From a phage: DNA of 50,828 nucleotides. The notes under the pieces were generated by a model that was not told where the DNA came from, searched no databases, and was given only the letters and a program-made list of their open reading frames with translations. Shown piece by piece: positions 1 to 50,828 of the stretch; positions within the stretch are counted from its first letter, which is position 1, and the number at the start of each line of letters is the position of its first letter. Made by a program: the position numbers and the translations under genes. Where the stretch lies: sequence record PZ452605.1, one strand, 5' to 3'.

Positions 1-1569
1 ATGATCATATGGGAAGATTTGACGGCGGCGCAAAAGCGAGCCATTAAAGAAATCAGTGAGCATTCATTCGAAAAGATGATCAGAATCTGGTTTCAGTTAT
101 TGCAGGGGCAAAAATTCCAGAGCAACTGGCATTTTAGCTTATTGTGCAGTGAGGTAGAGAAGATCATCAATGGAGAGTCGCAGAATGTGATTTTCAACAT
201 TACGCCAGGTAGCGGTAAGACTGAGATTTTCTCGATCCACATGTCACCCTACGCGTCATTGAAAAGTCGTAAGGTGAGAAACCTTAACCTTTCGTTTAGT
301 GATGGACTTGTCCAGCAAAACAGCAACAGGATAAAGGAGATTATCGGTTCTCCTGAGTGGCAAGAGCTATGGCCAGGAAAACTGGCAAAGGCGAGCGCAA
401 AAGATCTCATAGTTACGGATGGCGGCAAGGTTAAATTGCAAGTTAACTCACGTTCTATTGGCGGACAGGTAACAGGTTTGCGTGGCGGCTATATGGATGA
501 TGGTTTTACTGGTATGCTGGTTCTGGACGATCCAGACAAGCCTGATGATATGCTTTCTAAGGTCAAGCGTGAGGCGATCCACATGAGGTTAAAAAACACA
601 GTGCGTTCTCGTCGAATGAAAGACACCACGCCAATTGTTATGGTGCAACAGCGACTACACGTTAATGATTCCACCTGGTTCATGCTTAATGGCGGGATGG
701 GCGGTATTGAGTTTAAAGTTGTGAGCATTCCTGCGCTGGTTACGAAAGAATACCGCGAAACGCTTCCTGATTGGTTGAAGCCTGAATTTGATCGTGATGT
801 GTTGTCAAGTAAGCCAGTGATGATAGATGGAGTTGCTCATTATTCATTTTGGCCTGCAAAGGAAAGCGCGGAGGAATTGCTTGCATTGCGCAATGCAGAT
901 CCTTACACGTTCGCCAGCCAATACCAACAACAACCCATCGCGCTTGGCGGCAACGTGTTTAAAACAGAGTGGTTCCAGTATTACGGCAGCGGCGAAAAAT
1001 GCGCACTTCCTAAACCGGATCGCTTTGAATACACATTTATTACTGGAGATACAGCACAGAAGGCCGGAGAGCTTAACGACTATTCAGTTTTTTGTTATTG
1101 GGGGATGTATAAAAATCGCGTTTACTTCATTGATGGCATTCGCGGCAAGTGGGAAGCGCCAGATCTTGAATTAAATTTTATTGCCTTCGTTAATCAGTGC
1201 TGGAAGCGCAATAAGGAGTGTGGCAGCTTGCGACGTATTCACATTGAGGATAAGGCCAGCGGCACGGGTTTGATTCAGGGGGCCAAAAAGAAGATCCCGA
1301 TTGATATAAATCCCGTTCAGCGAAGCAATGACAAGGTAACGCGAGCAATGGACGCCGCGCCAGTAATGAGGGCAGGACGTGTGGCACTGCCAGAAAGTCA
1401 TCCCATGTTACCTGAGATACTGGCAGAGGTTGCAGCGTTCACTTTTGACGATTCTCATCCCCATGATGATATTGTCGATAATATAGTTGATGCTGTTAAC
1501 GTAGAAATGAACTTGGCAGATGATCCGGTAGCAAGGATGAAAAAGCTGGCTGGTCTACGCAATAAATAG
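1..1569 (+). CDS. terL: terminase large subunit
   Basis: 522-aa ORF, ATG at nt 1; Walker A-like PGSGKT near N-terminus; followed by portal gene. Window end (ta) plus nt 1 (a) would form TAA overlapping this ATG if the sequence is circular. Confidence 0.8.
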   Translation: MIIWEDLTAAQKRAIKEISEHSFEKMIRIWFQLLQGQKFQSNWHFSLLCSEVEKIINGESQNVIFNITPGSGKTEIFSIHMSPYASLKSRKVRNLNLSFSDGLVQQNSNRIKEIIGSPEWQELWPGKLAKASAKDLIVTDGGKVKLQVNSRSIGGQVTGLRGGYMDDGFTGMLVLDDPDKPDDMLSKVKREAIHMRLKNTVRSRRMKDTTPIVMVQQRLHVNDSTWFMLNGGMGGIEFKVVSIPALVTKEYRETLPDWLKPEFDRDVLSSKPVMIDGVAHYSFWPAKESAEELLALRNADPYTFASQYQQQPIALGGNVFKTEWFQYYGSGEKCALPKPDRFEYTFITGDTAQKAGELNDYSVFCYWGMYKNRVYFIDGIRGKWEAPDLELNFIAFVNQCWKRNKECGSLRRIHIEDKASGTGLIQGAKKKIPIDINPVQRSNDKVTRAMDAAPVMRAGRVALPESHPMLPEILAEVAAFTFDDSHPHDDIVDNIVDAVNVEMNLADDPVARMKKLAGLRNK

Positions 1570-1585
1570 CACTAATTGCTAAAAA
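1566..1585 (+). repeat. intergenic motif copy, co-directional (variant ATAGCACTAATTGCTAAAAA)
   Basis: contains terL stop TAG; followed by TATAAT and terminator. Confidence 0.5.
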
Positions 1586-1597
1586 GTTATATAATCA

Positions 1598-1625
1598 AGG
1601 CTGGATTTTTCCAGCCTTTTTTATT
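1598..1625 (+). terminator. rho-independent terminator-like hairpin
   Basis: AGGCTGG-ATTTTT-CCAGCCT followed by T-tract. Confidence 0.5.
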
Positions 1626-1639
1626 ATGGAGATTTGACG

Positions 1640-2932
1640 ATGAGCGAAAAAACAAGGCTAGTTAAGGCCGATGGATACAACGAGATTTTCAAGGGCAGCA
1701 AGGGTAATGGGCGTGTAGAGTTGCCTTTCTTTATGCAAGGTTTCGAATACACCACGCACGCTGATTTTTACATTCGCGATGGACTAGCAAAACGAATTAT
1801 CGACGTTGTTCCAGAAGAAATGGTGACGCCTGGATTTAATATTGATGGCGTGGAAGATGAGGAAGGTTTTAGATCTTTGTGGGATGAGAAGAGACTAAAC
1901 GATAAAATCATTGATGCGCTTTGCTGGTCGCGTCTTTTTGGTGGCGCTGCAATCGTAGCAATCGTTCAGGATGGCAGGGCTTTGAAGTCACCTGTAGCGC
2001 CTGGTGCAATCCTTGAAGATGTTCGCGTTTACGATCGCTTTCAGGTTCGCGTAGAAAAGCGAGAAACTAATCCGCGCAAGGTGCGATATGGTGAGCCACT
2101 AATTTACACCATTGCACCTGGTGCCGACTTGCCAGAATACCAGATTCACTATTCGCGAATCTGTATTATCGACGGTGAGCGGCTACCAAATCAGCGGCGT
2201 CAATCAAATGATGGTTGGGGTGAGTCAATCCTGAATAAGCGATTGGTTGAGGCTATTTGTGATTACAACTACTGCGAAAACTTAGCAACTCAATTGTTGC
2301 GACGTAAGCAACAGGCAGTATGGAAAGCTAAAGGACTTGCCGATCTTTGTGATGATGATGATGGTGTTAACGCCGCGCGTTTGCGCCTTGCTCAAGTTGA
2401 TGATGAGGGTGGCGTAGGCCGTGCGATCGGCATTGATGCGGAAGATGAGGAATATGATGTTTTAAATTCTGATATTTACGGCGTCGATTCATTCCTGGAA
2501 AAGAAGATGGATCGCATTGTATCTCTTTCCGGCATACATGAAATCATCCTCAAAAACAAGAACGTTGGCGGTGTTAGCGCTAGCCAAAACACGGCGCTTG
2601 AAACCTTCTACAAGCTGATCGATCGAAAGAGAAAGGAAGAATACAAACCAATCCTTGAATTTCTGATCCCGTTCCTGATTCAAGAGGAAGAATGGAGCAT
2701 TCAGTTTGCGCCGTTGAGCGTTCCCAGTGAAAAGGACCAGGCCGAGATCTTGAACAAGAATATTGATTCTTTGAGCAAGGCTATTGACGGTCAATTCATG
2801 GATACAGAGGAGGCGCGCGACACATTGCGAGCCATTGCGCCTAACGTTAAACTAAAGGACGGCAATAACATTAAATTACCTGAGCAGGACGTAGAGCCGG
2901 AGCCAGGAACAACCGAGGGTAGCAATCAATGA
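1640..2932 (+). CDS. portal protein
   Basis: about 430 aa, acidic C-terminus, directly after terL; GGAG RBS 8 nt before ATG. Confidence 0.7.
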   Translation: MSEKTRLVKADGYNEIFKGSKGNGRVELPFFMQGFEYTTHADFYIRDGLAKRIIDVVPEEMVTPGFNIDGVEDEEGFRSLWDEKRLNDKIIDALCWSRLFGGAAIVAIVQDGRALKSPVAPGAILEDVRVYDRFQVRVEKRETNPRKVRYGEPLIYTIAPGADLPEYQIHYSRICIIDGERLPNQRRQSNDGWGESILNKRLVEAICDYNYCENLATQLLRRKQQAVWKAKGLADLCDDDDGVNAARLRLAQVDDEGGVGRAIGIDAEDEEYDVLNSDIYGVDSFLEKKMDRIVSLSGIHEIILKNKNVGGVSASQNTALETFYKLIDRKRKEEYKPILEFLIPFLIQEEEWSIQFAPLSVPSEKDQAEILNKNIDSLSKAIDGQFMDTEEARDTLRAIAPNVKLKDGNNIKLPEQDVEPEPGTTEGSNQ

Positions 2933-3684
2933 TAGTGAAAGGCGTCGTTAAACAATGGCGCTTTCCTGAGGCAAGCGAGCGGCAATTGCGCCGCTCAATT
3001 CAGGAGGCGATAAGGGATCTTGTTGTGCTGATGCGCAGCAAAACAAAGGAAATGAAATTTGACGCGGACACCGAAGAAATCAACGCCGCAGAGGATGAGA
3101 TTAGTAGCTTCGCGTTAAAGCTAATAGCTGGCATCGCCGCATCACTTCCGGCTATCGGTCTTGCTGTTTATAAATTCAACGCGAAGCAATTTATTAACGT
3201 AGCCAAATCAACGGGAGGCAAGTCAAATTCAGCCGTTATCATCCTTATGGCTATTGGGGCCAATGCGAATGAGAGTTGGTATAGGACGCTATACGGTCAA
3301 TGGCATGACATGACGATCGCATCTCTTCAAAAGCTATTTGGAAACATCGTGTCTGACTGGTCAACCAATATTAGATTGGCAAACTTTCGCGGAATGAGAG
3401 ATAGCCAGGTTAATGAATTGGCTGGTAAGAGGTTCGCAGTGTATAGCTCTTGGGGTAAGACCAGGGCGGAAAACATCATAGGCGCTTGGAATAGTAGACT
3501 CATGCGCCAGCGTCTTTATGATTCAAAAGTAACTCATTATTTTTGGCATGGTATGCTTGATGACAGAGAGCGATTGCAGCATGTACAATGGGAAGGTAAG
3601 CGCATTGCGCTAGATTCTGAACATGATTTTCCTGGTGAGCCTTTCGGTTGTCGTTGTTGGGCCATACCAGATTGGAACAGTTAA
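2929..3684 (+). CDS. head morphogenesis / minor capsid protein (F-like)
   Basis: 251 aa, start overlaps portal stop; position after portal. Confidence 0.45.
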   Translation: MIVKGVVKQWRFPEASERQLRRSIQEAIRDLVVLMRSKTKEMKFDADTEEINAAEDEISSFALKLIAGIAASLPAIGLAVYKFNAKQFINVAKSTGGKSNSAVIILMAIGANANESWYRTLYGQWHDMTIASLQKLFGNIVSDWSTNIRLANFRGMRDSQVNELAGKRFAVYSSWGKTRAENIIGAWNSRLMRQRLYDSKVTHYFWHGMLDDRERLQHVQWEGKRIALDSEHDFPGEPFGCRCWAIPDWNS

Positions 3685-3694
3685 GAGGTATTAA

Positions 3695-4810
3695 ATGAAG
3701 GCAAAACAAAGATTTGATAGCGCCAAAGTAAAGGCGCACTTTGATGATAACGGGTTTTTAGTTGATCGCCCTATCGTGGCGCGAATTGGTTTACAAGTCT
3801 ATCAGACTCCTTTCGGTGAGCGCAGAGAATTTCGTCCGGCGTCCGAAGTATTCAAGGCCGACTCACTCGCCACCTTCGCAGGGAAGCCAGTCACGGTTGG
3901 TCACGTTACGGTAACTCCAGAAAACGCCGAAAAGGTTGTGGTTGGTTCTTGTGCTGGCGCTGGTGTGCCGAACGGGATCGGCGTAGAGGTTCCGTTAAGC
4001 ATTTACTCAAAACGAGCAATCGAAAGCGCGAAGAAGCGAGACACGGCGGAAATTTCAGTTGGTTATACATCGGTTGATATTGATAAACCTGGCTGGGGCA
4101 ATAATAAAACTGGTGAGTACGTTTTCGATGAGGATGTTAGCGAAGACTGGAAACCGGATTCTCCTGATTGGGTTAAGTTTGATGCAATCCAGACTGAAAT
4201 CAAGGTAAACCACATCGCGTTAGTCTTCCGAGGTCGTGCTGGTATTGCAAAATTAAACCTTGATAGTCAGCAAGATTTTCCGTATAGTGACGAAGTTATT
4301 AACAACAAAGAGGATCAAATCATGACTGTAAAAATTAAACTAGATGGCGCTGTAGAATTTGATGTTCCGAAAGCAGTTGCGGATCACATTGAATCACTGA
4401 AAGCTGATGCCAAAGCACAGAAAGAAAAGGCGGACGGCCTGGAAGCTGAGCGAGATGCACTGCAAACCAAAGTAGATGGCATTCAGGATCAGATTGATGC
4501 CGCAGTCAAGAAAGCCAAAGAAGATGCCGCGCAACATGCTCAATTAGTAGCAGACGCTAAAGAGTTAGGCATCAAGTGCGACGGCCTGGATGCGAAAGCA
4601 ATCAAGGTTGCATACATCAAGGAAGTTATGGGGAATGACGTTTCCGATAAAACTGATGCCTATATCGAAACAGCTTTCGACATTGCCAAAAACTCTGATA
4701 AAATGGCGGCGCAGCGTAAGGGCATTAAAGGCGACTCTTTCGCGAATGAAAAGCAGGATGACGCAGGTTCTAAGCTGAATCCTAACGCTCGTTTTGAGAA
4801 ACTGAAATAA
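3695..4810 (+). CDS. scaffolding-like prohead protein (possible protease-scaffold)
   Basis: 371 aa; C-terminal K/E/A/Q-rich coiled coil; position before capsid genes. Confidence 0.4.
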   Translation: MKAKQRFDSAKVKAHFDDNGFLVDRPIVARIGLQVYQTPFGERREFRPASEVFKADSLATFAGKPVTVGHVTVTPENAEKVVVGSCAGAGVPNGIGVEVPLSIYSKRAIESAKKRDTAEISVGYTSVDIDKPGWGNNKTGEYVFDEDVSEDWKPDSPDWVKFDAIQTEIKVNHIALVFRGRAGIAKLNLDSQQDFPYSDEVINNKEDQIMTVKIKLDGAVEFDVPKAVADHIESLKADAKAQKEKADGLEAERDALQTKVDGIQDQIDAAVKKAKEDAAQHAQLVADAKELGIKCDGLDAKAIKVAYIKEVMGNDVSDKTDAYIETAFDIAKNSDKMAAQRKGIKGDSFANEKQDDAGSKLNPNARFEKLK

Positions 4811-4822
4811 GGAGTAATTAAA

Positions 4823-5332
4823 ATGGCTAAAATTGGAGCAAGTTATTTTGACACTATGGCGCGTGCGCTTCCTGGTCAGGTATCCGACACGTCAGCATAT
4901 AACATCGACGGCGCTTGCGTTCGTGACAAGGAAGACGGCATCCCAATCCTGGTTGGCGTGGCTGTTAAGCTAAAAGGCGTTGACTCAATGGGTAACAAGC
5001 TGATCGACTCCATTTCCGCTGACGATGATGTTCCTTATGGCGTTGGCATCCGTTCTCACTTTCAAACCACGGCTGATAATGGTCGAATGGTTTATGAGGT
5101 TGGCGGCGGAATCAACGTTATGACAGAGGGCCGCGTTTGGATGATTGGCGATGATTCAGATAAGACCAAAGAGCCATCGTATCGCGAGCTTGTAAAAATT
5201 GATGAAAACACTGGCAAGGTGAAAAGTGGTGGCGCTATCAATACCAACTGGATTTACACGGGAGATAAAACCACATTTGGAACTGGCGAAGATGTGTTGA
5301 CTTTGTTTGAAGTTCAGGTCTTCCCAAGCTAA
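4823..5332 (+). CDS. head decoration-like protein, paralog 1
   Basis: 169 aa; shares YNIDG, VGVAV, INVMTEGRVWM, WIYTGD blocks with next gene; strong RBS; terminator follows. Confidence 0.4.
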   Translation: MAKIGASYFDTMARALPGQVSDTSAYNIDGACVRDKEDGIPILVGVAVKLKGVDSMGNKLIDSISADDDVPYGVGIRSHFQTTADNGRMVYEVGGGINVMTEGRVWMIGDDSDKTKEPSYRELVKIDENTGKVKSGGAINTNWIYTGDKTTFGTGEDVLTLFEVQVFPS

Positions 5333-5336
5333 AATT

Positions 5337-5365
5337 AAGGCGCTCGCTTGAGCGCCTTTTTTATT
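5337..5365 (+). terminator. rho-independent terminator
   Basis: GGCGCTC-GCTT-GAGCGCC then T6. Confidence 0.6.
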
Positions 5366-5382
5366 ATGTAAGGAGAAATGAA

Positions 5383-6165
5383 ATGGCTAAAGATTATTCA
5401 TCTGTTATGGGTCTTTCTTGCCCTGGTTGTTTGGTTGACTCTACTCGCTACAATATTGATGGAACTGGCGTTTGTGGTTCTGAGTCGATTATTGCTGGTA
5501 AGGTTGTTTTCTTCAAAGAGAGAGTAGAAGGTTATAGCATATTTGTTGATCATAAAGAGCATGATGCGGTTGTTGCTGGCGTCGCGCTAAGGAGCAACAT
5601 AACAACGACAGTTAACGAGGAAGACGGGTATTCAGACTACAAGGAAGGAGACGCCATCAACATTTTGACAAGAGGTGTTGTATGGTGTGTAACTCAAACA
5701 ATTGAATCTCCTCCTGAACATGGCGATCTTGTTTATGTTAACAATGATGGCTTTGTAGCAAAGAGTGACGGGGATGAAATCGTCGATGGCTGGATTTTTA
5801 CTGGTGACTTCTACAAGTTTGATGAAGCAATAAACATAGTAGGAGTAAGGATAACGCCGCTTCATCATAGAAAATACCTTCTTACTGGTGCGATGATTGA
5901 GGCTGAAAATGGCTACATAGAGGGAACAGAGACGATTAATAACGTTCAATTAAAGGTAACGGTTGTTCCTACTTGGGCTGATGACAAAACGGGTCAGTGG
6001 ACAATTACAAACGAGCAAGATCCAAAGGTTGCCAGCGTTAGCCGTACAGGTCTTGTTGTTCCTACTGGTGTAGGAGGCAGAGTTAACGTCAACTGGACTG
6101 CTAATGATGGTTCTGGAGTTGCTGACCAGTTTGATATTGTATTTAAGAAAACCGCTGACGCATAA
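5383..6165 (+). CDS. head decoration-like protein, paralog 2 with C-terminal extension
   Basis: 260 aa; N-terminal 150 aa paralogous to 4823..5332; C-terminal beta-rich (possibly Ig-like) extension. Confidence 0.4.
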   Translation: MAKDYSSVMGLSCPGCLVDSTRYNIDGTGVCGSESIIAGKVVFFKERVEGYSIFVDHKEHDAVVAGVALRSNITTTVNEEDGYSDYKEGDAINILTRGVVWCVTQTIESPPEHGDLVYVNNDGFVAKSDGDEIVDGWIFTGDFYKFDEAINIVGVRITPLHHRKYLLTGAMIEAENGYIEGTETINNVQLKVTVVPTWADDKTGQWTITNEQDPKVASVSRTGLVVPTGVGGRVNVNWTANDGSGVADQFDIVFKKTADA

Positions 6166-6189
6166 CTGATAGCATAAAAAAACATTGCA

Positions 6190-6209
6190 CGTTTAACAAA
6201 AAGTGCTAT
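6190..6209 (-). repeat. intergenic motif copy, inverted relative to flanking genes
   Basis: GTTTAACAAAAAGTGCTAT upstream of capsid gene hairpin and RBS. Confidence 0.55.
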
Positions 6210-6232
6210 CATCTAGGCCGTTACATTTAACG
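6206..6232 (+). terminator. hairpin with T-tract upstream of capsid gene
   Basis: GGCCGTTACATTTAACGGCC then TTTTTT. Confidence 0.5.
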
Positions 6233-6255
6233 GCCTTTTTTATGGAGGAAGCAAA

Positions 6256-7227
6256 ATGGCTAAAAAATACGATGAATTAGATGCTACCATTGTAGCAAAT
6301 CATTTACAGGTTCAGGGCGTTAAGGGTGATGCTTCTGATATGGGTATTTGGACCGCTCAAGAGCTACACAAGATCCGTTCAACGACATACGAGAAAGAGT
6401 ATCCAGCAGGTTCCGCACTTCGCGTATTCCCTGTAACAAACGAGCTTTCTGATACTGATAAGACTTTTGAGTATCAGACTTTTGATAAGGTTGGCTACGC
6501 GAAAATTATCGCCGACTACACCGACGATCTGCCGACTGTGGACGCGCTGATGACTTCTGAGTTTGGCAAAGTGTTCCGCCTGGGTAACGCTTATCTGATC
6601 TCCATTGATGAGATTAAAGCAGGTCAGCGAACTGGCAAGAGCCTGTCAACTCGCAAGGCTAACGCCGCGCAAAATGCACATGATCAGCTGATTAACTTCC
6701 TGGTGTTCAAAGGTTCCAAGCCTCATAAGATCGTTTCCGTTTTCGATCACCCTAACCTTACGAAAATTGTTTCTAAAGGATGGATGAGCAAGGATGGAAA
6801 CACCAAGTTCCCTGATGTGGCAAGCGATGAACTGGAGGCTGCAATCGAGACTATCGAGGAAGTAACCAAAGGTCAGCACCGCGCGACTAACATCCTGATC
6901 CCGCCGTCCATGCGTAAAGTCTTGACGGTTCGAATGGAAAATACCACTGAAAGTTATCTTGAATACTTCCAGAAGCAAAACGGCGGCATCACTATCGACT
7001 CTATCGCAGAGCTTGAGGATATTGACGGCAACGGTACGAAAGGTTGCTTGGTTTACGAAAAAGATCCAATGAACATGAGCATTGAGATTCCAGAAGCGTT
7101 TAATATGCTTCCGGCGCAGCCAAAAGACCTTCACTTCAAGGTTCCTTGCACTTCCAAGTGTACTGGCCTTACAATTTATCGTCCGTTTACGATGGTGCTT
7201 ATTACTGACTTGAAAAAGTCAAATTAA
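6256..7227 (+). CDS. major capsid protein
   Basis: 323 aa; strong GGAGG RBS; flanked by terminator hairpins on both sides; position in head module. Confidence 0.55.
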   Translation: MAKKYDELDATIVANHLQVQGVKGDASDMGIWTAQELHKIRSTTYEKEYPAGSALRVFPVTNELSDTDKTFEYQTFDKVGYAKIIADYTDDLPTVDALMTSEFGKVFRLGNAYLISIDEIKAGQRTGKSLSTRKANAAQNAHDQLINFLVFKGSKPHKIVSVFDHPNLTKIVSKGWMSKDGNTKFPDVASDELEAAIETIEEVTKGQHRATNILIPPSMRKVLTVRMENTTESYLEYFQKQNGGITIDSIAELEDIDGNGTKGCLVYEKDPMNMSIEIPEAFNMLPAQPKDLHFKVPCTSKCTGLTIYRPFTMVLITDLKKSN

Positions 7228-7238
7228 TTAGATAACAT

Positions 7239-7269
7239 GGGGAGCCTTAAGGGTTCCCCCTTTTTTTTT
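7239..7269 (+). terminator. rho-independent terminator
   Basis: GGGGAGCC-TTAA-GGGTTCCCC then T9. Confidence 0.6.
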
Positions 7270-7287
7270 ATTTATGGAGCACGCAAA

Positions 7288-7554
7288 ATGAGCAAAAACT
7301 TAAAACTTAAAGTAACTGGCGTTTGCATGATCATTATGAACGGTAAGCGTTATCATCCTGGTGATGAAATTGAAATTGAATCCGATCGCATTAATGATTC
7401 CGCAATTGAATACCTGATCGCTCGCGGCGATGTGGAAGTTAAAGACAATTCCGAAATTAACGAGCAAATCAAGGAGAAAGCGGAGAAGAAGCGCAAAAAA
7501 GATCCTACCGAGGGCAAGAGCCGCAAAGAGCTAGAGGATGGCGGCGAATATTAA
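7288..7554 (+). CDS. hypothetical head-associated protein
   Basis: 88 aa from ATG with RBS; basic K/E-rich C-terminus. Confidence 0.4.
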
Positions 7555-7600
7555 TAATTGGGGCGCTTATGCGCCCCTTGTCATATCTGGAGAAAACAAA

Positions 7601-8020
7601 ATGGTAGATGAATTTTACACAGACGCTGAAATCGTTCAGCAAATCGTAAAGTTGGCCCCACCAATGCAGCAGGTTGATCCCGATTTAATTGTGGCATGGA
7701 TTGAGCTTGCTAAAGAATTTGTTTGCAAAAAACGGTTTAAAAACTCATACCCTAAAGCGGTTGCGCTTTACACTCTTCACCTTATGACCTTAGACGGGGC
7801 AATGAAACAGGAAGGTGAAAGCGTAGAAAGCTACTCCCGACGCGTTGCCTCGTTCACTCTGACTGGTGAATTTAGTCAGACGTTTGATCGAATTTCTTCC
7901 GATACAAGCGGAAAGCAGATCCGACAAACGCCGTGGGGCAAAATGTACGAAGTGTTAAACCGTAAGCACGGTGGCGGCTTTGGCCTTGTGACTGGATTGC
8001 GCCGGAGATGCTGCCGATGA
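7601..8020 (+). CDS. head-tail connector / adaptor-like protein
   Basis: 139 aa; position between capsid and tail genes; GGAG RBS. Confidence 0.4.
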
Positions 8021-8391
8021 ACTACAATGAGATTGCAAGAATGGCTACGGCTGGGATTAACTTTTTCAGCGATGCTAACGGTATGTTTAAGTGCATCACG
8101 CAGCAGGGAGGGGTTGAGATTATCGGCGGAGAGGAAGTTACCAAGCCTGAGGTTTCAGTGATGATAAAGGGGCTTGTTAGATCTCCGAGGACTAGAGAGG
8201 TTGACGGTGAAACGATCCGAGTAACCGACAAGTTGGGGATATTCACCAATGAAACTGAGATCAAAAATGGTTATCAGATTGAAATTGATGGCGATCGTTA
8301 TGTTGTCGTTGAAGCAAGACCAGTCAGGCAGACTAACATCACGGCAGCTTATCGTCCGATATTAAGGAGGATTGCTGTGCATGGCGGATAA
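8017..8391 (+). CDS. head-tail joining protein
   Basis: ATGA overlap with upstream stop; position. Confidence 0.35.
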
Positions 8392-8824
8392 TTATAAGAT
8401 CAGGGAATTTCACGGTGATATAAGCAGATGGATTGATTCAGTAAGCAGCGGCCTTGTTGATTGCGTTGAAATGTTCGCGACAAACGTCCACGAGGATCTT
8501 GTAAAGCGTTCGCCAGTTGATACGGGCCGATATAAAGCTAACTGGCAGGTAACAGCAAACAAGCCGCCGCTATATGCGCTCAATCAATACGATCGCGATG
8601 GTAGTAAAACCATTGCAGAAGGCAAGCGAGCAATATATGCAATCATGCGGGGCGGTGGCGCGGTGCGGTCAATCTATTTTTCAAACATGCTTATTTACGC
8701 CAATGCGCTTGAATACGGGCATTCAAAACAAGCGCCGTCCGGCGTGCTGGGAATCGTGGCGGTAAAGCTGCGATCCTATATGACTAAGGCAATAAAGGAT
8801 TCGAGGGCAAAAAATGCACTATGA
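8381..8824 (+). CDS. HK97 gp10-like head-tail joining protein
   Basis: 147 aa; AAGGAGG RBS; position. Confidence 0.4.
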   Translation: MADNYKIREFHGDISRWIDSVSSGLVDCVEMFATNVHEDLVKRSPVDTGRYKANWQVTANKPPLYALNQYDRDGSKTIAEGKRAIYAIMRGGGAVRSIYFSNMLIYANALEYGHSKQAPSGVLGIVAVKLRSYMTKAIKDSRAKNAL

Positions 8825-9215
8825 TTTAATGTTAGCGGCAAGAAAGGCGCTGGCGGCGGAATATGAATCACGATTCAAGATCGCCTATGAAAACGTTGAT
8901 TTTGTTCCGCCTGGTGATGGTTCGATGTGGTTAAAATTTGACTACATGGAAGCCGACACAGATCGCATATCTCTTGATAGAAAATGCGTTTCTTATGTCG
9001 GATTGGTTCAGGTTGGAATTGTTGTGCCTCCTGGCGGCGGCACTGATAAAGCGCGTTTGCTGGCTAAAGAGATTGCGAGATTTTTCTATGATGGTAGAAT
9101 GATTGAAACTGGCTATATTAGCGAGGGGGCAAAGGTCCACACATTACTAAAAAGTGAAACAGGTTGGTTCTTACCGATCCGTTTCAGTGTTAGGCTTGAT
9201 ACAAAGGAGGAATAA
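8814..9215 (+). CDS. tail terminator-like protein
   Basis: 133 aa; immediately precedes major tail gene. Confidence 0.35.
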   Translation: MHYDLMLAARKALAAEYESRFKIAYENVDFVPPGDGSMWLKFDYMEADTDRISLDRKCVSYVGLVQVGIVVPPGGGTDKARLLAKEIARFFYDGRMIETGYISEGAKVHTLLKSETGWFLPIRFSVRLDTKEE

Positions 9216-9217
9216 TC

Positions 9218-9880
9218 ATGCACTTGCCTAATGGTTCTCAAATTTTCATCGGCGTTAATATGGGTGATCCGATTCAGGTTACGGCTATTTCAAATGCTGA
9301 CGATCCTGTTTTTACTACTGACAGTCCTCAAAATATTGAGAAGGGCGCTTATGTTCTTATTGAAACATCTTCCTGGGGAAAACTTGTTAGTCGAGTCCTT
9401 CGAGTAAAGGAAGTAACTGGCAATCAAGGTTTTACTCTTGAGGGTGTAAGCACGAAAGACACCAATGTTTTTCCGGCTAGTTCTAATACAGCAACCTTCC
9501 GAGAAGTAAAATCATGGGTAGAGATTCCTTGCGTGCAGGATCTTGCGCAGGACGGCGGCGAGCAACAGTATTACACTTATCAGTGTTTGGCTGACGACCA
9601 GGAGCAGCAGTTACCGACCTATAAGAGCGCCGCTTCTCTTACCTACACTTTCGCGCATGAATATGATAACCCGATTTATCCGATCTTGCGCAAGGCTGAG
9701 GAATCCGGCGACGTAACAGCTTTGCGTATGTACGTTCCTAAAGCTAAAGAGATGCGTTGCTGGGCTGGCGTATTGTCCTTTAATGACATTCCGCAAACAA
9801 CTATGAACGAAATGGAAACTGTTTCCCTTTCCGTATCTCTGAAAGGTCGATTCACGTTCTTACCTTCTGACGTTAAGTAA
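9218..9880 (+). CDS. major tail protein
   Basis: 220 aa; AGGAGG RBS; followed by strong terminator and then the chaperone/tape-measure genes. Confidence 0.55.
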   Translation: MHLPNGSQIFIGVNMGDPIQVTAISNADDPVFTTDSPQNIEKGAYVLIETSSWGKLVSRVLRVKEVTGNQGFTLEGVSTKDTNVFPASSNTATFREVKSWVEIPCVQDLAQDGGEQQYYTYQCLADDQEQQLPTYKSAASLTYTFAHEYDNPIYPILRKAEESGDVTALRMYVPKAKEMRCWAGVLSFNDIPQTTMNEMETVSLSVSLKGRFTFLPSDVK

Positions 9881-9885
9881 AACAA

Positions 9886-9907
9886 GGGGCGTTGCGCCCC
9901 TTTTTTC
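9886..9907 (+). terminator. rho-independent terminator
   Basis: GGGGCG-TT-GCGCCCC then T6. Confidence 0.65.
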
Positions 9908-9945
9908 ATTCCTGTAAAATCAATCTATCAAATAAATCAATTTCA

Positions 9946-9965
9946 CTTTTAACAAAAAGTGCTAC
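9946..9965 (-). repeat. intergenic motif copy, inverted, abutting RBS of chaperone gene
   Basis: CTTTTAACAAAAAGTGCTAC then AAGGAG. Confidence 0.6.
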
Positions 9966-9979
9966 AAGGAGATCTTGAG

Positions 9980-10297
9980 ATGGCAAAGATGAAACTAACG
10001 TTAGGCCCACTGCCTGATTTTAAGCTGCCTGTTTCTTTCGTGCTTCCAAATGGTGATGAGCAAGTTATTGTTTTTACCGTGCGCCACAAGAAGGCAAGCG
10101 AAATTCACGAACGATACACGGCAGAAAAGCCGATGAGCGACGTAGAAATGATCACCTTCCTTGCTTCCGGTTGGGATTTGGAAGATGAATTTAACGAGGA
10201 AAACGTTGCTAAATTGCTGGATTATTACCCGTCTGCGTCATTATCGCTGACTGGTCATTATATGAAAGCACTTGCGGGGCAGCGGGTAAAAAACTAA
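9980..10297 (+). CDS. tail assembly chaperone (G-like)
   Basis: about 105 aa directly upstream of tape measure; AAGGAG RBS; ends just after slippery heptamer. Confidence 0.6.
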   Translation: MAKMKLTLGPLPDFKLPVSFVLPNGDEQVIVFTVRHKKASEIHERYTAEKPMSDVEMITFLASGWDLEDEFNEENVAKLLDYYPSASLSLTGHYMKALAGQRVKN

Positions 10298-10614
10298 AGC
10301 GGGCGGTTTACCTGTTTTACCTCAAGCCGCCAACTGACGCACAATTAGAGGCCGTCGGCCTATCCCGTTCAGACTACGAAGGGGAGGATCCGCCGGAGGT
10401 AATTTTTGATGAATCAATGTTTCAATCTTGGGATCTGTTTTGCGCTATGCAGACGCAATGGAGATCGACTAGCGGCAGTGTGTATGGGTTCGACTATAAC
10501 GTTTTGCCTATGCTTTTTGACATTTACAAGATTGAGGATCGGGAGATGGCGCTAAATGATTTGCGCATCATGGAACAAAAGGCGCTAGAAATGATTCATT
10601 CAAACAAAACATAA
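9980..10614 (+). CDS. tail assembly chaperone G-T fusion (via -1 frameshift)
   Basis: -1 frame has no stops between slippery site and ORF 10417..10614; conserved G/GT arrangement upstream of tape measure. Confidence 0.5.
10288..10294 (+). promoter_or_regulatory. -1 programmed ribosomal frameshift slippery heptamer A_AAA_AAC
   Basis: heptamer in zero frame 3 nt before G stop; -1 frame open from 10285 through 10614. Confidence 0.55.
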
Positions 10615-10635
10615 GCGCCGCGAGGCGCTTTTTTA
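10613..10635 (+). terminator. terminator-like hairpin
   Basis: GCGCC-GCGA-GGCGC then T6. Confidence 0.45.
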
Positions 10636-10653
10636 ATATCTGGAGGTTTTAAA

Positions 10654-13335
10654 ATGGCTGAAAAATACGCTAGCCTAACGCTAGGCGTTGACGTGTCGCA
10701 GGTCAACAATGCTGTTAAATCATTGCAGCAATTCAAGAAGGCAAACGACGACGCAAAAAAAAGCGTTAATGAATTTGTTGATTCTGAGGTTGTGGCGCGA
10801 CAGCAAGCAAAACAGTTTGCCGAAGAACTGGCGCGCCAGAAAGCAGAATTTAAGAAAATCCAGGAGTCAATTGATCCCACCGCGTCAAAGATGGATAAGC
10901 TGCGAAAGGCAGCGACACAGCTTGATGCGCTATGGAAAAAGGGCATTGTTCCTGATGAGACTTTTTTTGAGCTTGGGGCAATTCTTGAGACACAGCAAAA
11001 CAAGCTGATCGCAACCAAAAAAGCGATGACAGAGGAAGGACGCGCGGCACTTGAGGAATCAAAGAACAAAGCGCGTGCAGCGGAAGAGGCTAAAAAATTC
11101 GTCCAGGCTTTGCGTGAGCAGGAAGAAGCAGCCGGAAAAAGCAAGTCTGAATTGCTGGAAATGAAAGCGGCACAGCTTGGTGTTAGCCAGGAGGCAGCGC
11201 CTTACATCGCAAGGCTGAAAGAGCAGGAAAAGCAGATCCAAAAACTTGGAATTTCTACGGGTCAATACAAACAAGCAATGGCGCAATTGCCAATGCAGAT
11301 CACAGACGTGGTGACTTCACTTGCTTCTGGAATGCCTGTTTGGTTGGTCGCAATCCAGCAGGGCGGACAGATTAAGGATTCTTTTGGTGGCGCATCCAAT
11401 GCTTTAAAAGCGTTGCTATCTTTCCTGAATCCGGCAAACGTGGCGTTTGGCTTACTTTCAGGCACGCTGGCAATTGCTGCATATAATGCCTACAAAACAC
11501 AGACAGAGTTTGAGGCAATTAAAAAAACCGTTCAGGAAACAACTGGCTTGACTGGTGATTTTGCCGAAAAGATTGCTACCGGAATACAGGAGCTTTCCGA
11601 CAAGACAGGCGAAAGCGCCGAAGATCTTGCAAAGGCTTACATCACCACGAAAGACGGCGCGAGCGAGGCGATTAAAAAACTTGTTGACGTTGGCATGACT
11701 TATGATGACGCAAAAAAGAAAGTCAACGAGTACAAGGGCGCGTCTAGCTTTGTCAGCTTGAATAACGAAATTGCAAACCACAAAAACAAAGTCCTTGAGT
11801 TGGGCGATTCGTGGTATGAGGTTTTGAAAGCGAAGCGTGATTACGCTTCCCCGTCCGGCGGCCTGTTAGGTAAGGAGCTTGGCTATGTTAACCCTATGCT
11901 TAAGTTTGCACTTAACACTTATGAAGACATTGGAAAGGTCGTAAAAGATGCGAATAAGGACATGGCGGAACGAGCGGAAAGGATCGACAAAGAAAACCTG
12001 GCCTTAAACAGAGTGCGCGCAGCACAGGAGGCTTTAAACAAAGCCATTGAGGATCAGAAAAATGTGGCGCGTTCGGCTGATGAAGAACTGAAAAAGCGCG
12101 CGGCTGAAAACGTGGAGTTTAGGCGCAAAGAGCTTGAGGAAATCAAGAAGCAGGAGCAGAAAAAGAAAGAGGCTAAAGGTGGAATAGTTCGCGGCCCGAC
12201 TGAGCAGCTTGATAAAGAGTTGTACGTTTTAAAAGCGCAACTGGAGATGCTTAAAGAGCATCGCACTGTTAACGATGTTATTTCTCGCCAGCGTAAATCA
12301 TTATGGAGTATCGAAAAGCAGATCGAGATCCTGGAGGATGCGCAGAGCAAGCGTAAATTGACCGGAGCGGAACAGGCGCTACTAAACGAGCAAAAAGCCG
12401 TTCTTGAAATGGCAAGGCAAAAAGCGGAGCTAGGGGATCAGATTGTTTTACAGGAGCGCAAAAACAAGCTGGAGCAAGATAGCATTAAGTTTATCCGTGA
12501 AACTCAGGCGGCTATTGATGTGCTTGGCCTTAAGCAACTTGGCTACACTGAAAAGCAGATCGAGCGTGAGCTAGAGTTGCGCAAGCTGCGCACCGACTAC
12601 GAGGCGCAAGGCGGAAGCGTTAGCGATGAAGTTTTTCAGCAAATGGAGGCGAAACTTAAGCAGTATTATCAGACACAGGATGAGGTTCAAGGCAACTGGT
12701 TGGCAGGAGCAAAAAACGCATGGGAGATGTTCGCGGAAGATGCAAACAATGCCTATGGCAATGTTCAGCAGATCGCAAGCGAGGCGTTAAACGGCCTTAC
12801 AAACCAATTAGCGAATTTTATCGCTACTGGCAAGGCAAACTTTAAAGACTTCTCGACGGCTATCATCAAAATGATTATTCAGATGATCACGAAAATGGTC
12901 GTCTTTAATGCGTTATCTGGCCTGATGGGTGGTCAAACCTGGACGATGGGGAGCTTGCTTAAGAATATTGGCGGATTTGCTGGCGGTGGATACACTGGAG
13001 ACGGCGGGAAGTATGAGCCAGCCGGAATTGTCCATAAAGGTGAATTTGTCATGACGAAGGAGGCGACGCAGCGTATCGGGGTAGGAAACTTGTACCGCAT
13101 GATGCGAGGCTATGCTAACGGTGGCGCGGTTGGTAGTTCCGGCTATACTGGCGGTGGAGCTGTCACTGGTGGAGCGCCTCAATTTAACATTGGGGGGATT
13201 GATGTTAGCATCACTAACGGAAACGATCCGAAGGGCATCGAAACTGGTGTTAAGATGATTTTTACTGATATGATTAAACGTTCCTGTATGCAGGGCGGCG
13301 AGGTTTACGAATTTGTTATGAGCAAGCGAGGTTGA
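10654..13335 (+). CDS. tail tape measure protein
   Basis: 893 aa, long alpha-helical K/E/A/Q-rich protein with Gly-rich C-terminal part; after G/GT. Confidence 0.85.
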   Translation: MAEKYASLTLGVDVSQVNNAVKSLQQFKKANDDAKKSVNEFVDSEVVARQQAKQFAEELARQKAEFKKIQESIDPTASKMDKLRKAATQLDALWKKGIVPDETFFELGAILETQQNKLIATKKAMTEEGRAALEESKNKARAAEEAKKFVQALREQEEAAGKSKSELLEMKAAQLGVSQEAAPYIARLKEQEKQIQKLGISTGQYKQAMAQLPMQITDVVTSLASGMPVWLVAIQQGGQIKDSFGGASNALKALLSFLNPANVAFGLLSGTLAIAAYNAYKTQTEFEAIKKTVQETTGLTGDFAEKIATGIQELSDKTGESAEDLAKAYITTKDGASEAIKKLVDVGMTYDDAKKKVNEYKGASSFVSLNNEIANHKNKVLELGDSWYEVLKAKRDYASPSGGLLGKELGYVNPMLKFALNTYEDIGKVVKDANKDMAERAERIDKENLALNRVRAAQEALNKAIEDQKNVARSADEELKKRAAENVEFRRKELEEIKKQEQKKKEAKGGIVRGPTEQLDKELYVLKAQLEMLKEHRTVNDVISRQRKSLWSIEKQIEILEDAQSKRKLTGAEQALLNEQKAVLEMARQKAELGDQIVLQERKNKLEQDSIKFIRETQAAIDVLGLKQLGYTEKQIERELELRKLRTDYEAQGGSVSDEVFQQMEAKLKQYYQTQDEVQGNWLAGAKNAWEMFAEDANNAYGNVQQIASEALNGLTNQLANFIATGKANFKDFSTAIIKMIIQMITKMVVFNALSGLMGGQTWTMGSLLKNIGGFAGGGYTGDGGKYEPAGIVHKGEFVMTKEATQRIGVGNLYRMMRGYANGGAVGSSGYTGGGAVTGGAPQFNIGGIDVSITNGNDPKGIETGVKMIFTDMIKRSCMQGGEVYEFVMSKRG

Positions 13336-13337
13336 TA

Positions 13338-13688
13338 ATGAAGCTGGATCAGTTTAAGTGGTGTACGCAGGTTCAGAATGGTGGCGGGGCCATGACGTCA
13401 TCGAATAACGATCGAGAGATTGCATTCGGTAACGGATACACACAGGTAGCATCTGGAGGTTTTAACACAATCCGGCGAGAGTTCAGCATTGTTTACGCTG
13501 GGCTTGATTACAGAGATGTTGTCAAGTTCCTGAATGAGCACAGGCTAAAACCTTTCTTGTGGATCATGCCAGATGGAAGCCCTGGATTGTTTAGGGTGAA
13601 AAGCGGTAGCGTCGGCCTTACTCCATTGTCGCCAACCGTTCAGGAAGTAAAAGCCACTTTTACGGAGCAATTTACATCAATGCAGTAA
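13338..13688 (+). CDS. minor tail protein (lambda M-like)
   Basis: 116 aa immediately after tape measure. Confidence 0.55.
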   Translation: MKLDQFKWCTQVQNGGGAMTSSNNDREIAFGNGYTQVASGGFNTIRREFSIVYAGLDYRDVVKFLNEHRLKPFLWIMPDGSPGLFRVKSGSVGLTPLSPTVQEVKATFTEQFTSMQ

Positions 13689-13692
13689 TTTA

Positions 13693-13717
13693 AAGCCGCC
13701 TTTGTGCGGCTTTTTTC
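13693..13717 (+). terminator. terminator-like hairpin
   Basis: AGCCGC-CTTTGT-GCGGCT then T6. Confidence 0.5.
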
Positions 13718-13750
13718 TTGATGTTACAATGAGCAAAAAGGAGGTAGAAA

Positions 13751-14512
13751 ATGGCTAATAAAGAATCAGGTAGAGTTGAATTTGAGAACTGCCTACAAAG
13801 TTTGTACCCAGGCGAAATTATAACGCTTGTGGAGATTGACGGGACGAAGTTCGGGGCAAATATTTACCGATTTCACAATGAGAACATCTCTTATACTGCC
13901 GAGGAATTAATGCAAGCGCAGCAAACCGGAATCTTGCCGCCGAAAGATATTATTTTTCAGGGTGATGTTTACGGAGCGCGGCCTTTCGGTGTGAGCGGGA
14001 TTAACTTCACAAGTAACGGCAGGGCAGATAAGCCTCAGCTTATAGTGTCAAACCTTGATAGCAGGGTGAGCGCCATGATCAGAAATTACAATGGCATGAT
14101 GCAAGCAAAGGTGACTTTCTGGATAACGGCAAAGGAATTTATCGGAGAAGGCGGAGCAATCAAAGATGGCGCTTACAGAAAATTGGTTTATTACATTGAG
14201 CGCCCAAGCCAGTACAATAGAGAGATAGCGAAATTTGATCTAACATCGCCTTACGATATGGATGGATTAATGATCCCGCCGCGCATCACTCAAAGCGTCT
14301 GCTATTGGGCGCAAAGGGGGTGGTACAGGAGCGGAAAGGGTTGCTCTTATAACGGATCGGCAATGTTCGATAAAGACAATAATCCAGTAACAGATCCATC
14401 ACAAGACTATTGCGCCGGGACTGTAACGGCTTGCAAATTGAGATTCGGTCAGCAAAACGAGTTGGATTTCGGCGGTTGCGCGGTGGCGTCACTGCTACGG
14501 AGGAATCAATAA
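13751..14512 (+). CDS. minor tail protein (lambda L-like)
   Basis: 253 aa; C-terminal Cys cluster; position between M-like and K-like genes. Confidence 0.65.
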   Translation: MANKESGRVEFENCLQSLYPGEIITLVEIDGTKFGANIYRFHNENISYTAEELMQAQQTGILPPKDIIFQGDVYGARPFGVSGINFTSNGRADKPQLIVSNLDSRVSAMIRNYNGMMQAKVTFWITAKEFIGEGGAIKDGAYRKLVYYIERPSQYNREIAKFDLTSPYDMDGLMIPPRITQSVCYWAQRGWYRSGKGCSYNGSAMFDKDNNPVTDPSQDYCAGTVTACKLRFGQQNELDFGGCAVASLLRRNQ

Positions 14513-15243
14513 TGATTAGTGCAAAAATTAAACTTGAAATAATGCAGCACGTTAAAGAGGAATACCCTAAAGAGGCTTGCGGCGTCATAACTCAAAAGTC
14601 ACGGGTACAGAAATATCACCGCATAACCAACGTGCATGACGATCCAGAAAATCACTTTGAAATGGACGCCGTAGAATACGCTGAATCGCTCGACAAAGGC
14701 GAATTAATCGCGGTGGTGCATTCCCATTGCGGGGATGGTGCTAGCACGATACCGAGCGCGCACGACTCATGTATGTGCGATGAAATGGGTGTGTCGTGGA
14801 TTATAGTATCATGGCCCGAAGGTGACATGAGAATTGTCGAGCCGCAGGAGAGGCCGCTTATCGGTCGCCCGTGGTCGCTGGGGTCGTTCGATTGCTGGGG
14901 TCTTATCATGGCATGGCATAAACAGCACGGAGTAGTATTGAATGACTTCCGAAAGCCTTACGAGTGGTGGAAGTCAGAATATGGTGAAAATCTTTACCAG
15001 GATAATTATTTGAAAGAGGGATTTGTTGAAACTAACGAGCCTCCAAAACCTGGTGATATGGTGATTATGCAACTATCATCACCAGTCTGGAATCATGCGG
15101 GAATTTATTTGGGTAACAACCAGCTATTACATCATGCGTTTGGAAAGCTATCTCGCATCGACTTGTATTCTGGATGGTATCAGGAGCACACTGTAAAAAT
15201 TTGCCGACATAAGGATCTGAAATATGACATTGAAAGTAATTAA
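14512..15243 (+). CDS. tail tip assembly protein (lambda K-like, MPN/JAMM + NlpC/P60)
   Basis: TAATG overlap with L-like stop; JAMM-like EACG and HSHCGDG...SxxD motif; C-terminal Cys/His of NlpC/P60 type. Confidence 0.7.
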   Translation: MISAKIKLEIMQHVKEEYPKEACGVITQKSRVQKYHRITNVHDDPENHFEMDAVEYAESLDKGELIAVVHSHCGDGASTIPSAHDSCMCDEMGVSWIIVSWPEGDMRIVEPQERPLIGRPWSLGSFDCWGLIMAWHKQHGVVLNDFRKPYEWWKSEYGENLYQDNYLKEGFVETNEPPKPGDMVIMQLSSPVWNHAGIYLGNNQLLHHAFGKLSRIDLYSGWYQEHTVKICRHKDLKYDIESN

Positions 15244-15820
15244 GCTATCTGGTTCTCTGGGGCGTAGATTTGGCGTCTTTCACAAAATGGCGGTTGACTC
15301 ATACCCCGAAGCAATACGTGCGTTATCTTCCCAGGTTGAAGGGTTCAAAGACTACATGCAAAGCGAAGTAGGATCGCGCATGAAGTACGCTGTATTCGTT
15401 GACGGTAAAAACGTTGGTCAGCATGATGAAAAATCATGGAAGTGCGCGCGAGAGGTTCGAATAGTTCCCGTTCCAACTGGTTCTAAGTCCGGCGGCCTGT
15501 TTAATGTTGTTCTTGGCGCTGCAATTATGGCTACTGCGTTCTTTACTGGTGGTGCAAGTCTTGCTGCTATGGGTGCTTTTGCATCTTCCGCATTTATGAT
15601 GGGTGGTGCTATCGCGCTTGGCGGTGTCATGCAAATGATCTCGCCGCAGCAGGGAGGAATGAAACTGCAAAGCCAATCAGCAGAAAACAAGCCTTCTTAC
15701 GCTTTCGGCGGTGCTGTAAATACCACGGCGGCAGGTTATCCGGTTCCTTTGCCATATGGATATAGGACAGTAGGCGGCGCAATCTGGTCGGCTGGCAGCT
15801 ACGCAGAAGATAAAGCATAA
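15224..15820 (+). CDS. tail assembly protein (lambda I-like)
   Basis: 198 aa; Gly/Ala-rich hydrophobic C-terminal half; position between K-like and J-like. Confidence 0.55.
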   Translation: MTLKVIKLSGSLGRRFGVFHKMAVDSYPEAIRALSSQVEGFKDYMQSEVGSRMKYAVFVDGKNVGQHDEKSWKCAREVRIVPVPTGSKSGGLFNVVLGAAIMATAFFTGGASLAAMGAFASSAFMMGGAIALGGVMQMISPQQGGMKLQSQSAENKPSYAFGGAVNTTAAGYPVPLPYGYRTVGGAIWSAGSYAEDKA

Positions 15821-15824
15821 AAAA

Positions 15825-15850
15825 ACACCCGCCTTGCGCGGGTTTTTTTG
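15825..15850 (+). terminator. terminator-like hairpin
   Basis: ACCCGC-CTTGC-GCGGGT then T7. Confidence 0.5.
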
Positions 15851-15898
15851 TGCATTTATAATGTGCAAACCAAGAAACAGCACAAAAGGTTAAAAGTC

Positions 15899-18800
15899 AT
15901 GGCTAAATATATGATAAGCGGCAGTAAGGGCGGAAGCAAAAAGCCATACGTGCCAAAAGAGATGGAAGATAACCTGATCTCGATAAACAAGATTAAAGTT
16001 TTGCTGGCTGTATCTGATGGCGAGTGCGATCCAGATTTCACGTTGCGTGATCTTTATCTTGATGATGTTCCGGTTATTGTCAGCGATGGCACTGTTAACT
16101 ATGATGGGGTAACGGCTGAATATAGACCAGGCACACAGACGCAAGATTACATCCAGGGGTTTACTGACACATCAAGCGAGGTGATAGTTTCGCGAGACAT
16201 TACAACAGACAATCCCTATATTATCTCTGTGACAAACAAAAATCTTTCTGCAATAAGAATCAAGATTCTGATGCCAGTTGGCATAAAACAGGAGGATAAC
16301 GGCGATCTTGTTGGCGTAAGGGTTGAGTATGCCGTAGATATGGCTATTGATGGCGGTTCTTATAGCGAGGTTATGAGGGATGTAATTGACGGCAAGACAA
16401 GATCAGGATATGACCGCAGCAGAAGGATTGATCTTCCTAAATTTGATGAGCGTGTTTTAATACGAGTCAGGAGAATGACGCCAGATAGCACGTCTTCAAA
16501 GGTGACTGATAAAATCAAGCTGCAAAGTTACGCTGAGGTTGTTGATGCAAAATTCCGTTATCCTCTGACTGGCCTTGTATTCGTAGAATTTGACAGCGAA
16601 CTGTTTCCTACGCAAATCCCTAACATTTCTATAAAAAAGAAATGGAAGATTATTAATGTGCCAAGCAACTATGATCCAATATCAAGAGAATATCACGGGT
16701 CATGGGATGGGACTTTTAAAAAAGCGTGGTCAAATAATCCGGCTTGGGTTCTTTATGATCTGGTGACAAATCAGCGTTACGGACTTGATCAGCGAGAGTT
16801 AGGAATACAGATCGACAAGTGGAGCTTATACGAGGCGGGTGTTTACTGTGATCAGAAAGTTCCAGACGGCAAGGGCGGTACAGAGCCTCGCTACCTATGC
16901 GATGTGGTGATTCAGAATCAAGTTGAGGCTTATCAGCTAATCCGTGACATTTGCTCAATCTTTCGCGGAATGAGTTTTTGGAATGGTGAGAGCTTATCAA
17001 TCGTGATTGATAAGCCGCGCGATCCATCATACGTGTTTACTAATGAAAACGTCATCAACGGTGATTTTCAGTACACAAACGCAAGCGAAAAAAGCATGTA
17101 CACGCAGTGTAACGTGACGTTTGACGACGAACAAAACATGTATCAGCAGGACGTAGAGGGGGTTTTTGATACTGAGGCTGCATTACGATTTGGATACAAT
17201 CCAACAAGCATTACAGCGATCGGTTGTACACGCAGGAGCGAAGCGAATCGTCGCGGTCGGTGGGTTTTGAAAACAAACCTTAGAAGCACTACTGTAAACT
17301 TTGCTACCGGACTAGAGGGGATGATTCCATCAATAGGTGATGTGATTGCTATCGCTGATAATTTTCAGAGCAGCAACCTAACGTTAAACCTATCAGGCCG
17401 AGTGATGGAAGTTTCAGGATTGCAGGTTTTCGTTCCGTTTAAGGTTGATGCTCGTCCTGGTGATTTTATTATCATCAACAAGCCGGACGGAAAGCCAGTT
17501 AAGCGCACGATCTCAAAGGTTAGCGCAGACGGAAAAACCATTGAGTTAAATATTGGATTTGGTTTTGATGTTAAGCCTGATACTGTTTTTGCGATTGACC
17601 GTACTGACCTTGCGTTGCAGCAATACGTTGTGACAACTATCAGCAAGGGTGATGACGAAAACGAGTTTACCTATTCAATCACGGCTGTGGAGTACGATCC
17701 GAACAAATACGACGAGATTGATTATGGCGTAAACATTGATGACAGGCCGACTTCAATTGTTCAGCCTGACGTGATGGCAGCGCCTGAGAACGTTAAGATC
17801 TCATCTTATTCTCGCGTCGTGCAGGGTGTTAGCGTTGAGACTATGGTTGTTTCATGGGATAAGGTTCCTTACGCATCGCTTTATGAAATGCAGTGGCGAA
17901 AAGGTGATGGTAACTGGCTGAATACGCCGCAGACCGCTAACAAAGAGATAGAGGTAGAAGGGATTTATTCAGGCAACTACCAAGTAAGGGTGAGATCCGT
18001 TTCTGCAAGCGGTAACACTTCCCCGTGGTCAAAGATTGCAACCGCAACCCTGACAGGTAAAGTTGGCGAGCCAGGAGCGCCGATTAGTCTTACAGCCTCT
18101 GATAATGAAGTTTTTGGCATTCGTGTTAAATGGGGTATGCCGGAAGGTTCAGGCGATACTGCCTACATTGAGCTTCACCAATCGCCAGATGGAACGGTGG
18201 AAAACTCAAGTCTTCTTACGCTGATCCCATATCCGCAATATGAGTATTGGCATAGCACTTTACCAGCGGGGCAAGTTGTATGGTATAGAATCCGCAGCGT
18301 TGACAGAATAGGCAACGTTTCCGGCTGGACTGACTTTGTTCGTGGCATGGCGTCAGATGATGTTGACTCTGTTTTAGGCGACATTCTGGACAAGATTTTT
18401 GATACCGAAGCTGGTCAAGAAATCAAAGAGAACGCCATAGATAGTGCCAACAAAATCAAAGACCAGGCGCAATCAATCATCCAGAACGCATTGGCAAACG
18501 ATGCTGATGTGAAGTGGACGCGAGTGCAAAACGGAAAGCGCAAGGCTGAATATGGTCATGCTCTTGAGCTTATCGCCAATGAAACAGAAGCGCGCGTAAC
18601 TCAAATCGAAGAGTTAAGGGCTTCAATTGATGGCGAGATAACATCAAGCATCAAGACAGTGCAGGAGGCAATTGCCACTGAATCAGAGACGCGAGCGACT
18701 CAAATTCAGCAGCTTGATTCTAAATTCACAAAAGAAATCGACGGCGTGCGCAAGGATACTTCTGCAAGCATTAGCGATGTAAGGCAGACAATCACTAACG

Positions 18801-19477
18801 AGTCAGAAGCGCGCGCTCAGGCCGTTCAGCAGCTTGACGCTAAGTTCACGAAAGAGATAAACGACCTTGACGGAGTTATCAAAACAGAAGTCGAGGCTAA
18901 CATCTCAGAAGTGAAACAGGCGATCGCCAATGAGACAGAGGCAAGGGTTCAGGCTGACCAGGCATTAACAGCACGATTTGGCGACGTTGAATCTGCATTG
19001 GTTGAAAAGTTGGATTCTTGGGCGAGCGTTGATTCAGTTGGCGCTAAATACGCTATGAAACTTGGCCTTACTTACAAAGGCCAGCAATACAGCGCAGGAA
19101 TGGTGATGCAGCTTTCGCAGGGTTCATCCGGCCTTATCTCGCAAATTTTGTTTGATGCTAACAGGTTCGCCATTATGACTAGCTCTACTGGAGGGACTTT
19201 TACTTTGCCTTTCGTGGTTGAGAATAATCAGGTTTTCATTAATAGTCTTTTGGTGAAGAACGGTTCAATCACTAATGCGATGATTGGTAATGTGATTCAG
19301 TCAAACAACTTTGTTCAAAACCAGCAAGGATGGAGGCTTGATAAGAATGGGCGATTTGAGAACTACGGTTCTACGGCTGGAGAAGGTGCAATGAAGCTGA
19401 CCAATGAAACGATAAGTGTGCGAGACGCAAACGGGCAATTGCGCGTTCAGATTGGCAGGCTGACTGGTACTTGGTAA
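15899..19477 (+). CDS. host specificity / central tail fibre protein (lambda J-like)
   Basis: about 1190 aa; largest ORF after the tip assembly genes; fibronectin-like middle and repeat-rich C-terminal part. Confidence 0.8.
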   Translation: MAKYMISGSKGGSKKPYVPKEMEDNLISINKIKVLLAVSDGECDPDFTLRDLYLDDVPVIVSDGTVNYDGVTAEYRPGTQTQDYIQGFTDTSSEVIVSRDITTDNPYIISVTNKNLSAIRIKILMPVGIKQEDNGDLVGVRVEYAVDMAIDGGSYSEVMRDVIDGKTRSGYDRSRRIDLPKFDERVLIRVRRMTPDSTSSKVTDKIKLQSYAEVVDAKFRYPLTGLVFVEFDSELFPTQIPNISIKKKWKIINVPSNYDPISREYHGSWDGTFKKAWSNNPAWVLYDLVTNQRYGLDQRELGIQIDKWSLYEAGVYCDQKVPDGKGGTEPRYLCDVVIQNQVEAYQLIRDICSIFRGMSFWNGESLSIVIDKPRDPSYVFTNENVINGDFQYTNASEKSMYTQCNVTFDDEQNMYQQDVEGVFDTEAALRFGYNPTSITAIGCTRRSEANRRGRWVLKTNLRSTTVNFATGLEGMIPSIGDVIAIADNFQSSNLTLNLSGRVMEVSGLQVFVPFKVDARPGDFIIINKPDGKPVKRTISKVSADGKTIELNIGFGFDVKPDTVFAIDRTDLALQQYVVTTISKGDDENEFTYSITAVEYDPNKYDEIDYGVNIDDRPTSIVQPDVMAAPENVKISSYSRVVQGVSVETMVVSWDKVPYASLYEMQWRKGDGNWLNTPQTANKEIEVEGIYSGNYQVRVRSVSASGNTSPWSKIATATLTGKVGEPGAPISLTASDNEVFGIRVKWGMPEGSGDTAYIELHQSPDGTVENSSLLTLIPYPQYEYWHSTLPAGQVVWYRIRSVDRIGNVSGWTDFVRGMASDDVDSVLGDILDKIFDTEAGQEIKENAIDSANKIKDQAQSIIQNALANDADVKWTRVQNGKRKAEYGHALELIANETEARVTQIEELRASIDGEITSSIKTVQEAIATESETRATQIQQLDSKFTKEIDGVRKDTSASISDVRQTITNESEARAQAVQQLDAKFTKEINDLDGVIKTEVEANISEVKQAIANETEARVQADQALTARFGDVESALVEKLDSWASVDSVGAKYAMKLGLTYKGQQYSAGMVMQLSQGSSGLISQILFDANRFAIMTSSTGGTFTLPFVVENNQVFINSLLVKNGSITNAMIGNVIQSNNFVQNQQGWRLDKNGRFENYGSTAGEGAMKLTNETISVRDANGQLRVQIGRLTGTW

Positions 19478-19520
19478 AATCAAGGCGGGGCATTTGCCCC
19501 GCACTTATGGAGGTTTAATA

Positions 19521-19832
19521 ATGGCTGAATATGGAATCTCAACATGGGATGCAAACGGAAGATATAATAACTACGGCATCAAGCCATCGGTTGTTGTTGG
19601 AATGTTCTCACTTTCTACAGGTCAGGTTTCTGGCAGTTATACATTTAACGTACCTTCTGGATACAAGCTATCATACGCAATATCACTTGATGAAGGGAGT
19701 AGTGCCGGAGATAGGAGAAAAATCACAATATCAGGCAACAAAATTACTATTTCAAATGCCGGGGCATCAATAGGCGCTGACATATGGCCTACAACAAAAT
19801 GCGATGTTATTGTTTTTTTGGAGACTGCATAA
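19521..19832 (+). CDS. hypothetical tail-associated protein (paralog A)
   Basis: 104 aa; GGAGG RBS; N-terminus MAEYGIS resembles next gene MAQYGAS. Confidence 0.4.
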   Translation: MAEYGISTWDANGRYNNYGIKPSVVVGMFSLSTGQVSGSYTFNVPSGYKLSYAISLDEGSSAGDRRKITISGNKITISNAGASIGADIWPTTKCDVIVFLETA

Positions 19833-20426
19833 ATGGCGCAATACGGAGCAAGTTTTAAACTACCAAATGGGAATGTTTTCGTTACCCCTGACGCAAGTCC
19901 TTTATGCCTTTATAGGCGCATGACGCTAACATCAAATTACCAATCAGTGACAATTCCATCTGGCAAGCCTGTCATGTATTTTTCTCGCGACGCTGACGGA
20001 ATATCAATGGCGTTTAGAAAATCAGCAACAGAATTGTTGGTAGGGCCAGGCAATGGGGTTGGTTACATTTTTACTATATTTACACCTTCTCTTCCTAAGT
20101 ATGGGATGGGTATCTGGAATGCAGAGGGGCAATTGATATTGACCAACGAATCAAGGATTTTAACAGATCTTGTTAAGGTTGGAACACCTGGAAATCAAGG
20201 TGGAATATACATAGATCAGACTCTTACAGGTTCTTATGCAATTGCACCTCAATTGCTTGGTGCTATTGTGGGAATGGGGTCTGCATCAATTTATGCAGCA
20301 ACAAAATATAACGGAAGCACGACAAGAATTTATGGCAAGGCCGCAGGGCAGCCGCCAGGTGCTCAAGGTTATATTAATCATGGAAATATAATAACAGCAA
20401 TCAAGACTGATATTTACGACCAATAA
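19833..20426 (+). CDS. hypothetical tail-associated protein (paralog B)
   Basis: 197 aa; ATG directly after upstream stop. Confidence 0.4.
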   Translation: MAQYGASFKLPNGNVFVTPDASPLCLYRRMTLTSNYQSVTIPSGKPVMYFSRDADGISMAFRKSATELLVGPGNGVGYIFTIFTPSLPKYGMGIWNAEGQLILTNESRILTDLVKVGTPGNQGGIYIDQTLTGSYAIAPQLLGAIVGMGSASIYAATKYNGSTTRIYGKAAGQPPGAQGYINHGNIITAIKTDIYDQ

Positions 20427-20429
20427 AAA

Positions 20430-20455
20430 AAGGGGCTTAAGCCCCTTTGTTATTT
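20430..20455. terminator. bidirectional terminator
   Basis: A7-AGGGGC-TTAA-GCCCCT-TTGTTATTTT between convergent genes. Confidence 0.6.
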
Positions 20456-20689
20456 TCACAGACTGCAATCATCGTTTTTAAAGTTATCAACGCTTACCCA
20501 CTGAAAATTAAACGGATAGCCAGCCTTAACCAGCGTCTGATCACCAACTCTTTTAGCGCCAAAAATAGCGACAGAATATTCCATGCCACTATTTTCATAA
20601 GTGGCCGTGCATTCACGTTTAGGCATATTTGCGCAACCAGTCAGGGCAACGGCGGCAATTAAAACTGCGATTAACTTTTTCATCTTCAA
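20456..20689 (-). CDS. cor: small lipoprotein, Cor-like superinfection exclusion candidate
   Basis: 77 aa; signal peptide with lipobox LTGC; sits right after tail fibre genes on opposite strand, as cor does in T1/phi80-type phages. Confidence 0.5.
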   Translation of the reverse strand: MKMKKLIAVLIAAVALTGCANMPKRECTATYENSGMEYSVAIFGAKRVGDQTLVKAGYPFNFQWVSVDNFKNDDCSL

Positions 20690-20738
20690 TACTCCTTAGT
20701 TGTTGTTGGCTGCAACTATACACGATCTTGGGCATCGC

Positions 20739-20757
20739 GTTTAGCAAAAAGTGCTAT
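20739..20757 (-). repeat. intergenic motif copy (variant) in cor-exonuclease control region
   Basis: GTTTAGCAAAAAGTGCTAT. Confidence 0.5.
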
Positions 20758-21125
20758 TTGTTATTTTTGTTTTCCGGTGTTATAGAATTTAAGACGGCGT
20801 AAATTTAGCGCAAATTTTAGACAACATAAGATCAATAAACAATCAATAAAATAGATATATACATATAAAATCAATAGTTTATTTATTTATGTATGTATAT
20901 TTGTTTTTTCTTGTTATCTTCGTTTCTTGTGGTTTTGGTTGTTTGTGGTGATTTTTCTTTCTGAGTATCTGTATATGCCATCATTCATGTGTATTTATAT
21001 AATCCGGCGTACCTGAGAGAACAGGGGAACAAGAAAAATAACACATATTAATCATTAACTTATGAGTCAAATCTGTTTTCTTGCCATCTGAGAACGTTTA
21101 GAAAACAGAAAAAACAAAACAGCTA

Positions 21126-21153
21126 TTGACTAAATCAACCAAATGGCTACAAT
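21126..21153 (+). promoter_or_regulatory. sigma70-like promoter (TTGACT-16-TACAAT)
   Basis: near-consensus -35 and -10 with 16-nt spacer, 30 nt upstream of exonuclease ATG. Confidence 0.55.
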
Positions 21154-21183
21154 GCACGCATAAAGCAACAAGGAGCATTAAAG

Positions 21184-22239
21184 ATGAGTGATTTTAACGC
21201 CTACACTAGCGAAGAAATGAGCAACGAGCTTTATCATGATCCTAACGCGTGGACGGCTGAATATGTCAGCGGTTCCAGCCTGGCGGAGATTTACAGCACT
21301 TGCCCGGCGTACTGGAAGTACAAGCCGCGCCAGGAAACTAAAGCACTTGTTTTCGGTACGCAGTCGCATACCAACTTTGAAAGCAAGGAGCTATTCGAAA
21401 AAACATATCGCCGCGCACCGTCGCAGGATGATTTTAAAGATCTGATCACTAGTCAAACGGCGTTAGCATCAAAGCTGAAATCTTTTGGCCTGAAAGGTAC
21501 GACGGGTAAACAATACCCTGAATTGCTGGAAATGCTGTACAAGTGCGGCGAGGATCTCAATGTGTGGTGGCTTATCGAAATGATGGCAGAATGCCAGGCC
21601 GCAGCGGACGGAGTGCAGTTAATAGACGCTAAAGATTATGATGCCTGTGTAGCGATGCGGCGCGTACTTGAGGCCATACCGGAGCATAACGCTTGCATGA
21701 ACAGCCCAACCGCGCAGCGTGAAATGTCAATATTTGGGATCATCAACGGCGTAAAAGTAAAAGTGCGTCTTGATCACGTTGACGTAAACAAGGATGTAAA
21801 GGCAACAATCATTAACGGTTACGACGAAAAAGGCAGGCCGATTTATGAAGAAGTCACCTATCCAGAAGCGGTGATTATCACTGACTACAAAACAACGGTT
21901 AGCGCAAATCCGGTTGACTTCCAGCGCCTGGCTTACAATCACGGCTATTATCTTAAAATGGCTTTGCAACATGACTTATTCAAAAAGGCGTATCCAGACG
22001 AGGAAAGGCCAGTAATTGTAAGATTGCTTGCTCAAGAGAAGAAAGAGCCTTACTTGCCGCTCGCATTCCGCATGAACATTGAGCAGTTGAAGATTGGACG
22101 TATCCAGTACATGAGCGTGATCAACAAGTTTAACGTTTGCCAGCAGTTAGATGAATGGCCTTCGTATGCAAACGGACAACCAGAAATTGATCTTGATACT
22201 CCTGATTGGGTCCGTGCTCAATTCAGGCAGTATCTGTGA
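21184..22239 (+). CDS. RecB-family (Cas4/RecE-like) PD-(D/E)XK exonuclease
   Basis: 351 aa; RLDHVD ... IITDYKTT nuclease motifs; precedes Erf and SSB. Confidence 0.65.
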   Translation: MSDFNAYTSEEMSNELYHDPNAWTAEYVSGSSLAEIYSTCPAYWKYKPRQETKALVFGTQSHTNFESKELFEKTYRRAPSQDDFKDLITSQTALASKLKSFGLKGTTGKQYPELLEMLYKCGEDLNVWWLIEMMAECQAAADGVQLIDAKDYDACVAMRRVLEAIPEHNACMNSPTAQREMSIFGIINGVKVKVRLDHVDVNKDVKATIINGYDEKGRPIYEEVTYPEAVIITDYKTTVSANPVDFQRLAYNHGYYLKMALQHDLFKKAYPDEERPVIVRLLAQEKKEPYLPLAFRMNIEQLKIGRIQYMSVINKFNVCQQLDEWPSYANGQPEIDLDTPDWVRAQFRQYL

Positions 22240-22314
22240 CAAACTAAACAAATAGCTAAACTTTTATAATGGTTGGTGATATAATTCGCCAACCAGATAA
22301 CGGGAGAATGAGAA

Positions 22315-22572
22315 ATGACAGATAAAGACAATGCCACATTATTGCATTTAGAACGATTCATTGATCGAGTAACCATTGCAATGAAAGAATTTATTAAGCC
22401 GATGAACATTAAAGAGTCGGAAGAAATGAAGACTTATATCAAGGACGTGGTTGCATCCATTGACAACGTTATCCTTGTTGCAACGATGAGCAAGGGAAAC
22501 AAAGAGCGCGAGAGGTTGGTTGCTGAATCAACAGAAGAATTTATTAAAATGCTTGAAAGCGAGAAGGAATAA
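22315..22572 (+). CDS. hypothetical protein
   Basis: 85 aa between exonuclease and Erf. Confidence 0.4.
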   Translation: MTDKDNATLLHLERFIDRVTIAMKEFIKPMNIKESEEMKTYIKDVVASIDNVILVATMSKGNKERERLVAESTEEFIKMLESEKE

Positions 22573-23229
<657 letters not shown>

Positions 23230-23233
23230 TAAA

Positions 23234-23255
23234 CGGGGCGCTTGCGCCCCTTTTG
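23234..23255 (+). terminator. terminator-like hairpin
   Basis: GGGGCG-CTTG-CGCCCC then TTTT. Confidence 0.5.
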
Positions 23256-23272
23256 TCATAGGAGAAAACAAA

Positions 23273-23725
23273 ATGCACGTTATTACAGGTGAGATTCGAA
23301 AAGAGCCAAAAGTAAAGCAAATGCCTAACGGCAGCACGCTATATGTTATTGAGCTTTCCGAGCGATACAAAGACCGAGAGGGAAATTGGCAGTATACAAA
23401 CTATGTGTTTTTCTTTAACGCGAAAACAGACGGCCTGAATGGTTGGTATGCCGAGGCGTTCCAGGTAGGCAAGGTTGTTTCTGTTTCCTGCGATACCTTG
23501 CGAGTTGAAACGCGAGAATACAACAGAAAGATTTACAGCACCGTGCAGCCTGGCGGATTTGCAAACTTGCTATTTAGCCAGAGAGGTGAAAGCCAGCAAC
23601 AATATCAGCAGCGAACGCAAGGAGGCTGGGGGCAACCACAACAGCAACAGCAACAAAATACTCAACAGCAGCCGCAGCAAAGCAATCAGCCTCCGATTGA
23701 CTTTGACGACGATATACCATTCTGA
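23273..23725 (+). CDS. ssb: single-stranded DNA-binding protein
   Basis: OB-fold N-terminal region, Q/G-rich linker and acidic tail DFDDDIPF. Confidence 0.85.
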   Translation: MHVITGEIRKEPKVKQMPNGSTLYVIELSERYKDREGNWQYTNYVFFFNAKTDGLNGWYAEAFQVGKVVSVSCDTLRVETREYNRKIYSTVQPGGFANLLFSQRGESQQQYQQRTQGGWGQPQQQQQQNTQQQPQQSNQPPIDFDDDIPF

Positions 23726-23729
23726 TAAC

Positions 23730-23760
23730 AAAAAGCCCCGCATATGCGGGGCTTTTTTTA
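23730..23760. terminator. bidirectional terminator
   Basis: A5-GCCCCGCATATGCGGGGC-T7 between convergent SSB and fibre genes. Confidence 0.7.
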
Positions 23761-24321
23761 GTCTAACGTGGTTGGTTTGTTTACCAGTGCCGCTACAACC
23801 GCTTTTAGCTCGTCAATTTCTTTTCTCATCTCATCGTTTTCCGCTTTCAGTTTCTTAACGTGGTGAATCAGTGGAACAGTGAGGCGGTCATACATAACGC
23901 CTTCCGCCACCATGCCATTACTTGAAGCAATGGCAGGATCTTCTCCTTCTTGCAGCGGTCGCCAGTGAACGTACTCCGGCGCAATTTCTCCAACTTCCTC
24001 TGCAATCAGTCCGTACCATCCCCAATCTTTACGGTCGCTTTCACAGGTTGACCGATACCACACAGGACGCATTTCAAGCATCAGATCCGCATATTCATCA
24101 ATAACCGATTCTACGCTGCGCTTATAACGAGAAGAGGAAGTGGAGCGTAAAACTTGCGACACTCCAGCATTTGGATCAAGCCATAAGTTTGCTGATTGAG
24201 CGGTTGTGTTTAGTCTAAACAAATAAAATGCCTCGTTACCAGTCAGGGGGTAAAAATTGCCACCATACCTTCCGCTATCCAACTCGGACGATAGATCATT
24301 TTGTTTTAGATACAACTTCAA
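23758..24321 (-). CDS. short tail fibre-like protein with C-terminal intramolecular chaperone (peptidase S74-like) domain
   Basis: 187-aa ORF; SDRKDWGWYGLIAEEVGEIAPEYV resembles the autoproteolytic chaperone domain of fibres/tailspikes. Confidence 0.55.
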   Translation of the reverse strand: MKLYLKQNDLSSELDSGRYGGNFYPLTGNEAFYLFRLNTTAQSANLWLDPNAGVSQVLRSTSSSRYKRSVESVIDEYADLMLEMRPVWYRSTCESDRKDWGWYGLIAEEVGEIAPEYVHWRPLQEGEDPAIASSNGMVAEGVMYDRLTVPLIHHVKKLKAENDEMRKEIDELKAVVAALVNKPTTLD

Positions 24322-24496
24322 CTTATTGTCAACATCAGTAGTTGATGCTTTTCCTGCAACATCCTGTTTTAGTGTCGAAACATCACTTTTCAGCTTCGTT
24401 ATATCACCAGGAATAGTAGCAACATCCTGTTTTAGTGTTGAAACATCATTTTTCAGCCTTCGTTATATCACTAGGTATAACAGTTACTGTAGCCAT
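24322..24496 (-). other. out-of-frame N-terminal segment of the fibre gene (ATG 24496 with AAGGAG RBS)
   Basis: ATG at 24496 encodes MATVTVIPSDITK then stops; one extra nucleotide near 24458 in repeat copy B separates it from the downstream frame. Confidence 0.45.
24356..24483. repeat. two tandem copies of a 63-bp coding repeat
   Basis: copy A 24356-24418 and copy B 24419-24483 differ by one C-to-T change and one inserted C (cagcttcg versus cagccttcg). Confidence 0.8.
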
Positions 24497-24508
24497 TTTC
24501 CTAACTCC

Positions 24509-24787
24509 TTAAGCCCATTCTCTAATCGGCTGATCTAACTCAACCACGTAGCCATTAAAAATTACGGCATCAAACTCATCATCAATGATTCGCACATTAA
24601 CGAAATAGCCGTCGTTCTTTCGCGCAATCTCCTCGCCATCGTCAGATCGTGCAATTACTGTATAAGTATTGCCGATTACATCGAGCAGGATTGCATCCTG
24701 AATGGATTCGTTATCATCCCAATTAATTTTTCCTAAAAAGGCCGAAAACTCGGCCTTGTCTGCAAATTTTAATGTTAAATCACGCAT
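24509..24787 (-). CDS. hypothetical protein between the two fibre genes
   Basis: 92 aa from ATG overlapping the upstream stop (TAATG). Confidence 0.4.
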   Translation of the reverse strand: MRDLTLKFADKAEFSAFLGKINWDDNESIQDAILLDVIGNTYTVIARSDDGEEIARKNDGYFVNVRIIDDEFDAVIFNGYVVELDQPIREWA

Positions 24788-26749
24788 TAAACAATTTCCC
24801 CCAATTGATGATCTGTTAGCGCCTTGTGCCATATACGGAAGTTTCTAACGTGCCCGAAAAGATGGCGTTCGCCTGTACTTATTGGTCCGCCAATCCTTAT
24901 AGTAGCCGTCGATCTTATGTATCTCCATTCCGTTTTTGTTTCGCTTGATATTCTGGCATTACTTACACAGCAATTATTGTAATCACTCTTTACTCTCATT
25001 CCCATGATCATCTTTTTTAGTTTCGCATTCTCGTAAACCCTTCGGTTTGAGTTACCTATATCGCAACAAGGGAATCCGTCATTATCTCCCTCAGCAGACC
25101 CAAAAGCAAGAATAATTGCCGCTCCGGTCTGATGGCCTCCTGTATCAAAAACACGCGGTGCTGCGTTTGGCGTTATACTCCAGTTTTTATGAGCTTCCAC
25201 AAGCACTGTAAAAGGCAAATTGTAAAGGTTGTTTTTTATTGGCAATGTAACCATATCGCTTGCTCTTGTTGTTGGCGTACCATTAGAGATAATAAACGAT
25301 GATGCACATGTTCCAAGCTCAATTTGTGGTGTAGCTAGCGTAATCGTTGAATCTTCATAAAATGGCTCTTTGCTAATCTTGTTAGCAAAAAAGAAAGAAC
25401 AGTTTATAGCGTTGCGATCAGCGTCTGCCGTGTATGTCACTTCAAAATAAAGCCATTCTCCGCGCTGTTCAACTTTTGATCTAATGAGATTGGTTTGACC
25501 GCTTACTGAAGCTGTTACTGAATCAAAGTCTAGATATGCGTCTGCCGAAAAAACGTCAGCACCACCATCCCCAGCATAAGCCACTCTCGCACGGAGTCTG
25601 CACTTGCTACCTTTGGCACGACAAGAAAAAGTGAAACTTTCACCGCTAAGTAGATTAAACCTATCTCTGGTGGCAACAGTGATTATAGTGTATCCGCCTG
25701 TTGTCCCTATGATATCATTAGTCGGCGATACTGTTGCGTAGTTGAAGTTAAAGTTGTCGCTACCAAACTCTTTATTTAGTGATGCGTGTATAGACCACGA
25801 CTGCGGATTATTTGAGTTTAACAGATAATTAGTTCTCTGCCCCTCAATCAGCAATCCTTCGCGTTCAAAACGTGGCTCATTAATACCAGCCACAGTTAAA
25901 ACACCTGATTTGTTAATGTAAGTAGCAGTGCTTGCGCGTGAGAAAGAAACGACTTTATCTGATGATATTGTTTTTTCTTCCCCATCAATGGTTACTTTTT
26001 TAGTGCCTTGTCCGTAGCCCGTGATCATATCTAGAGAATCGTTAAACGGGATCCACACGTCAGGCAGAGGCTGCAATAAATCTTTGTAAGGTTCTGCGGC
26101 CTGCTTTGCGTATTCCTCCGCTTGATCTCTAGCACTTTCAGCACCTGTCTTTGCGGCATTCGCAGCATCACGCGCAGTTTCAGCGCCTTTTCTTGCAGTT
26201 CCAGCGCCAGTCTTTGCGGTATTTGCAGCGTCACGCGCGGATTCAGCGGCAGCCTTTGCAGTATCAGCACCTTTCTTGCTATTCTCTGCATTTGTTGCGC
26301 TTGTCTTTGCGTTATTCTCGCTAGTTTTAGCTGCCTTCTGGCTTGCTGCGGCTGCGTCAGCATTTGTCTTTACGTCTTTCTGGATCTTCTGTAGCTTATC
26401 CCAATCAAAATCCTTGATGATCTCAATAAATCCAGCAAACTCCGATTCCTTCCCCTGGTAATAACGCAACGTTTCCGCTACGTCTTGCGCAAGACCGTCA
26501 ACCGTTAACGAGTCATGAAGCAAGATCAGGTAATTTGTCTTCTGGACTACCGCGCCGCCAGTAGTAATTGCGCGAATGCTTGTATCGCTAATCACTTCCG
26601 TAATCACAGCAGCTTGCAAAGGTTGAGCAAGAAAGAAAATAGTTGCACCTGGGCGAATCAAGGTTAATTGCTCACGCCATTTTGTACCGTAACCAGTTAC
26701 ATAACCTTGCGCGTCCATAGACGCTTGGCCTTGTCTGTAAATCGCCATT
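24787..26749 (-). CDS. side tail fibre protein (Stf-like)
   Basis: about 650 aa; Ala/Thr/Lys-rich AKTSENNAKTSATNAENSKK repeats like lambda Stf; beta-rich C-terminal domain; AGGAGG RBS. Confidence 0.7.
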
Positions 26750-26766
26750 TGTAAAATCCTCCTAAA

Positions 26767-26786
26767 TAGCACTTTTTGCTAATGAC
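26767..26786 (+). repeat. intergenic motif copy abutting RBS of minus-strand fibre gene
   Basis: ATAGCACTTTTTGCTAATGA; inverted relative to the fibre gene. Confidence 0.55.
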
Positions 26787-26811
26787 AATGCAGATAATAG
26801 CATTTTCAAGT

Positions 26812-26840
26812 GCAAAAAAAAACCCCGCATAAGCGGGGCA
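26812..26840 (-). terminator. rho-independent terminator (minus strand)
   Basis: CCCCGC-ATAA-GCGGGG followed on minus strand by T-tract; downstream of primase. Confidence 0.6.
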
Positions 26841-26854
26841 ATACTAGCGGAGTT

Positions 26855-27784
26855 TTATAGCAGTGATTCGGGCTTGTAGAGTTTTCTTTCTACGCCCTGT
26901 TTAAAATTATCGTTAACAGGCATCATTATGTCAAGCCCTCTTTCCTCTGCCGCGATTATCACATCACGATCATCTTTCCGGCAGACTACGCGCATTCTTC
27001 TTTCTCCTTTATATCTATGCGCAACCATTTCAAGATTTGAAGGAGTAAAACAGGCCCACACCTCTTGACCAGTTGATAAATGAACATGCTGAGAATCAAC
27101 CCAATCAAGGCACAAATAGATCGTCTTATCTGTGCTACCTGTTTTAACAACAGATCCGCGCGTGTAGTCGCGAGCTAAAAACCAATCCTTTCCATCCTCA
27201 TCAATGAAAAGCACGTTACACATTTCATCATCCAGCCCGTCATCATGCACCAGGTGACAAGGTAGCGCGTGAATGTATCGACCATCCTTGACGCCGCAAT
27301 CATAATGACAATCTTCCGGCGGATATATCCCTTCATAAACACTTAAAGGTGTGCGATCGAATTTTAATGTTTTTGCCATCACTTTTTCGCAGCATTCATG
27401 ACTTGCCTGTTTCCCGAACGAGTAACCAGAAGAACGCGAAGCGCGTTTGTTTGCTCTGATCCTGTAATCCTGCGGCACTTTTCCGAGGAAGCGGCCCAAA
27501 ATGTTGATGGCCTCGCTGTAAGGTTCGCCAGTTAATTTCATTAACCAACCGATCCCCGTGTCGTTGCCGCATACGTTGCAGATCGCGCCGCCGTCGCCCT
27601 CTTCATTTAGCTTATCAGTCCATCTAAAACGATCCTTACCGCCGCAGTGTGGGCAAGGTTGATGCTTTTTGTTGAAAACATCGCTATGCAGTCCACAAAT
27701 GCTTTGTAGTGCTTCACGCCATAACCCCTTCATATATGGCAAAACATCTTCTTTCTGATAGGTCATAAAGTTTTCAGTATTCAT
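26855..27784 (-). CDS. DNA primase (zinc-ribbon + TOPRIM type)
   Basis: CPHCGGKDRFRW zinc-binding motif and second CNVCG motif; acidic DxD-type region. Confidence 0.65.
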   Translation of the reverse strand: MNTENFMTYQKEDVLPYMKGLWREALQSICGLHSDVFNKKHQPCPHCGGKDRFRWTDKLNEEGDGGAICNVCGNDTGIGWLMKLTGEPYSEAINILGRFLGKVPQDYRIRANKRASRSSGYSFGKQASHECCEKVMAKTLKFDRTPLSVYEGIYPPEDCHYDCGVKDGRYIHALPCHLVHDDGLDDEMCNVLFIDEDGKDWFLARDYTRGSVVKTGSTDKTIYLCLDWVDSQHVHLSTGQEVWACFTPSNLEMVAHRYKGERRMRVVCRKDDRDVIIAAEERGLDIMMPVNDNFKQGVERKLYKPESLL

Positions 27785-27839
27785 GGCAAACCTCAATAAA
27801 AAAGCCCAGCAAATATTATCATTTCGCTGAGCCTTATCA

Positions 27840-28316
27840 TTAGCTATTTGTGCTGTTATCACCTTTGTAGAATCGTCCGCCTGGTTCGTAGTCTGAATTT
27901 TTGACTACGCGCAACATCTCGTATTTGTCGCAACGGGTAGTAAGAGGCTTACCGTTAGAATCAAACCGCAGATCTGGACGACAAAATGATGCGCGGTATC
28001 CTTTGCATCCATTATATTTGTAGTCGTTATGCACCTTTTGTGCTCCAGCGGCTGAAATCATACCACGCTTTCGCCATTGGTTAACGACTTGCTGAGATAC
28101 GCGTAGACGTCGAGCCATAGCAGGAACACCGCCATAATACTCGATCAGAATATCCAAGCGAGATTTCAGGCTTGCTTTTACCTCATCTCGCAGGATAAGA
28201 AATCCGGTTCGGTGTTTTCGTGGCTTTTTGTCTTTACCTCGTCGCGTTCCGTTGTTACCGTTAATAGTGCGCTTGTCGATCTCACCCGTAGACACCGCAA
28301 TTCGTGCATCTTTCAT
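27840..28316 (-). CDS. HTH DNA-binding protein (Cro/YdaS-like)
   Basis: YGGVPAMARRLRVSQQVVNQWRKRG helix-turn-helix signature; Cys-containing C-terminal extension. Confidence 0.5.
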   Translation of the reverse strand: MKDARIAVSTGEIDKRTINGNNGTRRGKDKKPRKHRTGFLILRDEVKASLKSRLDILIEYYGGVPAMARRLRVSQQVVNQWRKRGMISAAGAQKVHNDYKYNGCKGYRASFCRPDLRFDSNGKPLTTRCDKYEMLRVVKNSDYEPGGRFYKGDNSTNS

Positions 28317-28327
28317 CTAGTCACCTC

Positions 28328-28347
28328 ATAGCATTTTTTGTTAAAAC
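28328..28347 (+). repeat. intergenic motif copy abutting RBS of minus-strand HTH gene
   Basis: ATAGCATTTTTTGTTAAAAC in helicase-HTH divergent region. Confidence 0.55.
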
Positions 28348-28404
28348 AGTTTATTGTAATGAGTCTATTATATACTCCAAATGGCATTTTTTTAAAGGTT
28401 TAAG

Positions 28405-30402
28405 ATGATTCCAAATATCGAAAAACAAATATCAGCGTTAGGCGAGGCAGTAATAAAAAGCATCCAAGAGCGATTCACGGTTGGCAATATAGTGCCTTAT
28501 CCTTATCAGTGCGTTGCGTATGCCGAGATCGCAAAGCGCATGAAAAACTATGAGCATCCTTTCTTTGTTAAGGCTTCTGTGTCGGCTGGCAAAACATTGA
28601 TGTTTGCGATGGTTGCGGCGCAATGCCGCAAAATGGGATTGAAAATGATGGTCCTTGCTCGCCAGGCTGAAATTGTTGATCAGGATTCGGAAGAGATCAG
28701 CAATCTTGGAGTGCCAAACTCAATCTATTGCGCCGGACTGAAAACAAAAAGCGCATACTTTCCGATCGTGGTCGGTTCTGAGGGCACTGTAGTAAACGGA
28801 TTGTTTAAGTCGTTAGGTGATTATGTTCCGCACGTTATCGGTATTGATGAATGTCACCAGGTGGATTGGGAGGATCTCGCGGACGCGATAGAAAATAATG
28901 AATCTTACCAGCAGATGACCACTAAGAAGGATTTGCCAGTACTGATTGGAGAAGAACAGCAATTTGATTCCAATGGCGATCCAATGTTCGGAACAGGACG
29001 CACACAGTACACCGTAATAATCATGGAAATGATGCGCAGGTGTCGCGAGGCATACGGGCACGAATTGCGAATATTCGGTATGACTGGATCTGAATTTCGC
29101 GGCGTGGTTCCAATACTGGTTGAAGATAAGAACAAAAAGGGATTCTGGCGTGAGCAGGTGACTAACATAGACACAAACTACTTAATCAAATTCGGTTCGG
29201 TAGTGCCAACAAACTTCGGCGACGTAGGCGACCTGGGTTATGACCTTTCAGAGTTCGAAGCCAGTAGCGAGGATGGCGTTTCAGACTTTGACGCTAAAAC
29301 ATTGCGCAAGATGGAAGAAAAGATCCATCAAGACGCAACAATGACACAGAAAATCATGGCTAAAGTCCATGAGATATGCAAAGACAGGAACGGAGTTTTA
29401 GTTACATGCGCAGGGGAAAGGCACTGCAAGGAGGCCGCCGCCGCACTGCCGCCAGGCGTTGAATACAGGATCATAACTGGCAAGACTGGAGATAATCAGC
29501 GTAAAGAGTGGCTGAGGGAGGCATGCGAGGGAAAAGTAAAATACATCTTCCAGGTACAGGCGCTTACCACTGGCGTTAACGTTCCGTTTTGGGATACTTC
29601 GGTAATACTGAGAAAGATAGGATCTCTAACATTGCTTATCCAGCTTTTGGGGCGCGGCATGCGACTGCTTAAGCAATGGCACATTGAGCAGGGATTCAAG
29701 AAAAAAGATCATCTTGTATTGGATTTTGCAGGTACTATGGATGAGTTAGGTGATTTGTATTTCGATCCAATCCTTGAGCAAGCGCAATTCCAAAAGAGAT
29801 TTACAAACGGGAAAGAGCCTAAGACTTGTCCGATATGTGGAACGCTAAACAGCTTTTACGCTCGCCGATGTATGCACGTAGACGATAACGGGAAGCGATG
29901 TGAGCATTTTTGGACTTACAGAATTTGCGAGGACCAGGTAGATCCGAGAACGAAAAAGATAATCAAGCGCGGTTGCGGAACAAAAAACGACGTAGTGGCG
30001 AGAGTATGCCGTTGTTGCGATATTTCTCTTGTCGATCCTAACGAGAAGTTAAGCGGTAAGCACTACACCAAAAACGATTGGTGCAACGTTAAATCTTTCC
30101 GCGTTGATATGACGAAAAACCAGAAAGGAATTATTTTTTGCTATGAGCTTGAGGCCAACGGCGACACGTTCAAGGCATACGAAAGATTTTTCCCTGAGTC
30201 AGAAAGCAACATTTGCCGGACGATATGGAGAAAAATAGCATTGCAGCACATACCGGATCGCAAGATTGCTGGTATGGTGGCGAGCTATAGAAATGCTCGT
30301 AAAATAATGTCATACGCTCATCACATCATGCCGCCTGTACGCGTAACGCATCGCAAAAACGGCAAAGGTGAGGATAACATTGCAAAACGGGAGTTTGTTT
30401 AA
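28405..30402 (+). CDS. SF2 DEAD/DEAH-type DNA helicase
   Basis: 665 aa; Walker A SAGKT, motif II IDECHQ, C-terminal CxxC zinc-finger cluster. Confidence 0.7.
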   Translation: MIPNIEKQISALGEAVIKSIQERFTVGNIVPYPYQCVAYAEIAKRMKNYEHPFFVKASVSAGKTLMFAMVAAQCRKMGLKMMVLARQAEIVDQDSEEISNLGVPNSIYCAGLKTKSAYFPIVVGSEGTVVNGLFKSLGDYVPHVIGIDECHQVDWEDLADAIENNESYQQMTTKKDLPVLIGEEQQFDSNGDPMFGTGRTQYTVIIMEMMRRCREAYGHELRIFGMTGSEFRGVVPILVEDKNKKGFWREQVTNIDTNYLIKFGSVVPTNFGDVGDLGYDLSEFEASSEDGVSDFDAKTLRKMEEKIHQDATMTQKIMAKVHEICKDRNGVLVTCAGERHCKEAAAALPPGVEYRIITGKTGDNQRKEWLREACEGKVKYIFQVQALTTGVNVPFWDTSVILRKIGSLTLLIQLLGRGMRLLKQWHIEQGFKKKDHLVLDFAGTMDELGDLYFDPILEQAQFQKRFTNGKEPKTCPICGTLNSFYARRCMHVDDNGKRCEHFWTYRICEDQVDPRTKKIIKRGCGTKNDVVARVCRCCDISLVDPNEKLSGKHYTKNDWCNVKSFRVDMTKNQKGIIFCYELEANGDTFKAYERFFPESESNICRTIWRKIALQHIPDRKIAGMVASYRNARKIMSYAHHIMPPVRVTHRKNGKGEDNIAKREFV

Positions 30403-30821
30403 TGGCTATAACTGATAAAGGAGATTATCTTGAGTTTTACGAAAGAGATCCAACCGACACGAGAAAGGAAGTTAATCACCAGATAGATAGCTTTCAGTGG
30501 TTGACTTATGCTCATCCTTATTTGCTAGCGTGGCATACGGTAAACGAGAATGAGAAGTCGAAAGTAACTGCGATGATTGATCAGCAGTCCGGCTTGGTTA
30601 AGGGGGTAAGCGATTTCATCATCCTGATTGGTTCAAACGGAAAATACCCCTTTGCAGCGATTGAGATCAAACGAGTGAATAAATCAGGCAAGGGGAAAGC
30701 ATCACCAGTCAGCGATGAACAAAAGGCTTTTTTGCGTCGCGTTCGCAGCTTAGGAGGATTCGCTGCGGTCGCCTACGGATTTAATCAGTTTAAGTTAGCT
30801 ATTGAATACATGCTTAAATAG
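30402..30821 (+). CDS. VRR-NUC domain nuclease
   Basis: 139 aa; GVSDFIIL ... AIEIKR PD-(D/E)XK-like core; ATG overlaps helicase stop. Confidence 0.55.
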   Translation: MAITDKGDYLEFYERDPTDTRKEVNHQIDSFQWLTYAHPYLLAWHTVNENEKSKVTAMIDQQSGLVKGVSDFIILIGSNGKYPFAAIEIKRVNKSGKGKASPVSDEQKAFLRRVRSLGGFAAVAYGFNQFKLAIEYMLK

Positions 30822-30837
30822 CACTTTTTGTTAAAAC
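30818..30837 (+). repeat. intergenic motif copy, co-directional
   Basis: exact ATAGCACTTTTTGTTAAAAC containing stop TAG of VRR-NUC gene. Confidence 0.65.
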
Positions 30838-30901
30838 TGGCGCGATGGATTGCGCCATAATTCAATAACACGAGATGGCTTTTAATAGCGGAGAAATGAA
30901 A

Positions 30902-31627
30902 ATGGCTAAAGATATTTTAGATAAAGACACCCATGACGCATTCGTTAGCTTTGAGCAGTTGGAGAGAGAAACGTTTATAGGAAATGCTCTTGCAACTGGA
31001 GGCCATTACCAGGCAGTAAAGCCAAATCAATATTATAAGGTAAGCGGCAACCGATACGCTGGAAGCACTACGCCGGACGTTGTGCGCGATATGTGGAGCA
31101 CGCCTCAAGAGATCGTGGAGTGGATGGAATCAGAATTTGGTGAATACGATCTCGACGCGGCAGCAAGCCAGGAAAACGCAGTTTGCGAGAAGTTCTACAG
31201 CAAGGAAACAAATTGCTTAAAGCGTTGGTGGGGTAGCAACAAGCACGTATGGCTTAACCCGCCGTACAGCAACCCAACTCCATTTATCAAGAAAGCAATT
31301 GAGCAAATGGAGCACAACAACCAAATTGATGTTTTGTTGCCATCCGACAACTCTACAGCATGGTTTTATGAGGCGCAGAAAAACGCGGCTGAAATCATCT
31401 GGATCACTGGCGAGGTTTGCGAAGAGGGTGGAGTAGAATACTCCCGCACAGGAAGAATCGCCTTTGTGTCTGGATTGACTGGCGAGCCTGTACAGGGCAA
31501 CAACAAGGGAAGCGTGATTTTTGTCATGCGCAAACTTAAAGAAGGAGAGGAGCAGAAAACGCGATACGTTAAGATCAGCGATATTTGCCCCTCTGTAACC
31601 GAACGCCGCGCGCGCAAACGGAGCTAA
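30902..31627 (+). CDS. dam: DNA N6-adenine methyltransferase (phage Dam type)
   Basis: DLDAAAS and NPPYS motifs; GGAG RBS 8 nt before ATG. Confidence 0.75.
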   Translation: MAKDILDKDTHDAFVSFEQLERETFIGNALATGGHYQAVKPNQYYKVSGNRYAGSTTPDVVRDMWSTPQEIVEWMESEFGEYDLDAAASQENAVCEKFYSKETNCLKRWWGSNKHVWLNPPYSNPTPFIKKAIEQMEHNNQIDVLLPSDNSTAWFYEAQKNAAEIIWITGEVCEEGGVEYSRTGRIAFVSGLTGEPVQGNNKGSVIFVMRKLKEGEEQKTRYVKISDICPSVTERRARKRS

Positions 31628-31631
31628 CACG

Positions 31632-31889
31632 ATGAAAAAAGAGAGAAGCGTTTATTTAAATGAAACTGGCGAGTGGTTGTTATTTCGCGCTATGGTGTGC
31701 GATGCACTTGATAAAAACCCTAACGTGAAAAAGATGATTGATTGCGATCCGTGGGAATTTTCAAGCGCATTAGATATGAGCTTTGATGAGACAAGAAAAC
31801 TCCCTCTTGAAAAATGGCACGAACAAATCAGAAATGATATGCAAGAGTTTGTAGATTCGTGGAATTTTCAGAACGGAATGATCCACTAA
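31632..31889 (+). CDS. hypothetical protein
   Basis: 85-aa ORF; stop followed by intergenic motif. Confidence 0.4.
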   Translation: MKKERSVYLNETGEWLLFRAMVCDALDKNPNVKKMIDCDPWEFSSALDMSFDETRKLPLEKWHEQIRNDMQEFVDSWNFQNGMIH

Positions 31890-31908
31890 TAGCACTTTTT
31901 GTTAAAAC
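31889..31908 (+). repeat. intergenic motif copy, co-directional
   Basis: exact 20-mer directly after stop TAA; followed by hairpin, CATAAT and CATCGAAACGAAC. Confidence 0.65.
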
Positions 31909-31964
31909 GCCCGGCATTTTGTCGGGCATAATTATTTCATCGAAACGAACGTGAGGAAATGAAA

Positions 31965-32144
31965 ATGGTAGTATATAGCAAGAAAGCATTTGACAAGGCG
32001 CAACAAGCCGCACGCGAGGCGGTAAAAGGTGGAACGAAAAACAATATGCAGCTTGATTGGGGCGCTGCAATGATTCTACTTCGCGTTGCATATGGTCACT
32101 ACCCATTAGAATTTGCGGAGGCATATTATAAGCATGAAGGTTGA
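31965..32144 (+). CDS. hypothetical protein
   Basis: 59 aa from second ATG with GAGG RBS. Confidence 0.3.
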   Translation: MVVYSKKAFDKAQQAAREAVKGGTKNNMQLDWGAAMILLRVAYGHYPLEFAEAYYKHEG

Positions 32145-32376
32145 ACAAGGTAGAGAGGCGGTATGGAATCACGCTAAAGAATGCGGAATAGCCGACGATA
32201 TAAAGAAGATCGCGCAATACTTTGATATTGCAGATGTGAGCATAATTAGCGGCGATAAGATGACTTTCCTCAAGGAAAGGCCGCGAAAAATGGTAAGAGC
32301 TCCAGCAGTTCCAACAAAAATTGATTTCAAAGAGGCAATGGCTAAAATCCGAGAGCCTCGCAAATATTATAAATGA
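32134..32376 (+). CDS. hypothetical protein
   Basis: 80 aa; ATG overlaps upstream stop region. Confidence 0.3.
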   Translation: MKVEQGREAVWNHAKECGIADDIKKIAQYFDIADVSIISGDKMTFLKERPRKMVRAPAVPTKIDFKEAMAKIREPRKYYK

Positions 32377-32470
32377 GGATAGTTATCATGTGGCGCTTGT
32401 TTGTTCTACCGTTACCCGTTATCATCGCTGTTACAGTTATGTACCATATAGTGATGAGATAGGTAGCAGA

Positions 32471-33586
32471 ATGAAAAATGTAAAAATTACAGATGAGCAA
32501 TTCAAGATCGAACGGGCGGCGGGTAAGACATATAAACAGATCGCTCAAGAGTACGGAATGAATGTGAGAAGCGTCGAGCGTCGCGCGGCGCGACTTGCAA
32601 AGCAAGGCCAGGTATCCACCATTGGAGCGCCTGGTTTTGGCGTTCATGGTGAGTCAGTAATGACTGACAAAGAAGGCAACATAATCCTAAAGTGGACTAA
32701 AACCAGCAAGGATAAAGAGCAATTAGAAGCATTAATGCGCGCAGCAATGGAGGCATTTAGCGAGGAAGTGCCGCGATTAGATCCGGTTCCATTACAGGAG
32801 CGCGACTATAACGAAACGCTTTCCTTGTATCCGATCTTTGACATGCACTTAGGCGCTATGGCCCATAAGCACGAATGCGGCGAAAATTGGGATACTGCCA
32901 CGGCAGAGCGCGTTATGAATAACTTTATCGACTATGCTTTAATGTGCGCACCGGATAGCGAAAAGGCTGTCATCCTGATTGGTGGCGATATGCTGCATAG
33001 CGACGGCCTGGAGGCGGTTACACCTGCAAGCGGTCACGTACTGGATCAAGATAGTCGATATGCAAAATTGGTTTACGTTGCCATCCGTGCAATGCGACGC
33101 GCAATCAATAAAATGTTGTTAAAGCATAAACATGTTGAAGTCCAGATCGTAGAGGGCAATCATGACCAATCAGGAATGATTTGGCTGCGCGCAGCAATGG
33201 CGGCAGCATATGAAAACGAGCCGCGCGTTTACGTTGATGTTTCACCTCGCGTTGTGCACCACACGCAATACGGAAAAACTTTCCTTGCGTACCATCACGG
33301 GCACACAGTGCGTAAACCGGAGACTTTGCTAATGATGTGCGCGTCAGATTGGCGGGAGGACTTCGGAAACTCAAAAACGATGTATGCGCACGTAGGGCAC
33401 TGGCATCACCAGACCGTGACAGAAACGTCGCTTGGCATCGTTGAGGTGCATAGCACCCTGGCGGCAAAAGACGCATACGCCGCGCGCGGTGGCTGGAGAT
33501 CTCGACGCCGTGCGGCGGTTATCATTTACGACAAAGAGCATGGAGAGGTGGGGCGATTTGTTCACTATCCAGAAATGATGAATTGA
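32471..33586 (+). CDS. calcineurin-like metallophosphoesterase with N-terminal HTH
   Basis: GDMLHSD, GNHD and GHWHH phosphoesterase motifs; N-terminal KQIAQEYGMNVRSVERR helix-turn-helix. Confidence 0.6.
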   Translation: MKNVKITDEQFKIERAAGKTYKQIAQEYGMNVRSVERRAARLAKQGQVSTIGAPGFGVHGESVMTDKEGNIILKWTKTSKDKEQLEALMRAAMEAFSEEVPRLDPVPLQERDYNETLSLYPIFDMHLGAMAHKHECGENWDTATAERVMNNFIDYALMCAPDSEKAVILIGGDMLHSDGLEAVTPASGHVLDQDSRYAKLVYVAIRAMRRAINKMLLKHKHVEVQIVEGNHDQSGMIWLRAAMAAAYENEPRVYVDVSPRVVHHTQYGKTFLAYHHGHTVRKPETLLMMCASDWREDFGNSKTMYAHVGHWHHQTVTETSLGIVEVHSTLAAKDAYAARGGWRSRRRAAVIIYDKEHGEVGRFVHYPEMMN

Positions 33587-33732
33587 TGAATTTTTATTTA
33601 AATCAATGACAAATTAAATCAAAAACTTGCAAGGGGGCGGCGTTTGTCGCCTCTTTTTTTTGTTTAATTTTTTTACCATGTACGTTTATCATGCTGTCAA
33701 TATATTGACTTTAATTAATATGGAGAATAAAA

Positions 33733-33948
33733 ATGAAAGATTTTATTAACGCAGCTACCGCCGGATCTGGCGGTTCATCTATCGCAAGCGCCGCTACAGG
33801 GCAGTTAACCATTGCTATTGCCAGCTTTGTTTTAATGGCTGCATTCGGTGCATGGGGCGCTTACCTTCGCTGGCGTGATAGTAAAAAATTCCACGAGGCG
33901 ATCGAAAAAGGTGATATTCAAAAAGCTATTGAAATCAGGGGCAAGTAA
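33733..33948 (+). CDS. holin
   Basis: 71 aa; central hydrophobic helix and charged C-terminus; directly precedes endolysin. Confidence 0.6.
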
Positions 33949-34439
33949 TGAGCATAAAGAACAGGGTAGCGGCGGCGGCCTTTGGCGTTGCGGTTGCCTT
34001 GACTTCTCCACTTCTTGAAGAGATCGAAGGGGTAAGATACAAGCCATACAAAGATATTGCGGGAGTATGGACGGTTTGCGCAGGAATCACCGGACCCGAT
34101 GTTATCCTGGGGAAAACGTACACTAAAAAAGAGTGTGATGCTTTGTTGGCTAAGCATATCCAGGTTGCTAAAAAGGAAGTTGACAAGCAAGTTAAGGTTG
34201 ACATTCCTGATAGTATGCGTGCAGCAATGTACTCATTCACTTACAATGCAGGTGTGGGAGCTTTCAGAAATTCAACAATGCTGAAACTCATCAACCAGGG
34301 GAAATTAAACGAGGCTTGCGATCAGCTTTATCGTTGGACTTATTACCATAACCCAAAAACAGGAAAGCGCGAGAAGTCTAAAGGCTTACTTAACAGGCGC
34401 AAGGTCGAATACAAATATTGCACAATGGATCTGAAATGA
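33948..34439 (+). CDS. SAR endolysin (T4-type lysozyme)
   Basis: Ala/Gly-rich N-terminal signal-anchor-release segment; E-D-T catalytic triad region [16 protein letters not shown]. Confidence 0.75.
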
Positions 34440-34831
34440 TGAAGAAATTTTTAATCGCACCAATCGCAATGGCGGTGATCTTGTCTGGATGTTCAAGCGT
34501 TACGCCACTGACCGGATTAATCGGCAGTAAGCCGGAAATCACAGCACAGGCTGGCGCGGAGAACGTGAAGCAGACAGTTGGCATTACAGCAAAGCAGGAC
34601 TCCAGCACAAAACAGGAAACCACAATAAAGGAATCTGCGGTTGACAAGGTGGACACGTCCATCAAGAAGGATTTCACAACATCAACCATTCAGGCCAATA
34701 CCATCAAGGCAGACAAAATTCAGGTCGTGCAGGGTAATAACGGCAGATGGTACGATCCGGTAATCATATGCGTGGTTGTGTTAATTGTGCTGATTTGTCT
34801 TTACTGGAGAGAAAAGAAAAAGGAGGCTTAA
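34436..34831 (+). CDS. unimolecular spanin (u-spanin)
   Basis: N-terminal lipoprotein signal with lipobox LSGC plus C-terminal transmembrane helix [16 protein letters not shown]; same architecture as T1 gp11. Confidence 0.65.
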
Positions 34832-34848
34832 TGCCTCCTTTATTTTTA
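34818..34848. terminator. bidirectional terminator
   Basis: AGGAGGC-TTAAT-GCCTCCT then T-rich; between convergent lysis and early leftward genes. Confidence 0.6.
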
Positions 34849-35070
34849 TGCGTCGGGCCACATATGAGTTTCGTTTGTTGGCTTGTTCGATTCGTCGTAC
34901 TTCCTTACTTCAATGCTGCAAGTGTCGCCATACATTTCTGCAATCTTGCGCTCATTTTCAACCGCCGATTGCTCACTCCATCCAAAACCTCTGTCGTAAA
35001 TTGTCGGGATTTCAGCAGAAGATCCGTTGTCATGATTATATACGCGAACTACTAAAAACTTGCTGGACAT
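34846..35070 (-). CDS. hypothetical protein
   Basis: 74-aa ORF, last gene of leftward cluster. Confidence 0.35.
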   Translation of the reverse strand: MSSKFLVVRVYNHDNGSSAEIPTIYDRGFGWSEQSAVENERKIAEMYGDTCSIEVRKYDESNKPTNETHMWPDA

Positions 35071-35130
35071 AATTTTACCTTTTGGTTGTTTCGTTTCAAT
35101 GAAACAAATATACCCGACACTAGGCCGGGC

Positions 35131-35150
35131 GTTTTAACAAAAAATGCTAT
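35131..35150 (-). repeat. intergenic motif copy, co-directional (minus)
   Basis: reverse complement ATAGCATTTTTTGTTAAAAC containing stop TAG. Confidence 0.6.
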
Positions 35151-35341
35151 TCCATACGCTTTACCGTAACCAGTAATACACCATCATCATTGCATAAAAC
35201 ATGTTCAGTGGTGCTAAAAGCGCGCATATCTGAATAAAGTAGCGTAAGTAAAGCATGAATAAAATCCTCATGTGATATTGAATTTACGGCGCAGTGCTTC
35301 AAGATCTTGTCTATTAGCTTTTGCCTGGAACAATTCATCAT
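35147..35341 (-). CDS. hypothetical protein (start uncertain)
   Basis: 64-aa ORF overlapping upstream gene by 74 nt. Confidence 0.25.
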   Translation of the reverse strand: MMNCSRQKLIDKILKHCAVNSISHEDFIHALLTLLYSDMRAFSTTEHVLCNDDGVLLVTVKRME

Positions 35342-35663
35342 CGCCCATCTCCCCTATTCTAGCCATATCCCTGATCCAGTCGTTGCGCATACCATCCAGG
35401 CTATAAAATTCGAATCCGAAAGGCCGCTTTGACGATCCTTTGGACCAGTATTTACCGCAGACCCCATCTATATAGCCAGCCGTCATCATTCTTGCGCAAA
35501 ATTCCTTAGATGCAAGGCTGGCGAACATTCGCGGCGTAAGTCCGGCGGCCCGTGCGAGCCGCTCACATTCTCTATGCTGATAGATAAATTTGGCTATGTG
35601 CTGCCTGTTAAACCAGTCGTATGACTCACACCATTTATACAGATCAAGCAAAAACATAATCAT
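35268..35663 (-). CDS. hypothetical protein
   Basis: 131-aa ORF, start overlaps upstream stop. Confidence 0.4.
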   Translation of the reverse strand: MIMFLLDLYKWCESYDWFNRQHIAKFIYQHRECERLARAAGLTPRMFASLASKEFCARMMTAGYIDGVCGKYWSKGSSKRPFGFEFYSLDGMRNDWIRDMARIGEMGDDELFQAKANRQDLEALRRKFNIT

Positions 35664-37240
35664 CCCAGCAGTATTGGATTGACAAAAATAACACCATTAA
35701 TCACACAAACATAATTTCTTTCTTCCAGCATTGGCAGCAAGTGCCCTTCTATCCTCTTCATTACGCCAGCCTGACCAACGAAAGGTTTTACCTTTCTCGC
35801 TGATTCGTACAGGGCGCGAATATTCAGGATCCCTTTGTTAGCCTTGCCGTGCCTCGTGATCAATTCAATCAATTTACCCATTTCAGCATCATCACCAGCA
35901 TAACCAGAAGCATTGGCGGCGCTAATGTATGTTTTGCTCAACTCCTGAAACATGATCAGAGCCTCTTGCATTGTATCTACGTCGATCTCTTTCGACTTCT
36001 GCGGGTATCCAGCAGGATTAAACCAGTTGCGTATAACATGCAGGACGGAAGCAAGCCTGATCACCTGTTTATCCATTTTACCCAGCGCACCGCGTAACAT
36101 TGTATGAGAATACTTTCCTCCGTCTGCAAGATGCGGTTCCATATCCTGGCGAGCAATGTTGAGCACTCGCATAGCTGAACGGCTTATTTTCAGCGATATA
36201 TTTGATTCGCCCATGATGTTATGCACCAATTGATAATATTGGGCTTTCAATTCAGAATCCACCGCCTCATAGGTAGAATCACCATTTTCATCAATGAATG
36301 AGCGACGGCCTAAGAATGATTCCTCGCGGACCAACAAAAAACGCTCACTAACACCGATGCCTCGCGATCCAGCGTCCATTATTCCGCTTATCGTTTCATC
36401 CTGGGCTATAACGCTCATACATCCAAGCGCGCGAAAACTCATATTATTGTCAGCATTAGCGCGGGCAATTGATACGTGACCATTATCCCACGCCTTAAGC
36501 ACTAACTCACTGTTAGTCTTCCTTTCGCTATTTGCATAGGTCAAGCCTAACAGACTGTTAATACTTGTTGCTTCATCAGATATTACGGCAAAGTTACCTT
36601 GCTTGTTGTTGATTTTCGCCAAGCCTTCTGGAGTTGTATCTGAAACAGGAAAAGTTATATCACACATTTTTTCCAGCTTTTCCTCCAGATCCTCTTTTTC
36701 CTGGTATAGAGATTCCATATCAGCGCCGGATCTTTCGCTTTTCATCTCCTTTGCAAGACCTGCCAGCTTTGCCTGTATTTTCTTTCTTTCCTTGCGGCGT
36801 TGCTCGTTGATCTTCTCAACTTCCGCAATCATCGGAGCAATAGCCATGCTGTTGATCGCAGATTTACCAGTTGACGGCGGCTGGCTTGTAACGACGTAAA
36901 GCGCAGTCGGCTGATCGGTTCCGTGATAGTCAACCGTAAAGCGTCCAAGCATAGCGGCAGAAATGCAGCCGATAAAGTGCATGTAAGCCGATGATTCAGG
37001 GAATTGAACGGATCGCGCAATGCTGCGTGATAACTTGCCGACAACATCAATATCATTACCAAGAGAAATAACGGGGTAGCGATCGTGACCGCTATTCACA
37101 TCCTTTACGTCGCCCCAAAAGCTGGACGACTGGCGATAGCCGTTAGCCTGAATTGATACGCGAACTGGTGAGAGGTTCTGGCTTTCAGCCATAGCGATTA
37201 TTTGCTGTGGAGTTAATTTGTTCGTTTCTAATGAAAACAT
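35660..37240 (-). CDS. DUF3987-like P-loop NTPase
   Basis: 526 aa; P-loop-like VVTSQPPSTGKSA; largest protein of the early leftward cluster. Confidence 0.45.
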   Translation of the reverse strand: MFSLETNKLTPQQIIAMAESQNLSPVRVSIQANGYRQSSSFWGDVKDVNSGHDRYPVISLGNDIDVVGKLSRSIARSVQFPESSAYMHFIGCISAAMLGRFTVDYHGTDQPTALYVVTSQPPSTGKSAINSMAIAPMIAEVEKINEQRRKERKKIQAKLAGLAKEMKSERSGADMESLYQEKEDLEEKLEKMCDITFPVSDTTPEGLAKINNKQGNFAVISDEATSINSLLGLTYANSERKTNSELVLKAWDNGHVSIARANADNNMSFRALGCMSVIAQDETISGIMDAGSRGIGVSERFLLVREESFLGRRSFIDENGDSTYEAVDSELKAQYYQLVHNIMGESNISLKISRSAMRVLNIARQDMEPHLADGGKYSHTMLRGALGKMDKQVIRLASVLHVIRNWFNPAGYPQKSKEIDVDTMQEALIMFQELSKTYISAANASGYAGDDAEMGKLIELITRHGKANKGILNIRALYESARKVKPFVGQAGVMKRIEGHLLPMLEERNYVCVINGVIFVNPILLG

Positions 37241-37292
37241 TCGTTAGCTTCTCCTTTGTGGGCCGTAAATTTTAACGGCCCAATACTACCCC

Positions 37293-37312
37293 GTTTTGTC
37301 AAAAAGTGCTAT
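37293..37312 (-). repeat. intergenic motif copy, co-directional (minus)
   Basis: ATAGCACTTTTTGACAAAAC containing stop TAG. Confidence 0.6.
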
Positions 37313-37530
37313 TTGATCCGCTCTATTGCAACCAGAAGTCGATCAGGCTGGCGGTCGCTGTAGCATTCTCCTGTAATCCCATCCTTAAACGTAAAGTAAA
37401 GCGCCTTATGATATGAAAAACCAATCAGCCAACCTACCGCCGTTTTTTTGATGGGCCTGACTATATCGCCAGGCTTGAAAGTCTTTGTGGTAGAATGCGT
37501 TACTTTGTAACGGTTTTCACTGTTTATCAC
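37309..37530 (-). CDS. hypothetical protein
   Basis: 73-aa ORF; stop embedded in intergenic motif. Confidence 0.4.
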   Translation of the reverse strand: MINSENRYKVTHSTTKTFKPGDIVRPIKKTAVGWLIGFSYHKALYFTFKDGITGECYSDRQPDRLLVAIERIK

Positions 37531-37919
37531 AGATATTTACCCTCAAAAAGATAACAGCCGCCAGCAGAGAATCCGACCTCTTCACGGTACAGGTTCCAGC
37601 GGTCGCCGCACTCATCAAAAACATAACCAGCAATGCTTCCAAGCGGTCGCCCTTTCTCGATCTGGTATCTCTTTCCCTGCTTAAAGTGCTTTTTGCACGG
37701 CATATTATGATCTACAAACGTGCAAAGAACGGTTTTTGTGTTAATGGCGCGGTAATCATCTCGGTTTGCTGGAAGCCAGCGGCTACCCTTAACAAGCGTC
37801 TTAACCTGGAATTCTTCCACCTCGATCACATCATTACTTCCTGCAATCTTCTGATAAACCGTTTTAAAACGGCCTTTCATCAATACGTTGGTTTCATTAC
37901 AGATAACATTCATGATCAT
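37527..37919 (-). CDS. hypothetical protein
   Basis: 130-aa ORF; AAGGAG RBS. Confidence 0.4.
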   Translation of the reverse strand: MIMNVICNETNVLMKGRFKTVYQKIAGSNDVIEVEEFQVKTLVKGSRWLPANRDDYRAINTKTVLCTFVDHNMPCKKHFKQGKRYQIEKGRPLGSIAGYVFDECGDRWNLYREEVGFSAGGCYLFEGKYL

Positions 37920-37965
37920 ATCTCCTTTGTTTGTTCGATGTGATTATGCCAGGTTTTACACCTGG

Positions 37966-37985
37966 CTTTTAACAAAAAGTGCTAT
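37966..37985 (-). repeat. intergenic motif copy, co-directional (minus)
   Basis: ATAGCACTTTTTGTTAAAAG containing stop TAG of methylase gene. Confidence 0.65.
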
Positions 37986-38692
37986 TTTGAGTTTGACTCA
38001 AAGACGGCGCGAGCAAAGCCGCGCGGAGTGAGGGAGCGGATCATCTTTGTGCGTGATGACTTGCCACCAGTTTTGGCCCAGCCTGGATTATCTTTGTCGT
38101 TCTCTTTCGGCAGGATTAAAGCGCGTGGAGGAATAACAAAGCCGTTGCCAGTCCAGAGGCACGTTTTCTTAAAGTAGCGATCCCGCGCCGGAATAATATC
38201 AGGGAAGTCGGGATGTTTATCATCTTCCGGCAGATAGCCAGCGTAATCGCACGGATGGAACGTATAATCAGGCTTACGCCATAACGTTGACAACTTGCCA
38301 ACCGGATTTTCGATCATGTAAGGAACACCGAAATAATCAGCTATATCAGCAGCGATTCTGCAAGTGTCGGCGGCCTCATCCTGGAACAATGGATTCTCAA
38401 GTCGTTTTTTGGCCCAATGGCGAGATCCGCTATTTGCAAGGTCGGTGCATGGTGGGAAGGCCATAATAAAATCAGGATTGCCCCACTCATTATTGATTGC
38501 CTTAACATAAAAAGCATCATCAATCCAGACGTTAACGTATTCGATATTCTTATGCTGTATGCGCACTGACTGGTAATCACCGTGATCGCCGCCGTCAGCA
38601 TTAAAGCAAATGCACTTATAGCCATTATCAGCCCAATCTTTAACGGCTTTACCAGATCCATCAAATAGGGAGAATATTAAACCTTTATACAT
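37982..38692 (-). CDS. DNA cytosine-5 methyltransferase (short orphan Dcm type)
   Basis: motif I FSLFDGSG, motif IV PPCTD catalytic Pro-Cys, motif VI ENP; GAGG RBS. Confidence 0.7.
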   Translation of the reverse strand: MYKGLIFSLFDGSGKAVKDWADNGYKCICFNADGGDHGDYQSVRIQHKNIEYVNVWIDDAFYVKAINNEWGNPDFIMAFPPCTDLANSGSRHWAKKRLENPLFQDEAADTCRIAADIADYFGVPYMIENPVGKLSTLWRKPDYTFHPCDYAGYLPEDDKHPDFPDIIPARDRYFKKTCLWTGNGFVIPPRALILPKENDKDNPGWAKTGGKSSRTKMIRSLTPRGFARAVFESNSK

Positions 38693-38702
38693 CGTCATTA
38701 CC

Positions 38703-38927
38703 TCAAAACGGAAAACAGCGCGGACAACTAGGATCGAAATCGCATCCACAATCATTAACAATCATATTGGGATCTGCAAATATTGCGCTTGATTCAAGAT
38801 CCATATCCATATCACCTAAAGCCTCATCAAGAGTCTTAATTTTATATGCCACTTCAAGCGCCGCCTCTTTATTTAGTCCGGCATCTTCTGCCATTTGAAG
38901 GCGTTCAAAAAATCCGTCCTGACTCAT
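38703..38927 (-). CDS. hypothetical acidic protein with C-terminal Cys cluster
   Basis: 74 aa; CGCDFDPSCPRC at C-terminus. Confidence 0.4.
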   Translation of the reverse strand: MSQDGFFERLQMAEDAGLNKEAALEVAYKIKTLDEALGDMDMDLESSAIFADPNMIVNDCGCDFDPSCPRCFPF

Positions 38928-39040
38928 CGCATAACTCCCTTAATAACAGCCAAGATAATGGCCAGGCCAGCAGCAGTAACCAAAAATCCAACCGCGCCAA
39001 TAATCGAATAAAAAAATAAATCAATAGCTTTATCTATCAT
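38924..39040 (-). CDS. small hydrophobic membrane peptide
   Basis: 38 aa MIDKAIDLFFYSIIGAVGFLVTAAGLAIILAVIKGVMR; GAGGTG RBS; ATGA overlap with next gene; below ORF-track size cutoff. Confidence 0.3.
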   Translation of the reverse strand: MIDKAIDLFFYSIIGAVGFLVTAAGLAIILAVIKGVMR

Positions 39041-39082
39041 TTTCCACCTCATTTAAAAGGCGGCAAAACGCCGCCAGATTAA

Positions 39083-39310
39083 TTAAAGAGCGCGCCAACT
39101 TTGAATATAGAAAGCGTTTTCTTCCAGTAATTCTTTTACCTGATCTTTATTGTATTTGCGCACCTTACCGCCTGGATGGATACCAATAAGATAGCCGCCT
39201 TTGCCCTCTGTGATAGTGATTTGGCTAATTCCGCAGGACTTATCAAGTTTTACAGCCACGCGGTGATGAGCGTCAATAGTTGCCATAATGTTTAAAACTT
39301 TTGCTTTCAT
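39083..39310 (-). CDS. hypothetical protein
   Basis: 75-aa ORF. Confidence 0.4.
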   Translation of the reverse strand: MKAKVLNIMATIDAHHRVAVKLDKSCGISQITITEGKGGYLIGIHPGGKVRKYNKDQVKELLEENAFYIQSWRAL

Positions 39311-39466
39311 TTAAATATCCTCAATTGAAATATGAATGACGTGGCGCTCTTTTTCCGTCGCCGCCGTAATGGTCATTTGCAACCGCCACCATCCAAGCGT
39401 TTTTGAAAATAAATAGCCTCATTTCTTATTTTCAGCTTAAATTTATGGCCTGGAACACCAGCGCCA

Positions 39467-39748
39467 TTATGCGATCCCAGTTACGTTAAAACTTACAGCC
39501 TTTGTTGCGCTAAATACATAAGCATCAACAGCGCCGCAAAATACACGAATTTTACCCTGGCCGTACTGCGCATTCATATTTCGCCAAACCGTTCTATTAG
39601 AGCAGAATGCGCTACCAGTCTTAATAAGCATATCCATCTCTTTTCTTAGATCGCGATAGTCAAGCCAGAATCTAAAGGCGCGCTGTTTAATTCGCGCCGC
39701 CTTGATTTTTTCTCTTGCGCTATTGAAATCATTCTTTTCGTATGCCAT
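39467..39748 (-). CDS. hypothetical protein
   Basis: 93-aa basic ORF. Confidence 0.4.
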   Translation of the reverse strand: MAYEKNDFNSAREKIKAARIKQRAFRFWLDYRDLRKEMDMLIKTGSAFCSNRTVWRNMNAQYGQGKIRVFCGAVDAYVFSATKAVSFNVTGIA

Positions 39749-39945
39749 TAAATGATCTCCATGTATGTTTCAAAGCCATTTAACTTGAACAGGCCGTTTT
39801 CACATTTGCGCACGTTCCAAGTTAGCCCTGAGTGGTACGCCTCCATATCATCAAGGTCAATGGTGATTTCAGCACCTTTCTTAAACAAACCTTTTTCGTG
39901 AGACTTGTCGCGCTTAACAACTTTAACATCAACCTGATTTTCCAT
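39748..39945 (-). CDS. hypothetical protein
   Basis: 65-aa ORF; start follows motif-hairpin-leader element. Confidence 0.4.
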   Translation of the reverse strand: MENQVDVKVVKRDKSHEKGLFKKGAEITIDLDDMEAYHSGLTWNVRKCENGLFKLNGFETYMEII

Positions 39946-39999
39946 CTTTAAATCCTCGTTTGTTGTCGATGCGCTTACTATACCAATCAGCAGCGCATC

Positions 40000-40020
40000 G
40001 TTTTTAACAAAAAGTGCTAT
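40000..40020 (-). repeat. intergenic motif copy, co-directional (minus)
   Basis: ATAGCACTTTTTGTTAAAAAC right after stop TAA. Confidence 0.65.
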
Positions 40021-40281
40021 TTAGTTCAGAAATTCGATTTCACGCTCTCCAGTTAGCGGATCTACAAGCCAGAATCCGAGCGGTTCGTGAGCACCGCCAT
40101 AGAATCCAAGCGCCGCCAGATCTTCACCTTTAACGAATACCAGATTTCCGCTACGGCTTACGTGAGACACGTTAACGATAACCGGAAATGTGCGATCCTT
40201 AAATGCAGGCCGCAGGGCGTAACATCCGTTATTGAGCAAACGTGCTTTGCGCTTAACTGGAATAGGTGCATTAATTTTCAT
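40021..40281 (-). CDS. hypothetical protein
   Basis: 86 aa; AAGGAG RBS 8 nt upstream. Confidence 0.45.
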   Translation of the reverse strand: MKINAPIPVKRKARLLNNGCYALRPAFKDRTFPVIVNVSHVSRSGNLVFVKGEDLAALGFYGGAHEPLGFWLVDPLTGEREIEFLN

Positions 40282-40293
40282 GGTTATTACTCC

Positions 40294-40506
40294 TTATCGT
40301 AAAGATTTAAAGACGTATAGTTTATTGCGGTAACTATATATCCGCATTGTTATTTCTCGCAGTGCAATATATTCCTTCCTGTTTTCCGGCATACTGGCGA
40401 GCAATAACAGGCAGTATTTATAAGCGCGGTCAAGATTTCTTTCCGTGCCCCTGCAATATCCCTTGTTGCGCCTGGAGCGGCACAGCCATAACAATTTCTT
40501 GAACAT
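40294..40506 (-). CDS. hypothetical basic Cys/Arg-rich protein (uncertain)
   Basis: 70 aa from internal ATG coupled to upstream stop (TGAAATG); composition is unusual. Confidence 0.2.
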   Translation of the reverse strand: MFKKLLWLCRSRRNKGYCRGTERNLDRAYKYCLLLLASMPENRKEYIALREITMRIYSYRNKLYVFKSLR

Positions 40507-40507
40507 T

Positions 40508-40717
40508 TCAGATCCGCCCATACAGATCGCAAACTTCGTTGATAAAACAGCGTTGAGACTCTTTATCCTGCTTCTCAAACATCGCACGGCACTCATAGCG
40601 GTGATTATGCACGATGACAACAACCATATTTTCAGGCGCTGACGGGTGACGCGCGGAAGCGTCGCAGATTGAAACATCCATACCCATCTCATGTGCTTTC
40701 TTGATCACATCCAACAT
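40508..40717 (-). CDS. hypothetical protein
   Basis: 69 aa from ATG with GGAG RBS. Confidence 0.35.
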   Translation of the reverse strand: MLDVIKKAHEMGMDVSICDASARHPSAPENMVVVIVHNHRYECRAMFEKQDKESQRCFINEVCDLYGRI

Positions 40718-40971
40718 TTTTTCTTCTCCTGCAATAAGCAAACATCATTGATAAAATCAGTACGGCCCTTAATGTTGCTGATGTGGAACGTCTTTTCAGC
40801 GTACAGGCCATCACCTTCAATCACGATCATTACGCGAGTCGGTTTATTCACGGGCGCACGAGAAAAGGGTTGGCGCACCGGAAGAAATTTAGTAGCCACA
40901 TCCAGGTTAGCCCTGGCGGCCCTGCAAAACACCTCCGCCAGATCCAAATCATTTTCGGTAATCACCGCCAT
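40705..40971 (-). CDS. hypothetical protein
   Basis: 88-aa ORF. Confidence 0.4.
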   Translation of the reverse strand: MAVITENDLDLAEVFCRAARANLDVATKFLPVRQPFSRAPVNKPTRVMIVIEGDGLYAEKTFHISNIKGRTDFINDVCLLQEKKKCWM

Positions 40972-41243
40972 TACTTCTTGATCTCCTCACTGATAAATTT
41001 CAGCACCTGACGCAAGAAAACTTCGTTGTTGATAGTCGCTGGCAATTCTTCTTTCACTTCTTGCGGCAGATAGATATTGCCGTGCCAGGTCAAGCAATCG
41101 TAGTTAATACGATAAGAGCAAAGCCACTCGCAATCGTTATCTGCTTCCCATATGCAGAGTTGCAGAACATCGCCAAAATCTTCAACAGTCAGATCCAGAC
41201 CGTGACGCTTAGCGAAATTGAAAGTGGTTTTGCTGATGTTCAT
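40971..41243 (-). CDS. hypothetical acidic protein
   Basis: 90-aa ORF with GGAG RBS after motif-hairpin-leader. Confidence 0.4.
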   Translation of the reverse strand: MNISKTTFNFAKRHGLDLTVEDFGDVLQLCIWEADNDCEWLCSYRINYDCLTWHGNIYLPQEVKEELPATINNEVFLRQVLKFISEEIKK

Positions 41244-41302
41244 TTACTATCTCCTGAGCGGTTCGTTTCGATGGGATAACTATACCAGGTTATCCCGATC
41301 AG

Positions 41303-41322
41303 CTTTTAACAAAAAGTGCTAT
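41303..41322 (-). repeat. intergenic motif copy, co-directional (minus)
   Basis: ATAGCACTTTTTGTTAAAAG right after stop TAA. Confidence 0.65.
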
Positions 41323-41625
41323 TTATTGTTTTGCGTGGCGCTCAATGTAAGCGCGGATAGTTTCAGCGGTGTCTTTCGCAGATCCAAACGTGCCCTTTAC
41401 ATGGCGAGCGTCGCGGTAAGCCTGGAAGAATTTACGCGCGATATTTGCAAACATTGCACCAGTAACGCGAGCGTCGCCAAAATTTGTTTCAATGGCATTG
41501 CTGATGCCGTCCTGGAATTCATGCTCAGTCATGAACAGTTCAGCCATTTCTGCTGTTTCGAACAGGTCAGCCAGTGCTGCCATATTCTCGTGGTCTTTAG
41601 CGGTGAACAGGTTCATGTTAATCAT
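41323..41625 (-). CDS. hypothetical protein, first gene of early leftward cluster
   Basis: 100 aa from ATG with GAGGA RBS. Confidence 0.45.
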   Translation of the reverse strand: MINMNLFTAKDHENMAALADLFETAEMAELFMTEHEFQDGISNAIETNFGDARVTGAMFANIARKFFQAYRDARHVKGTFGSAKDTAETIRAYIERHAKQ

Positions 41626-41689
41626 TGTTTGGTCCTCATTAAGTGCGGTTCGTTTCGATGTGTGCAATGTACCCGATCAGGCGGCCTGA

Positions 41690-41709
41690 GTTTTAACAAA
41701 AAGTGCTAT
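41690..41709 (-). repeat. intergenic motif copy upstream of first early leftward gene
   Basis: exact 20-mer with no upstream gene; iterons lie just upstream on minus strand. Confidence 0.65.
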
Positions 41710-41740
41710 TTGACGGTTAGCACCAGGATTGCGATCTAAA

Positions 41741-41828
41741 TAATCAAAAGTAATCATTCGTAATCAAATCACGTCAAAATGATGATTGCCTTTGCAAATT
41801 TGATGAGAAAAGTAATCACGTTTAATCA
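41741..41828. repeat. five TAATCA iterons at 10-bp phasing
   Basis: TAATCA at 41741, 41751, 41761, 41813, 41823; in divergent early control region. Confidence 0.6.
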
Positions 41829-42264
41829 TTGGTTGCAGGGGAGATAGTGAAACCTTCCCCTCTTGCCTCACTTTTCCGCCCGGCTGTCAGTGGTTGTTGT
41901 CTTTTGTTCACCCCTGTTACCGATTTCAGGCGGCGTGTTTCCGCGCGGTTTTCCGGTGTAGCGAAAACGGAAAAAACAAAGAAAATCCTCTATAATACAT
42001 TGAAAATAAAGATTATTTATTTATATATATCTATAATGTTTTCTTTTTGTTCTCACTGTTACAGTGCTTTTTGTTGGTTATGGTGTGGTTGTGTGTGGGT
42101 ATATATGGATAGTTGCGCGCGCGGCGGATTGCATATGTATATATACTTTTTCCGGCGGATTGCGTTAACAGCGTGAACAGAAAAATAACAGCCGCGAAAT
42201 CAATAACTTGCGCATGATTTTGTAGTTTTTCGATATTGGTAACGTTTTGAATACAACAAAAACA

Positions 42265-42292
42265 TTGACACGCACCAAATAGCTTTTATAAT
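42265..42292 (+). promoter_or_regulatory. consensus sigma70 promoter (TTGACA-16-TATAAT)
   Basis: perfect -35 and -10 hexamers with 16-nt spacer, 30 nt upstream of ATG 42324. Confidence 0.65.
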
Positions 42293-42323
42293 GCGCCAAC
42301 AGTCAACAACCGGAGGAAAGGAA

Positions 42324-42788
42324 ATGGAACAGAAAACCACTAAGGACTATTGCGATTGGCTTCGCGAGCTTGGTCGCCGCCTGGCTAGTGGAGATATTGA
42401 AGAGTATAAAATGTCACTAATTGACCTTGCCGGAATGTTAAGCGGTGACGACTGCTACAAGATCACGCGCAGTTCATCCTACAGCCGGACCATTATCAAC
42501 CGCGTTCCAGAAGTAAGGGCCGCAGGTCGGGTAAGTATCAAGGTCGAGGAAACGGAAGATGATAAATTTTACGTTTTCCGCATGGTCCGCGAATCGAAAA
42601 GGAAAATCATCACACCCGAAGAATTGCCAGCCATCAAGGCAAGGGCGATCAAAAAGTTTGCCGATCGCTTGCTGGCAGCAATCCCGAATATCGTTGACCT
42701 GGAAGGGGATAAACTGGCTGGAGCTTGTGAGGGCGTAAGCCGCTACCAGGATATGATCCGCGAAATCATCAAAGAGGAAGAGCAATGA
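42324..42788 (+). CDS. hypothetical protein, first gene of early rightward cluster
   Basis: 154 aa from ATG with GGAGG RBS. Confidence 0.45.
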   Translation: MEQKTTKDYCDWLRELGRRLASGDIEEYKMSLIDLAGMLSGDDCYKITRSSSYSRTIINRVPEVRAAGRVSIKVEETEDDKFYVFRMVRESKRKIITPEELPAIKARAIKKFADRLLAAIPNIVDLEGDKLAGACEGVSRYQDMIREIIKEEEQ

Positions 42789-43057
42789 AAAAGGCATTAA
42801 TCAGCGTTTTGGCGGCAATGGCATTCCTGACCGGATGCAAAGAAGATGGCGCGCATGTTGGCAATGTGCAGATGGCTAACCCTGGCGATGACTACAGCGT
42901 AAGGGAGCTATTCACCGCTGACGGTTGCACAGTTTACCGATTCTATGACGATCGCACTGTTTACTTCACCAACTGCAAGGGAACGACTAGCTGGGAAGTG
43001 TCGAAAAGCAATGGCAAAGGCACGAAGACAGAACATATGACCGTCGAAACAAAATAG
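42785..43057 (+). CDS. small lipoprotein (second)
   Basis: 90 aa; signal peptide with lipobox LTGC; two further Cys in mature part. Confidence 0.55.
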   Translation: MKKALISVLAAMAFLTGCKEDGAHVGNVQMANPGDDYSVRELFTADGCTVYRFYDDRTVYFTNCKGTTSWEVSKSNGKGTKTEHMTVETK

Positions 43058-43073
43058 CACTTTTTGTTAAAAC
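43054..43073 (+). repeat. intergenic motif copy, co-directional
   Basis: exact 20-mer containing stop TAG of lipoprotein gene; precedes candidate structured RNA. Confidence 0.65.
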
Positions 43074-43106
43074 TCAAAAGCGATAACCAGGCATAATACA
43101 CACATA

Positions 43107-43262
43107 GACGGGCGGCAAGGATTGCTGCGGGAGAGGAGTAACGCAGGGGCTTGATCGAAGTGTCAGGATTCCCAACCGTGAGGCCAGAACTATCACACTA
43201 GCCACCAGGCAGAACGCTAGATAGGTCACTGAGCTGAGGCTACCGACGAAGTGAAGCCCGTC
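43107..43262 (+). ncRNA. candidate structured RNA / structured 5' leader
   Basis: 155-nt GC-rich ORF-free segment; 7-bp closing helix GACGGGC/GCCCGTC; internal hairpins CTGCG...CGCAG and GCAA-GGA-TTGC. Confidence 0.3.
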
Positions 43263-43299
43263 ACAAAAGATTAAACGATTATTTATGTGAAAGGGGTTA

Positions 43300-43482
43300 A
43301 TGATGGATAAGATCATCAAAATGAGCGAAGTCAAGCCGGGAATGATGGTTAAGTTTGCTGGCAAATATCGCCTAGTGCTGGATAACTGCCGCAAAGAGAA
43401 CATTCTTACCATTCGTGTAAATGGCAAGGCGCAGCTATTCGCCCCTAACGCAGATATTGACGTTGAAGTTAGAATTAAGTAA
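43300..43482 (+). CDS. hypothetical protein
   Basis: 60-aa ORF with GGGG RBS. Confidence 0.35.
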   Translation: MMDKIIKMSEVKPGMMVKFAGKYRLVLDNCRKENILTIRVNGKAQLFAPNADIDVEVRIK

Positions 43483-43497
43483 TTAGGAGGAAACACC

Positions 43498-44391
43498 ATG
43501 TTAAAACTTGCTGACATTAAATTCCCGATCACCTTCGAATCTCGCGGCATTGGTCATTACATTTTTACTGATGAAAAAACATGCCATAAAGTTGATTTGC
43601 ATAGCTACAAGCGTGCTCCATCAGGCATGGAGATTGAACACTTCATTGATGCACATAACAAGCACTACAGCGCACTTAAAGACTATGGCTATGCAATGCC
43701 AGGCTACACATGTTTGCACTACAAGCCATATAAGGGCCAGGTGTTACCAGTGCGCTCACCGGAACGCGCAGAGATTCCGATGGTCAATATGAAAACCTGC
43801 GACTACAAAAAGCTGTGGTGCTTAAGTCTGGACAATATCAAGTATCCGATCACGTTCCACACGACTGGTAAGTCAACGATTCGCTACACATCGCGCGACA
43901 ATGGCGTTTATAGCGATGGCACGAAATCAGAGTTGAAAGTTGATTTCTTTGTTGATGGTCACAATAGATACAATCCACACAACGAAAAAGATAAGGTGTA
44001 CTACGTGGAAGACATTACAAAACACTTATTTGGAGAAACACCATTCGGCGGCGGGAAGACGTCAATTCAGAAAATAATTGGCGAGGAGATCCACAAATCG
44101 GCTAGCGAAATAAAAGCGCCTGGAGGCTGGCGTATTGATAAGAGCGCCTTTGCCAATCAAGAAATCGTAACGCAGGGCGCAATTGAAGACATGCCAGTTG
44201 CAGCCACGCTAAAAGGAGTCCAGCTTGATGATGGTTCATGGTATGAACTAACTGCGAAACCAAAGACGATTGAGATTCATGATGATGCTGTTATCCTTCT
44301 GCTTCACTATGGCAGCGCAAAAAACCGGACTGTTGCGGGTGAGATCAGCATCAAGTGCGGAACGATGGTTAAGTGGAAGGTAAAAGTGTAA
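43498..44391 (+). CDS. hypothetical protein with internal tandem duplication
   Basis: 297 aa; AGGAGG RBS; repeats LADIKFPITFESRG and LDNIKYPITFHTTG. Confidence 0.5.
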   Translation: MLKLADIKFPITFESRGIGHYIFTDEKTCHKVDLHSYKRAPSGMEIEHFIDAHNKHYSALKDYGYAMPGYTCLHYKPYKGQVLPVRSPERAEIPMVNMKTCDYKKLWCLSLDNIKYPITFHTTGKSTIRYTSRDNGVYSDGTKSELKVDFFVDGHNRYNPHNEKDKVYYVEDITKHLFGETPFGGGKTSIQKIIGEEIHKSASEIKAPGGWRIDKSAFANQEIVTQGAIEDMPVAATLKGVQLDDGSWYELTAKPKTIEIHDDAVILLLHYGSAKNRTVAGEISIKCGTMVKWKVKV

Positions 44392-44411
44392 ATAGCACGA
44401 ATTGTTAAAAC
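44392..44411 (+). repeat. intergenic motif copy, co-directional (variant)
   Basis: ATAGCACGAATTGTTAAAAC after stop TAA; TATAAT 18 nt downstream. Confidence 0.6.
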
Positions 44412-44464
44412 TCAAATGTGGGGCCAGGTATAATGGCCTCACTTTCAACGAAGGAGATAAAACG

Positions 44465-44683
44465 ATGTACATTAGCAAGAAGATGAAATGCGTTTCCGTT
44501 GGCTATGGTTGCGCTGGCATGTTTAAGCCTGGCGAAATCTATACGGCGCAAAAAATGAAATCATCAACCGGATCTTTTTACGTGAGCAATAGCAAGGGGC
44601 ATCGCATGTTCCTGAACGGCGGCGAAGGCACTAAGGTTATGGCGCACGCGATGGTAATTGCTGAATTTGAGGAAGTGAAATAA
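44465..44683 (+). CDS. hypothetical protein
   Basis: 72 aa from ATG with GGAG RBS. Confidence 0.4.
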   Translation: MYISKKMKCVSVGYGCAGMFKPGEIYTAQKMKSSTGSFYVSNSKGHRMFLNGGEGTKVMAHAMVIAEFEEVK

Positions 44684-44865
44684 TGGATGATTTTACTCGG
44701 CTTGTTCTAGGCTGGATTGTATTTCTTTTTGCGTGGCTTATCCACTGTGCGAGACATAAATTCAGACTGAGCTATGATAATTCATTCGTTATGACCTGCT
44801 TCAGTTTTCCAGGATGGATCATTTTACTTGGGGCTACTGCTGAATACATCCATAAAACATTTTAA
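44683..44865 (+). CDS. small membrane protein
   Basis: 60 aa, two hydrophobic segments. Confidence 0.4.
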   Translation: MDDFTRLVLGWIVFLFAWLIHCARHKFRLSYDNSFVMTCFSFPGWIILLGATAEYIHKTF

Positions 44866-44875
44866 GGATTAATAT

Positions 44876-45415
44876 ATGAAAAAATACACTTTCGAACTAT
44901 GGGGCAAGAAATACGAATTAATGACCAGCAAGCCGATTGTTATCGTTGATCTGGATGGCACACTATCGGACGGATCGCATCGTTTGCATTTGCTGCCAAC
45001 TGAAAACTTACACCTTACGGAATCGTGGAGCGAATTTAACAGGGCCGCCGCCGGAGATTCACCGATTAAAAGCACGATCGCGGTTATTAACGGTTTATGG
45101 GTGTCGGGATTTGCCATCGTCATCTTGACCGGACGCAGCGACGAGGTGCGCTATGAAACCTGCAAATGGTTGAATGAGAGCGGCGTGAAGTTTGACGAAA
45201 TCATCATGCGCCGCCAGGAGGACAACCGAAAGGATACGGTTATTAAAGAAGAAGCCTTGCGCGCTATTGGCCTGGACAATATTGTTTGCGCCTTTGACGA
45301 TTCGCCGAACGTGGTTAAGCACTTCCGCAGCCTGGGAATCACAACCTATCAGGTCACGGAATACGACAAGCCACACGCTCACCTGCAATCTCACGGCGTG
45401 GAGTGTTTAAAATGA
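44876..45415 (+). CDS. HAD-superfamily phosphatase (nucleotidase / PNK-phosphatase-like)
   Basis: HAD motif I VIVDLDGTLSD; 179 aa. Confidence 0.6.
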   Translation: MKKYTFELWGKKYELMTSKPIVIVDLDGTLSDGSHRLHLLPTENLHLTESWSEFNRAAAGDSPIKSTIAVINGLWVSGFAIVILTGRSDEVRYETCKWLNESGVKFDEIIMRRQEDNRKDTVIKEEALRAIGLDNIVCAFDDSPNVVKHFRSLGITTYQVTEYDKPHAHLQSHGVECLK

Positions 45416-45573
45416 CTTGGTTGCTTTTAATCTTTGTCACAAGTTACAACTCCGCAGCTATTGAGTCGCAGGAGTTCCACGGCGAATCAAGATGCCAGGA
45501 AGCGCGAAAGCAAGTTGTTCTCCACATGTCAGATAGTGGGAAGGATGTAACAGCGTTATGCGTTCGTAAATAG
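45412..45573 (+). CDS. small protein with N-terminal hydrophobic segment
   Basis: 53 aa; ATGA overlap with upstream stop; stop TAG embedded in motif; below ORF-track cutoff. Confidence 0.3.
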   Translation: MTWLLLIFVTSYNSAAIESQEFHGESRCQEARKQVVLHMSDSGKDVTALCVRK

Positions 45574-45590
45574 CACTTTTTGCAAAAAAC
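45570..45590 (+). repeat. intergenic motif copy, co-directional (variant)
   Basis: ATAGCACTTTTTGCAAAAAAC containing stop TAG of small ORF. Confidence 0.6.
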
Positions 45591-45645
45591 AGATTAACGG
45601 GCTTGCGGTATAGTAAGCCCATCAACAACAAACGAGGATTAAATC

Positions 45646-45909
45646 ATGGCTGACAAGATCGAGTTTTTTAAAGCTGTAGACATTATCGACGGCGCGCCTA
45701 GCTTCTTTGCTATCCATTCTATTGACGGCAAGGATATTGGGTACAACGTTATCCGTCGAGATGGAATCTCAAAACTTAGTGACCTAGTAGGCCATATTGT
45801 GTCAAACGGGAAATGCGCATGGCCCGATTCGCCACGAGAGCCACGCCGCCGCGACATGGTAGAGCCTGTTCTGCTTTACACTCTGGTAGTAGAAGGAGAA
45901 AATAAATGA
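45646..45909 (+). CDS. hypothetical protein
   Basis: 87-aa ORF. Confidence 0.4.
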   Translation: MADKIEFFKAVDIIDGAPSFFAIHSIDGKDIGYNVIRRDGISKLSDLVGHIVSNGKCAWPDSPREPRRRDMVEPVLLYTLVVEGENK

Positions 45910-46091
45910 TTTGGTTACTTGCTTTTTTTGTTGTTTTTCTTTACATTTCAGGCTTGTTTACGTTCCGCGCGTTGGTGAAATATTCTGACGCGACAGACAA
46001 AGACGATAAAATCGTTCTCGCTTTCTGGTTTGTTTGGGTGTGGTTAGCAATTTACGAGATCATCAGAGACAAACAGAAATTTGATTGGTGA
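45906..46091 (+). CDS. small membrane protein
   Basis: 61 aa, two hydrophobic helices. Confidence 0.35.
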   Translation: MIWLLAFFVVFLYISGLFTFRALVKYSDATDKDDKIVLAFWFVWVWLAIYEIIRDKQKFDW

Positions 46092-46147
46092 TTCTTGCTA
46101 TGGCGCATTCATGCAGTGCGCCATGTTGAGAAAACCTAAAGGGGGAA

Positions 46148-46291
46148 ATGATGCGTAACTTTGAAAAAATCGTTACCAAAAAGAATCGTCGCGGATACGA
46201 TGAGCATGTAGAGTTTGTGAACAAGCAACGCAAGAAGCGCCATAGACGCGAAATGCTGCATAATATCAACTCACGCTATGGAGATCATTAA
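46148..46291 (+). CDS. small basic protein
   Basis: 47 aa, K/R-rich; GGGGG RBS; stop overlaps kinase start. Confidence 0.3.
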   Translation: MMRNFEKIVTKKNRRGYDEHVEFVNKQRKKRHRREMLHNINSRYGDH

Positions 46292-46293
46292 TC

Positions 46294-46884
46294 ATGAAGC
46301 GAGACATTATCATCCTTAATGGGCCGCCAGGCTGCGGGAAGGACACTATTGCAGCTTACCTAACGGGCCATCGTTACCCTGCTGTCAAGGCGTCATTCAA
46401 ACAGCCGATGTTCGATATTGCTTTTTCTATGCTGGGCGTGTACCGATACGATGAATTTATGGACATGTACAACGACCGAGAGCAAAAAGAAAAGCCTCAA
46501 GTTATCTTAGGAGGCAAGTCACCTCGACAATTCATGATCTGGATTAGTGAGGATGTAATGAAGCCAGTTTTTGGGGGTCACTATTTCGGGCGTCGAATGG
46601 TTGAAGAGATTCACGAGAGGTACCGAGATTTGGCGGTTGTAATCAGTGATGGCGGATTCCCCGAAGAAATCAAGCCGCTTGTTAAGGCAGGGCATGAAGT
46701 GCATATTTGCCGATTGCATCGCGACGGCTTCACGTTTGCTGGCGATTCGAGAGACTACATTGACCTGAGCGGTTATCACTATCGAATCCATCACTATGAT
46801 TTCCACTTGCAGGAAGGTAAGCCGGAACTGGCTGTAAGCGAGATCGTCAATGCAGTCAAATGGAAGCACACACAGATTAAATAG
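46294..46884 (+). CDS. P-loop kinase (dNMP kinase-like)
   Basis: Walker A LNGPPGCGKDT resembling phage dNMP kinases; 196 aa. Confidence 0.55.
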   Translation: MKRDIIILNGPPGCGKDTIAAYLTGHRYPAVKASFKQPMFDIAFSMLGVYRYDEFMDMYNDREQKEKPQVILGGKSPRQFMIWISEDVMKPVFGGHYFGRRMVEEIHERYRDLAVVISDGGFPEEIKPLVKAGHEVHICRLHRDGFTFAGDSRDYIDLSGYHYRIHHYDFHLQEGKPELAVSEIVNAVKWKHTQIK

Positions 46885-46899
46885 CACGAATTGCTAAAC
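46881..46899 (+). repeat. intergenic motif copy, co-directional (variant)
   Basis: ATAGCACGAATTGCTAAAC containing kinase stop TAG; hairpin then TATAAT. Confidence 0.6.
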
Positions 46900-46954
46900 G
46901 CGGGGTTATCGGCCCCGCTATAATGCTCACATCAACAAGTAAGAGGAAATCACA

Positions 46955-47335
46955 ATGGTTAACATCCGAAAAATCCGCGTCGGCACTAAATTCTTAGTTA
47001 CTTACGCAATTCCAGATAGCGGAATGAAGAAGGGCCAGATTGTTAAGGTTGATAGCAAAAGATTCGGAATCCCTGGTATCAATGGCTATCTAATCAATAA
47101 AGATCTTGGATTCGACGGATTCGCTATCCGTTCGCTTGAGGGTATTGTTGCCACCCTTAAACGAATCACCAATCATCGCGGCTGCCCAATCAAGACGATT
47201 AAAGCGCCAACCAATTACGGCAAACTGGATAATCGTCGAATCCGCCGCCTGGCGCGTAACGCGTTAAAATTCCGTGGCGTAGGCGATGATTTCTACTATG
47301 GATACAAGAGGATTGCGCGCAATGCTGGGAAATAA
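46955..47335 (+). CDS. hypothetical basic protein
   Basis: 126-aa ORF with AAGAGG RBS. Confidence 0.4.
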   Translation: MVNIRKIRVGTKFLVTYAIPDSGMKKGQIVKVDSKRFGIPGINGYLINKDLGFDGFAIRSLEGIVATLKRITNHRGCPIKTIKAPTNYGKLDNRRIRRLARNALKFRGVGDDFYYGYKRIARNAGK

Positions 47336-47684
47336 CAATAACGCAACGAATCCTAAGCCACCTTTTGATTTTCATTCCGCAATGATTGCGGTATTATCAA
47401 TGCTACTTTTTCTTTATAGCATGAGGGCGCTACTATGGTTTTTTAACGCATTGAAACGACTGTTTAAGCCGGAATACCGGATCGTATTTTGCCGCGACTG
47501 TTCTACTTATCATGTGCAGCGACGCAGATTAGGCGGCAATTGGCACTATGTTACAGATGACTTTTTCGGCATCATTGCCACTGAATTTAAGTGTTATAGC
47601 GATGCTTATATGTACGTCAAGAAGCGCCACCGCTTACGCAAGTGTCGTTTTTCCGCACTGATTCACGTTAATGATTGTTACTGA
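47322..47684 (+). CDS. membrane protein with C-terminal Cys-rich region
   Basis: 120 aa; hydrophobic helix then CRDC...C...C. Confidence 0.35.
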   Translation: MLGNNNNATNPKPPFDFHSAMIAVLSMLLFLYSMRALLWFFNALKRLFKPEYRIVFCRDCSTYHVQRRRLGGNWHYVTDDFFGIIATEFKCYSDAYMYVKKRHRLRKCRFSALIHVNDCY

Positions 47685-47691
47685 GGTGAAA

Positions 47692-47874
47692 ATGAAAACT
47701 GGTATTATTATTCTTTTTCTGATCCTTTTCGGCAGCCATTTAACCATTAACTATGAGGGCATTATGGCCTTTTGGGGCAACTTGATGATGTTTGCCGCTG
47801 GTTCAATTGCTGGCTACTCTGACGGGAAAAAGGATGGTGTGCGCAAGATGCTGATGGGGCTTAAACAAAAATAA
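47692..47874 (+). CDS. small membrane protein
   Basis: 60 aa, two hydrophobic helices; GAGGTG RBS. Confidence 0.35.
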   Translation: MKTGIIILFLILFGSHLTINYEGIMAFWGNLMMFAAGSIAGYSDGKKDGVRKMLMGLKQK

Positions 47875-47885
47875 GGGGATATGAA

Positions 47886-48176
47886 ATGGCAAACAAAACT
47901 TACCGCAAACTACTGGTTAACGCTTTTGAAAACATCGCGCAGTGTAACAAGTGGAACGACTCTAAACACTCGCCAGTCACAATGAAGCGCGCCGGATTCA
48001 AAAATGCTCGTTCATGGGCGCGAGCTTTCGCATCTTGCTATATGCCTGATGGCGGATTAGGAGCGATGAACGATTTTTTAATCAACATGATAGAGGAGGC
48101 TGCGCGAGAGGATCGACCGCTGACACAGCGAGATTTTGACGACTTCGCGCGCGATGAGCTTTACTATCTGAGCTAA
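47886..48176 (+). CDS. hypothetical protein
   Basis: 96-aa ORF. Confidence 0.4.
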   Translation: MANKTYRKLLVNAFENIAQCNKWNDSKHSPVTMKRAGFKNARSWARAFASCYMPDGGLGAMNDFLINMIEEAAREDRPLTQRDFDDFARDELYYLS

Positions 48177-48195
48177 TAGCACTTTTTGTTAAAAC
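48176..48195 (+). repeat. intergenic motif copy, co-directional
   Basis: exact 20-mer after stop TAA; followed by hairpin AAGGGCA...TGCCCTT. Confidence 0.65.
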
Positions 48196-48251
48196 TTCCG
48201 CAAGGGCATTTGGTAAAGTGCCCTTATTGAAGCGAAACAGAGGAAAGCGCA

Positions 48252-48464
48252 ATGAAAATCAAAATCACCAAAATCGACACTATCAACGGCGACGGATCAA
48301 TCACTCTTGAGCAATGCGGTTTGGTTGTTGGTGATGTGCTGGAAGTTGATGGACATTTCAGTGACGGATCTTATTGTGTTATTGCGCCGCGTAACAGCGA
48401 GTTTATCAAGGCTGGCGACAATATTAGTGTTAACCATGACGAATGCGAGGTAGTGGAAGAATGA
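48252..48464 (+). CDS. hypothetical protein
   Basis: 70-aa acidic ORF. Confidence 0.4.
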   Translation: MKIKITKIDTINGDGSITLEQCGLVVGDVLEVDGHFSDGSYCVIAPRNSEFIKAGDNISVNHDECEVVEE

Positions 48465-48724
48465 TCACGATTAACCTGTCAGAGCAGCAAGCGCGCATTA
48501 TATTAGCGGCCTTTGGCTGGCGAGATGATGACGGCATCCAGGCAACGGTTAAAATTCCTGAGCCAGTGGCGCGTGAAGTTTTCAGCCAGCTAGAACACGC
48601 ATTTGATCCTGCTGGGACTGAGCAAGCGGAAACTGCCGCATGGTTCGGAGAGAACGGATACAGAGATCAGCAAGTCGAAAACTGGAAGCGCATAAACGAG
48701 ACTATGGAGGAATCAGGTTTATGA
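48461..48724 (+). CDS. hypothetical protein
   Basis: 87 aa; ATGA overlap with upstream stop. Confidence 0.4.
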   Translation: MITINLSEQQARIILAAFGWRDDDGIQATVKIPEPVAREVFSQLEHAFDPAGTEQAETAAWFGENGYRDQQVENWKRINETMEESGL

Positions 48725-49035
48725 TTTATATTCACTACTACCAAATCGGAACTAACGAGAACAAGAAAGAGCATCGTTTCATCCATGATGATTTGGACAA
48801 GGCAAAGGCACAGCAACAGGTTTTAGGCGGTGTCATTCAGGCTTTTGAGCATGTAGAAGATATTGAGTACCGCGAGCATTTAAAAGATGTTGTTATTGAT
48901 GAGATCTCTTGCTTGATTGATGATATGACAAATCACGGCCCTGGTTCCCCGTGGGAAGATGCAGGATCTGTAACGTGGGATAAGGCCAAAGTTAAGACGC
49001 TAAACAACTTTCGAGAGATTCTCGACGGTTTTTAA
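48721..49035 (+). CDS. hypothetical protein
   Basis: 104 aa; ATGA overlap with upstream stop. Confidence 0.4.
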   Translation: MIYIHYYQIGTNENKKEHRFIHDDLDKAKAQQQVLGGVIQAFEHVEDIEYREHLKDVVIDEISCLIDDMTNHGPGSPWEDAGSVTWDKAKVKTLNNFREILDGF

Positions 49036-49105
49036 TTAAAAACGCATAGCCGTTAGAGCGCCTCAATCGCATTCTAACGAGCTATTTTTCTGGTAAGGTG
49101 ATTTA

Positions 49106-49243
49106 ATGGATGAGTACAAACAACCCTCGCAATGGTGCAAAGAGAAGCAGGAGGAAGCACTTGAGCGCGGAGATGTAGAAGAAGCTATGAACTATTTCAA
49201 ACTTGCGGAAGAATGGAAGGGGAGAGGATACTGATGTTCGGCA
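49106..49243 (+). CDS. small hypothetical protein
   Basis: 45 aa with AAGGTG RBS; below ORF-track cutoff. Confidence 0.25.
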
Positions 49244-49464
49244 TGAACGAGGCGCAATTCAACGCAGCTAAACGCCAGGCTAAAAAGTGCGGCGAGGCAA
49301 TGAAAGCGGATGTGGAAAAGCGCGGGAAGTATGTTGATGAAGTAATGAAGGGCATCATTGCAGAACACTACCAGCCAATCGCGCCAATGTTGACGATCAC
49401 TCAATTCATTTGGCTATGTGGTTACTTGCGCGGACGTTGGGGGAACGCTTTCGACAGGGAATGA
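49234..49464 (+). CDS. hypothetical protein
   Basis: 76 aa; TGATG overlap with upstream stop. Confidence 0.35.
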   Translation: MFGMNEAQFNAAKRQAKKCGEAMKADVEKRGKYVDEVMKGIIAEHYQPIAPMLTITQFIWLCGYLRGRWGNAFDRE

Positions 49465-49626
49465 TTGACAACTCTTTCCTGATTGGTTAGCATGGCGTCG
49501 TTTACATAAGAGCGGCTTTGTCCGAACGCGTGACGCGATAGTCACACAACAACGGCGATATGCAGGAGGTTTTTGCAATGCAAAATAATCCGTAAGACGT
49601 ATCGCCTTTTTTAATGGAGATCCAAA

Positions 49627-49860
49627 ATGATTAAATACAAATTAACCGTTTCTTTCCGTGATACCGTTATTCATCCTTTCTACAATAGCTTTGTTAACAG
49701 CTTTACAGTAGAAGCGACAGAGGATCAGCTTGACGGTGATGAAACTTGCATTTCTATCGGAAATGTTGCTTATCCGATTCACAACATTACCAGCATTAAG
49801 CGTGAGGTTGTCGCTGATGAATTACAAAGTGAAGATGACGATCCGGCGAATGGGGCGTAA
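49627..49860 (+). CDS. hypothetical acidic protein
   Basis: 77-aa ORF. Confidence 0.4.
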   Translation: MIKYKLTVSFRDTVIHPFYNSFVNSFTVEATEDQLDGDETCISIGNVAYPIHNITSIKREVVADELQSEDDDPANGA

Positions 49861-50002
49861 TTGCCAATCATGCAAACAGGAATATGAATGCGTAGTTGAT
49901 GCTCTTGATGAACTGGAAGCAGTAGCAAAAGCAAAAGAGCAATCGGGCGCTAATCCTGAAACACATCAATTTTCAATTAATCTTGTGAGGGCTTTACAAT
50001 GA
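49850..50002 (+). CDS. small Cys-containing protein (start uncertain)
   Basis: 50 aa from ATG overlapping upstream gene end; CQSCKQEYEC. Confidence 0.25.
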   Translation: MGRNCQSCKQEYECVVDALDELEAVAKAKEQSGANPETHQFSINLVRALQ

Positions 50003-50223
50003 TCGCATTATCTTTCTGCATTGGTTTTATCATGGCTATCATTATCTTTTCCGTTGTCATGCGCTTTGCTTATAAGTTCGTGATTAATAAAGGTTGGTAC
50101 GCTTCTGCAATCTGGAGCGAAAAACAAAAGAAATGGCTTGTCCGTGGTCAATACCTGATGATCGGCAGCAAGATCCTAAATTCCATTCGAGCCAAAGATG
50201 GAAAAGTAAAATATACAGCTTAA
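49999..50223 (+). CDS. small membrane protein
   Basis: 74 aa, N-terminal transmembrane helix. Confidence 0.4.
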   Translation: MIALSFCIGFIMAIIIFSVVMRFAYKFVINKGWYASAIWSEKQKKWLVRGQYLMIGSKILNSIRAKDGKVKYTA

Positions 50224-50228
50224 AAATT

Positions 50229-50252
50229 ACCCGCCGCACGGCGGGTTTTTTA
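50229..50252 (+). terminator. rho-independent terminator
   Basis: CCCGCCG-CA-CGGCGGG then T6. Confidence 0.65.
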
Positions 50253-50264
50253 TTGCCCGTTGTC

Positions 50265-50273
50265 TGGTATAAT
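50265..50273 (+). promoter_or_regulatory. extended -10 promoter element TGgTATAAT
   Basis: TGnTATAAT 28 nt upstream of terS ATG, directly after terminator. Confidence 0.35.
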
Positions 50274-50301
50274 CAGGCATCTAACCAAAGGAGGATTAAT
50301 A

Positions 50302-50828
50302 ATGGCTAAAAATGTTGAGCCTGCTGTAAAGGCATTAAATTTCAAAGAGTTATACAATAAAACTTATGGCGATATTGTCACGCTAAACAACCGCCACAAG
50401 TACACGCCGGAACAGGTTTTTGATATGGCGATCCGCTATTTCACTTGGGCCGAAGAGAATCACATCCAGGCGGCTGAAACTGCTTCCTTTCAGGGTGACG
50501 TGTACGAGAGCAGAGTTTACAAGCCTCGCGTTTTCACGGTTAACGGATTCAGCTTGTATCTCGGCGTTACCGAGGCGGCTGTAAGCAAGTGGCGTAAAGA
50601 GCCTGGATTCTGCGATGTGATGGAGTTTGTTGATAAAGTAATTTACGAGCAAAAATTCCAGCTTGCGGCAAATAACATGATTAACGCTGGATTTATCGGT
50701 AAAGAGATCGGAGTAGAGAAGCCAGCAACAGTGAGCGTTGAAGCGAGCGCGGCAGCTAATGCAAGCATTGACGCAGTAACTGCCGATGAGGTGAAAGAGG
50801 CTGTGATTGATATTCTGGAGCAACTTTA
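50302..50828 (+). CDS. terS: terminase small subunit (3' end runs off window)
   Basis: GGAGG RBS; open frame to window end; HTH-like N-terminal region typical of small terminases; precedes terL across the window junction. Confidence 0.65.
   Translation, partial: MAKNVEPAVKALNFKELYNKTYGDIVTLNNRHKYTPEQVFDMAIRYFTWAEENHIQAAETASFQGDVYESRVYKPRVFTVNGFSLYLGVTEAAVSKWRKEPGFCDVMEFVDKVIYEQKFQLAANNMINAGFIGKEIGVEKPATVSVEASAAANASIDAVTADEVKEAVIDILEQL

What the first reader, a model, noticed from the sequence alone, without database searches (positions are those of the whole stretch)
41710..42323. Early divergent control region with phased TAATCA iterons and consensus promoter
This 600-bp non-coding region separates the leftward and rightward early clusters. 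It holds three tandem TAATCA repeats at exact 10-bp spacing (41741-41770) and two more (41813, 41823), a GC-rich hairpin (41840-41865), AT-rich and TG-rich blocks, and a perfect TTGACA-16-TATAAT promoter at 42265. Iterons on one helical face suggest cooperative protein binding, so this is a candidate replication origin or operator array. One candidate binding protein is the HTH protein at 27840-28316.
Basis: partly seen in the sequence, partly recalled or inferred. Interest (0 to 1): 0.6.

Follow-up and report, generated by a model that had tools for sequence, protein, structure and literature searches.

The report
T1-type phage packaging-start and early-promoter region
This 696-bp gene-free gap in a T1-like coliphage is the counterpart of the region where phages T1, TLS and MSK start packaging their DNA. 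The phased TAATCA repeats are most likely part of that packaging signal rather than a replication origin, and a strong early promoter sits at the right edge.

Summary
The three TAATCA at exact 10-bp spacing are the only such hexamer triple in the genome. Only the "GC-rich hairpin" is weak.

The window is a whole genome of a T1-like phage (Drexlerviridae, Warwickvirus). The gap 41628-42323 has three parts:
- **Leftward promoter-like unit.** This is one of 18 copies of the family's ATAGCAC...TTGTTAAAAC repeat.
- **A unique segment of about 180 bp.** It holds six helically phased TGATTR sites (five are the TAATCA), the genome-unique motif ATGATGATTG and a conserved G-rich box.
- **A module of about 430 bp.** It ends in the perfect sigma-70 promoter and has a paralogue upstream of recE (20684-21183).

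In relatives, the unique segment is where the packaging (pac) end lies. The evidence is the start of the T1 record and its terminal repeat, TLS restriction mapping, and the MSK read-based terminus.

My best explanation is a pac site flanked by divergent early promoters. The origin/operator reading of the TAATCA array is not supported, and nothing links it to the HTH protein at 27840.

An origin-like architecture does exist in the duplicated AT-rich modules. They carry phased TGTTCAC-type repeats identical to phage P4 origin iterons. This is a lead only.

Interest is moderate.

The parts
41666..41709 (-). Leftward promoter-like unit. Family repeat ATAGCACTTTTTGTTAAAAC at 41709-41690, an 18-nt spacer at 41689-41672, and a -10-like TACATT at 41671-41666. 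The leader and RBS follow, then the ATG at 41627.
   Evidence: It is one of 18 copies in the window with the same layout. This is the same 21-nt repeat described for TLS. The stretch 41645-41715 is 85-93% identical across many Drexlerviridae genera.
41741..41766 (+). Three TAATCA (TGATTA on the - strand) at exact 10-bp spacing. This is the left arm of the phased array.
   Evidence: The array is 96-98% conserved in 61 phage records of the Warwickvirus clade and absent from all others.
41779..41790 (+). ATGATGATTGCC, containing TGATTG at 41783-41788. It lies in the spacer between the two TAATCA arms. The inferred zone of the initiating pac cut is about 41768-41796.
   Evidence: ATGATGATTG is unique in this genome. 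It is also unique in TLS, where it ends 7 nt before the record start, which is the mapped pac. The T1 record start lies at -64 and the TLS start at -76 relative to the conserved G-box. That converts to about 41768-41780 in the window.
41813..41828 (+). Two TAATCA at 10-bp spacing. This is the right arm of the phased array.
   Evidence: All six TGATTR sites of the segment are in helical phase (R 0.95, p about 0.005).
41837..41861 (.). G-rich box with an imperfect inverted repeat. The conserved core ATAGTGAAACC is at 41844-41854.
   Evidence: The sequence box recurs in all ten relatives compared. The hairpin is not better than shuffles.
41895..41942 (+). Left array of the duplicated module: TGTTGTC, TGTTCAC(C) and TGTTACC at exact 10-bp spacing (41895, 41905, 41915), plus TGTTTCC at 41936.
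   Evidence: Analogous arrays occur in both modules of the relatives. TGTTCACC is the annotated type 1 origin repeat of phage P4.
41989..42150 (.). Three adjacent blocks. The first is TATAATACATTGAAAA (41991-42006) with the AT block. The second is the T/G-rich block. The third is a second ATATA block ending in CCGGCG (42152-42157).
   Evidence: This is one of the two most AT-rich stretches of the genome. It is paralogous to 20836-21010. It is conserved at 72-82% across genera.
42164..42210 (-). Right array, inverted relative to the left one: GTTAACAG at 42164, GTGAACAG at 42173, ATAACAG at about 42185. An IHF-consensus-like AATCAATAACTTG follows at 42198-42210.
42265..42292 (+). Rightward early promoter TTGACA-16-TATAAT. 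The expected transcription start is about 42298-42300, the RBS GGAGGA is at 42312-42317, and the ATG is at 42324.
   Evidence: A TTGAC(A/G) -35 is present at the same place in all ten relatives. It is the homologue of TLS P01.
50302..50826 (+). Small terminase (TerS) gene. TerS is the proposed reader of the pac signal.
   Evidence: Pfam PF16677 GP3_package, E 3.8e-11. About 30% identity to P22 gp3. terL follows at 1-1569.

Best explanation
The gap is the packaging-start (pac) and early-transcription region of a T1-type phage that packages its DNA by the headful.

**Transcription**
- Host RNA polymerase starts rightward early transcription at the consensus promoter (42265-42292).
- Leftward transcription starts at the family-specific repeat-type promoter unit (41709-41666).

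**Packaging**
- Between the two promoters lies a segment of about 180 bp (about 41712-41890) that occurs only once in the genome.
- It carries six TGATTR sites on one face of the helix: three TAATCA, then TGATTG inside ATGATGATTG, then two TAATCA. A conserved G-rich box follows.
- I propose that the ring-shaped small terminase (50302-50826) binds or wraps this phased array.
- The large terminase then makes the first cut in or near the spacer between the two TAATCA arms (about 41770-41800, possibly extending to the G-box).
- Packaging then runs rightward through the early genes and the terminase genes, and gives terminally redundant, partly permuted genomes.

**Shown versus inferred**
- Shown: the anatomy, its statistics, its uniqueness in the genome, and the homology of the location to the mapped or declared pac ends of T1, TLS and MSK.
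- Inferred: that the repeats are the terminase recognition elements, and the exact cut position.
For: 1. **Identity of the phage.** The window is a T1-like genome, 98.6% identical to phage tunus/SLUR29 in this region, in the same orientation as the T1 record.
2. **T1.** The record begins inside the homologous gap and annotates bases 1-2800 as the repeat region, i.e. the terminal redundancy.
3. **TLS.** The pac cut was mapped by restriction digests to the homologous gap, and the record starts there.
4. **MSK (another subfamily).** PhageTerm gave a forward terminus at 36,862 (p 1.6e-9). I located it in the homologous gap, between the leftward repeat unit and the AT block, inside a TGATT-rich stretch.
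5. **SU57 paper.** It states that pac lies in this untranslated region in T1-like phages.
6. **Uniqueness.** The right 430 bp of the gap are duplicated at 20684-21183, and the leftward promoter unit occurs 18 times. Only the TAATCA/TGATTR segment is unique, as a single pac site should be.
7. **Phasing.** TGATTR sites sit at similar distances from the conserved G-box in several lineages:
   - window: -103, -93, -83, -61, -31, -21
   - T1: -105, -93, -69, -39, -18
   - TLS: -89, -68, -48, -17

   They are helically phased in the window (R 0.95) and in the TLS group (R 0.97). The T1 and TLS ends fall inside the arrays.
8. **Shared motif.** ATGATGATTG is unique in both the window and TLS genomes, at the equivalent spot.
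9. **Terminase type.** TerS belongs to the P22 gp3 family of headful terminases.
Against: - No packaging data exist for this phage or its close relatives. The link is by homology of position.
- The record starts of other T1-like phages are set by convention after T1, so they are not independent. I could not read how T1 position 1 was fixed.
- The TLS base-level assignment rested partly on resemblance to P22 pac.
- The MSK terminus lies about 80 nt from the TLS-equivalent position.
- Phasing is not significant in T1 (R 0.54), and the TGATTR motif was defined after looking at the data.
- TGATT is not the top enriched word in BEBK14, pSf-1 or TLS. These carry other lineage-specific repeats next to the leftward unit.
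- The test for co-variation of TerS with the repeat type was uninformative.
- Earlier authors proposed the ATATA repeats as the T1 pac motif.
Confidence: 0.55

Rival explanations
1. The TAATCA array is a set of binding sites for a transcription regulator, phage- or host-encoded. The regulator would activate or silence the leftward promoter unit, or switch early transcription off. In other words, it is an operator or activator array.
For: - The array lies 30-60 bp upstream of the leftward unit.
- At the same position other lineages carry different short repeats that look like classical operators. TLS, LL5 and phSE-2 have tandem palindromes AGACCGATTGGTCT. BEBK14, pSf-1 and T1 have inverted TTATTCC/GGAATAA.
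- The phage encodes at least two conserved small DNA-binding-type proteins: a Cro-like HTH at 27840-28316 and a winged-helix protein at 35268-35663.
Against: - The sites overlap no -35 or -10 element.
- They are direct repeats, not dyads.
- None of the other 17 repeat-type promoter units has them.
- No gene's presence or absence tracks the repeat type among five genomes.
- No TAATCA pair lies near the promoters of the candidate regulators.
Confidence: 0.2
2. The TAATCA repeats are origin iterons bound by a phage initiator, for example the HTH protein at 27840-28316. The nearby AT-rich block would be the unwinding element.
For: - The repeats are phased and direct.
- An extremely AT-rich block lies about 220 bp to the right.
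- The origin of T1-like phages is unknown.
Against: - The repeat core is 6-7 bp in 10-bp units, much shorter than typical iterons.
- There are no DnaA boxes.
- The array is clade-specific, while the replication genes and the HTH protein are family-wide.
- The AT block has its own, better conserved flanking repeats (TGTTCAC type), and these are shared with the second module, which lacks TAATCA.
- GC skew only follows transcription direction.
Confidence: 0.1
3. The repeats are a functionless product of replication slippage in a tolerant non-coding stretch.
For: - The array is confined to one closely related clade.
- Among three sequences, six substitutions avoid the hexamers only at P about 0.19, so there is no significant sign of selection.
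Against: - Slippage would duplicate whole 10-bp units, but only the 6-7-bp core is kept while the spacers differ.
- Two more copies sit 52 and 62 bp away in helical phase.
- Related TGATTR sites occupy matching positions in other subfamilies.
Confidence: 0.1

Closest known systems
pac region of coliphages T1 and TLS (Drexlerviridae)
   Same: - Same genomic position: between the leftward and rightward clusters of small early genes, about 8.5 kb upstream of terS-terL.
- Same flanking elements: the leftward 21-nt repeat unit, the G-rich box, the AT block, and the sigma-70 promoter (TLS P01).
- TGATTR-rich segment in all three, and the ATGATGATTG motif shared with TLS.
   Different: - The five-copy TAATCA array with strict 10-bp spacing is specific to the Warwickvirus clade.
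- T1 and TLS have TGATTG/TGATTT sites mostly in the opposite orientation, and other repeats next to the leftward unit.
- No sequence-level definition of pac exists for any member, so there is nothing to match base by base.
pac sites built from phased short repeats flanking the cut: phage P1 pac (TGATCA/G hexamers, four on one side and three on the other) and SPP1 pacL-pacC-pacR. This comparison is from my own knowledge of the literature and was not checked here.
   Same: - Two arms of short repeats (three and two copies) around a central spacer where the cut is expected.
- Helical phasing that suggests wrapping or bending by the recognition protein.
   Different: - The P1 hexamers contain Dam sites that regulate cutting. 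Here GATC is under-represented: 2 sites in 696 bp, none in the hexamers.
- The P1 and SPP1 recognition proteins are unrelated to the gp3-type TerS.
- In P22, the model for this TerS family, pac is a single 22-bp site inside the terS gene.
Phage P4 replication elements ori and crr
   Same: This applies to the adjacent duplicated modules, not to the TAATCA array.
- There are two separate cis elements.
- Each carries TGTTCAC(C)-type octamers in tandem at 9-11 bp, in both orientations, next to AT-rich DNA.
- The phage primase aligns with the primase domain of P4 alpha (E 2e-14).
   Different: - No homologue of the alpha helicase domain or of its C-terminal origin-binding domain was found.
- There is no significant sequence similarity of the modules to P4 ori or crr beyond the iteron pair (4 of 200 shuffles at best).
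- Other T1-like genera use different variants: TGTTATC, TGTTCGC, TGTTACA.
- Replication function is untested.

Membership tests
pac site of a headful-packaging phage (T1/TLS type) | The unique end of mature virion DNA maps to the site. | not testable with these tools
   There are no reads or digests for this phage. By homology, the T1 record start and terminal repeat, the TLS restriction-mapped pac and the MSK PhageTerm terminus all fall in the equivalent segment.
pac site of a headful-packaging phage (T1/TLS type) | The phage encodes a headful-type terminase with a small subunit. | tested here: met
   TerS matches PF16677 GP3_package and is about 30% identical to P22 gp3. TerL at 1-1569 is 64% identical to T1 TerL.
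pac site of a headful-packaging phage (T1/TLS type) | The signal occurs once per genome. | tested here: met
   The TAATCA triple is the only hexamer triple in the genome. ATGATGATTG is unique. The rest of the gap is repeated elsewhere.
pac site of a headful-packaging phage (T1/TLS type) | The small terminase binds the site specifically. | not testable with these tools
   The co-variation test was uninformative. TerS at 95% identity or more occurs in 61 records, and the array also occurs in 61 records. I did not check that they are the same records, and those phages are about 97% identical genome-wide.
Iteron-type replication origin (lambda ori, plasmid and P4 type) | Several direct repeats of initiator-binding length next to an AT-rich unwinding element. 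| tested here: inconclusive
   - TAATCA array: a 6-7-bp core, 220 bp from the AT block, so it does not fit.
- TGTTNNC / GNNAACA arrays at 41895-41942 and 42164-42191: these flank the AT block and do fit the layout.
Iteron-type replication origin (lambda ori, plasmid and P4 type) | An initiator gene containing or adjoining the origin, or a demonstrable initiator with matching specificity. | tested here: not met
   - The flanking genes are a DUF7174 protein and small proteins of unknown function.
- The primase, helicase and HTH genes lie at 26.8-30.4 kb.
- No homologue of the P4 alpha origin-binding domain was found.
Iteron-type replication origin (lambda ori, plasmid and P4 type) | Host initiator boxes (DnaA), where the origin depends on the host. 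| tested here: not met
   There is no TTWTNCACA, nor a relaxed version of it, in the gap.
Repressor/operator control region (lambda OR type) | Operators overlap the promoter hexamers, have dyad symmetry, and adjoin the regulator gene. | tested here: not met
   The TAATCA sites are direct repeats, overlap no hexamer, and no HTH gene flanks the gap.
Sigma-70 promoter | -35 and -10 hexamers at 16-18 bp spacing, upstream of a gene and conserved in relatives. | tested here: met
   It matches 12 of 12 at 42265-42292, 31 nt before the ATG. TTGAC(A/G) with a -10-like hexamer is present at the same place in nine of the ten relatives; in T1 only the -35 is clear. It is listed as P01 in TLS. Activity has not been tested.

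The most novel reading that the evidence does not exclude
The two paralogous AT-rich modules are 41890-42260 here and 20760-21120 upstream of recE. They may be the long-sought replication origins of T1-like phages, working as a two-element system like ori plus crr of phage P4.

- Each module has the most AT-rich DNA of the genome.
- That DNA is flanked by inverted, roughly 10-bp-phased arrays of TGTTCAC-type repeats, the P4 alpha iteron.
- A split P4-like replication set would read these repeats: the alpha-like primase, the DUF3987 ATPase, and the winged-helix protein 35268-35663 or the Cro-like protein 27840-28316.
- In this reading pac and one origin sit side by side.
Probability: 0.25. Interest if true: 0.65.

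Novelty: new member of a known kind. Interest (0 to 1): 0.38.

Why it matters
T1-like phages are common laboratory and industrial contaminants, generalized transducers, and candidates for phage therapy. Even so, neither their pac signal nor their origin has been defined at sequence level.

If the phased TGATTR array is the terminase recognition element, three things follow:
- a concrete, mutable target for controlling packaging and transduction in this family;
- a rule for orienting the hundreds of deposited genomes;
- an example of a gp3-type small terminase reading a multi-site array far from its own gene.

The duplicated AT-rich modules give a directly testable candidate for the unknown origins.

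Tried and rejected
- **Known RNA families.** The Rfam scan of 41000-43000 found nothing near threshold.
- **Hairpin as terminator.** The fold is not better than shuffles and has no T-run. The small terminator-like stem at 42054-42066 is not conserved in relatives.
- **GC skew for an origin.** It only mirrors gene orientation.
- **DnaA boxes.** None found. There is a single IHF-like site.
- **Coding potential of the gap.** The 115-aa ORF at 41829-42176 is low-complexity, and its region is replaced in JK16.
- **TerS co-variation with repeat type.**
  - TerS is the most diverged of the proteins compared (66% against 91% for TerL in BEBK14).
  - BEBK14 is diverged genome-wide, and JK16 is about 97% identical genome-wide.
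  - Type-2 repeat carriers (BEBK14, pSf-1, T1) do not share a TerS type.
  - Result: uninformative.
- **Gene presence or absence tracking repeat type.** None found.
- **Record ends of other phages as evidence for pac.** Discarded, because authors orient genomes after T1. The XY3 record is simply circular.
- **Fishing relatives from IMG/VR.**
  - The flanking protein gave 2 loci.
  - A 15-nt AT-rich pattern gave unrelated contigs.
- **Literature searches.** The searches for T1 transcriptomes and for TGTTCACC returned nothing useful. The T1 and Rtp genome papers are not held.
- **Homology of the modules to P4 ori and crr.** Not significant beyond an iteron pair.
- **Structure of the HTH protein 27840-28316.** The single-sequence model was too poor to use (pLDDT 36).
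- **Fold search of the 35268-35663 protein.** It gives a generic winged helix only, with no specific match to an origin-binding domain.

Full report
**What the window is.** The region 41600-42400 is 98.6% identical to Escherichia phages tunus and SLUR29, and 97-99% identical to about 45 other records of the Warwickvirus group (Drexlerviridae, Tempevirinae). The window is a whole T1-like genome opened at terL (1-1569). terS is the last gene (50302-50826; Pfam GP3_package). Its orientation matches the T1 record: gap, rightward small genes, terS, terL.

**Checking the observation.**
- The gap is 41628-42323 (696 bp), between a leftward gene (ATG 41627) and a rightward DUF7174 gene (ATG 42324).
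- TAATCA sits at 41741, 41751, 41761, 41813 and 41823.
- The triple at period 10 is the only identical-hexamer triple at any period from 7 to 14 in the genome. It appears in 2 of 300 Markov-simulated genomes.
- TTGACA-16-TATAAT at 42265-42292 is the only 12/12 sigma-70 match in the genome.
- The AT block is one of the two most AT-rich stretches of the genome at every window size tried.
- The "hairpin" (41837-41861) folds no better than shuffled sequence and has no T-run.
- No Rfam family, DnaA box or convincing ORF is present.

**Anatomy: three layers of different uniqueness.**
1. *Leftward promoter-like unit, 41709-41666 on the - strand.*
   - It is a copy of ATAGCACTTTTTGTTAAAAC, then an 18-nt spacer, then a -10-like hexamer (TACATT), then a leader and RBS.
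   - It is one of 18 such units in the window.
   - This is the 21-nt direct repeat described for TLS, whose function is still open. It explains why 41645-41715 is 85-93% identical in many genera.
2. *The right 430 bp or so (about 41890-42323).*
   - It is paralogous to a second divergent gap at 20684-21183, between a small leftward lipoprotein gene (in the position of T1's Cor gene) and recE.
   - The order of elements is the same in both: a left array of TGTTNNC, GGCGT, TATAAT-like, AT block, T/G-rich block, a second ATATA block, CCGGCG, an inverted array GNNAACA, an IHF-like site, an A-rich stretch, and a strong sigma-70 promoter (TTGACT-16-TACAAT at 21126).
   - Distant-genus BLAST hits of the AT block often land in the recE-side copy.
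   - In TLS these two promoters, plus one for the HTH-primase operon, are the only three sigma-70 promoters predicted.
3. *The segment about 41712-41890.* Only this part is unique in the genome. It holds the TAATCA repeats, ATGATGATTGCC, TTTGATGAG and the G-rich box.

**Comparison across ten relatives from six genera.**
- All share the order: left gene, repeat unit, variable short repeats, TGATT-rich stretch, G-box (ATAGTGAAAC-like), then the module.
- Next to the repeat unit, lineages differ:
  - window, FritzSarasin and JK16 carry TAATCA x3;
  - BEBK14, pSf-1 and T1 carry inverted TTATTCC/GGAATAA;
  - TLS, phSE-2 and LL5 carry a tandem palindrome AGACCGATTGGTCT.
- Closer to the G-box every genome has TGATTG/TGATTA sites, at similar distances from the box:

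| Genome | Site positions relative to the G-box |
|---|---|
| window | -103, -93, -83, -61, -31, -21 |
| T1 | -105, -93, -69, -39, -18 |
| TLS | -89, -68, -48, -17 |
| phSE-2 | -101, -90, -69, -49, -18 |

- The sites are in helical phase in the window (R 0.95 at 10.4 bp, p about 0.005) and in the TLS group (R 0.97). They are not in phase in T1 (R 0.54).
- The motif was chosen after inspection, so these p-values are indicative only.
- The 127-bp TAATCA segment is 96-98% identical in exactly 61 records and is absent from all others.

**Why pac.**
- The T1 record starts inside the homologous gap and marks bases 1-2800 as the repeat region, i.e. the terminal redundancy.
- The TLS pac cut was placed by restriction mapping in the homologous gap, and the record starts there.
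- The SU57 paper states that pac lies in this untranslated region in T1-like phages.
- Independently of these conventions, PhageTerm placed a forward terminus of phage MSK (Braunvirinae) at 36,862. In the MSK sequence that base lies in the homologous gap, about 150 nt right of the repeat unit. It is inside a TGATT-rich stretch (CAATGATG...TGATTGTTGC, GTGAGTGAGTG) and left of the AT block.
- The T1 and TLS starts lie at -64 and -76 from the G-box, inside the TGATTR arrays. That converts to about 41768-41796 in the window, which is the spacer between the three-copy and two-copy TAATCA arms.
- ATGATGATTG, in that spacer, is unique in the window genome. It is also unique in TLS, where it ends 7 nt before the record start.
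- A signal that must be unique in the genome, located where three relatives start packaging, and built of phased repeats around a central spacer, fits a terminase recognition site better than any alternative.

**Limits of that inference.**
- Other records' ends follow the T1 convention, so they add nothing.
- I could not read how T1 position 1 was fixed.
- TLS's final base assignment leaned on P22 similarity.
- The MSK and TLS positions differ by about 80 nt.
- Co-variation of TerS with the array could not be separated from common descent.
- No accessory gene tracks the repeat type.
- According to the MSK paper, Wietzorrek et al. proposed five ATATA repeats as the T1 pac motif. My finding that the ATATA block is duplicated upstream of recE argues against it as the unique signal, but does not exclude a role.

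**A lead from lambda.**
- From memory, Drexler (J Virol 1984) mapped a site where T1 starts packaging lambda DNA between genes P and Q. I could not retrieve the paper.
- In lambda 39000-45000 the best local match to the TLS pac segment is ATGATGATTGATG at 43458-43470, an identical 13-mer. It also shares AAATGATGATTG, 12 bases, with the window.
- That match is flanked by TTAATCAC (43410), GTTAATCAC (43492) and GTTAATCA (43593).
- The chance expectation for such a 13-mer is about 0.03. This is suggestive only.

**The origin and operator readings.**
- The TAATCA array fails the features of an iteron origin. It has a short core, no adjacent initiator gene and no DnaA boxes. It is clade-specific, while the replication genes are family-wide.
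- It also fails the features of an operator. There is no overlap with promoter hexamers, no dyad symmetry and no flanking regulator gene.
- The protein at 27840-28316 is a Cro-like HTH upstream of the primase. Nothing connects it to TAATCA.
- The duplicated modules, by contrast, do look origin-like:
  - they contain the two most AT-rich stretches of the genome;
  - these are flanked by TGTTGTC/TGTTCAC/TGTTACC at exact 10-bp spacing (41895-41921), and by inverted GTTAACAG/GTGAACAG/ATAACAG (42164-42191).
- TGTTCACC is the annotated type 1 origin repeat of phage P4. There it occurs in tandem at 9-11 bp, in both orientations, in two separate elements, ori and crr.
- Exact TGTTCAC is enriched in the modules of the window (2 of 5 genomic copies, p 0.006) and of TLS (4 of 8, p 6e-5). 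Other genera use variants.
- The phage primase aligns with the primase domain of P4 alpha (E 2e-14), but no alpha helicase or origin-binding domain is found.
- The modules show no significant overall similarity to P4 ori or crr.
- In JK16 the right half of module B was replaced while module A was not, so the two copies do not evolve in concert.
- I therefore rate "modules A and B are origins" as a lead, at about 0.25.

**Verdict.**
- The TAATCA array is best explained as part of the pac signal of a T1-type phage. It is a new member, with a lineage-specific repeat pattern, of a region known at low resolution in T1 and TLS.
- Interest is moderate. It would rise if the array is shown to be the TerS target, or if the duplicated modules prove to be the origins.

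Noticed in passing
window 20684-21183: This is a second divergent non-coding gap, between a small leftward lipoprotein gene (20456-20683, in the position of T1's Cor gene) and recE (21184). It is paralogous to the right 430 bp of the finding region and has the same order of blocks. It ends in TTGACT-16-TACAAT at 21126. Both copies are conserved across Drexlerviridae genera. I found no description of this duplication in the papers I could read.
   Followed up: partly
window 41895-41942 and 42164-42191; also 21017-21031: TGTTGTC, TGTTCAC(C) and TGTTACC lie at exact 10-bp spacing left of the AT block. Inverted GTTAACAG, GTGAACAG and ATAACAG lie right of it. TGTTCACC is the annotated type 1 origin iteron of phage P4, and the window primase (26855-27862) is homologous to the P4 alpha primase domain.
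   Followed up: partly
window, 18 sites (e.g. 1566, 20757, 28328, 30818, 31889, 35150, 37985, 40020, 41322, 41709, 43054, 46881, 48176): The family repeat ATAGCACTTTTTGTTAAAAC is usually followed by an 18-nt spacer, often a dyad or hairpin, and then a -10-like hexamer. The TTGTTA part sits 22 nt from the -10, too far for a normal -35. This suggests a non-canonical promoter class or an activator site. At least one copy (6209) is antisense to the surrounding late genes.
   Followed up: partly
window 35268-35663 (- strand): This small protein is encoded directly after the DUF3987 ATPase (35660-37240). It has no Pfam match but models confidently as a winged-helix protein. It is a second candidate DNA binder besides the Cro-like HTH at 27840-28316.
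   Followed up: partly
phage lambda NC_001416 43410-43600 (locus L148): The ninI gene of lambda contains ATGATGATTGATG, the same 13-mer as next to the TLS pac end. TAATCAC-type sites flank it. From memory, T1 starts packaging lambda DNA at a site between P and Q, so this could be that site.
   Followed up: partly
window 41244-41627 (gene 41323-41627, - strand, with its own repeat unit at 41322): This gene and its promoter-like unit are absent from FritzSarasin, JK16, BEBK14 and pSf-1. In those phages the homologue of 40971-41243 is the first leftward gene. It looks like a moron-type insertion next to the gap.
   Followed up: partly
JK16 locus L008 1450-1862, compared with window 41890-42323: In the JK16 subgroup, which is otherwise about 97% identical genome-wide, the right half of the gap was replaced by a pSf-1-like version with GATAACA repeats. 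The TAATCA segment stayed 97.6% identical. This is a sharp mosaic boundary at about 41890.
   Followed up: partly
phage records MG0656xx ('Campylobacter phage' A118, C4, A120 and others): Seventeen to 22 records labelled as Campylobacter jejuni phages carry T1-like sequences, with TerS 72% identical and matching repeat units. They are probably T1-like coliphage contaminants or carry wrong host labels.
   Followed up: no
pSf-1 NC_021331 25054-25524: The annotated small terminase of pSf-1 matches the window TerS only over its first 100 residues and then diverges into low-complexity sequence. This looks like a frameshift in the record.
   Followed up: no
window 24356-24457: Two 39-nt direct repeats, 95% identical and 63 bp apart, lie in a stretch where no ORF of 120 aa or more is listed (24322-24786), upstream of the - strand ORF 24787-26772. 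I did not examine them.
   Followed up: no

What the first reader, a model, noticed from the sequence alone, without database searches (positions are those of the whole stretch)
42785..43057. Second small lipoprotein in the early region
A 90-aa lipoprotein (lipobox LTGC, Cys-containing mature domain) is the second gene expressed from the consensus early promoter. An early periplasmic or outer-membrane lipoprotein distinct from Cor could be a second exclusion or receptor-masking factor, or an envelope-defence inhibitor.
Basis: inference. Interest (0 to 1): 0.5.

Follow-up and report, generated by a model that had tools for sequence, protein, structure and literature searches.

The report
Widespread early phage lipoprotein (DUF4884)
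The 90-codon gene is real and encodes an outer-membrane-type lipoprotein of the uncharacterised DUF4884 family, which many unrelated phages carry as a stand-alone accessory gene; it is not a Cor-like receptor blocker by any test run here, and its role is still untested.

Summary
ORF 42785-43057 (+) encodes a 90-aa protein with a textbook lipoprotein signal (MKK / hydrophobic core / LTGC). It is the second gene, joined by an ATGA overlap, behind a perfect 12/12 sigma-70 promoter (42265-42292). The window is a Warwickvirus-like T1-family coliphage. Its true Cor is elsewhere (20456-20683, minus strand) and is unrelated.

Homologues sit in arrays of small genes in very different phages (Escherichia, Serratia, Pseudomonas, Xanthomonas, metagenomic) and in Pseudomonas prophages. 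No neighbour is conserved across 50 dereplicated loci. Carriage is patchy within Drexlerviridae and is not tied to the terminal receptor.

Best reading: a stand-alone periplasm-facing binding module aimed at a conserved envelope component, most likely for envelope-level exclusion or protection. Receptor masking is disfavoured. The function is inferred, not shown. It is ordinary as a sequence and modestly interesting as an experimental target. A covarying structured RNA of about 155 nt lies just downstream.

The parts
42265..42292 (+). Sigma-70 consensus promoter (TTGACA, 16-nt spacer, TATAAT) that drives the two-gene head of the rightward transcription unit
   Evidence: 12 of 12 matches. It is one of only two promoter-like sites in 41700-43600, and a terminator-like hairpin lies upstream at 42054-42066.
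42324..42788 (+). First gene of the unit: 154-aa DUF7174 protein of unknown function
   Evidence: PF23796, 173 bits; found in 233 phage records, more than twice as many as the lipoprotein; in TLS, Stevie and Klebsiella K50 it is followed by genes that are not lipoproteins.
42774..42782 (+). Shine-Dalgarno GAGGAAGAG for the lipoprotein gene; the upstream stop overlaps the start (ATGA at 42785-42788), which suggests translational coupling
   Evidence: Read directly from the sequence. The same overlapping arrangement is annotated in JLBYU07 and XY3.
42785..43057 (+). DUF4884 lipoprotein gene (90 codons plus stop)
   Evidence: Identical proteins are encoded by phages orkinos, swan01, tonn and others.
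42785..42835 (+). Signal peptide, residues 1-17 (MKKALISVLAAMAFLTG), predicted to be removed by signal peptidase II
   Evidence: Sequence. The profile of relatives matches the N-termini of known lipoproteins in the PDB, such as TrwH and YfmC.
42827..42838 (+). Lipobox L-T-G-C; Cys18 is the predicted lipidated N-terminus. The +2 residue is Lys, not Asp, so outer-membrane sorting is expected under the E. coli rule
   Evidence: C18 is at least 90% conserved in 148 relatives. The sorting rule comes from general knowledge of the Lol pathway.
42839..42901 (+). Linker or tether, residues 19-39; variable across the family
   Evidence: Alignments A1 and A2; model secondary structure.
42902..43051 (+). 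Conserved beta-sheet domain, residues 40-89: five antiparallel strands. The core is LFTADGCTVYRFYDDRTVYFTNCKG, with C48 and C64 in register across the beta2-beta3 hairpin (predicted disulfide)
   Evidence: pLDDT 89.9; strands 40-45, 48-54, 58-62, 66-75, 80-89. R52 and F53 invariant; L42, F43, G47, C48, Y51, D55, Y60, C64, G77 and K78 at least 90% conserved.

Best explanation
Shown: a real, conserved gene encodes a bacterial-type lipoprotein precursor of the DUF4884 family. It is the second, overlapping gene behind a perfect host-type promoter at the start of a rightward array of small genes in a Warwickvirus-like T1-family phage.

Inferred from sequence rules: after Sec export, lipidation of Cys18 and signal peptidase II cleavage, the 73-residue mature protein is sorted to the inner leaflet of the outer membrane (Lys at +2). 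There a linker of about 20 residues holds a 50-residue, probably disulfide-stapled, five-stranded beta-sheet in the periplasm.

Inferred from distribution: it works alone, since no gene partner is conserved. It works on something common to Gram-negative envelopes or to incoming phages in general, not on this phage's own terminal receptor. It is a dispensable accessory gene that moves between phage lineages.

Most likely role (a guess ranked first, about 0.3-0.35): an envelope-level exclusion or protection factor. Through its invariant Arg/Lys/aromatic face it would bind a conserved periplasmic or outer-membrane component, such as peptidoglycan or a conserved envelope machine, early in infection. 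That would make the infected cell refractory to further attack from outside (secondary phage entry or other envelope-crossing agents).

The confidence value given (0.35) refers to this functional reading. Confidence that it is a genuine DUF4884 lipoprotein gene is about 0.9.
For: Gene reality and family:
- PF16225 scores 31.8 bits against a cut-off of 30, and 148 of 148 relatives hit the same family.
- There are 1878 representatives at E<=1e-3, nearly all 80-120-aa lipoproteins.

Lipoprotein signal.

Expression signals.

Fold:
- Model pLDDT is 89.9.
- C48 and C64 fall in register in the beta2-beta3 hairpin (48+64 = 54+58; derived from the strand limits).
- A second Cys pair (CGKxC) is present in 66 of 112 relatives and absent here.

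Stand-alone, mobile accessory gene:
- Homologues lie in arrays of small genes in Serratia MyoSmar, Pseudomonas Dolphis, Xanthomonas X1, a 124-kb phage with T4-type RNA ligase, a 71-kb queuosine phage and Pseudomonas prophages.
- No neighbour family is shared by more than 4 of 50 dereplicated loci.
- It is absent from T1.
- The slot after DUF7174 holds other genes in TLS, Stevie and K50.
- One natural frameshifted copy exists (P0004).
- It is absent from plasmids (tblastn) and, at DNA level, from E. coli chromosomes.

Independence from the receptor: a homologue is present in JeanPiccard, an LptD-dependent phage (PMC8594841; hit H78), and in this Cor-carrying phage.
Against: There is no functional evidence of any kind.
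- No paper in the searched library assigns a role to DUF4884.
- No structural analogue exists to borrow a mechanism from.
- The invariant core could reflect folding constraints of a very small domain rather than a conserved ligand.
- Known exclusion lipoproteins (Cor, Llp) are receptor-specific and lie next to receptor-binding genes, unlike this gene, so the precedent is only loose.
- Lipidation, localisation, the disulfide and early timing are all predictions.
Confidence: 0.35

Rival explanations
1. A second receptor-masking exclusion lipoprotein of the Cor/Llp type. It would bind the periplasmic face of this phage's own (or a competitor's) outer-membrane receptor and inactivate it.
For: It is an early, small, outer-membrane-type lipoprotein in a family of phages that use such proteins (Cor in this window; background in PMC13164509).
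Confidence: 0.07
2. A counter-defence factor. It would neutralise a host immunity component that senses or acts in the envelope, such as a periplasmic or lipoprotein sensor or a membrane-anchored abortive-infection system.
For: It sits in accessory-gene arrays where anti-restriction-type genes occur; a Lar-like gene lies immediately downstream in one homologous locus and a faint Lar-like match lies in another. Carriage among close relatives is patchy, as for many anti-defence genes.
Against: It matches no PADLOC model. No defence system with a periplasmic target is conserved from enterobacteria to Bacteroidota-like hosts. There is no co-variation with any known system, and no literature support.
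Confidence: 0.12
3. A modulator of host envelope physiology. It would bind peptidoglycan, a lytic transglycosylase, or the Tol-Pal, Lol, Bam or Lpt machinery to stabilise or re-tune the envelope during infection, for example to prevent premature lysis or vesiculation.
For: These targets are conserved across all Gram-negative hosts, which fits the invariant core. The conserved face is rich in aromatic residues plus Arg and Lys (F43, Y51, R52, F53, Y60, K78), as in many glycan- or protein-binding sheets (inference).
Confidence: 0.15
4. A lysis or egress accessory: spanin-like, a lysis-timing factor, or a factor that stops progeny from adsorbing to debris.
For: Outer-membrane lipoproteins are classic lysis components (o- and u-spanins). 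The window's own u-spanin is a lipoprotein (34439-34831).
Against: The gene lies about 8 kb from the lysis cassette, behind an early-type promoter. It has no C-terminal membrane anchor and is not embedded in another gene. A complete u-spanin is already present. Homologues in other phages are not next to lysis genes either.
Confidence: 0.06
5. A chance ORF or non-functional remnant.
For: It is short, and one frameshifted relative exists (P0004).
Against: The profile finds 1878 related cluster representatives with conserved lipobox and core. The protein is 100% identical across several independently isolated phages. It has a good Shine-Dalgarno and start-stop overlap and yields a confident fold.
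Confidence: 0.01

Closest known systems
Pfam PF16225 (DUF4884), PHROG 6360 / 902
   Same: Direct member: it scores above the Pfam gathering threshold, shares the core motif, and has the same size and lipoprotein architecture.
   Different: Nothing, but the family has no assigned function. The only experimental mention found is a Bacteroides thetaiotaomicron member (BT_3183) listed among fucosylated glycoproteins (PMC8931616).
Cor (phage T1 / phi80 / N15 exclusion lipoprotein; NCBIfam NF047972)
   Same: A small phage-encoded lipoprotein with a similar signal peptide, in the same phage family and likely in the same compartment.
   Different: There is no sequence relationship beyond the signal peptide. 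The genomic position differs (Cor sits after the tail-tip / receptor-binding genes). Cor is receptor-specific and variable, whereas DUF4884 has an invariant core across hosts.
Llp of phage T5 (FhuA-blocking lipoprotein, PDB 8A60)
   Same: An early, small, Cys-containing outer-membrane lipoprotein that acts from the periplasmic side (from the literature: van den Berg et al. 2022, as cited in PMC13164509).
T4 Spackle (periplasmic inhibitor of the incoming tail lysozyme)
   Same: An early, exported, receptor-independent exclusion factor. It is the closest conceptual precedent for a generic periplasmic block (PMC7677548, listed).
   Different: Spackle is soluble and helical. This protein is lipid-anchored and all-beta, and there is no sequence or fold similarity.
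Spanins (lambda Rz1 o-spanin; T1 gp11 u-spanin)
   Same: Phage outer-membrane lipoproteins.
   Different: It has no lysis-cassette context, no partner or C-terminal transmembrane segment, and an early-type promoter. The window already has its u-spanin at 34439-34831.

Membership tests
Bacterial lipoproteins (Lgt / LspA substrates) | N-terminal signal with a positive n-region, a hydrophobic h-region and a lipobox [LVI][ASTVI][GAS]C within about 35 residues | tested here: met
   MKK / ALISVLAAMAF / LTGC, Cys18. The Cys is kept in at least 90% of 148 relatives.
Bacterial lipoproteins (Lgt / LspA substrates) | Actual diacylglyceryl modification and signal peptidase II cleavage | not testable with these tools
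   Needs globomycin sensitivity, palmitate labelling or mass spectrometry.
Outer-membrane-sorted lipoproteins (Lol pathway, E. coli +2 rule) | No Asp at position +2 after the lipidated Cys | tested here: met
   Mature N-terminus is C-K-E-D. Enterobacterial-phage relatives have K, E or Y at +2. The rule itself is established knowledge; localisation was not measured.
Pfam DUF4884 (PF16225) | HMM score at or above the curated gathering threshold | tested here: met
   31.8 bits against a cut-off of 30, residues 35-64. All 148 aligned relatives hit PF16225.
Pfam DUF4884 (PF16225) | Conserved core (L-F-x-x-[DE]-G-C-x-V-Y-R-F-x-D ... Y-F-T-x-C) in a protein of about 80-100 aa | tested here: met
   LFTADGCTVYRFYDDRTVYFTNC at residues 42-64.
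Cor exclusion lipoproteins (NCBIfam NF047972) | Match to the Cor equivalog model | tested here: not met
   No Cor match at E<=1 for the target. The window's ORF 20459-20683(-) scores 71.8 bits against a cut-off of 31.
Cor / Llp exclusion lipoproteins | Gene placed next to the tail-tip / receptor-binding locus and matched to one receptor | tested here: not met
   The target lies about 22 kb from Cor. Homologues occur in an LptD-dependent phage and in this Cor-carrying phage and in phages of unrelated hosts.
Llp (T5) fold | Structural similarity to solved Llp | tested here: not met
Spanins (o-spanin / u-spanin) | Location in the lysis cassette, with either an embedded or overlapping i-spanin partner or a C-terminal transmembrane segment | tested here: not met
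   It has no C-terminal hydrophobic segment. The lysis-type lipoprotein with a C-terminal transmembrane segment is at 34439-34831.
Pfam Lipoprotein_15 (PF03640, Yx[FWY]xxD repeat) | HMM score at or above the gathering threshold | tested here: not met
   14.6 bits against 24.4. Only 1 of 148 relatives matches at E<=0.01.
Known anti-phage defence components (PADLOC) | Match to any PADLOC model | tested here: not met
   No match at E<=1.

The most novel reading that the evidence does not exclude
DUF4884 lipoproteins are a widespread, receptor-independent class of phage envelope effectors. A single tethered beta-sheet module, exchanged among virulent and temperate phages of many Gram-negative hosts, would bind one universally conserved periplasmic or outer-membrane component. 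That binding would either exclude secondary invaders generically or disarm an envelope-based host response, a mechanism distinct from Cor/Llp receptor plugging and from T4 Imm/Sp.
Probability: 0.3. Interest if true: 0.6.

Novelty: new member of a known kind. Interest (0 to 1): 0.3.

Why it matters
If the family's target were found, about 1,900 sequence clusters of phage lipoproteins would gain a function at once. It could also reveal a conserved weak point of the Gram-negative envelope that phages of many lineages exploit or protect. For phage therapy and cocktail design, a generic envelope-level exclusion factor would matter because it would affect co-infection by unrelated phages. As it stands, the gene is a catalogued hypothetical protein and a well-defined, cheap experimental target, not a surprise.

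Tried and rejected
- Sequence search of the PDB with the single protein gave only WD40-repeat hits in which no individual stretch was significant; these are summed weak beta-hairpin matches. The profile search matched only lipoprotein signal peptides.
- The AFDB50 fold library was unavailable. BFVD returned only other DUF4884 or 'lipoprotein' entries.
- A functional partnership with the upstream DUF7174 gene was rejected as obligatory. The pairing is seen only in Drexlerviridae, and DUF7174 often occurs without the lipoprotein.
- A link to Lipoprotein_15 / COG4315 was rejected.
- Longer 'fusion' relatives (130-300 aa) carry no additional Pfam domain and look like upstream over-extensions of gene calls or read-through. 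One 306-aa protein has five tandem copies of the core.
- Literature searches for DUF4884, DUF7174, Warwickvirus with lipoprotein, and Drexlerviridae exclusion lipoproteins found no functional data.
- The genome scan for bacterial copies used only one strict peptide pattern and mostly returned Pseudomonas. The one locus inspected (L016) is prophage-like, so host distribution is under-sampled.

Full report
**What the window is**

The region around the finding is 96-98% identical to Escherichia phages JLBYU07, tunus/XY3, swan01 and other members of Drexlerviridae; Tempevirinae; Warwickvirus. The window is therefore essentially a T1-family virulent coliphage genome.

**Checking the observation**

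- ORF 42785..43057 on the plus strand starts with ATG and encodes 90 residues, MKKALISVLAAMAFLTGCKEDGAHVGNVQMANPGDDYSVRELFTADGCTVYRFYDDRTVYFTNCKGTTSWEVSKSNGKGTKTEHMTVETK.
- The N-terminus is a standard lipoprotein signal: MKK, an 11-residue hydrophobic stretch, and the lipobox LTGC with Cys18.
- A lipobox scan of all six frames of the 50.8-kb window finds only three such ORFs:
  - this one;
  - a 75-aa ORF at 20456-20683 (minus strand), which NCBIfam identifies as Cor (71.8 bits against a cut-off of 31);
  - a 130-aa ORF at 34439-34831 with a C-terminal membrane anchor, the u-spanin type of T1-like phages.
- The first gene behind it (42324-42788) is a DUF7174 protein. Its stop overlaps the lipoprotein start (ATGA), and a GAGGAAGAG ribosome-binding site lies 2 nt upstream of the start.
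'Early' is an inference from the host-type promoter and from synteny: in Rtp and T1 the equivalent first genes lie about 540 bp from the left genome end, and in T1 they lie inside the terminal repeat.

**What the protein is**

- It scores just above the Pfam gathering threshold for DUF4884 (31.8 against 30 bits) and matches two PHROGs of unknown function.
- A word-indexed search found 23 relatives.
- A profile of these, run against 1.84 billion cluster representatives, found 1878 proteins at E<=1e-3 and 867 at E<=1e-10.
- Almost all are 78-120 residues long with a lipobox ahead of the conserved core.
- All 148 aligned relatives hit PF16225, and no other family recurs.
- In the 148-sequence alignment, R52 and F53 are invariant. 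C18, L42, F43, G47, C48, Y51, D55, Y60, C64, G77 and K78 are at least 90% conserved.
- Many relatives carry a second Cys pair (CGKxC). This phage's protein has N and T at those positions, and it belongs to the two-Cys subclass: 40 of the 112 scored relatives have two mature Cys and 66 have four.

**Structure**

- With the shallow alignment the model was poor (pLDDT 67.5). With 148 sequences it became confident (pLDDT 89.9, pTM 0.68).
- The model shows the signal helix, a linker, and five antiparallel strands (40-45, 48-54, 58-62, 66-75, 80-89).
- Given the beta2-turn-beta3 limits, residues 48 and 64 are cross-strand partners (48+64 = 54+58). The two conserved Cys are thus placed to form a disulfide that closes that hairpin. 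This is a deduction from the model, not a measurement.
- Foldseek against viral predicted structures returned only other DUF4884 or 'lipoprotein' entries.
- Sequence and profile searches of the PDB matched only lipoprotein signal peptides, or gave spurious summed WD40 hits.
- There is therefore no solved analogue from which to borrow a mechanism. In particular there is no similarity to Llp, Spackle or the lysozyme inhibitors.

**Where the family occurs**

- In the GenBank phage set, 119 records encode a relative. They include:
  - Warwickvirus and other Drexlerviridae, among them Rtp (gene rtp3) and the BASEL phages PeterMerian, JakobBernoulli and JeanPiccard;
  - Serratia myoviruses (MyoSmar, MTx), Erwinia and Pantoea phages, Pseudomonas phage Dolphis and the 200-kb Xanthomonas phage X1.
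- Metagenomic homologues lie in a 124-kb contig with a T4-type RNA ligase, in a 71-kb contig with queuosine-pathway genes, and in others.
- Ten bacterial genome loci, nine Pseudomonas and one deltaproteobacterial MAG, carry it. The one I inspected (L016) looks like a prophage, with a DNA methyltransferase and an AlpA-like regulator beside the gene.
- Several viral-contig copies have lipoboxes and linkers typical of Bacteroidota-like hosts.
- It was not found in 72,556 plasmids (tblastn) or, at DNA level, in 5,426 E. coli genomes.

**Neighbours**

- I called ORFs in 93 loci, dereplicated them to 50 groups by target identity, and clustered all neighbouring ORFs.
- Apart from antisense shadow ORFs of the gene itself, no family is shared by more than 4 of the 50 groups. 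DUF7174 accompanies it in 3 groups, all Drexlerviridae.
- Conversely, DUF7174 occurs in 233 phage records, about twice as many as the lipoprotein.
- In TLS, Stevie and Klebsiella K50 phages the gene after DUF7174 is not a lipoprotein.
- T1 itself has no DUF4884 gene. The only weak profile hit in T1 is the signal peptide of Cor.
- One natural frameshifted copy exists (P0004).
- The gene is therefore a stand-alone, dispensable, horizontally mobile accessory gene.

**What this says about function**

- Receptor masking of the Cor/Llp kind is disfavoured:
  - the protein is unrelated to Cor;
  - it is not next to the receptor-binding locus;
  - it is present both in this Cor-carrying phage and in JeanPiccard, whose terminal receptor is LptD (PMC8594841);
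  - its core is almost invariant in phages whose hosts share no receptor.
- The combination of features points to a small binding module directed at something common to Gram-negative envelopes, or to invaders in general. Those features are a stand-alone gene, an outer-membrane tether with a linker of about 20 residues, a tiny disulfide-stapled sheet, and a conserved face rich in aromatics with an invariant Arg and a conserved Lys.
- By analogy with what early exported phage proteins are known to do (Cor, Llp, Spackle), I rank envelope-level exclusion or protection first, at about one chance in three.
- Modulation of envelope physiology, counter-defence and lysis-related roles follow.
- None of these was testable here, and no paper in the searched library reports a function for DUF4884. 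The only experimental mention is a Bacteroides member found among fucosylated glycoproteins.

**Novelty and verdict**

- Identical proteins are already deposited as 'hypothetical protein' or 'DUF4884 domain-containing protein', and the family is in Pfam.
- This is a new member of a known but uncharacterised kind.
- It is a clean target for a simple expression-and-plating experiment, but nothing about it is anomalous. Interest 0.3.

**Side finding**

- The 240-nt gap after the gene is not empty. About 155 nt (43106-43262, plus strand) are conserved in unannotated intergenic DNA of 261 phage records, including unrelated siphoviruses (Dhillonvirus HK578/EP23/SO-1, Klebsiella IME279, Serratia MQ-4).
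- Two invariant blocks, GGAGAGGAGCAACGCAGGGGC...CAGGATTCCCAACCGTGA and GAGGCYACCGACGAAG, flank a three-tier stem.
  - Its middle helix has at least seven different complementary sequence pairs.
  - Its apical hairpin switches between GCC/GGC, CCC/GGG and CCG/CGG.
- A closing stem also differs in sequence yet stays complementary between groups: GACGGGC/GCCCGTC, GTCG.CAG/CTG.CGAC, GGGCG.CG/CG.CGCCC.
- The downstream genes differ between phages.
- In HK578 annotated promoters end just upstream of the element.
- There is one copy per genome.
- There is no Rfam, tRNA or tmRNA match.
- It looks like an undescribed structured leader RNA of early transcripts. It deserves its own evaluation.

Noticed in passing
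window 43106-43262 (+), in the intergenic gap 43058-43299 just after the lipoprotein gene: A conserved structured RNA candidate of about 155 nt. Invariant blocks (GGAGAGGAGCAACGCAGGGGC..CAGGATTCCCAACCGTGA and GAGGCYACCGACGAAG) flank a closing stem, a three-tier stem and an apical hairpin, all of which show compensatory changes across 22 distinct copies. It is present once per genome in 261 phage records, including unrelated Dhillonvirus, Sortsnevirus and Serratia phages. It always lies in unannotated DNA just downstream of -10-like hexamers and upstream of unrelated genes. There is no Rfam 15, tRNA or tmRNA match. It may be a put-like antiterminator leader or a phage small RNA; this is pure speculation.
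   Followed up: partly
window 43058-43105 versus L002 (phage XY3) 1214-1712: In tunus/XY3-type relatives a 463-bp insertion carrying two 61-aa ORFs sits exactly between the lipoprotein stop and the conserved RNA element. This marks a module boundary or recombination hot spot.
   Followed up: no
window 42324-42788 (+): The first gene of the unit is a DUF7174 protein, conserved as the first left-end gene in 233 phage records (Rtp rtp1, TLS gp01, Klebsiella, Citrobacter and Salmonella phages). No function is known and no paper in the searched library mentions it.
   Followed up: partly
window 20456-20683 (-) and 34439-34831 (+): These are the other two lipoprotein genes of the window: a bona fide Cor homologue (NF047972, 71.8 bits) and a u-spanin-type lipoprotein with a C-terminal membrane anchor.
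   Followed up: partly
GenBank records MG0656xx ('Campylobacter phage E6, C4, A139, A120 ...'), hits H86-H88, H125: Records labelled as Campylobacter jejuni phages of about 47-50 kb carry DUF7174, DUF4884 and the RNA element typical of E. coli Drexlerviridae. The host labels are probably wrong, or the lysates were contaminated.
   Followed up: no
protein P0162 (306 aa, metagenomic): One relative contains five tandem copies of the DUF4884 core behind a single lipobox, showing that the module can be arrayed as repeats.
   Followed up: no
protein P0004 (84 aa, 46-kb contig): This is a natural frameshift variant of the Warwickvirus lipoprotein: identical to residue 40 except for two substitutions, then out of frame. 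It is consistent with the gene being dispensable.
   Followed up: no

What the first reader, a model, noticed from the sequence alone, without database searches (positions are those of the whole stretch)
43074..43299. ORF-free GC-rich segment with closing helix: candidate structured RNA
Between the lipoprotein gene and the next gene lies about 225 bp with no plus-strand ORF, unusual in this tightly packed genome. It is GC-rich relative to neighbouring intergenic DNA. A 7-bp helix GACGGGC (43107-43113) / GCCCGTC (43256-43262) can close about 155 nt containing further hairpins. It sits right after a motif copy with a CATAAT 19 nt downstream, so it is probably transcribed. The only ORF across it is antisense, low-complexity and overlaps real plus-strand genes.
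Basis: partly seen in the sequence, partly recalled or inferred. Interest (0 to 1): 0.65.

Follow-up and report, generated by a model that had tools for sequence, protein, structure and literature searches.

The report
New structured leader RNA in coliphages
The gene-free stretch encodes a real, about 155-base folded RNA at the very start of an early phage transcript; at least ten unrelated groups of enterobacterial phages share it, no curated RNA family matches it, and its function is still unknown.

Summary
Window 43107-43262 (+) encodes a structured RNA.

On this one sequence there is no signal. A 7-bp helix occurs in 47% of shuffles, and the folding z-score is -0.29. The evidence is comparative.

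- **Spread.** The core is 75-83% identical in otherwise unrelated phage groups: Warwickvirus and other Drexlerviridae, Dhillonvirus, Sortsnevirus, Jilinvirus, Murrayvirus, and the MQ-4/Arya, Bas97 and BUCT618 types.
- **Position.** It is always intergenic and on the same strand as the downstream genes. It sits a few bases after a sigma70-type promoter and usually 21-30 nt before the next start codon.
- **Structure.** In 40 distinct sequences, 93.9% of cells pair, against 31-43% in slid controls. 29 of 46 pairs show compensatory double changes. The fold is a closing helix, a hairpin with an invariant AGGA loop, a purine-rich internal loop and a three-way junction.
- **Absences.** There is no Rfam match, no conserved ORF, and no copy in E. 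coli genomes, plasmids or HK022.

The genes that follow it are unrelated, and sibling phages lack it, so it is a portable accessory module.

Mechanism is unresolved. I favour a cis-acting 5' leader that works through a host macromolecule (about 0.5). The main rivals are a released trans-acting RNA and a riboswitch.

The parts
43056..43071 (+). Promoter-associated motif AGCACTTTTTGTTAAA, the early-promoter signature of this T1-like phage
   Evidence: There are 19 copies (up to 3 mismatches) in the window against 1.08 expected. Each is followed about 20-22 nt later by a -10-like hexamer and then a gene on the same strand. The same or a similar motif precedes the element in KMI8, Motto and Lumpael.
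43092..43097 (+). -10-like hexamer CATAAT. The predicted transcription start is about 43102-43104, which is 3-5 nt before P1.
   Evidence: Read from the sequence. A -10 hexamer (TATAGT, TATCAT, TAATAT, TATTAT or CATAAT) sits at the same distance from the element in all lineages, several with a TTGACA or TTGCAA -35 at 17-18 nt. The start site is inferred, not measured.
43107..43262 (+). The structured RNA element, about 156 nt. The covariance-model match spans 43105-43264.
   Evidence: The CM R1 match scores 202.8 bits and is the only copy in the window. There are 40 distinct homologues at E of 1e-20 or better. 93.9% of cells pair, and 29 of 46 pairs have double changes. RNAalifold recovers 38 pairs.
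43107..43113 (+). P1, 5' strand (GACGGGC). It pairs with 43256-43262 (GCCCGTC).
   Evidence: Helix 1: all 7 pairs show changes on both sides, and 88.7% of cells pair.
43114..43126 (+). P2 hairpin (GGCA / UGCU) with loop AGGAU at 43118-43122
   Evidence: The stem covaries: GGCA/UGCU, GC/GC, UGC/GCA and GCUAUA/UAUAGC in L173. The AGGA of the loop is invariant.
43127..43139 (+). P1b (GC, pairs with GU at 43251-43252), the 5' half of the purine-rich internal loop (GGGAGA, 43129-43134), and the P3 5' strand (GGAGU, 43135-43139)
   Evidence: The P1b pair occurs as G-C 19, A-U 14, G-U 4 and U-A 1. The middle pair of P3 occurs as A-U 23 and G-C 17. Loop bases GGAGAGG are invariant.
43141..43179 (+). 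Arm A of the three-way junction: ACG/CGU, a CA/AAC internal loop, GGGG/UCCC, and CUUGAU/GUCAGG with loop CGAAGU
   Evidence: Helices 5 and 6. The arm is mostly invariant, with 3 compensatory pairs (KMI8 G-C to A-U, L173 C-G to U-A, Lumpael). The block TCAGGATTCCCAACCGTGA is invariant except in a few divergent lineages (KMI8, PHB17, Lumpael, L173).
43182..43235 (+). Arm B: GGcCAG/CUGaGCU; CUAUC/GAUAG (43190-43194 with 43219-43223); an internal loop ACA / AACGCUA; and the terminal hairpin CUaGCC-ACCA-GGCAG (43198-43212)
   Evidence: Helices 7-9. Helix 8 is 100% paired, with 3-5 standard pair types per position. The terminal stem alternates GCC/GGC, CCG/CGG, CCC/GGG and CUC/GAG. Loop bases CACU and GAACGC are invariant.
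43238..43252 (+). P3 3' strand (GGCUACC), the 3' half of the internal loop (GACGAA, 43245-43250), and the P1b 3' strand
   Evidence: AGGCYACCGACGAAG is nearly invariant.
43256..43262 (+). P1, 3' strand (GCCCGTC)
   Evidence: See P1 above.
43263..43299 (+). A/C/U-rich linker containing the Shine-Dalgarno sequence (AGGGG, 43292-43296). No terminator.
   Evidence: In other lineages the linker is CA-rich. The start codon follows the element by 21-30 nt in 16 of 21 contexts. No intrinsic terminator lies between the element and the ORF.
43300..43482 (+). First downstream ORF, 60 aa (probably starting at ATG 43303), phrog_8121, function unknown. It is not part of the RNA but is the gene led by it in this phage.
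   Evidence: Homologues occur in about 140 Klebsiella Webervirus phages, and in Jk06, without the element upstream.

Best explanation
Window 43107-43262 (+) encodes a previously unclassified structured RNA of about 155 nt. It forms the extreme 5' leader of an early transcript made by host sigma70 RNA polymerase.

Transcription is predicted to start 3-5 nt before helix P1. P1 clamps the 5' and 3' ends of the element together. Inside lie a hairpin with an invariant AGGA loop, a conserved purine-rich internal loop and a three-way junction with two arms.

I think it most likely acts in cis as a portable expression leader. In this reading the 5'-terminal P1 clamp shields the transcript end. The invariant core then docks a conserved host macromolecule: the transcribing RNA polymerase (as HK022 put RNA does), or the ribosome, or an RNA-binding regulator. 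That would secure or tune expression of whatever accessory early genes follow. The open, CA-rich linker leaves the ribosome-binding site accessible.

- **Shown:** the conservation, the fold, the strand, the position relative to promoter and start codon, the absence of coding potential, and the modular, accessory distribution.
- **Inferred:** transcription itself, the exact 5' end, action in cis, and the identity of the partner.
For: **Conservation across unrelated genera.** The core is 75-83% identical. CM hits reach E = 1e-20 to 1e-49 in 40 distinct sequences.

**Fold.** 93.9% of cells pair, against 31-43% when partners are slid. 29 pairs have double changes, against 5-11 in the slid controls. 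The covariation score is 0.476, against about 0.04. RNAalifold on the same model-fitted alignment predicts 38 pairs, 21 of them compensatory. RNAalifold also finds P3, P1b and the arm-B hairpin on a plain MAFFT alignment that was not fitted to the model.

**Strand.** Invariant G-U and U-G pairs (51-72, 53-68, 57-64) would be A-C mismatches on the other strand.

**Position.** The -10 hexamer lies 6-9 nt upstream in every lineage, often directly after an intrinsic terminator. No terminator lies between the element and the next ORF. The element is on the same strand as the downstream gene in every context examined. The start codon follows by 21-30 nt in 16 of 21 contexts. The ribosome-binding region is largely unpaired in predicted ensembles, with mean unpaired probability 0.36-0.81.

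**Modularity.** The first downstream proteins belong to different PHROGs of unknown function. ORF60 homologues are expressed from the same promoter type without the element in other Drexlerviridae. Sibling Warwickviruses keep only a P1-like 5' hairpin plus linker.

**Architectural precedent.** putL of HK022 also begins at +3 of its transcript and works without phage proteins (PMC9378689).
Against: - No transcript data were available, so transcription, the 5' end and processing are inferred.
- No expression platform or alternative pairing with the ribosome-binding site is conserved, so how a cis effect would be transmitted is unknown.
- A simple 5' hairpin would be enough for end protection, so stabilisation does not explain about 85 invariant bases.
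- Only one of about 19 motif-promoter units in this phage has the element. The others have short unstructured leaders, and sibling phages lack it. It is therefore not needed for early expression in general.
- Short distances to the next start codon are normal in compact phage genomes, so the spacing argument is weak.
- Unrelated downstream genes fit a trans-acting RNA equally well.
Confidence: 0.5

Rival explanations
1. It is a trans-acting non-coding RNA. The element is the real cargo. It is released from the 5' end of the mRNA by cleavage in the A/U- or CA-rich linker. It then acts on a host target, for example as a decoy or inhibitor of a host regulator, ribonuclease or anti-phage defence protein.
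For: - The core sequence is extremely conserved, independent of the unrelated downstream genes.
- Its distribution is accessory, sporadic and horizontally exchanged.
- There is a single copy per genome.
- The fold is compact, with both ends clamped in P1, as in many stable small RNAs.
- It occurs only in phage genomes, never in E. coli chromosomes or plasmids.
- The invariant AGGA hairpin loop resembles a CsrA-type binding site (the resemblance is from my own knowledge).
Against: - No terminator or other conserved 3'-end signal follows the element.
- It is always fused to the leader of a gene on the same strand.
- No processing site is demonstrated.
- The second GGA, in arm A, is lost in L173, which weakens the CsrA-sponge version.
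Confidence: 0.25
2. It is a processive antiterminator RNA with a new architecture. This is a specific version of the cis model. The nascent element would bind the elongating host RNA polymerase, as HK022 put RNA does. The polymerase would then resist pausing and resist intrinsic or Rho-dependent termination across the early operon.
For: - The element starts at about +3 to +5 of the transcript, like putL.
- It needs no partner protein gene and is independent of downstream gene identity.
- In Dhillonvirus a GC-rich terminator lies 470-680 nt downstream. It directly abuts the ribosome-binding site of the next gene on the same strand, with no good promoter between. A second terminator lies about 3.2-3.5 kb downstream, ahead of the DNA polymerase gene.
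Against: - In L027 the unit ends at a bidirectional terminator followed by convergent genes. In L017 the terminator is followed by its own promoter.
- This window has no intrinsic terminator for about 7 kb and has several internal promoters.
- The element is dispensable in sibling phages.
- The size and fold differ from put: 155 nt with nested junctions against about 70 nt with two stem-loops.
- The CM finds nothing in HK022 (best 8.6 bits, E about 1).
Confidence: 0.2
3. It is a riboswitch. The three-way-junction core would bind a small molecule or ion that reports host state, and so tune expression of the downstream early genes.
For: - It is a complex aptamer-like fold, with invariant bases concentrated in junctions and internal loops.
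- It sits consistently in the 5' UTR.
Against: - No known class matches, even at E of 10 or less.
- There is no terminator/antiterminator and no conserved structure that sequesters the ribosome-binding site.
- The downstream genes are functionally unrelated proteins of unknown function.
Confidence: 0.1
4. It is not a functional RNA. The segment would be a decayed or unrecognised protein-coding gene (for example the 158-aa antisense ORF or a small + strand ORF), a DNA-level site, or a chance helix in spacer DNA.
For: - GenBank records annotate hypothetical CDSs over it: MatMar on the - strand, PT1 on the - strand, and Bas97_0052 on the + strand.
- The single-sequence fold is no better than shuffles.
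Against: - No frame is open in all lineages, and Motto has stops in all six frames.
- The substitutions are compensatory in helices rather than showing codon-like periodicity, and include strand-specific G-U pairs.
- 75-83% identity across otherwise unrelated genomes rules out neutral spacer.
Confidence: 0.02

Closest known systems
HK022 put RNA (putL/putR), a cis-acting antiterminator RNA that binds RNA polymerase
   Same: Both are phage-encoded, protein-independent structured RNAs placed immediately after an early sigma70 promoter; the putL fold begins at +3. Both head an early operon of an enterobacterial siphovirus, and both are independent of the identity of the downstream genes.
   Different: put is about 70 nt with two stem-loops in a V shape, one containing a triplex. 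This element is about 155 nt with two nested three-way junctions. There is no sequence or structure homology: the CM search of the whole HK022 genome gave a best hit of 8.6 bits. put occurs twice per genome in temperate lambdoid phages. This element occurs once, mostly in virulent phages, and can be lost. Several contexts (L017, L027, this window) have no terminator that would need bypassing.
Riboswitch aptamers and orphan riboswitch candidates (three-way-junction class)
   Same: Both sit in a 5' UTR, have a closing P1 helix and a multi-helix junction, concentrate invariant bases in junctions and loops, and show strong covariation.
   Different: There is no match to any Rfam family, no expression platform and no coherent set of regulated genes.
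5'-terminal stabiliser hairpins (such as the ompA 5' stem-loop) and leaders bound at the 5' end by CsrA (such as flhDC). Both comparisons are from my own knowledge.
   Same: A helix within a few nucleotides of the 5' end, followed by an open leader and a strong ribosome-binding site. There is a hairpin loop with an invariant AGGA, the core of the CsrA recognition motif. Sibling phages keep only the 5' hairpin.
   Different: Those elements are simple hairpins. Here about 120 nt of conserved tertiary-looking structure is added. The second GGA is not universally conserved (L173), and several ribosome-binding sites lack GGA.
Large or ornate phage-associated orphan RNAs in Rfam (GOLLD, ROOL, HEARO and others), and anonymous candidates in viral structured-RNA catalogues (PMC10690425)
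   Same: Both are conserved structured RNAs carried by phages with no known function.
   Different: There is no Rfam hit. This element is much smaller, is promoter-proximal, and is restricted to enterobacterial siphophage-sized genomes. I could not check whether it appears anonymously in the 2023 catalogue, because no supplementary files were held.

Membership tests
Any Rfam 15 family | Covariance-model score at or above the family's gathering threshold | tested here: not met
   There were no matches in the whole window at gathering thresholds. In E-value mode on 42950-43400 the only hit was a chance snoRNA match on the - strand (12.7 bits, E = 7.9).
HK022 put RNA | Promoter-proximal position in the nascent early transcript | tested here: met
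   A -10 hexamer lies 6-9 nt before the element in all lineages, so P1 starts at about +3 to +6. The putL fold starts at +3. The start site here is predicted, not mapped.
HK022 put RNA | About 70 nt, two stem-loops, homologous in sequence to putL/putR | tested here: not met
   The element is about 155 nt with two nested three-way junctions. The CM search of the full HK022 genome with filters off gave a best hit of 8.6 bits, E about 1, outside the PL/PR region.
HK022 put RNA | Terminators inside the operon that must be read through | tested here: inconclusive
   This holds in Dhillonvirus. It does not hold in L017 or L027, or in this window.
HK022 put RNA | Antitermination that depends on the RNA polymerase beta-prime zinc-binding domain | not testable with these tools
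   This needs in vivo or in vitro transcription assays.
Riboswitch | Conserved, covarying aptamer in a 5' UTR | tested here: met
Riboswitch | Expression platform: a terminator/antiterminator or an alternative structure that sequesters the ribosome-binding site | tested here: not met
   No terminator lies between the element and the ORF. The ribosome-binding region is mostly unpaired, and no conserved alternative pairing was found.
Riboswitch | Association with genes of a coherent pathway | tested here: not met
   The first downstream proteins fall in different PHROGs of unknown function, with no Pfam domain.
Riboswitch | Specific ligand binding | not testable with these tools
   This needs in-line probing, ITC or similar.
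Independent trans-acting small RNA gene | Own promoter and own terminator or defined 3' end | tested here: inconclusive
   A promoter is present. There is no intrinsic terminator or conserved 3' signal. Release by processing cannot be assessed here.
CsrA-binding leader or sponge | At least two GGA motifs in single-stranded or loop context, typically with one at the ribosome-binding site | tested here: inconclusive
   The P2 loop AGGA is invariant even where the stem is completely replaced (L173). The arm-A GGA is lost in L173, and several ribosome-binding sites lack GGA. Binding was not tested.
Protein-coding gene (either strand) | A reading frame kept open across homologues | tested here: not met
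   Stop counts per frame differ between lineages. The window has at least 3 stops in every + frame, and Motto has stops in all six frames.
tRNA or tmRNA | Cloverleaf detected by ARAGORN | tested here: not met
   ARAGORN found no genes in the window.

The most novel reading that the evidence does not exclude
The element may be an RNA-only host-takeover device of a new structural class, traded horizontally as a promoter-plus-RNA cassette among unrelated virulent enterobacterial phages. It would be one of two things. The first is a put-like modifier of host RNA polymerase with an entirely different fold. The second is a decoy or inhibitor RNA aimed at a conserved enterobacterial regulator, ribonuclease or anti-phage defence protein.
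Probability: 0.3. Interest if true: 0.85.

Novelty: new variant of a known kind. Interest (0 to 1): 0.66.

Why it matters
Structured RNAs with this much covariation support and this many invariant bases usually have a specific molecular partner. This one sits in T1-like and HK578-like coliphages, including members of the BASEL collection, which grow on E. coli K-12. Every hypothesis can therefore be tested directly with reporters, phage deletions and pull-downs.

If it acts on RNA polymerase, it would be only the second protein-independent phage antiterminator fold known. If it acts in trans, it would add to the very short list of phage RNAs that manipulate host proteins. Even as a plain expression leader, it is a compact, portable, host-polymerase-driven module that could be useful for phage and synthetic-biology constructs.

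It also corrects spurious "hypothetical protein" annotations in several GenBank phage records.

Tried and rejected
1. **Single-sequence thermodynamics.** The MFE z-scores are about 0 on both strands, so this gave no information.

2. **15-mer scan of IMG/VR.** The pattern GAGGCNACCGACGAAG returned 120 loci. The 118 that were listed and searched with the CM gave no real hit, only one borderline match at E = 0.15 in L142, so they look like chance matches. That scan was wasted.

3. **Search for distant relatives.**
   - A two-anchor pattern was run on metagenome contigs (18 loci, 15 real) and on GTDB genomes (2 loci, 1 real: a 42.7-kb phage-sized contig in a "Cereibacter" MAG).
   - A second anchor pair on IMG/VR returned only the same family.
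   - No remote homologues were found, so the family looks narrow.

4. **Host or plasmid origin.** There is no match in 5,426 E. coli genomes or in PLSDB.

5. **Homology to HK022 put.** Rejected.

6. **Partnership with ORF60.** Rejected. ORF60 homologues occur in about 140 Klebsiella phages, and in Jk06, without the element.

7. **A general 5' hairpin on all early leaders of this phage.** Rejected. The other motif-promoters have short unstructured leaders of the ATCGAAACGAAC type.

8. **Extra tertiary or pseudoknot pairs by exhaustive column-pair covariation.**
   - Most signals were two-state phylogenetic artefacts.
   - Only columns 54-102 looked suggestive (U-A 22, G-C 15, U-C 3), and that is not convincing.
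   - A loop-loop pairing AGUGU/ACACU is contradicted by the G-to-A variant, which instead strengthens the local stem.

9. **boxA-like or epsilon-like motifs in the linker.** I saw partial resemblances only, and none is conserved.

10. **Literature.** Searches by sequence string and by topic found no description of this RNA.

Full report
**What the window is**

The window is a T1-like phage of the genus Warwickvirus (Drexlerviridae, Tempevirinae). It is about 98% identical to JLBYU07, XY3, tunus and swan01.

The finding lies between a DUF4884 lipoprotein gene (42785-43057) and a 60-aa ORF (43300-43482). It sits in a run of small early genes, all on the + strand.

**Checking the observation**

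- There is no + strand ORF of 30 aa or more, and every + frame of the element has at least 3 stops.
- GC is 0.57 against 0.44 in the flanks.
- GACGGGC is at 43107-43113 and GCCCGTC at 43256-43262.
- The repeated motif AGCACTTTTTGTTAAA is at 43056-43071, followed by CATAAT at 43092-43097.
- An antisense ORF of 158 aa overlaps real + strand genes.

On this sequence alone nothing exceeds chance.
- 47% of dinucleotide shuffles of the region contain a perfect 7-bp inverted repeat.
- The MFE z-score is -0.29 on the + strand and +0.03 on the - strand.
- Rfam finds nothing, either at gathering thresholds over the whole window or in E-value mode on the region.

**Comparative evidence**

A sensitive blastn search with the 245-nt spacer gave the key result. 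The central 125-160 nt is 75-83% identical in phages that share no other nucleotide similarity with the window. These include Serratia phage MQ-4, Salmonella phage PT1 (Jilinvirus), Escherichia phage sortkaff (Sortsnevirus) and well over a hundred Dhillonvirus genomes.

Further searches added more lineages:
- Enterobacter phage Arya and Klebsiella phages KA2-1 and IME279
- Salmonella phage Lumpael (Murrayvirus)
- HeidiAbel_Bas97 and Alux-21
- BUCT618
- other Drexlerviridae: KMI8, PHB17 and Motto
- IMG/VR and metagenome contigs of 30-52 kb

The element is absent from 5,426 complete E. coli genomes, from PLSDB plasmids and from phage HK022. The only hit in GTDB genomes is a phage-sized contig in a MAG. 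About 170 of the 50,697 phage records hold it.

Within the Warwickvirus-like phages it is sporadic. 253 records match the neighbourhood, but only about 21 carry the full element.

**Anatomy of the locus**

In every context examined the element is intergenic and on the same strand as the genes that follow.

Upstream sequences show a -10 hexamer ending 6-9 nt before the element. Several have a TTGACA or TTGCAA -35 at 17-18 nt. In several lineages an intrinsic terminator directly precedes that promoter. The predicted transcript therefore begins 3-5 nt before helix P1, and the element is the extreme 5' end of an mRNA.

Downstream there is no terminator. There is a short CA-rich or A/U-rich linker, a strong ribosome-binding site and a start codon. 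The start codon follows by 21-30 nt in 16 of 21 contexts. The ribosome-binding region is mostly unpaired in predicted ensembles.

**The fold**

I derived a structure by eye from the alignments and wrote it on the window sequence. Its parts are:
- P1 (43107-13 with 43256-62)
- P2 hairpin (43114-26) with loop AGGAU
- a two-pair P1b
- a symmetric purine-rich internal loop (GGAGAG / GACGAA)
- P3 (GGAGU / GCUaCC)
- a three-way junction bearing arm A (43141-79) and arm B (43182-235)

A covariance model built from the three near-identical Warwickvirus sequences found one copy in the window at 202.8 bits. It found 40 distinct homologues at E = 1e-20 to 1e-49.

On the resulting alignment:
- 93.9% of cells form standard pairs, against 31-43% when the 3' partners are slid by 1-3 columns.
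- 29 of 46 pairs show changes on both sides, against 5-11 in the slid controls.
- The covariation score is 0.476, against about 0.04.
- No shuffle out of 500 reaches the observed values.

Helix 8 (CUAUC/GAUAG in the window) is 100% paired, with 3-5 standard pair types per position.

That alignment was fitted to the model, which biases it toward the structure. Two checks bear on this. RNAalifold on the same alignment predicts 38 of the pairs, 21 of them with compensatory changes. RNAalifold on a plain MAFFT alignment already finds P3, P1b and the arm-B hairpin with A-U to G-C and C-G to G-C exchanges.

The most divergent member (L173) replaces both the P1 and P2 stems completely, yet keeps the AGGA loop.

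Invariant G-U pairs would be A-C on the opposite strand, so the + strand is the functional one. No reading frame is conserved on either strand. The antisense ORF, and the CDSs annotated over the element in some GenBank records, are therefore spurious.

**What bears on function**

*The genes that follow are unrelated.* They are proteins of 28-313 aa from different PHROGs of unknown function, with no Pfam domain.

*The element and ORF60 are independent modules.* ORF60 homologues sit behind the same kind of promoter without the element in about 140 Klebsiella Webervirus genomes and in Jk06.

*The element can be lost.* Warwickviruses such as tuinn have, at the same place, the promoter, a 7-bp hairpin with the P1 sequence of the MQ-4 type, a CA-rich linker and the next gene. 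This reads as an internal-deletion derivative.

*It is an exception within this phage.* The window has 19 copies of the promoter motif, and the other units have short unstructured leaders.

*Terminator context is mixed.*
- In Dhillonvirus a GC-rich terminator lies 470-680 nt downstream. It abuts the ribosome-binding site of the next gene with no good promoter between, and a second terminator follows about 3 kb on.
- In L017 the terminator is followed by its own promoter. In L027 the unit ends at a bidirectional terminator facing convergent genes.
- In this window there is no intrinsic terminator for about 7 kb.

**Interpretation**

The shown facts are these: a portable, accessory cassette of promoter plus structured leader, about 85 invariant bases concentrated in loops and junctions, and restriction to phages of Enterobacterales. 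They point to recognition of a conserved host macromolecule or ligand.

I favour action in cis (confidence about 0.5). The reasons are the invariable fusion to the 5' end of an mRNA, the lack of any 3'-end signal, the retained P1 hairpin in deletion derivatives, and the open leader downstream.

Within the cis model there are two versions:
- **Put-like modification of the elongating polymerase (about 0.2).** It is attractive because HK022 putL also starts at +3 and needs no phage protein (PMC9378689), and because of the Dhillonvirus terminators. The L017, L027 and window contexts, and the element's dispensability, argue against it.
- **Stabilisation or translational docking (about 0.25).** It explains P1 and the linker but not the elaborate core.

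The rival models are:
- **A released trans-acting RNA, such as a decoy or inhibitor (about 0.25).** It fits the conservation and the accessory distribution but lacks a defined 3' end.
- **A riboswitch (about 0.1).** There is no expression platform and no coherent regulon.
- **Coding sequence or chance (about 0.02).**

**Comparison with known systems**

It works most like put RNA or an orphan 5'-UTR motif, but it is a member of neither. It differs from put in size and fold, the model finds nothing in HK022, and no Rfam family matches.

I could find no description in the literature held here. I could not check whether it appears anonymously in a 2023 catalogue of viral structured-RNA candidates, because no supplementary files were held.

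I therefore rate it a new RNA family within a known general kind: promoter-proximal structured phage RNAs.

**Verdict**

This is a real feature, correctly spotted. It is well supported as a structured RNA (confidence above 0.95). Its mechanism is open.

Interest is 0.66. The fold is unusually well supported and complex. It sits in phages that grow on E. coli K-12, so it is readily testable. The more novel readings remain possible.

Noticed in passing
window, 19 sites, e.g. 6192-6207(-), 30820-30835(+), 41305-41320(-), 43056-43071(+), 48178-48193(+): The motif AGCACTTTTTGTTAAA occurs 19 times against 1.08 expected. Each copy is followed after about 20-22 nt by a -10-like hexamer, then usually a short A/C-rich leader (consensus ATCGAAACGAAC) and a gene on the same strand. 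TTGTTA lies 21-22 nt from the -10, which is too far for an ordinary sigma70 -35. The motif may therefore be an activator or UP-like site that defines the early promoters of T1-like phages.
   Followed up: partly
window, e.g. 41275-41300(-), 48195-48220(+), 37935-37965(-), 31908-31930(+), 44412-44435(+): Many of these motif-promoters carry a different inverted repeat spanning the spacer, the -10 and the start site. Examples are GGGATAAC...GTTATCCC, AAGGGCA...TGCCCTT, GCCAGG...CCTGGC and CCCGGC...GTCGGG. The promoter in front of the RNA element has none. Their purpose is unknown; they might be operators or 5' hairpins.
   Followed up: no
L003 (phage tuinn) about 1858-1953; the same locus as window 43058-43497: Sibling Warwickviruses that lack the element keep CACATAGGGCGGCACGGCGTCGCCCACAAAACCAATCAGGAG. 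This is a P1-only 5' hairpin whose sequence matches the MQ-4-type element, not the type in this window. It is followed by a CA-rich linker and the 297-aa gene. This implies at least two independent acquisitions or exchanges of the element at this locus, followed by an internal deletion.
   Followed up: partly
L002 (phage XY3) 1213-1720: XY3, tunus and ExeQuayColi have two extra small genes, with their own motif-promoter, inserted between the lipoprotein gene and the element. This locus is a hotspot for gain and loss of cassettes.
   Followed up: no
L004 1868-2110(-); L006 1990-2196(-); L169 2545-2664(+); L167 1819-2577(+); Sodalis phage SO-1 gp46: Several GenBank records annotate hypothetical proteins (in PHB17's RefSeq copy, a 'DNA methyltransferase') across the RNA element. 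These look like annotation artefacts.
   Followed up: partly
hits: Some records carrying this coliphage-type sequence are labelled with unlikely hosts: 19 'Campylobacter phage' records, 'Pseudomonas phage Motto', 'Acinetobacter phage NJ01' and a 'Cereibacter sphaeroides' MAG contig of 42.7 kb. These are probably host mis-assignment or contamination. The 88.6-kb record P-GXEC-L2P5 has three matching places and may be a concatenated assembly.
   Followed up: no
L008 (phage jat) 2747-2790; L015 6347-6300(-): In Dhillonvirus a 7-bp all-GC intrinsic terminator is followed immediately by the ribosome-binding site of the next gene, with its U-tract running into AGAGGA. This heads a recombination and replication operon with no recognisable promoter after the terminator, so those genes depend on read-through.
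   Followed up: partly
L020 (Enterobacter phage Arya type) about 11075-11200: Directly after the terminator that ends the element's transcription unit there is a cluster of repeated GGTCACC/GTCACC words, followed by a TATATAAT box. These look like iterons or operators.
   Followed up: no
L179 (Klebsiella phage Roth72) 1195-1380: A homologue of the window's 60-aa ORF (phrog_8121, unknown function) is annotated there as 'anti-RM protein stp1'. I did not check the basis of that name.
   Followed up: no
alignment A7 columns 54 and 102 (window about 43152 and 43195): There is a possible tertiary contact between the third base of the arm-A stem and the first base of the conserved ACACU loop of arm B: U-A in 22 sequences, G-C in 15 (Dhillonvirus and, independently, Lumpael) and U-C in 3. 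This is too weak to call.
   Followed up: partly

What the first reader, a model, noticed from the sequence alone, without database searches (positions are those of the whole stretch)
44876..46884. HAD phosphatase and P-loop kinase split by small membrane genes
A HAD phosphatase (DxDGT) and a dNMP-kinase-like P-loop protein are 0.9 kb apart with three small ORFs between them. Together they could be a split polynucleotide kinase-phosphatase (nucleic-acid end repair, for example against anticodon nucleases) or a nucleotide-pool remodelling pair; no RNA ligase was found.
Basis: inference. Interest (0 to 1): 0.45.

Follow-up and report, generated by a model that had tools for sequence, protein, structure and literature searches.

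The report
Phage dNMP kinase with phosphatase partner
These are two already-annotated genes of a T1-like coliphage, a deoxynucleotide (dNMP) kinase and a phosphatase of the Pnkp/Dmp type, that are an old, usually adjacent and occasionally fused gene pair for handling deoxynucleotides, not a split RNA/DNA end-repair enzyme.

The parts
44876..45415 (+). Kinase-less HAD (DxDxT) phosphatase of the Pnkp/Dmp clade, annotated 'polynucleotide kinase' in GenBank relatives. Predicted catalytic residues: D25 (nucleophile), D27 (acid-base), T85, R87, D120, K124, D141, D142.
46294..46884 (+). Deoxynucleoside monophosphate kinase (DNK) of the T4 gp1 / T5 Dnk family. P-loop G10-T18. Family-wide invariant residues: K16, D17, R78, D119, E125, D151.
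45403..45573 (+). Small inserted ORF (56 aa from GTG; 53 aa from the ATG at 45412) with a hydrophobic N-terminus. Function unknown.
   Evidence: PHROG 5579 at 3e-09. Present in only 4 of 80 related loci. In relatives this position is instead occupied by a C-terminal extension of the HAD protein.
45646..45909 (+). Small inserted ORF (87 aa), soluble, function unknown.
   Evidence: Weak PHROG hits only. Present in 21 of 80 loci.
45906..46091 (+). Small inserted ORF (61 aa) with two predicted transmembrane segments.
   Evidence: PHROG 9755 at 1e-21. Kyte-Doolittle segments 1-25 and 35-54. Present in 19 of 80 loci.
46148..46291 (+). Small, very basic ORF (47 aa, 14 K+R) ending 2 nt before the kinase start codon. 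Near-threshold resemblance to T7 gp1.1.
   Evidence: Pfam Phage_1_1 20.9 bits against a cut-off of 21. Present in 9 of 80 loci.
32321..33586 (+). 'DNA repair exonuclease' (HTH plus a metallophosphoesterase-like domain). It is the frequent third member of the block in other lineages, but lies 11 kb away in this genome.
   Evidence: PHROG 704 at 8e-149. Sub-threshold Metallophos and HTH Pfam hits. Its homologue lies within about 90 bp upstream of the HAD-kinase pair in 30 of 80 loci and in Rao1 as gp56-gp57-gp58. AAS23 ORF38-40 has the same order.
42265..42292 (+). Perfect sigma-70 consensus (TTGACA-16-TATAAT), a possible promoter for the rightward cluster of small genes that contains both genes.
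   Evidence: This is a consensus match only; the total number of such sites is not above chance.
50229..50246 (.). Strong bidirectional terminator-like hairpin; the first strong plus-strand terminator downstream of the pair.

Best explanation
The two genes are the deoxynucleotide-handling pair of a T1-like phage that has no DNA polymerase, ribonucleotide reductase, thymidylate synthase or ligase, and that (from the T1/TLS literature) builds its DNA largely from degraded host DNA. The kinase (DNK) uses ATP bound at the K16 P-loop to convert 5'-dNMPs to dNDPs, and host Ndk then makes dNTPs. This step is shown experimentally for close homologues. The HAD protein is a Mg2+-dependent aspartyl-phosphate phosphomonoesterase, with D25 as nucleophile and D27 as acid-base. 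Its chemistry is inferred from complete conservation of the T4 Pnkp phosphatase site. Its substrate is inferred, not shown. The most likely substrates are 3'-phosphorylated deoxynucleotides or DNA ends (3'-dNMP, pdNp, 3'-phosphate termini) produced during DNA breakdown. Removing that phosphate would leave 5'-dNMPs, or exonuclease-competent ends, that feed the kinase. The pair is ancestral: HAD then kinase, usually abutting, often preceded by a metallophosphoesterase-type 'exonuclease', and occasionally fused into one polypeptide. In this phage's clade, variable small accessory ORFs have been inserted between the two genes, which probably remain in one rightward transcription unit.
Against: No activity has been measured for any T1-type HAD, so its 3' versus 5' specificity is unknown. 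E. coli and phage nucleases mostly leave 3'-OH and 5'-phosphate ends, so the source of 3'-phosphorylated substrates is unclear. The kinase occurs without any detectable HAD in 10 of 80 loci and in Chaseviridae, so the partnership is not obligatory. Deleting dnk in Rao1 had no fitness cost in the laboratory. The 80 loci are the closest relatives and are phylogenetically non-independent. The conserved HAD insert (residues 29-62) is modelled with low confidence, so substrate-pocket inference is not possible.
Confidence: 0.6

Rival explanations
1. Split or analogous Pnkp: the HAD heals 3'-phosphate or 2',3'-cyclic phosphate ends and the P-loop protein phosphorylates 5'-OH ends of broken tRNA or DNA, with a host enzyme sealing the break, for example to counter anticodon nucleases.
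For: The HAD's closest solved relatives are Pnkp phosphatase domains, and all catalytic residues checked are conserved. The phosphatase-plus-kinase fusions resemble a bifunctional end-healing enzyme in outline.
Confidence: 0.1
2. The HAD is a Dmp-like 5'-deoxynucleotidase. It dumps or filters dNMPs (for example dAMP, dIMP or dUMP), remodelling pools and shielding the phage from immune systems such as Kongming that exploit its own DNK.
For: The HAD and T5 Dmp share PHROG 415. The HAD shares the DLDGT, 'HR' and T-x-R motifs and the long post-motif-I insert with T5 and VPG01 Dmps. It is 23% identical to VPG01 Dmp over the whole core. Dmp homologues are reported to co-exist with DNKs. In Vequintavirinae the kinase gene overlaps an NT5C-like HAD nucleotidase gene.
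Against: Rao1 carries an orthologous HAD (gp57, 57.8% identical) directly upstream of its DNK. Yet Rao1 is Kongming-sensitive, dAMP rises 2-3-fold during its infection, and T5 Dmp supplied in trans is needed to rescue it. The HAD is closer to T4 Pnkp's phosphatase (27.4% identity, 33.6 HMM bits) than to the Dmps (12 and 9 bits). It lacks the T5-type insertions and C-terminal extension. No named Dmp appears in the top 50 viral fold matches. Co-expression or fusion with a kinase that competes for the same substrate looks counter-productive.
Confidence: 0.15
3. There is no functional coupling: the two are independent accessory genes that travel together only because they sit in the same inherited early-gene block.
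For: Four unrelated ORFs separate them here. The kinase occurs alone in 10 of 80 loci and in Chaseviridae. The sampled loci are mostly related siphoviruses.
Against: The order and strand are invariant in 70 of 70 loci even though the spacer is a hot-spot for gene turnover. The genes overlap in an unrelated Autographiviridae phage. In-frame fusions exist in three divergent clusters.
Confidence: 0.15

Closest known systems
Phage dNMP kinases: T5 Dnk, T4 gp1, Rao1 R1DNK, Bas06/KarlJaspers DNK
   Same: Same PHROG (139), same fold and same conserved core. 80.6% identical to the KarlJaspers DNK and 45.8% to R1DNK, both tested experimentally (Kongming trigger; in vitro phosphorylation of all four dNMPs).
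   Different: Shorter than T4 gp1 and T5 Dnk (196 aa against 241 and 250 aa), lacking their helical insertions. Only about 25-27% identical to them. The substrate range of this exact protein has not been measured.
T4 polynucleotide kinase-phosphatase (PseT), phosphatase domain; Capnocytophaga Pnkp1
   Different: No Pnk-type kinase domain and no ligase partner. It carries a conserved 'HRLHLLPT...TESWxEFN' insert about 13 residues longer than T4's segment, plus an N-terminal beta-hairpin. Its partner kinase is a dNMP kinase, and in fusions the order is phosphatase then kinase.
T5 Dmp (deoxynucleoside-5'-monophosphatase) and the Dmp-DNK relationship in the Kongming arms race
   Same: Same PHROG (415). 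Shared DLDGT, HR and T-x-R motifs and the long insert. A phosphatase co-occurring with a DNK in one genome.
   Different: Pairwise similarity is marginal (motif only to T5 Dmp; 23% to VPG01 Dmp). T5-type Dmps are 212-244 aa with extra insertions, and in T5 and VPG01 the dmp and dnk genes are far apart in the genome; in T5, dmp lies in the first-step-transfer DNA and is expressed earlier. The Rao1 orthologue of this HAD does not prevent dAMP accumulation or Kongming activation.
Mammalian PNKP (for the fused HAD-DNK proteins P0258, P0387 and P0266 only)
   Same: A HAD phosphatase followed by a P-loop kinase in one polypeptide.
   Different: The kinase halves belong to different families (dNMP kinase versus polynucleotide 5'-kinase). 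This is a resemblance of layout from my own knowledge, not tested homology.

Membership tests
gp1/Dnk-type phage dNMP kinase (PHROG 139) | Profile membership together with the biochemically characterised members T4 gp1 and T5 Dnk | tested here: met
   Window kinase 1.4e-50; T4 gp1 1.8e-65 and T5 Dnk 1.4e-51 over the same profile span; hhalign versus T5 Dnk probability 95.6%, E 1.2e-8.
gp1/Dnk-type phage dNMP kinase (PHROG 139) | Fold closest to the T4 gp1 structure over nearly the full length | tested here: met
gp1/Dnk-type phage dNMP kinase (PHROG 139) | P-loop G-x-x-G-x-G-K-D-T and the shared conserved core | tested here: met
   G15, K16, D17, R78, D119, E125 and D151 are invariant across 21 sequences including T4 gp1 and T5 Dnk.
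gp1/Dnk-type phage dNMP kinase (PHROG 139) | dNMP to dNDP kinase activity | not testable with these tools
   Literature only: R1DNK (45.8% identical) phosphorylates dAMP, dGMP, dCMP and dTMP; the KarlJaspers DNK (80.6% identical) triggers Kongming.
T4-type polynucleotide 5'-kinase domain (Pnk) | Sequence or profile similarity beyond the P-loop | tested here: not met
   hhalign aligns only 25 P-loop columns. There is no hit to PHROG 505 or 2071, where the T4 PseT kinase half falls. PDB sequence hits are P-loop only.
T4-type polynucleotide 5'-kinase domain (Pnk) | Conserved acidic general base shortly after strand beta-2 (T4 Asp35; residue role from my own knowledge) | tested here: not met
   The invariant residues there are S34, F35 and K36. 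There is no conserved Asp or Glu in residues 26-40, and D41 is variable. No structure-based superposition was done.
Pnkp-type HAD 3'-phosphatase domain (Pfam PF25109) | Passes the curated Pfam gathering score | tested here: met
   75.8 bits against 27.6.
Pnkp-type HAD 3'-phosphatase domain (Pfam PF25109) | Catalytic residues of the T4 phosphatase site (D165, D167, S211, K258, D278 per PMC3592404; R176, R213, D254, D277 from my own knowledge) | tested here: met
   The equivalents are D25, D27, T85, K124, D142, R36, R87, D120 and D141.
Pnkp-type HAD 3'-phosphatase domain (Pfam PF25109) | Fold closest to solved Pnkp phosphatase domains | tested here: met
Pnkp-type HAD 3'-phosphatase domain (Pfam PF25109) | 3'-phosphomonoesterase specificity | not testable with these tools
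   No biochemical data were found for any T1-type HAD.
Bifunctional Pnkp end-healing and sealing system (T4 PseT plus Rnl1 type) | A Pnk-type kinase and a ligase partner encoded with the phosphatase | tested here: not met
   The kinase is of the DNK type (see above). No ligase is annotated in the 95%-identical genome, and none was found in the ten larger unassigned window ORFs scanned.
T5 Dmp-type 5'-deoxynucleotidase | Profile membership with T5 Dmp | tested here: met
   Both fall in PHROG 415: window HAD 6.3e-66, T5 Dmp 3.6e-57.
T5 Dmp-type 5'-deoxynucleotidase | Direct full-domain similarity and the T5-type architecture (insertions plus a C-terminal extension, 212-244 aa) | tested here: not met
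   T5 Dmp matches the motif only (E 0.01-0.04). VPG01 Dmp: 23% identity, E 2.7e-4. The HAD-family HMM scores 9-12 bits on the Dmps against 33.6 for T4 PseT. The T5-type insertions and tail are absent.
T5 Dmp-type 5'-deoxynucleotidase | Depletes dAMP in vivo and blocks Kongming | not testable with these tools
   Indirect literature evidence against: Rao1 encodes the orthologue gp57 yet is Kongming-sensitive, accumulates dAMP, and is rescued by T5 Dmp in trans.

The most novel reading that the evidence does not exclude
The T1-type HAD and the DNK form a coupled two-step enzyme system, in effect a mononucleotide-level counterpart of Pnkp, which some phages have fused into one protein. In one version the phosphatase strips a 3'-phosphate (from pdNp, 3'-dNMP or 3'-phosphate ends made during host-DNA breakdown) and hands the resulting 5'-dNMP to the kinase. 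In another it selectively removes non-canonical or immune-signal precursors (dIMP, dUMP) so that the phage's own DNK does not betray it. Either way, a widespread family currently mislabelled 'polynucleotide kinase' would gain a defined new activity and a defined partner.
Probability: 0.25. Interest if true: 0.55.

Novelty: already known. Interest (0 to 1): 0.3.

Why it matters
As flagged, the finding is ordinary. Both genes are annotated in dozens of near-identical T1-like phages, the kinase's near-orthologue has been tested experimentally, and a nucleotide-supply role for the pair has already been suggested in print. Three points may still be useful. First, the label 'polynucleotide kinase' on these 179-aa proteins, and on PHROG 415, is misleading. 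They have no kinase domain, and the only biochemically defined member of that PHROG that I identified is T5 Dmp, a dNMP 5'-phosphatase. Second, the HAD-then-DNK order is conserved across unrelated phage families and is occasionally fused, which is good evidence of functional coupling and names a concrete, cheap biochemical experiment. Third, because phage DNKs are the trigger of the Kongming defence, the function of the phosphatase that so often sits next to them bears on that arms race. The published Rao1 data already suggest that it is not simply another Dmp.

Tried and rejected
2. hhalign of the kinase family against T4 PseT aligned only the P-loop, so a Pnk-type kinase was rejected.
3. Promoter and terminator scanning of 41-50.8 kb gave counts no higher than shuffled controls. 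Only one perfect consensus promoter and one strong terminator are worth noting, and co-transcription remains an inference. Short hairpins in the spacer were not pursued.
4. I tested whether the metallophosphoesterase-like gene upstream of the pair in Ahp1 is homologous to the window's 'exonuclease'. There is no significant similarity, so that parallel is one of gene class only. The PVP-SE1 upstream gene is a DnaQ/RNase T-type exonuclease instead.
5. I looked for divergent HAD, Dmp or NT5C-like genes in the 10 loci without a HAD and found none.
6. T5 Dmp has no Pfam hit and no PDB hit. Direct BLASTP against the window HAD aligns the motif only. The V18 NT5C-like protein is unrelated to T5 Dmp at pairwise level.
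The accepted model has a low-confidence insert, so no pocket or specificity analysis was attempted.
8. The retron Eco2 paper mentions PNK only as a reagent. Later Kongming papers say nothing about the T1-type HAD.
9. Fig. S3 of the Kongming preprint (sensitivity of each BASEL phage, presence of DNK and Dmp) is an image and could not be read. So I could not see whether the authors counted T1-type HADs as Dmp homologues or whether Bas06 is sensitive.

Full report
**What the window is.** Megablast of 43-48 kb finds 274 phage records. [quoted passage not shown] The window is essentially a whole T1-like genome. It has terminase, head, tail, RecE/Erf/SSB, primase, two helicases, two methyltransferases and a lysis cassette. 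No DNA polymerase, ligase or nucleotide-biosynthesis genes were seen in the relative's annotation or in the ten larger unassigned window ORFs that I scanned.

**Observation check.** ORF 44876-45415 (179 aa, DLDGT at residues 25-29) and ORF 46294-46884 (196 aa, GPPGCGKDT) are on the plus strand, 878 bp apart. There are four ORFs between them, not three (56, 87, 61 and 47 aa). The same four are annotated in phage KarlJaspers. Only the 61-aa ORF has clear transmembrane segments, and the 47-aa ORF is very basic.

**The kinase is a dNMP kinase, not a Pnk kinase.**
- Pfam, NCBIfam and PDB sequence searches see only the P-loop.
- The protein matches PHROG 139 at 1.4e-50. T4 gp1 (1.8e-65) and T5 Dnk (1.4e-51), fetched from their genomes, fall in the same PHROG over the same span. 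The kinase half of T4 PseT goes to PHROGs 505 and 2071.
- Profile comparison aligns 73 columns with gp1, including the shared GKDT, DRE and LNGKSP motifs, and 66 columns with T5 Dnk at 95.6% probability. Only 25 P-loop columns align with T4 PseT.
- Across 21 diverse members including gp1 and Dnk, the residues G15, K16, D17, R78, D119, E125 and D151 are invariant.
- No conserved acidic residue follows strand beta-2, where Pnk-type 5'-OH kinases place their general base (the role of that residue is from my own knowledge).

**Experimental anchor for the kinase.** The Kongming preprint (bioRxiv 10.1101/2024.12.20.629578) shows that phage DNKs trigger the KomABC defence by helping to make dITP. It also shows that Rao1 R1DNK phosphorylates dAMP, dGMP, dCMP and dTMP in vitro, and that a K15A mutation abolishes triggering. 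Using the sequences in its supplement, the window kinase is 80.6% identical over its full length to the KarlJaspers (Bas06) DNK, which triggers Kongming. It is 45.8% identical to R1DNK and 42.7% to the Klebsiella phage VAC2 DNK. KarlJaspers has the same layout as this window: a 179-aa HAD (84.4% identical), four small ORFs, then the DNK.

**The HAD is a real Pnkp-type phosphatase domain that also touches the Dmp family.**
- It scores 75.8 bits on Pfam HAD_PNKP against a cut-off of 27.6.
- Its only significant PDB sequence matches are Pnkp1 and the T4 Pnkp phosphatase domain.
- All the T4 catalytic residues checked have conserved counterparts here: the nucleophile D165, the acid-base D167, the phosphate ligands S211 and K258, and the Mg ligand D278 (roles per PMC3592404), plus R176, R213, D254 and D277 (from my own knowledge).
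- There is no kinase domain, so the GenBank name is a misnomer.
- Unexpectedly, T5 Dmp, the characterised deoxynucleoside-5'-monophosphatase, has no Pfam or PDB hit but belongs to PHROG 415 (3.6e-57). That PHROG is the window HAD's best match (6.3e-66).
- The two share DLDGT (T5 D22 is the residue mutated in the Kongming work), an H-R motif, a T-x-R motif and a long post-motif-I insert. Pairwise similarity is marginal, however. T5 Dmp matches the motif only, and VPG01 Dmp is 23% identical with E 2.7e-4. The HAD-family HMM gives 33.6 bits to T4 PseT but only 12 and 9 bits to the two Dmps.
- The T1-type HAD therefore lies between the two characterised types and is nearer to Pnkp.

**The two genes are an evolutionary unit.**
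- Among the 80 best IMG/VR loci encoding the kinase, 70 have a HAD homologue. It is always upstream and on the same strand. The gap is 200 bp or less in 36 loci, which are the more divergent lineages. In the window's own clade the gap is 0.7-2.2 kb.
- The four spacer ORFs occur in only 4, 21, 19 and 9 of these loci. The sequence just after the HAD is mosaic: relatives carry a 57-aa C-terminal module, with or without a Cys-rich insert, joined at 'HGVE'. The spacer is therefore a site of accessory-gene turnover within an older pair.
- The genes abut in Klebsiella T1-like phages and in Rao1 as gp57-gp58. They overlap in Aeromonas phage Ahp1, an Autographiviridae podovirus.
- An exhaustive profile search found about 4,000 kinase clusters, mostly standalone. 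Three divergent clusters (P0258, P0387 and P0266, 37-74% identical to each other) are single polypeptides with HAD_PNKP at the N-terminus and the DNK at the C-terminus. They occur on phage contigs from independent samples.
- In 30 of 80 loci, in Rao1 and in Pantoea phage AAS23, a homologue of the window's 421-aa 'DNA repair exonuclease' (HTH plus a metallophosphoesterase-like domain; window 32321-33586) sits immediately upstream, giving a three-gene block.
- The partnership is not obligatory. Ten loci have the kinase and no detectable phosphatase. In Chaseviridae the kinase lies between DNA ligase and dUTPase. In Vequintavirinae it overlaps a different, NT5C-like HAD next to ThyX and RNR.

**Mechanism.**
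- Shown, for close homologues: the kinase converts dNMPs to dNDPs.
- Inferred from conserved residues: the HAD hydrolyses a phosphomonoester through an aspartyl-phosphate intermediate.
- Inferred from context: the two act in one pathway on deoxynucleotides derived from DNA breakdown. T1 and TLS degrade host DNA and reuse the nucleotides (PMC11447400), and a nucleotide-supply role has been proposed (PMC13164509).
- I favour a 3'-phosphatase activity (3'-dNMP, pdNp or 3'-phosphate ends) that yields kinase substrates or exonuclease-competent ends. The active site is Pnkp-like, T4's enzyme accepts 3'-dTMP, and a 3'-phosphatase does not compete with a 5'-dNMP kinase, which makes adjacency and fusion sensible.
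- A Dmp-like 5'-nucleotidase role is less likely. Rao1 encodes the orthologous HAD next to its DNK, yet dAMP rises 2-3-fold on infection, the phage is Kongming-sensitive, and T5 Dmp in trans is required to rescue it.
- A true end-healing Pnkp role is least likely, given the kinase's identity and the absence of a ligase.

**Verdict.** The 'split Pnkp' reading is not supported. The 'nucleotide-pool pair' reading is supported for the kinase and plausible for the HAD. The genes and their rough roles are already in the databases and the literature. What remains open is the substrate of the T1-type HAD and the reason for its tight association, and occasional fusion, with the DNK.

Noticed in passing
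window 46148-46291: A 47-aa, very basic ORF (14 K+R) ends 2 nt before the kinase start codon. It scores 20.9 bits on Pfam Phage_1_1 (T7 gene 1.1 protein) against a cut-off of 21. T7 gene 1.1 lies in T7's early nucleotide and DNA-metabolism region, so the resemblance may be real.
   Followed up: partly
window 43498-44391: A 297-aa ORF of unknown function (PHROG 7116) matches the profile in two stretches and has a visible internal duplication (IKFPITFESRG... and IKYPITFHTTG...). It lies upstream of the HAD region and has homologues in 25 of 80 related loci.
   Followed up: partly
window 45380-45420 (3' end of the HAD gene): Mosaic junction. Near-identical relatives (97%) continue after 'HGVE' into a 57-aa C-terminal module, sometimes with an extra Cys-rich (zinc-ribbon-like) insert, giving proteins of 206-264 aa. 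Here the protein stops after 'GVECLK' and an unrelated 56-aa ORF follows.
   Followed up: partly
PHROG 415, and GenBank annotations of H1-H15 and H76-H93: Kinase-less HAD proteins of about 180 aa are widely annotated 'polynucleotide kinase' or '3'-phosphatase, 5'-polynucleotide kinase'. PHROG 415 carries that label although it contains T5 Dmp, a dNMP 5'-phosphatase. One Klebsiella phage record even labels the HAD 'u-spanin' (H81).
   Followed up: yes
L085 3596-4198 (PVP-SE1 gp131); L087 3606-4199 (V18 gp178): In Vequintavirinae the DNK gene overlaps a downstream gene for a different HAD phosphatase. It resembles NT5C-type 5'(3')-deoxynucleotidases (27.1 bits against a cut-off of 24.8 in V18; PHROG 420, 'unknown function') and is followed by ThyX and RNR. 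This looks like a second, independent kinase-phosphatase pairing.
   Followed up: partly
L036, L039, L040, L042, L043, L045 (for example L040 8720-11520): One lineage of 23-45 kb contigs has the DNK without any HAD. The DNK is flanked by a 380-403-aa ORF directly upstream and a 323-aa ORF that overlaps its 3' end. Neither ORF was identified.
   Followed up: no
L088 8001-9212 (P0258) and neighbours: The fused HAD-DNK gene sits on a phage contig of about 60 kb with RdgC, NinH, a PAPS-reductase-like gene, a Dam-type methylase and a Prim-Pol, which is not a T1-like gene set. The fusion therefore arose, or moved, outside Drexlerviridae.
   Followed up: partly
window 42265-42788: A perfect sigma-70 consensus promoter (TTGACA-16-TATAAT) is immediately followed by a 165-aa DUF7174 protein (173 bits). 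It marks the start of the long rightward block of small genes that contains the pair.
   Followed up: no
(for example MG065640, Campylobacter phage A14b): Between 19 and 39 records named 'Campylobacter phage', with Campylobacter jejuni given as host, match this T1-like coliphage region at 78-90% identity. That looks like mis-assigned hosts or contaminating coliphages in those isolations.
   Followed up: no
window 46100-46124 and 45594-45625: Short intergenic hairpins (a perfect 8-bp stem, ATGGCGCA/TGCGCCAT, and an 11-nt imperfect stem) flank the inserted small ORFs. They have no T-tract, so they are not classical terminators. They may be processing sites or recombination boundaries.
   Followed up: no
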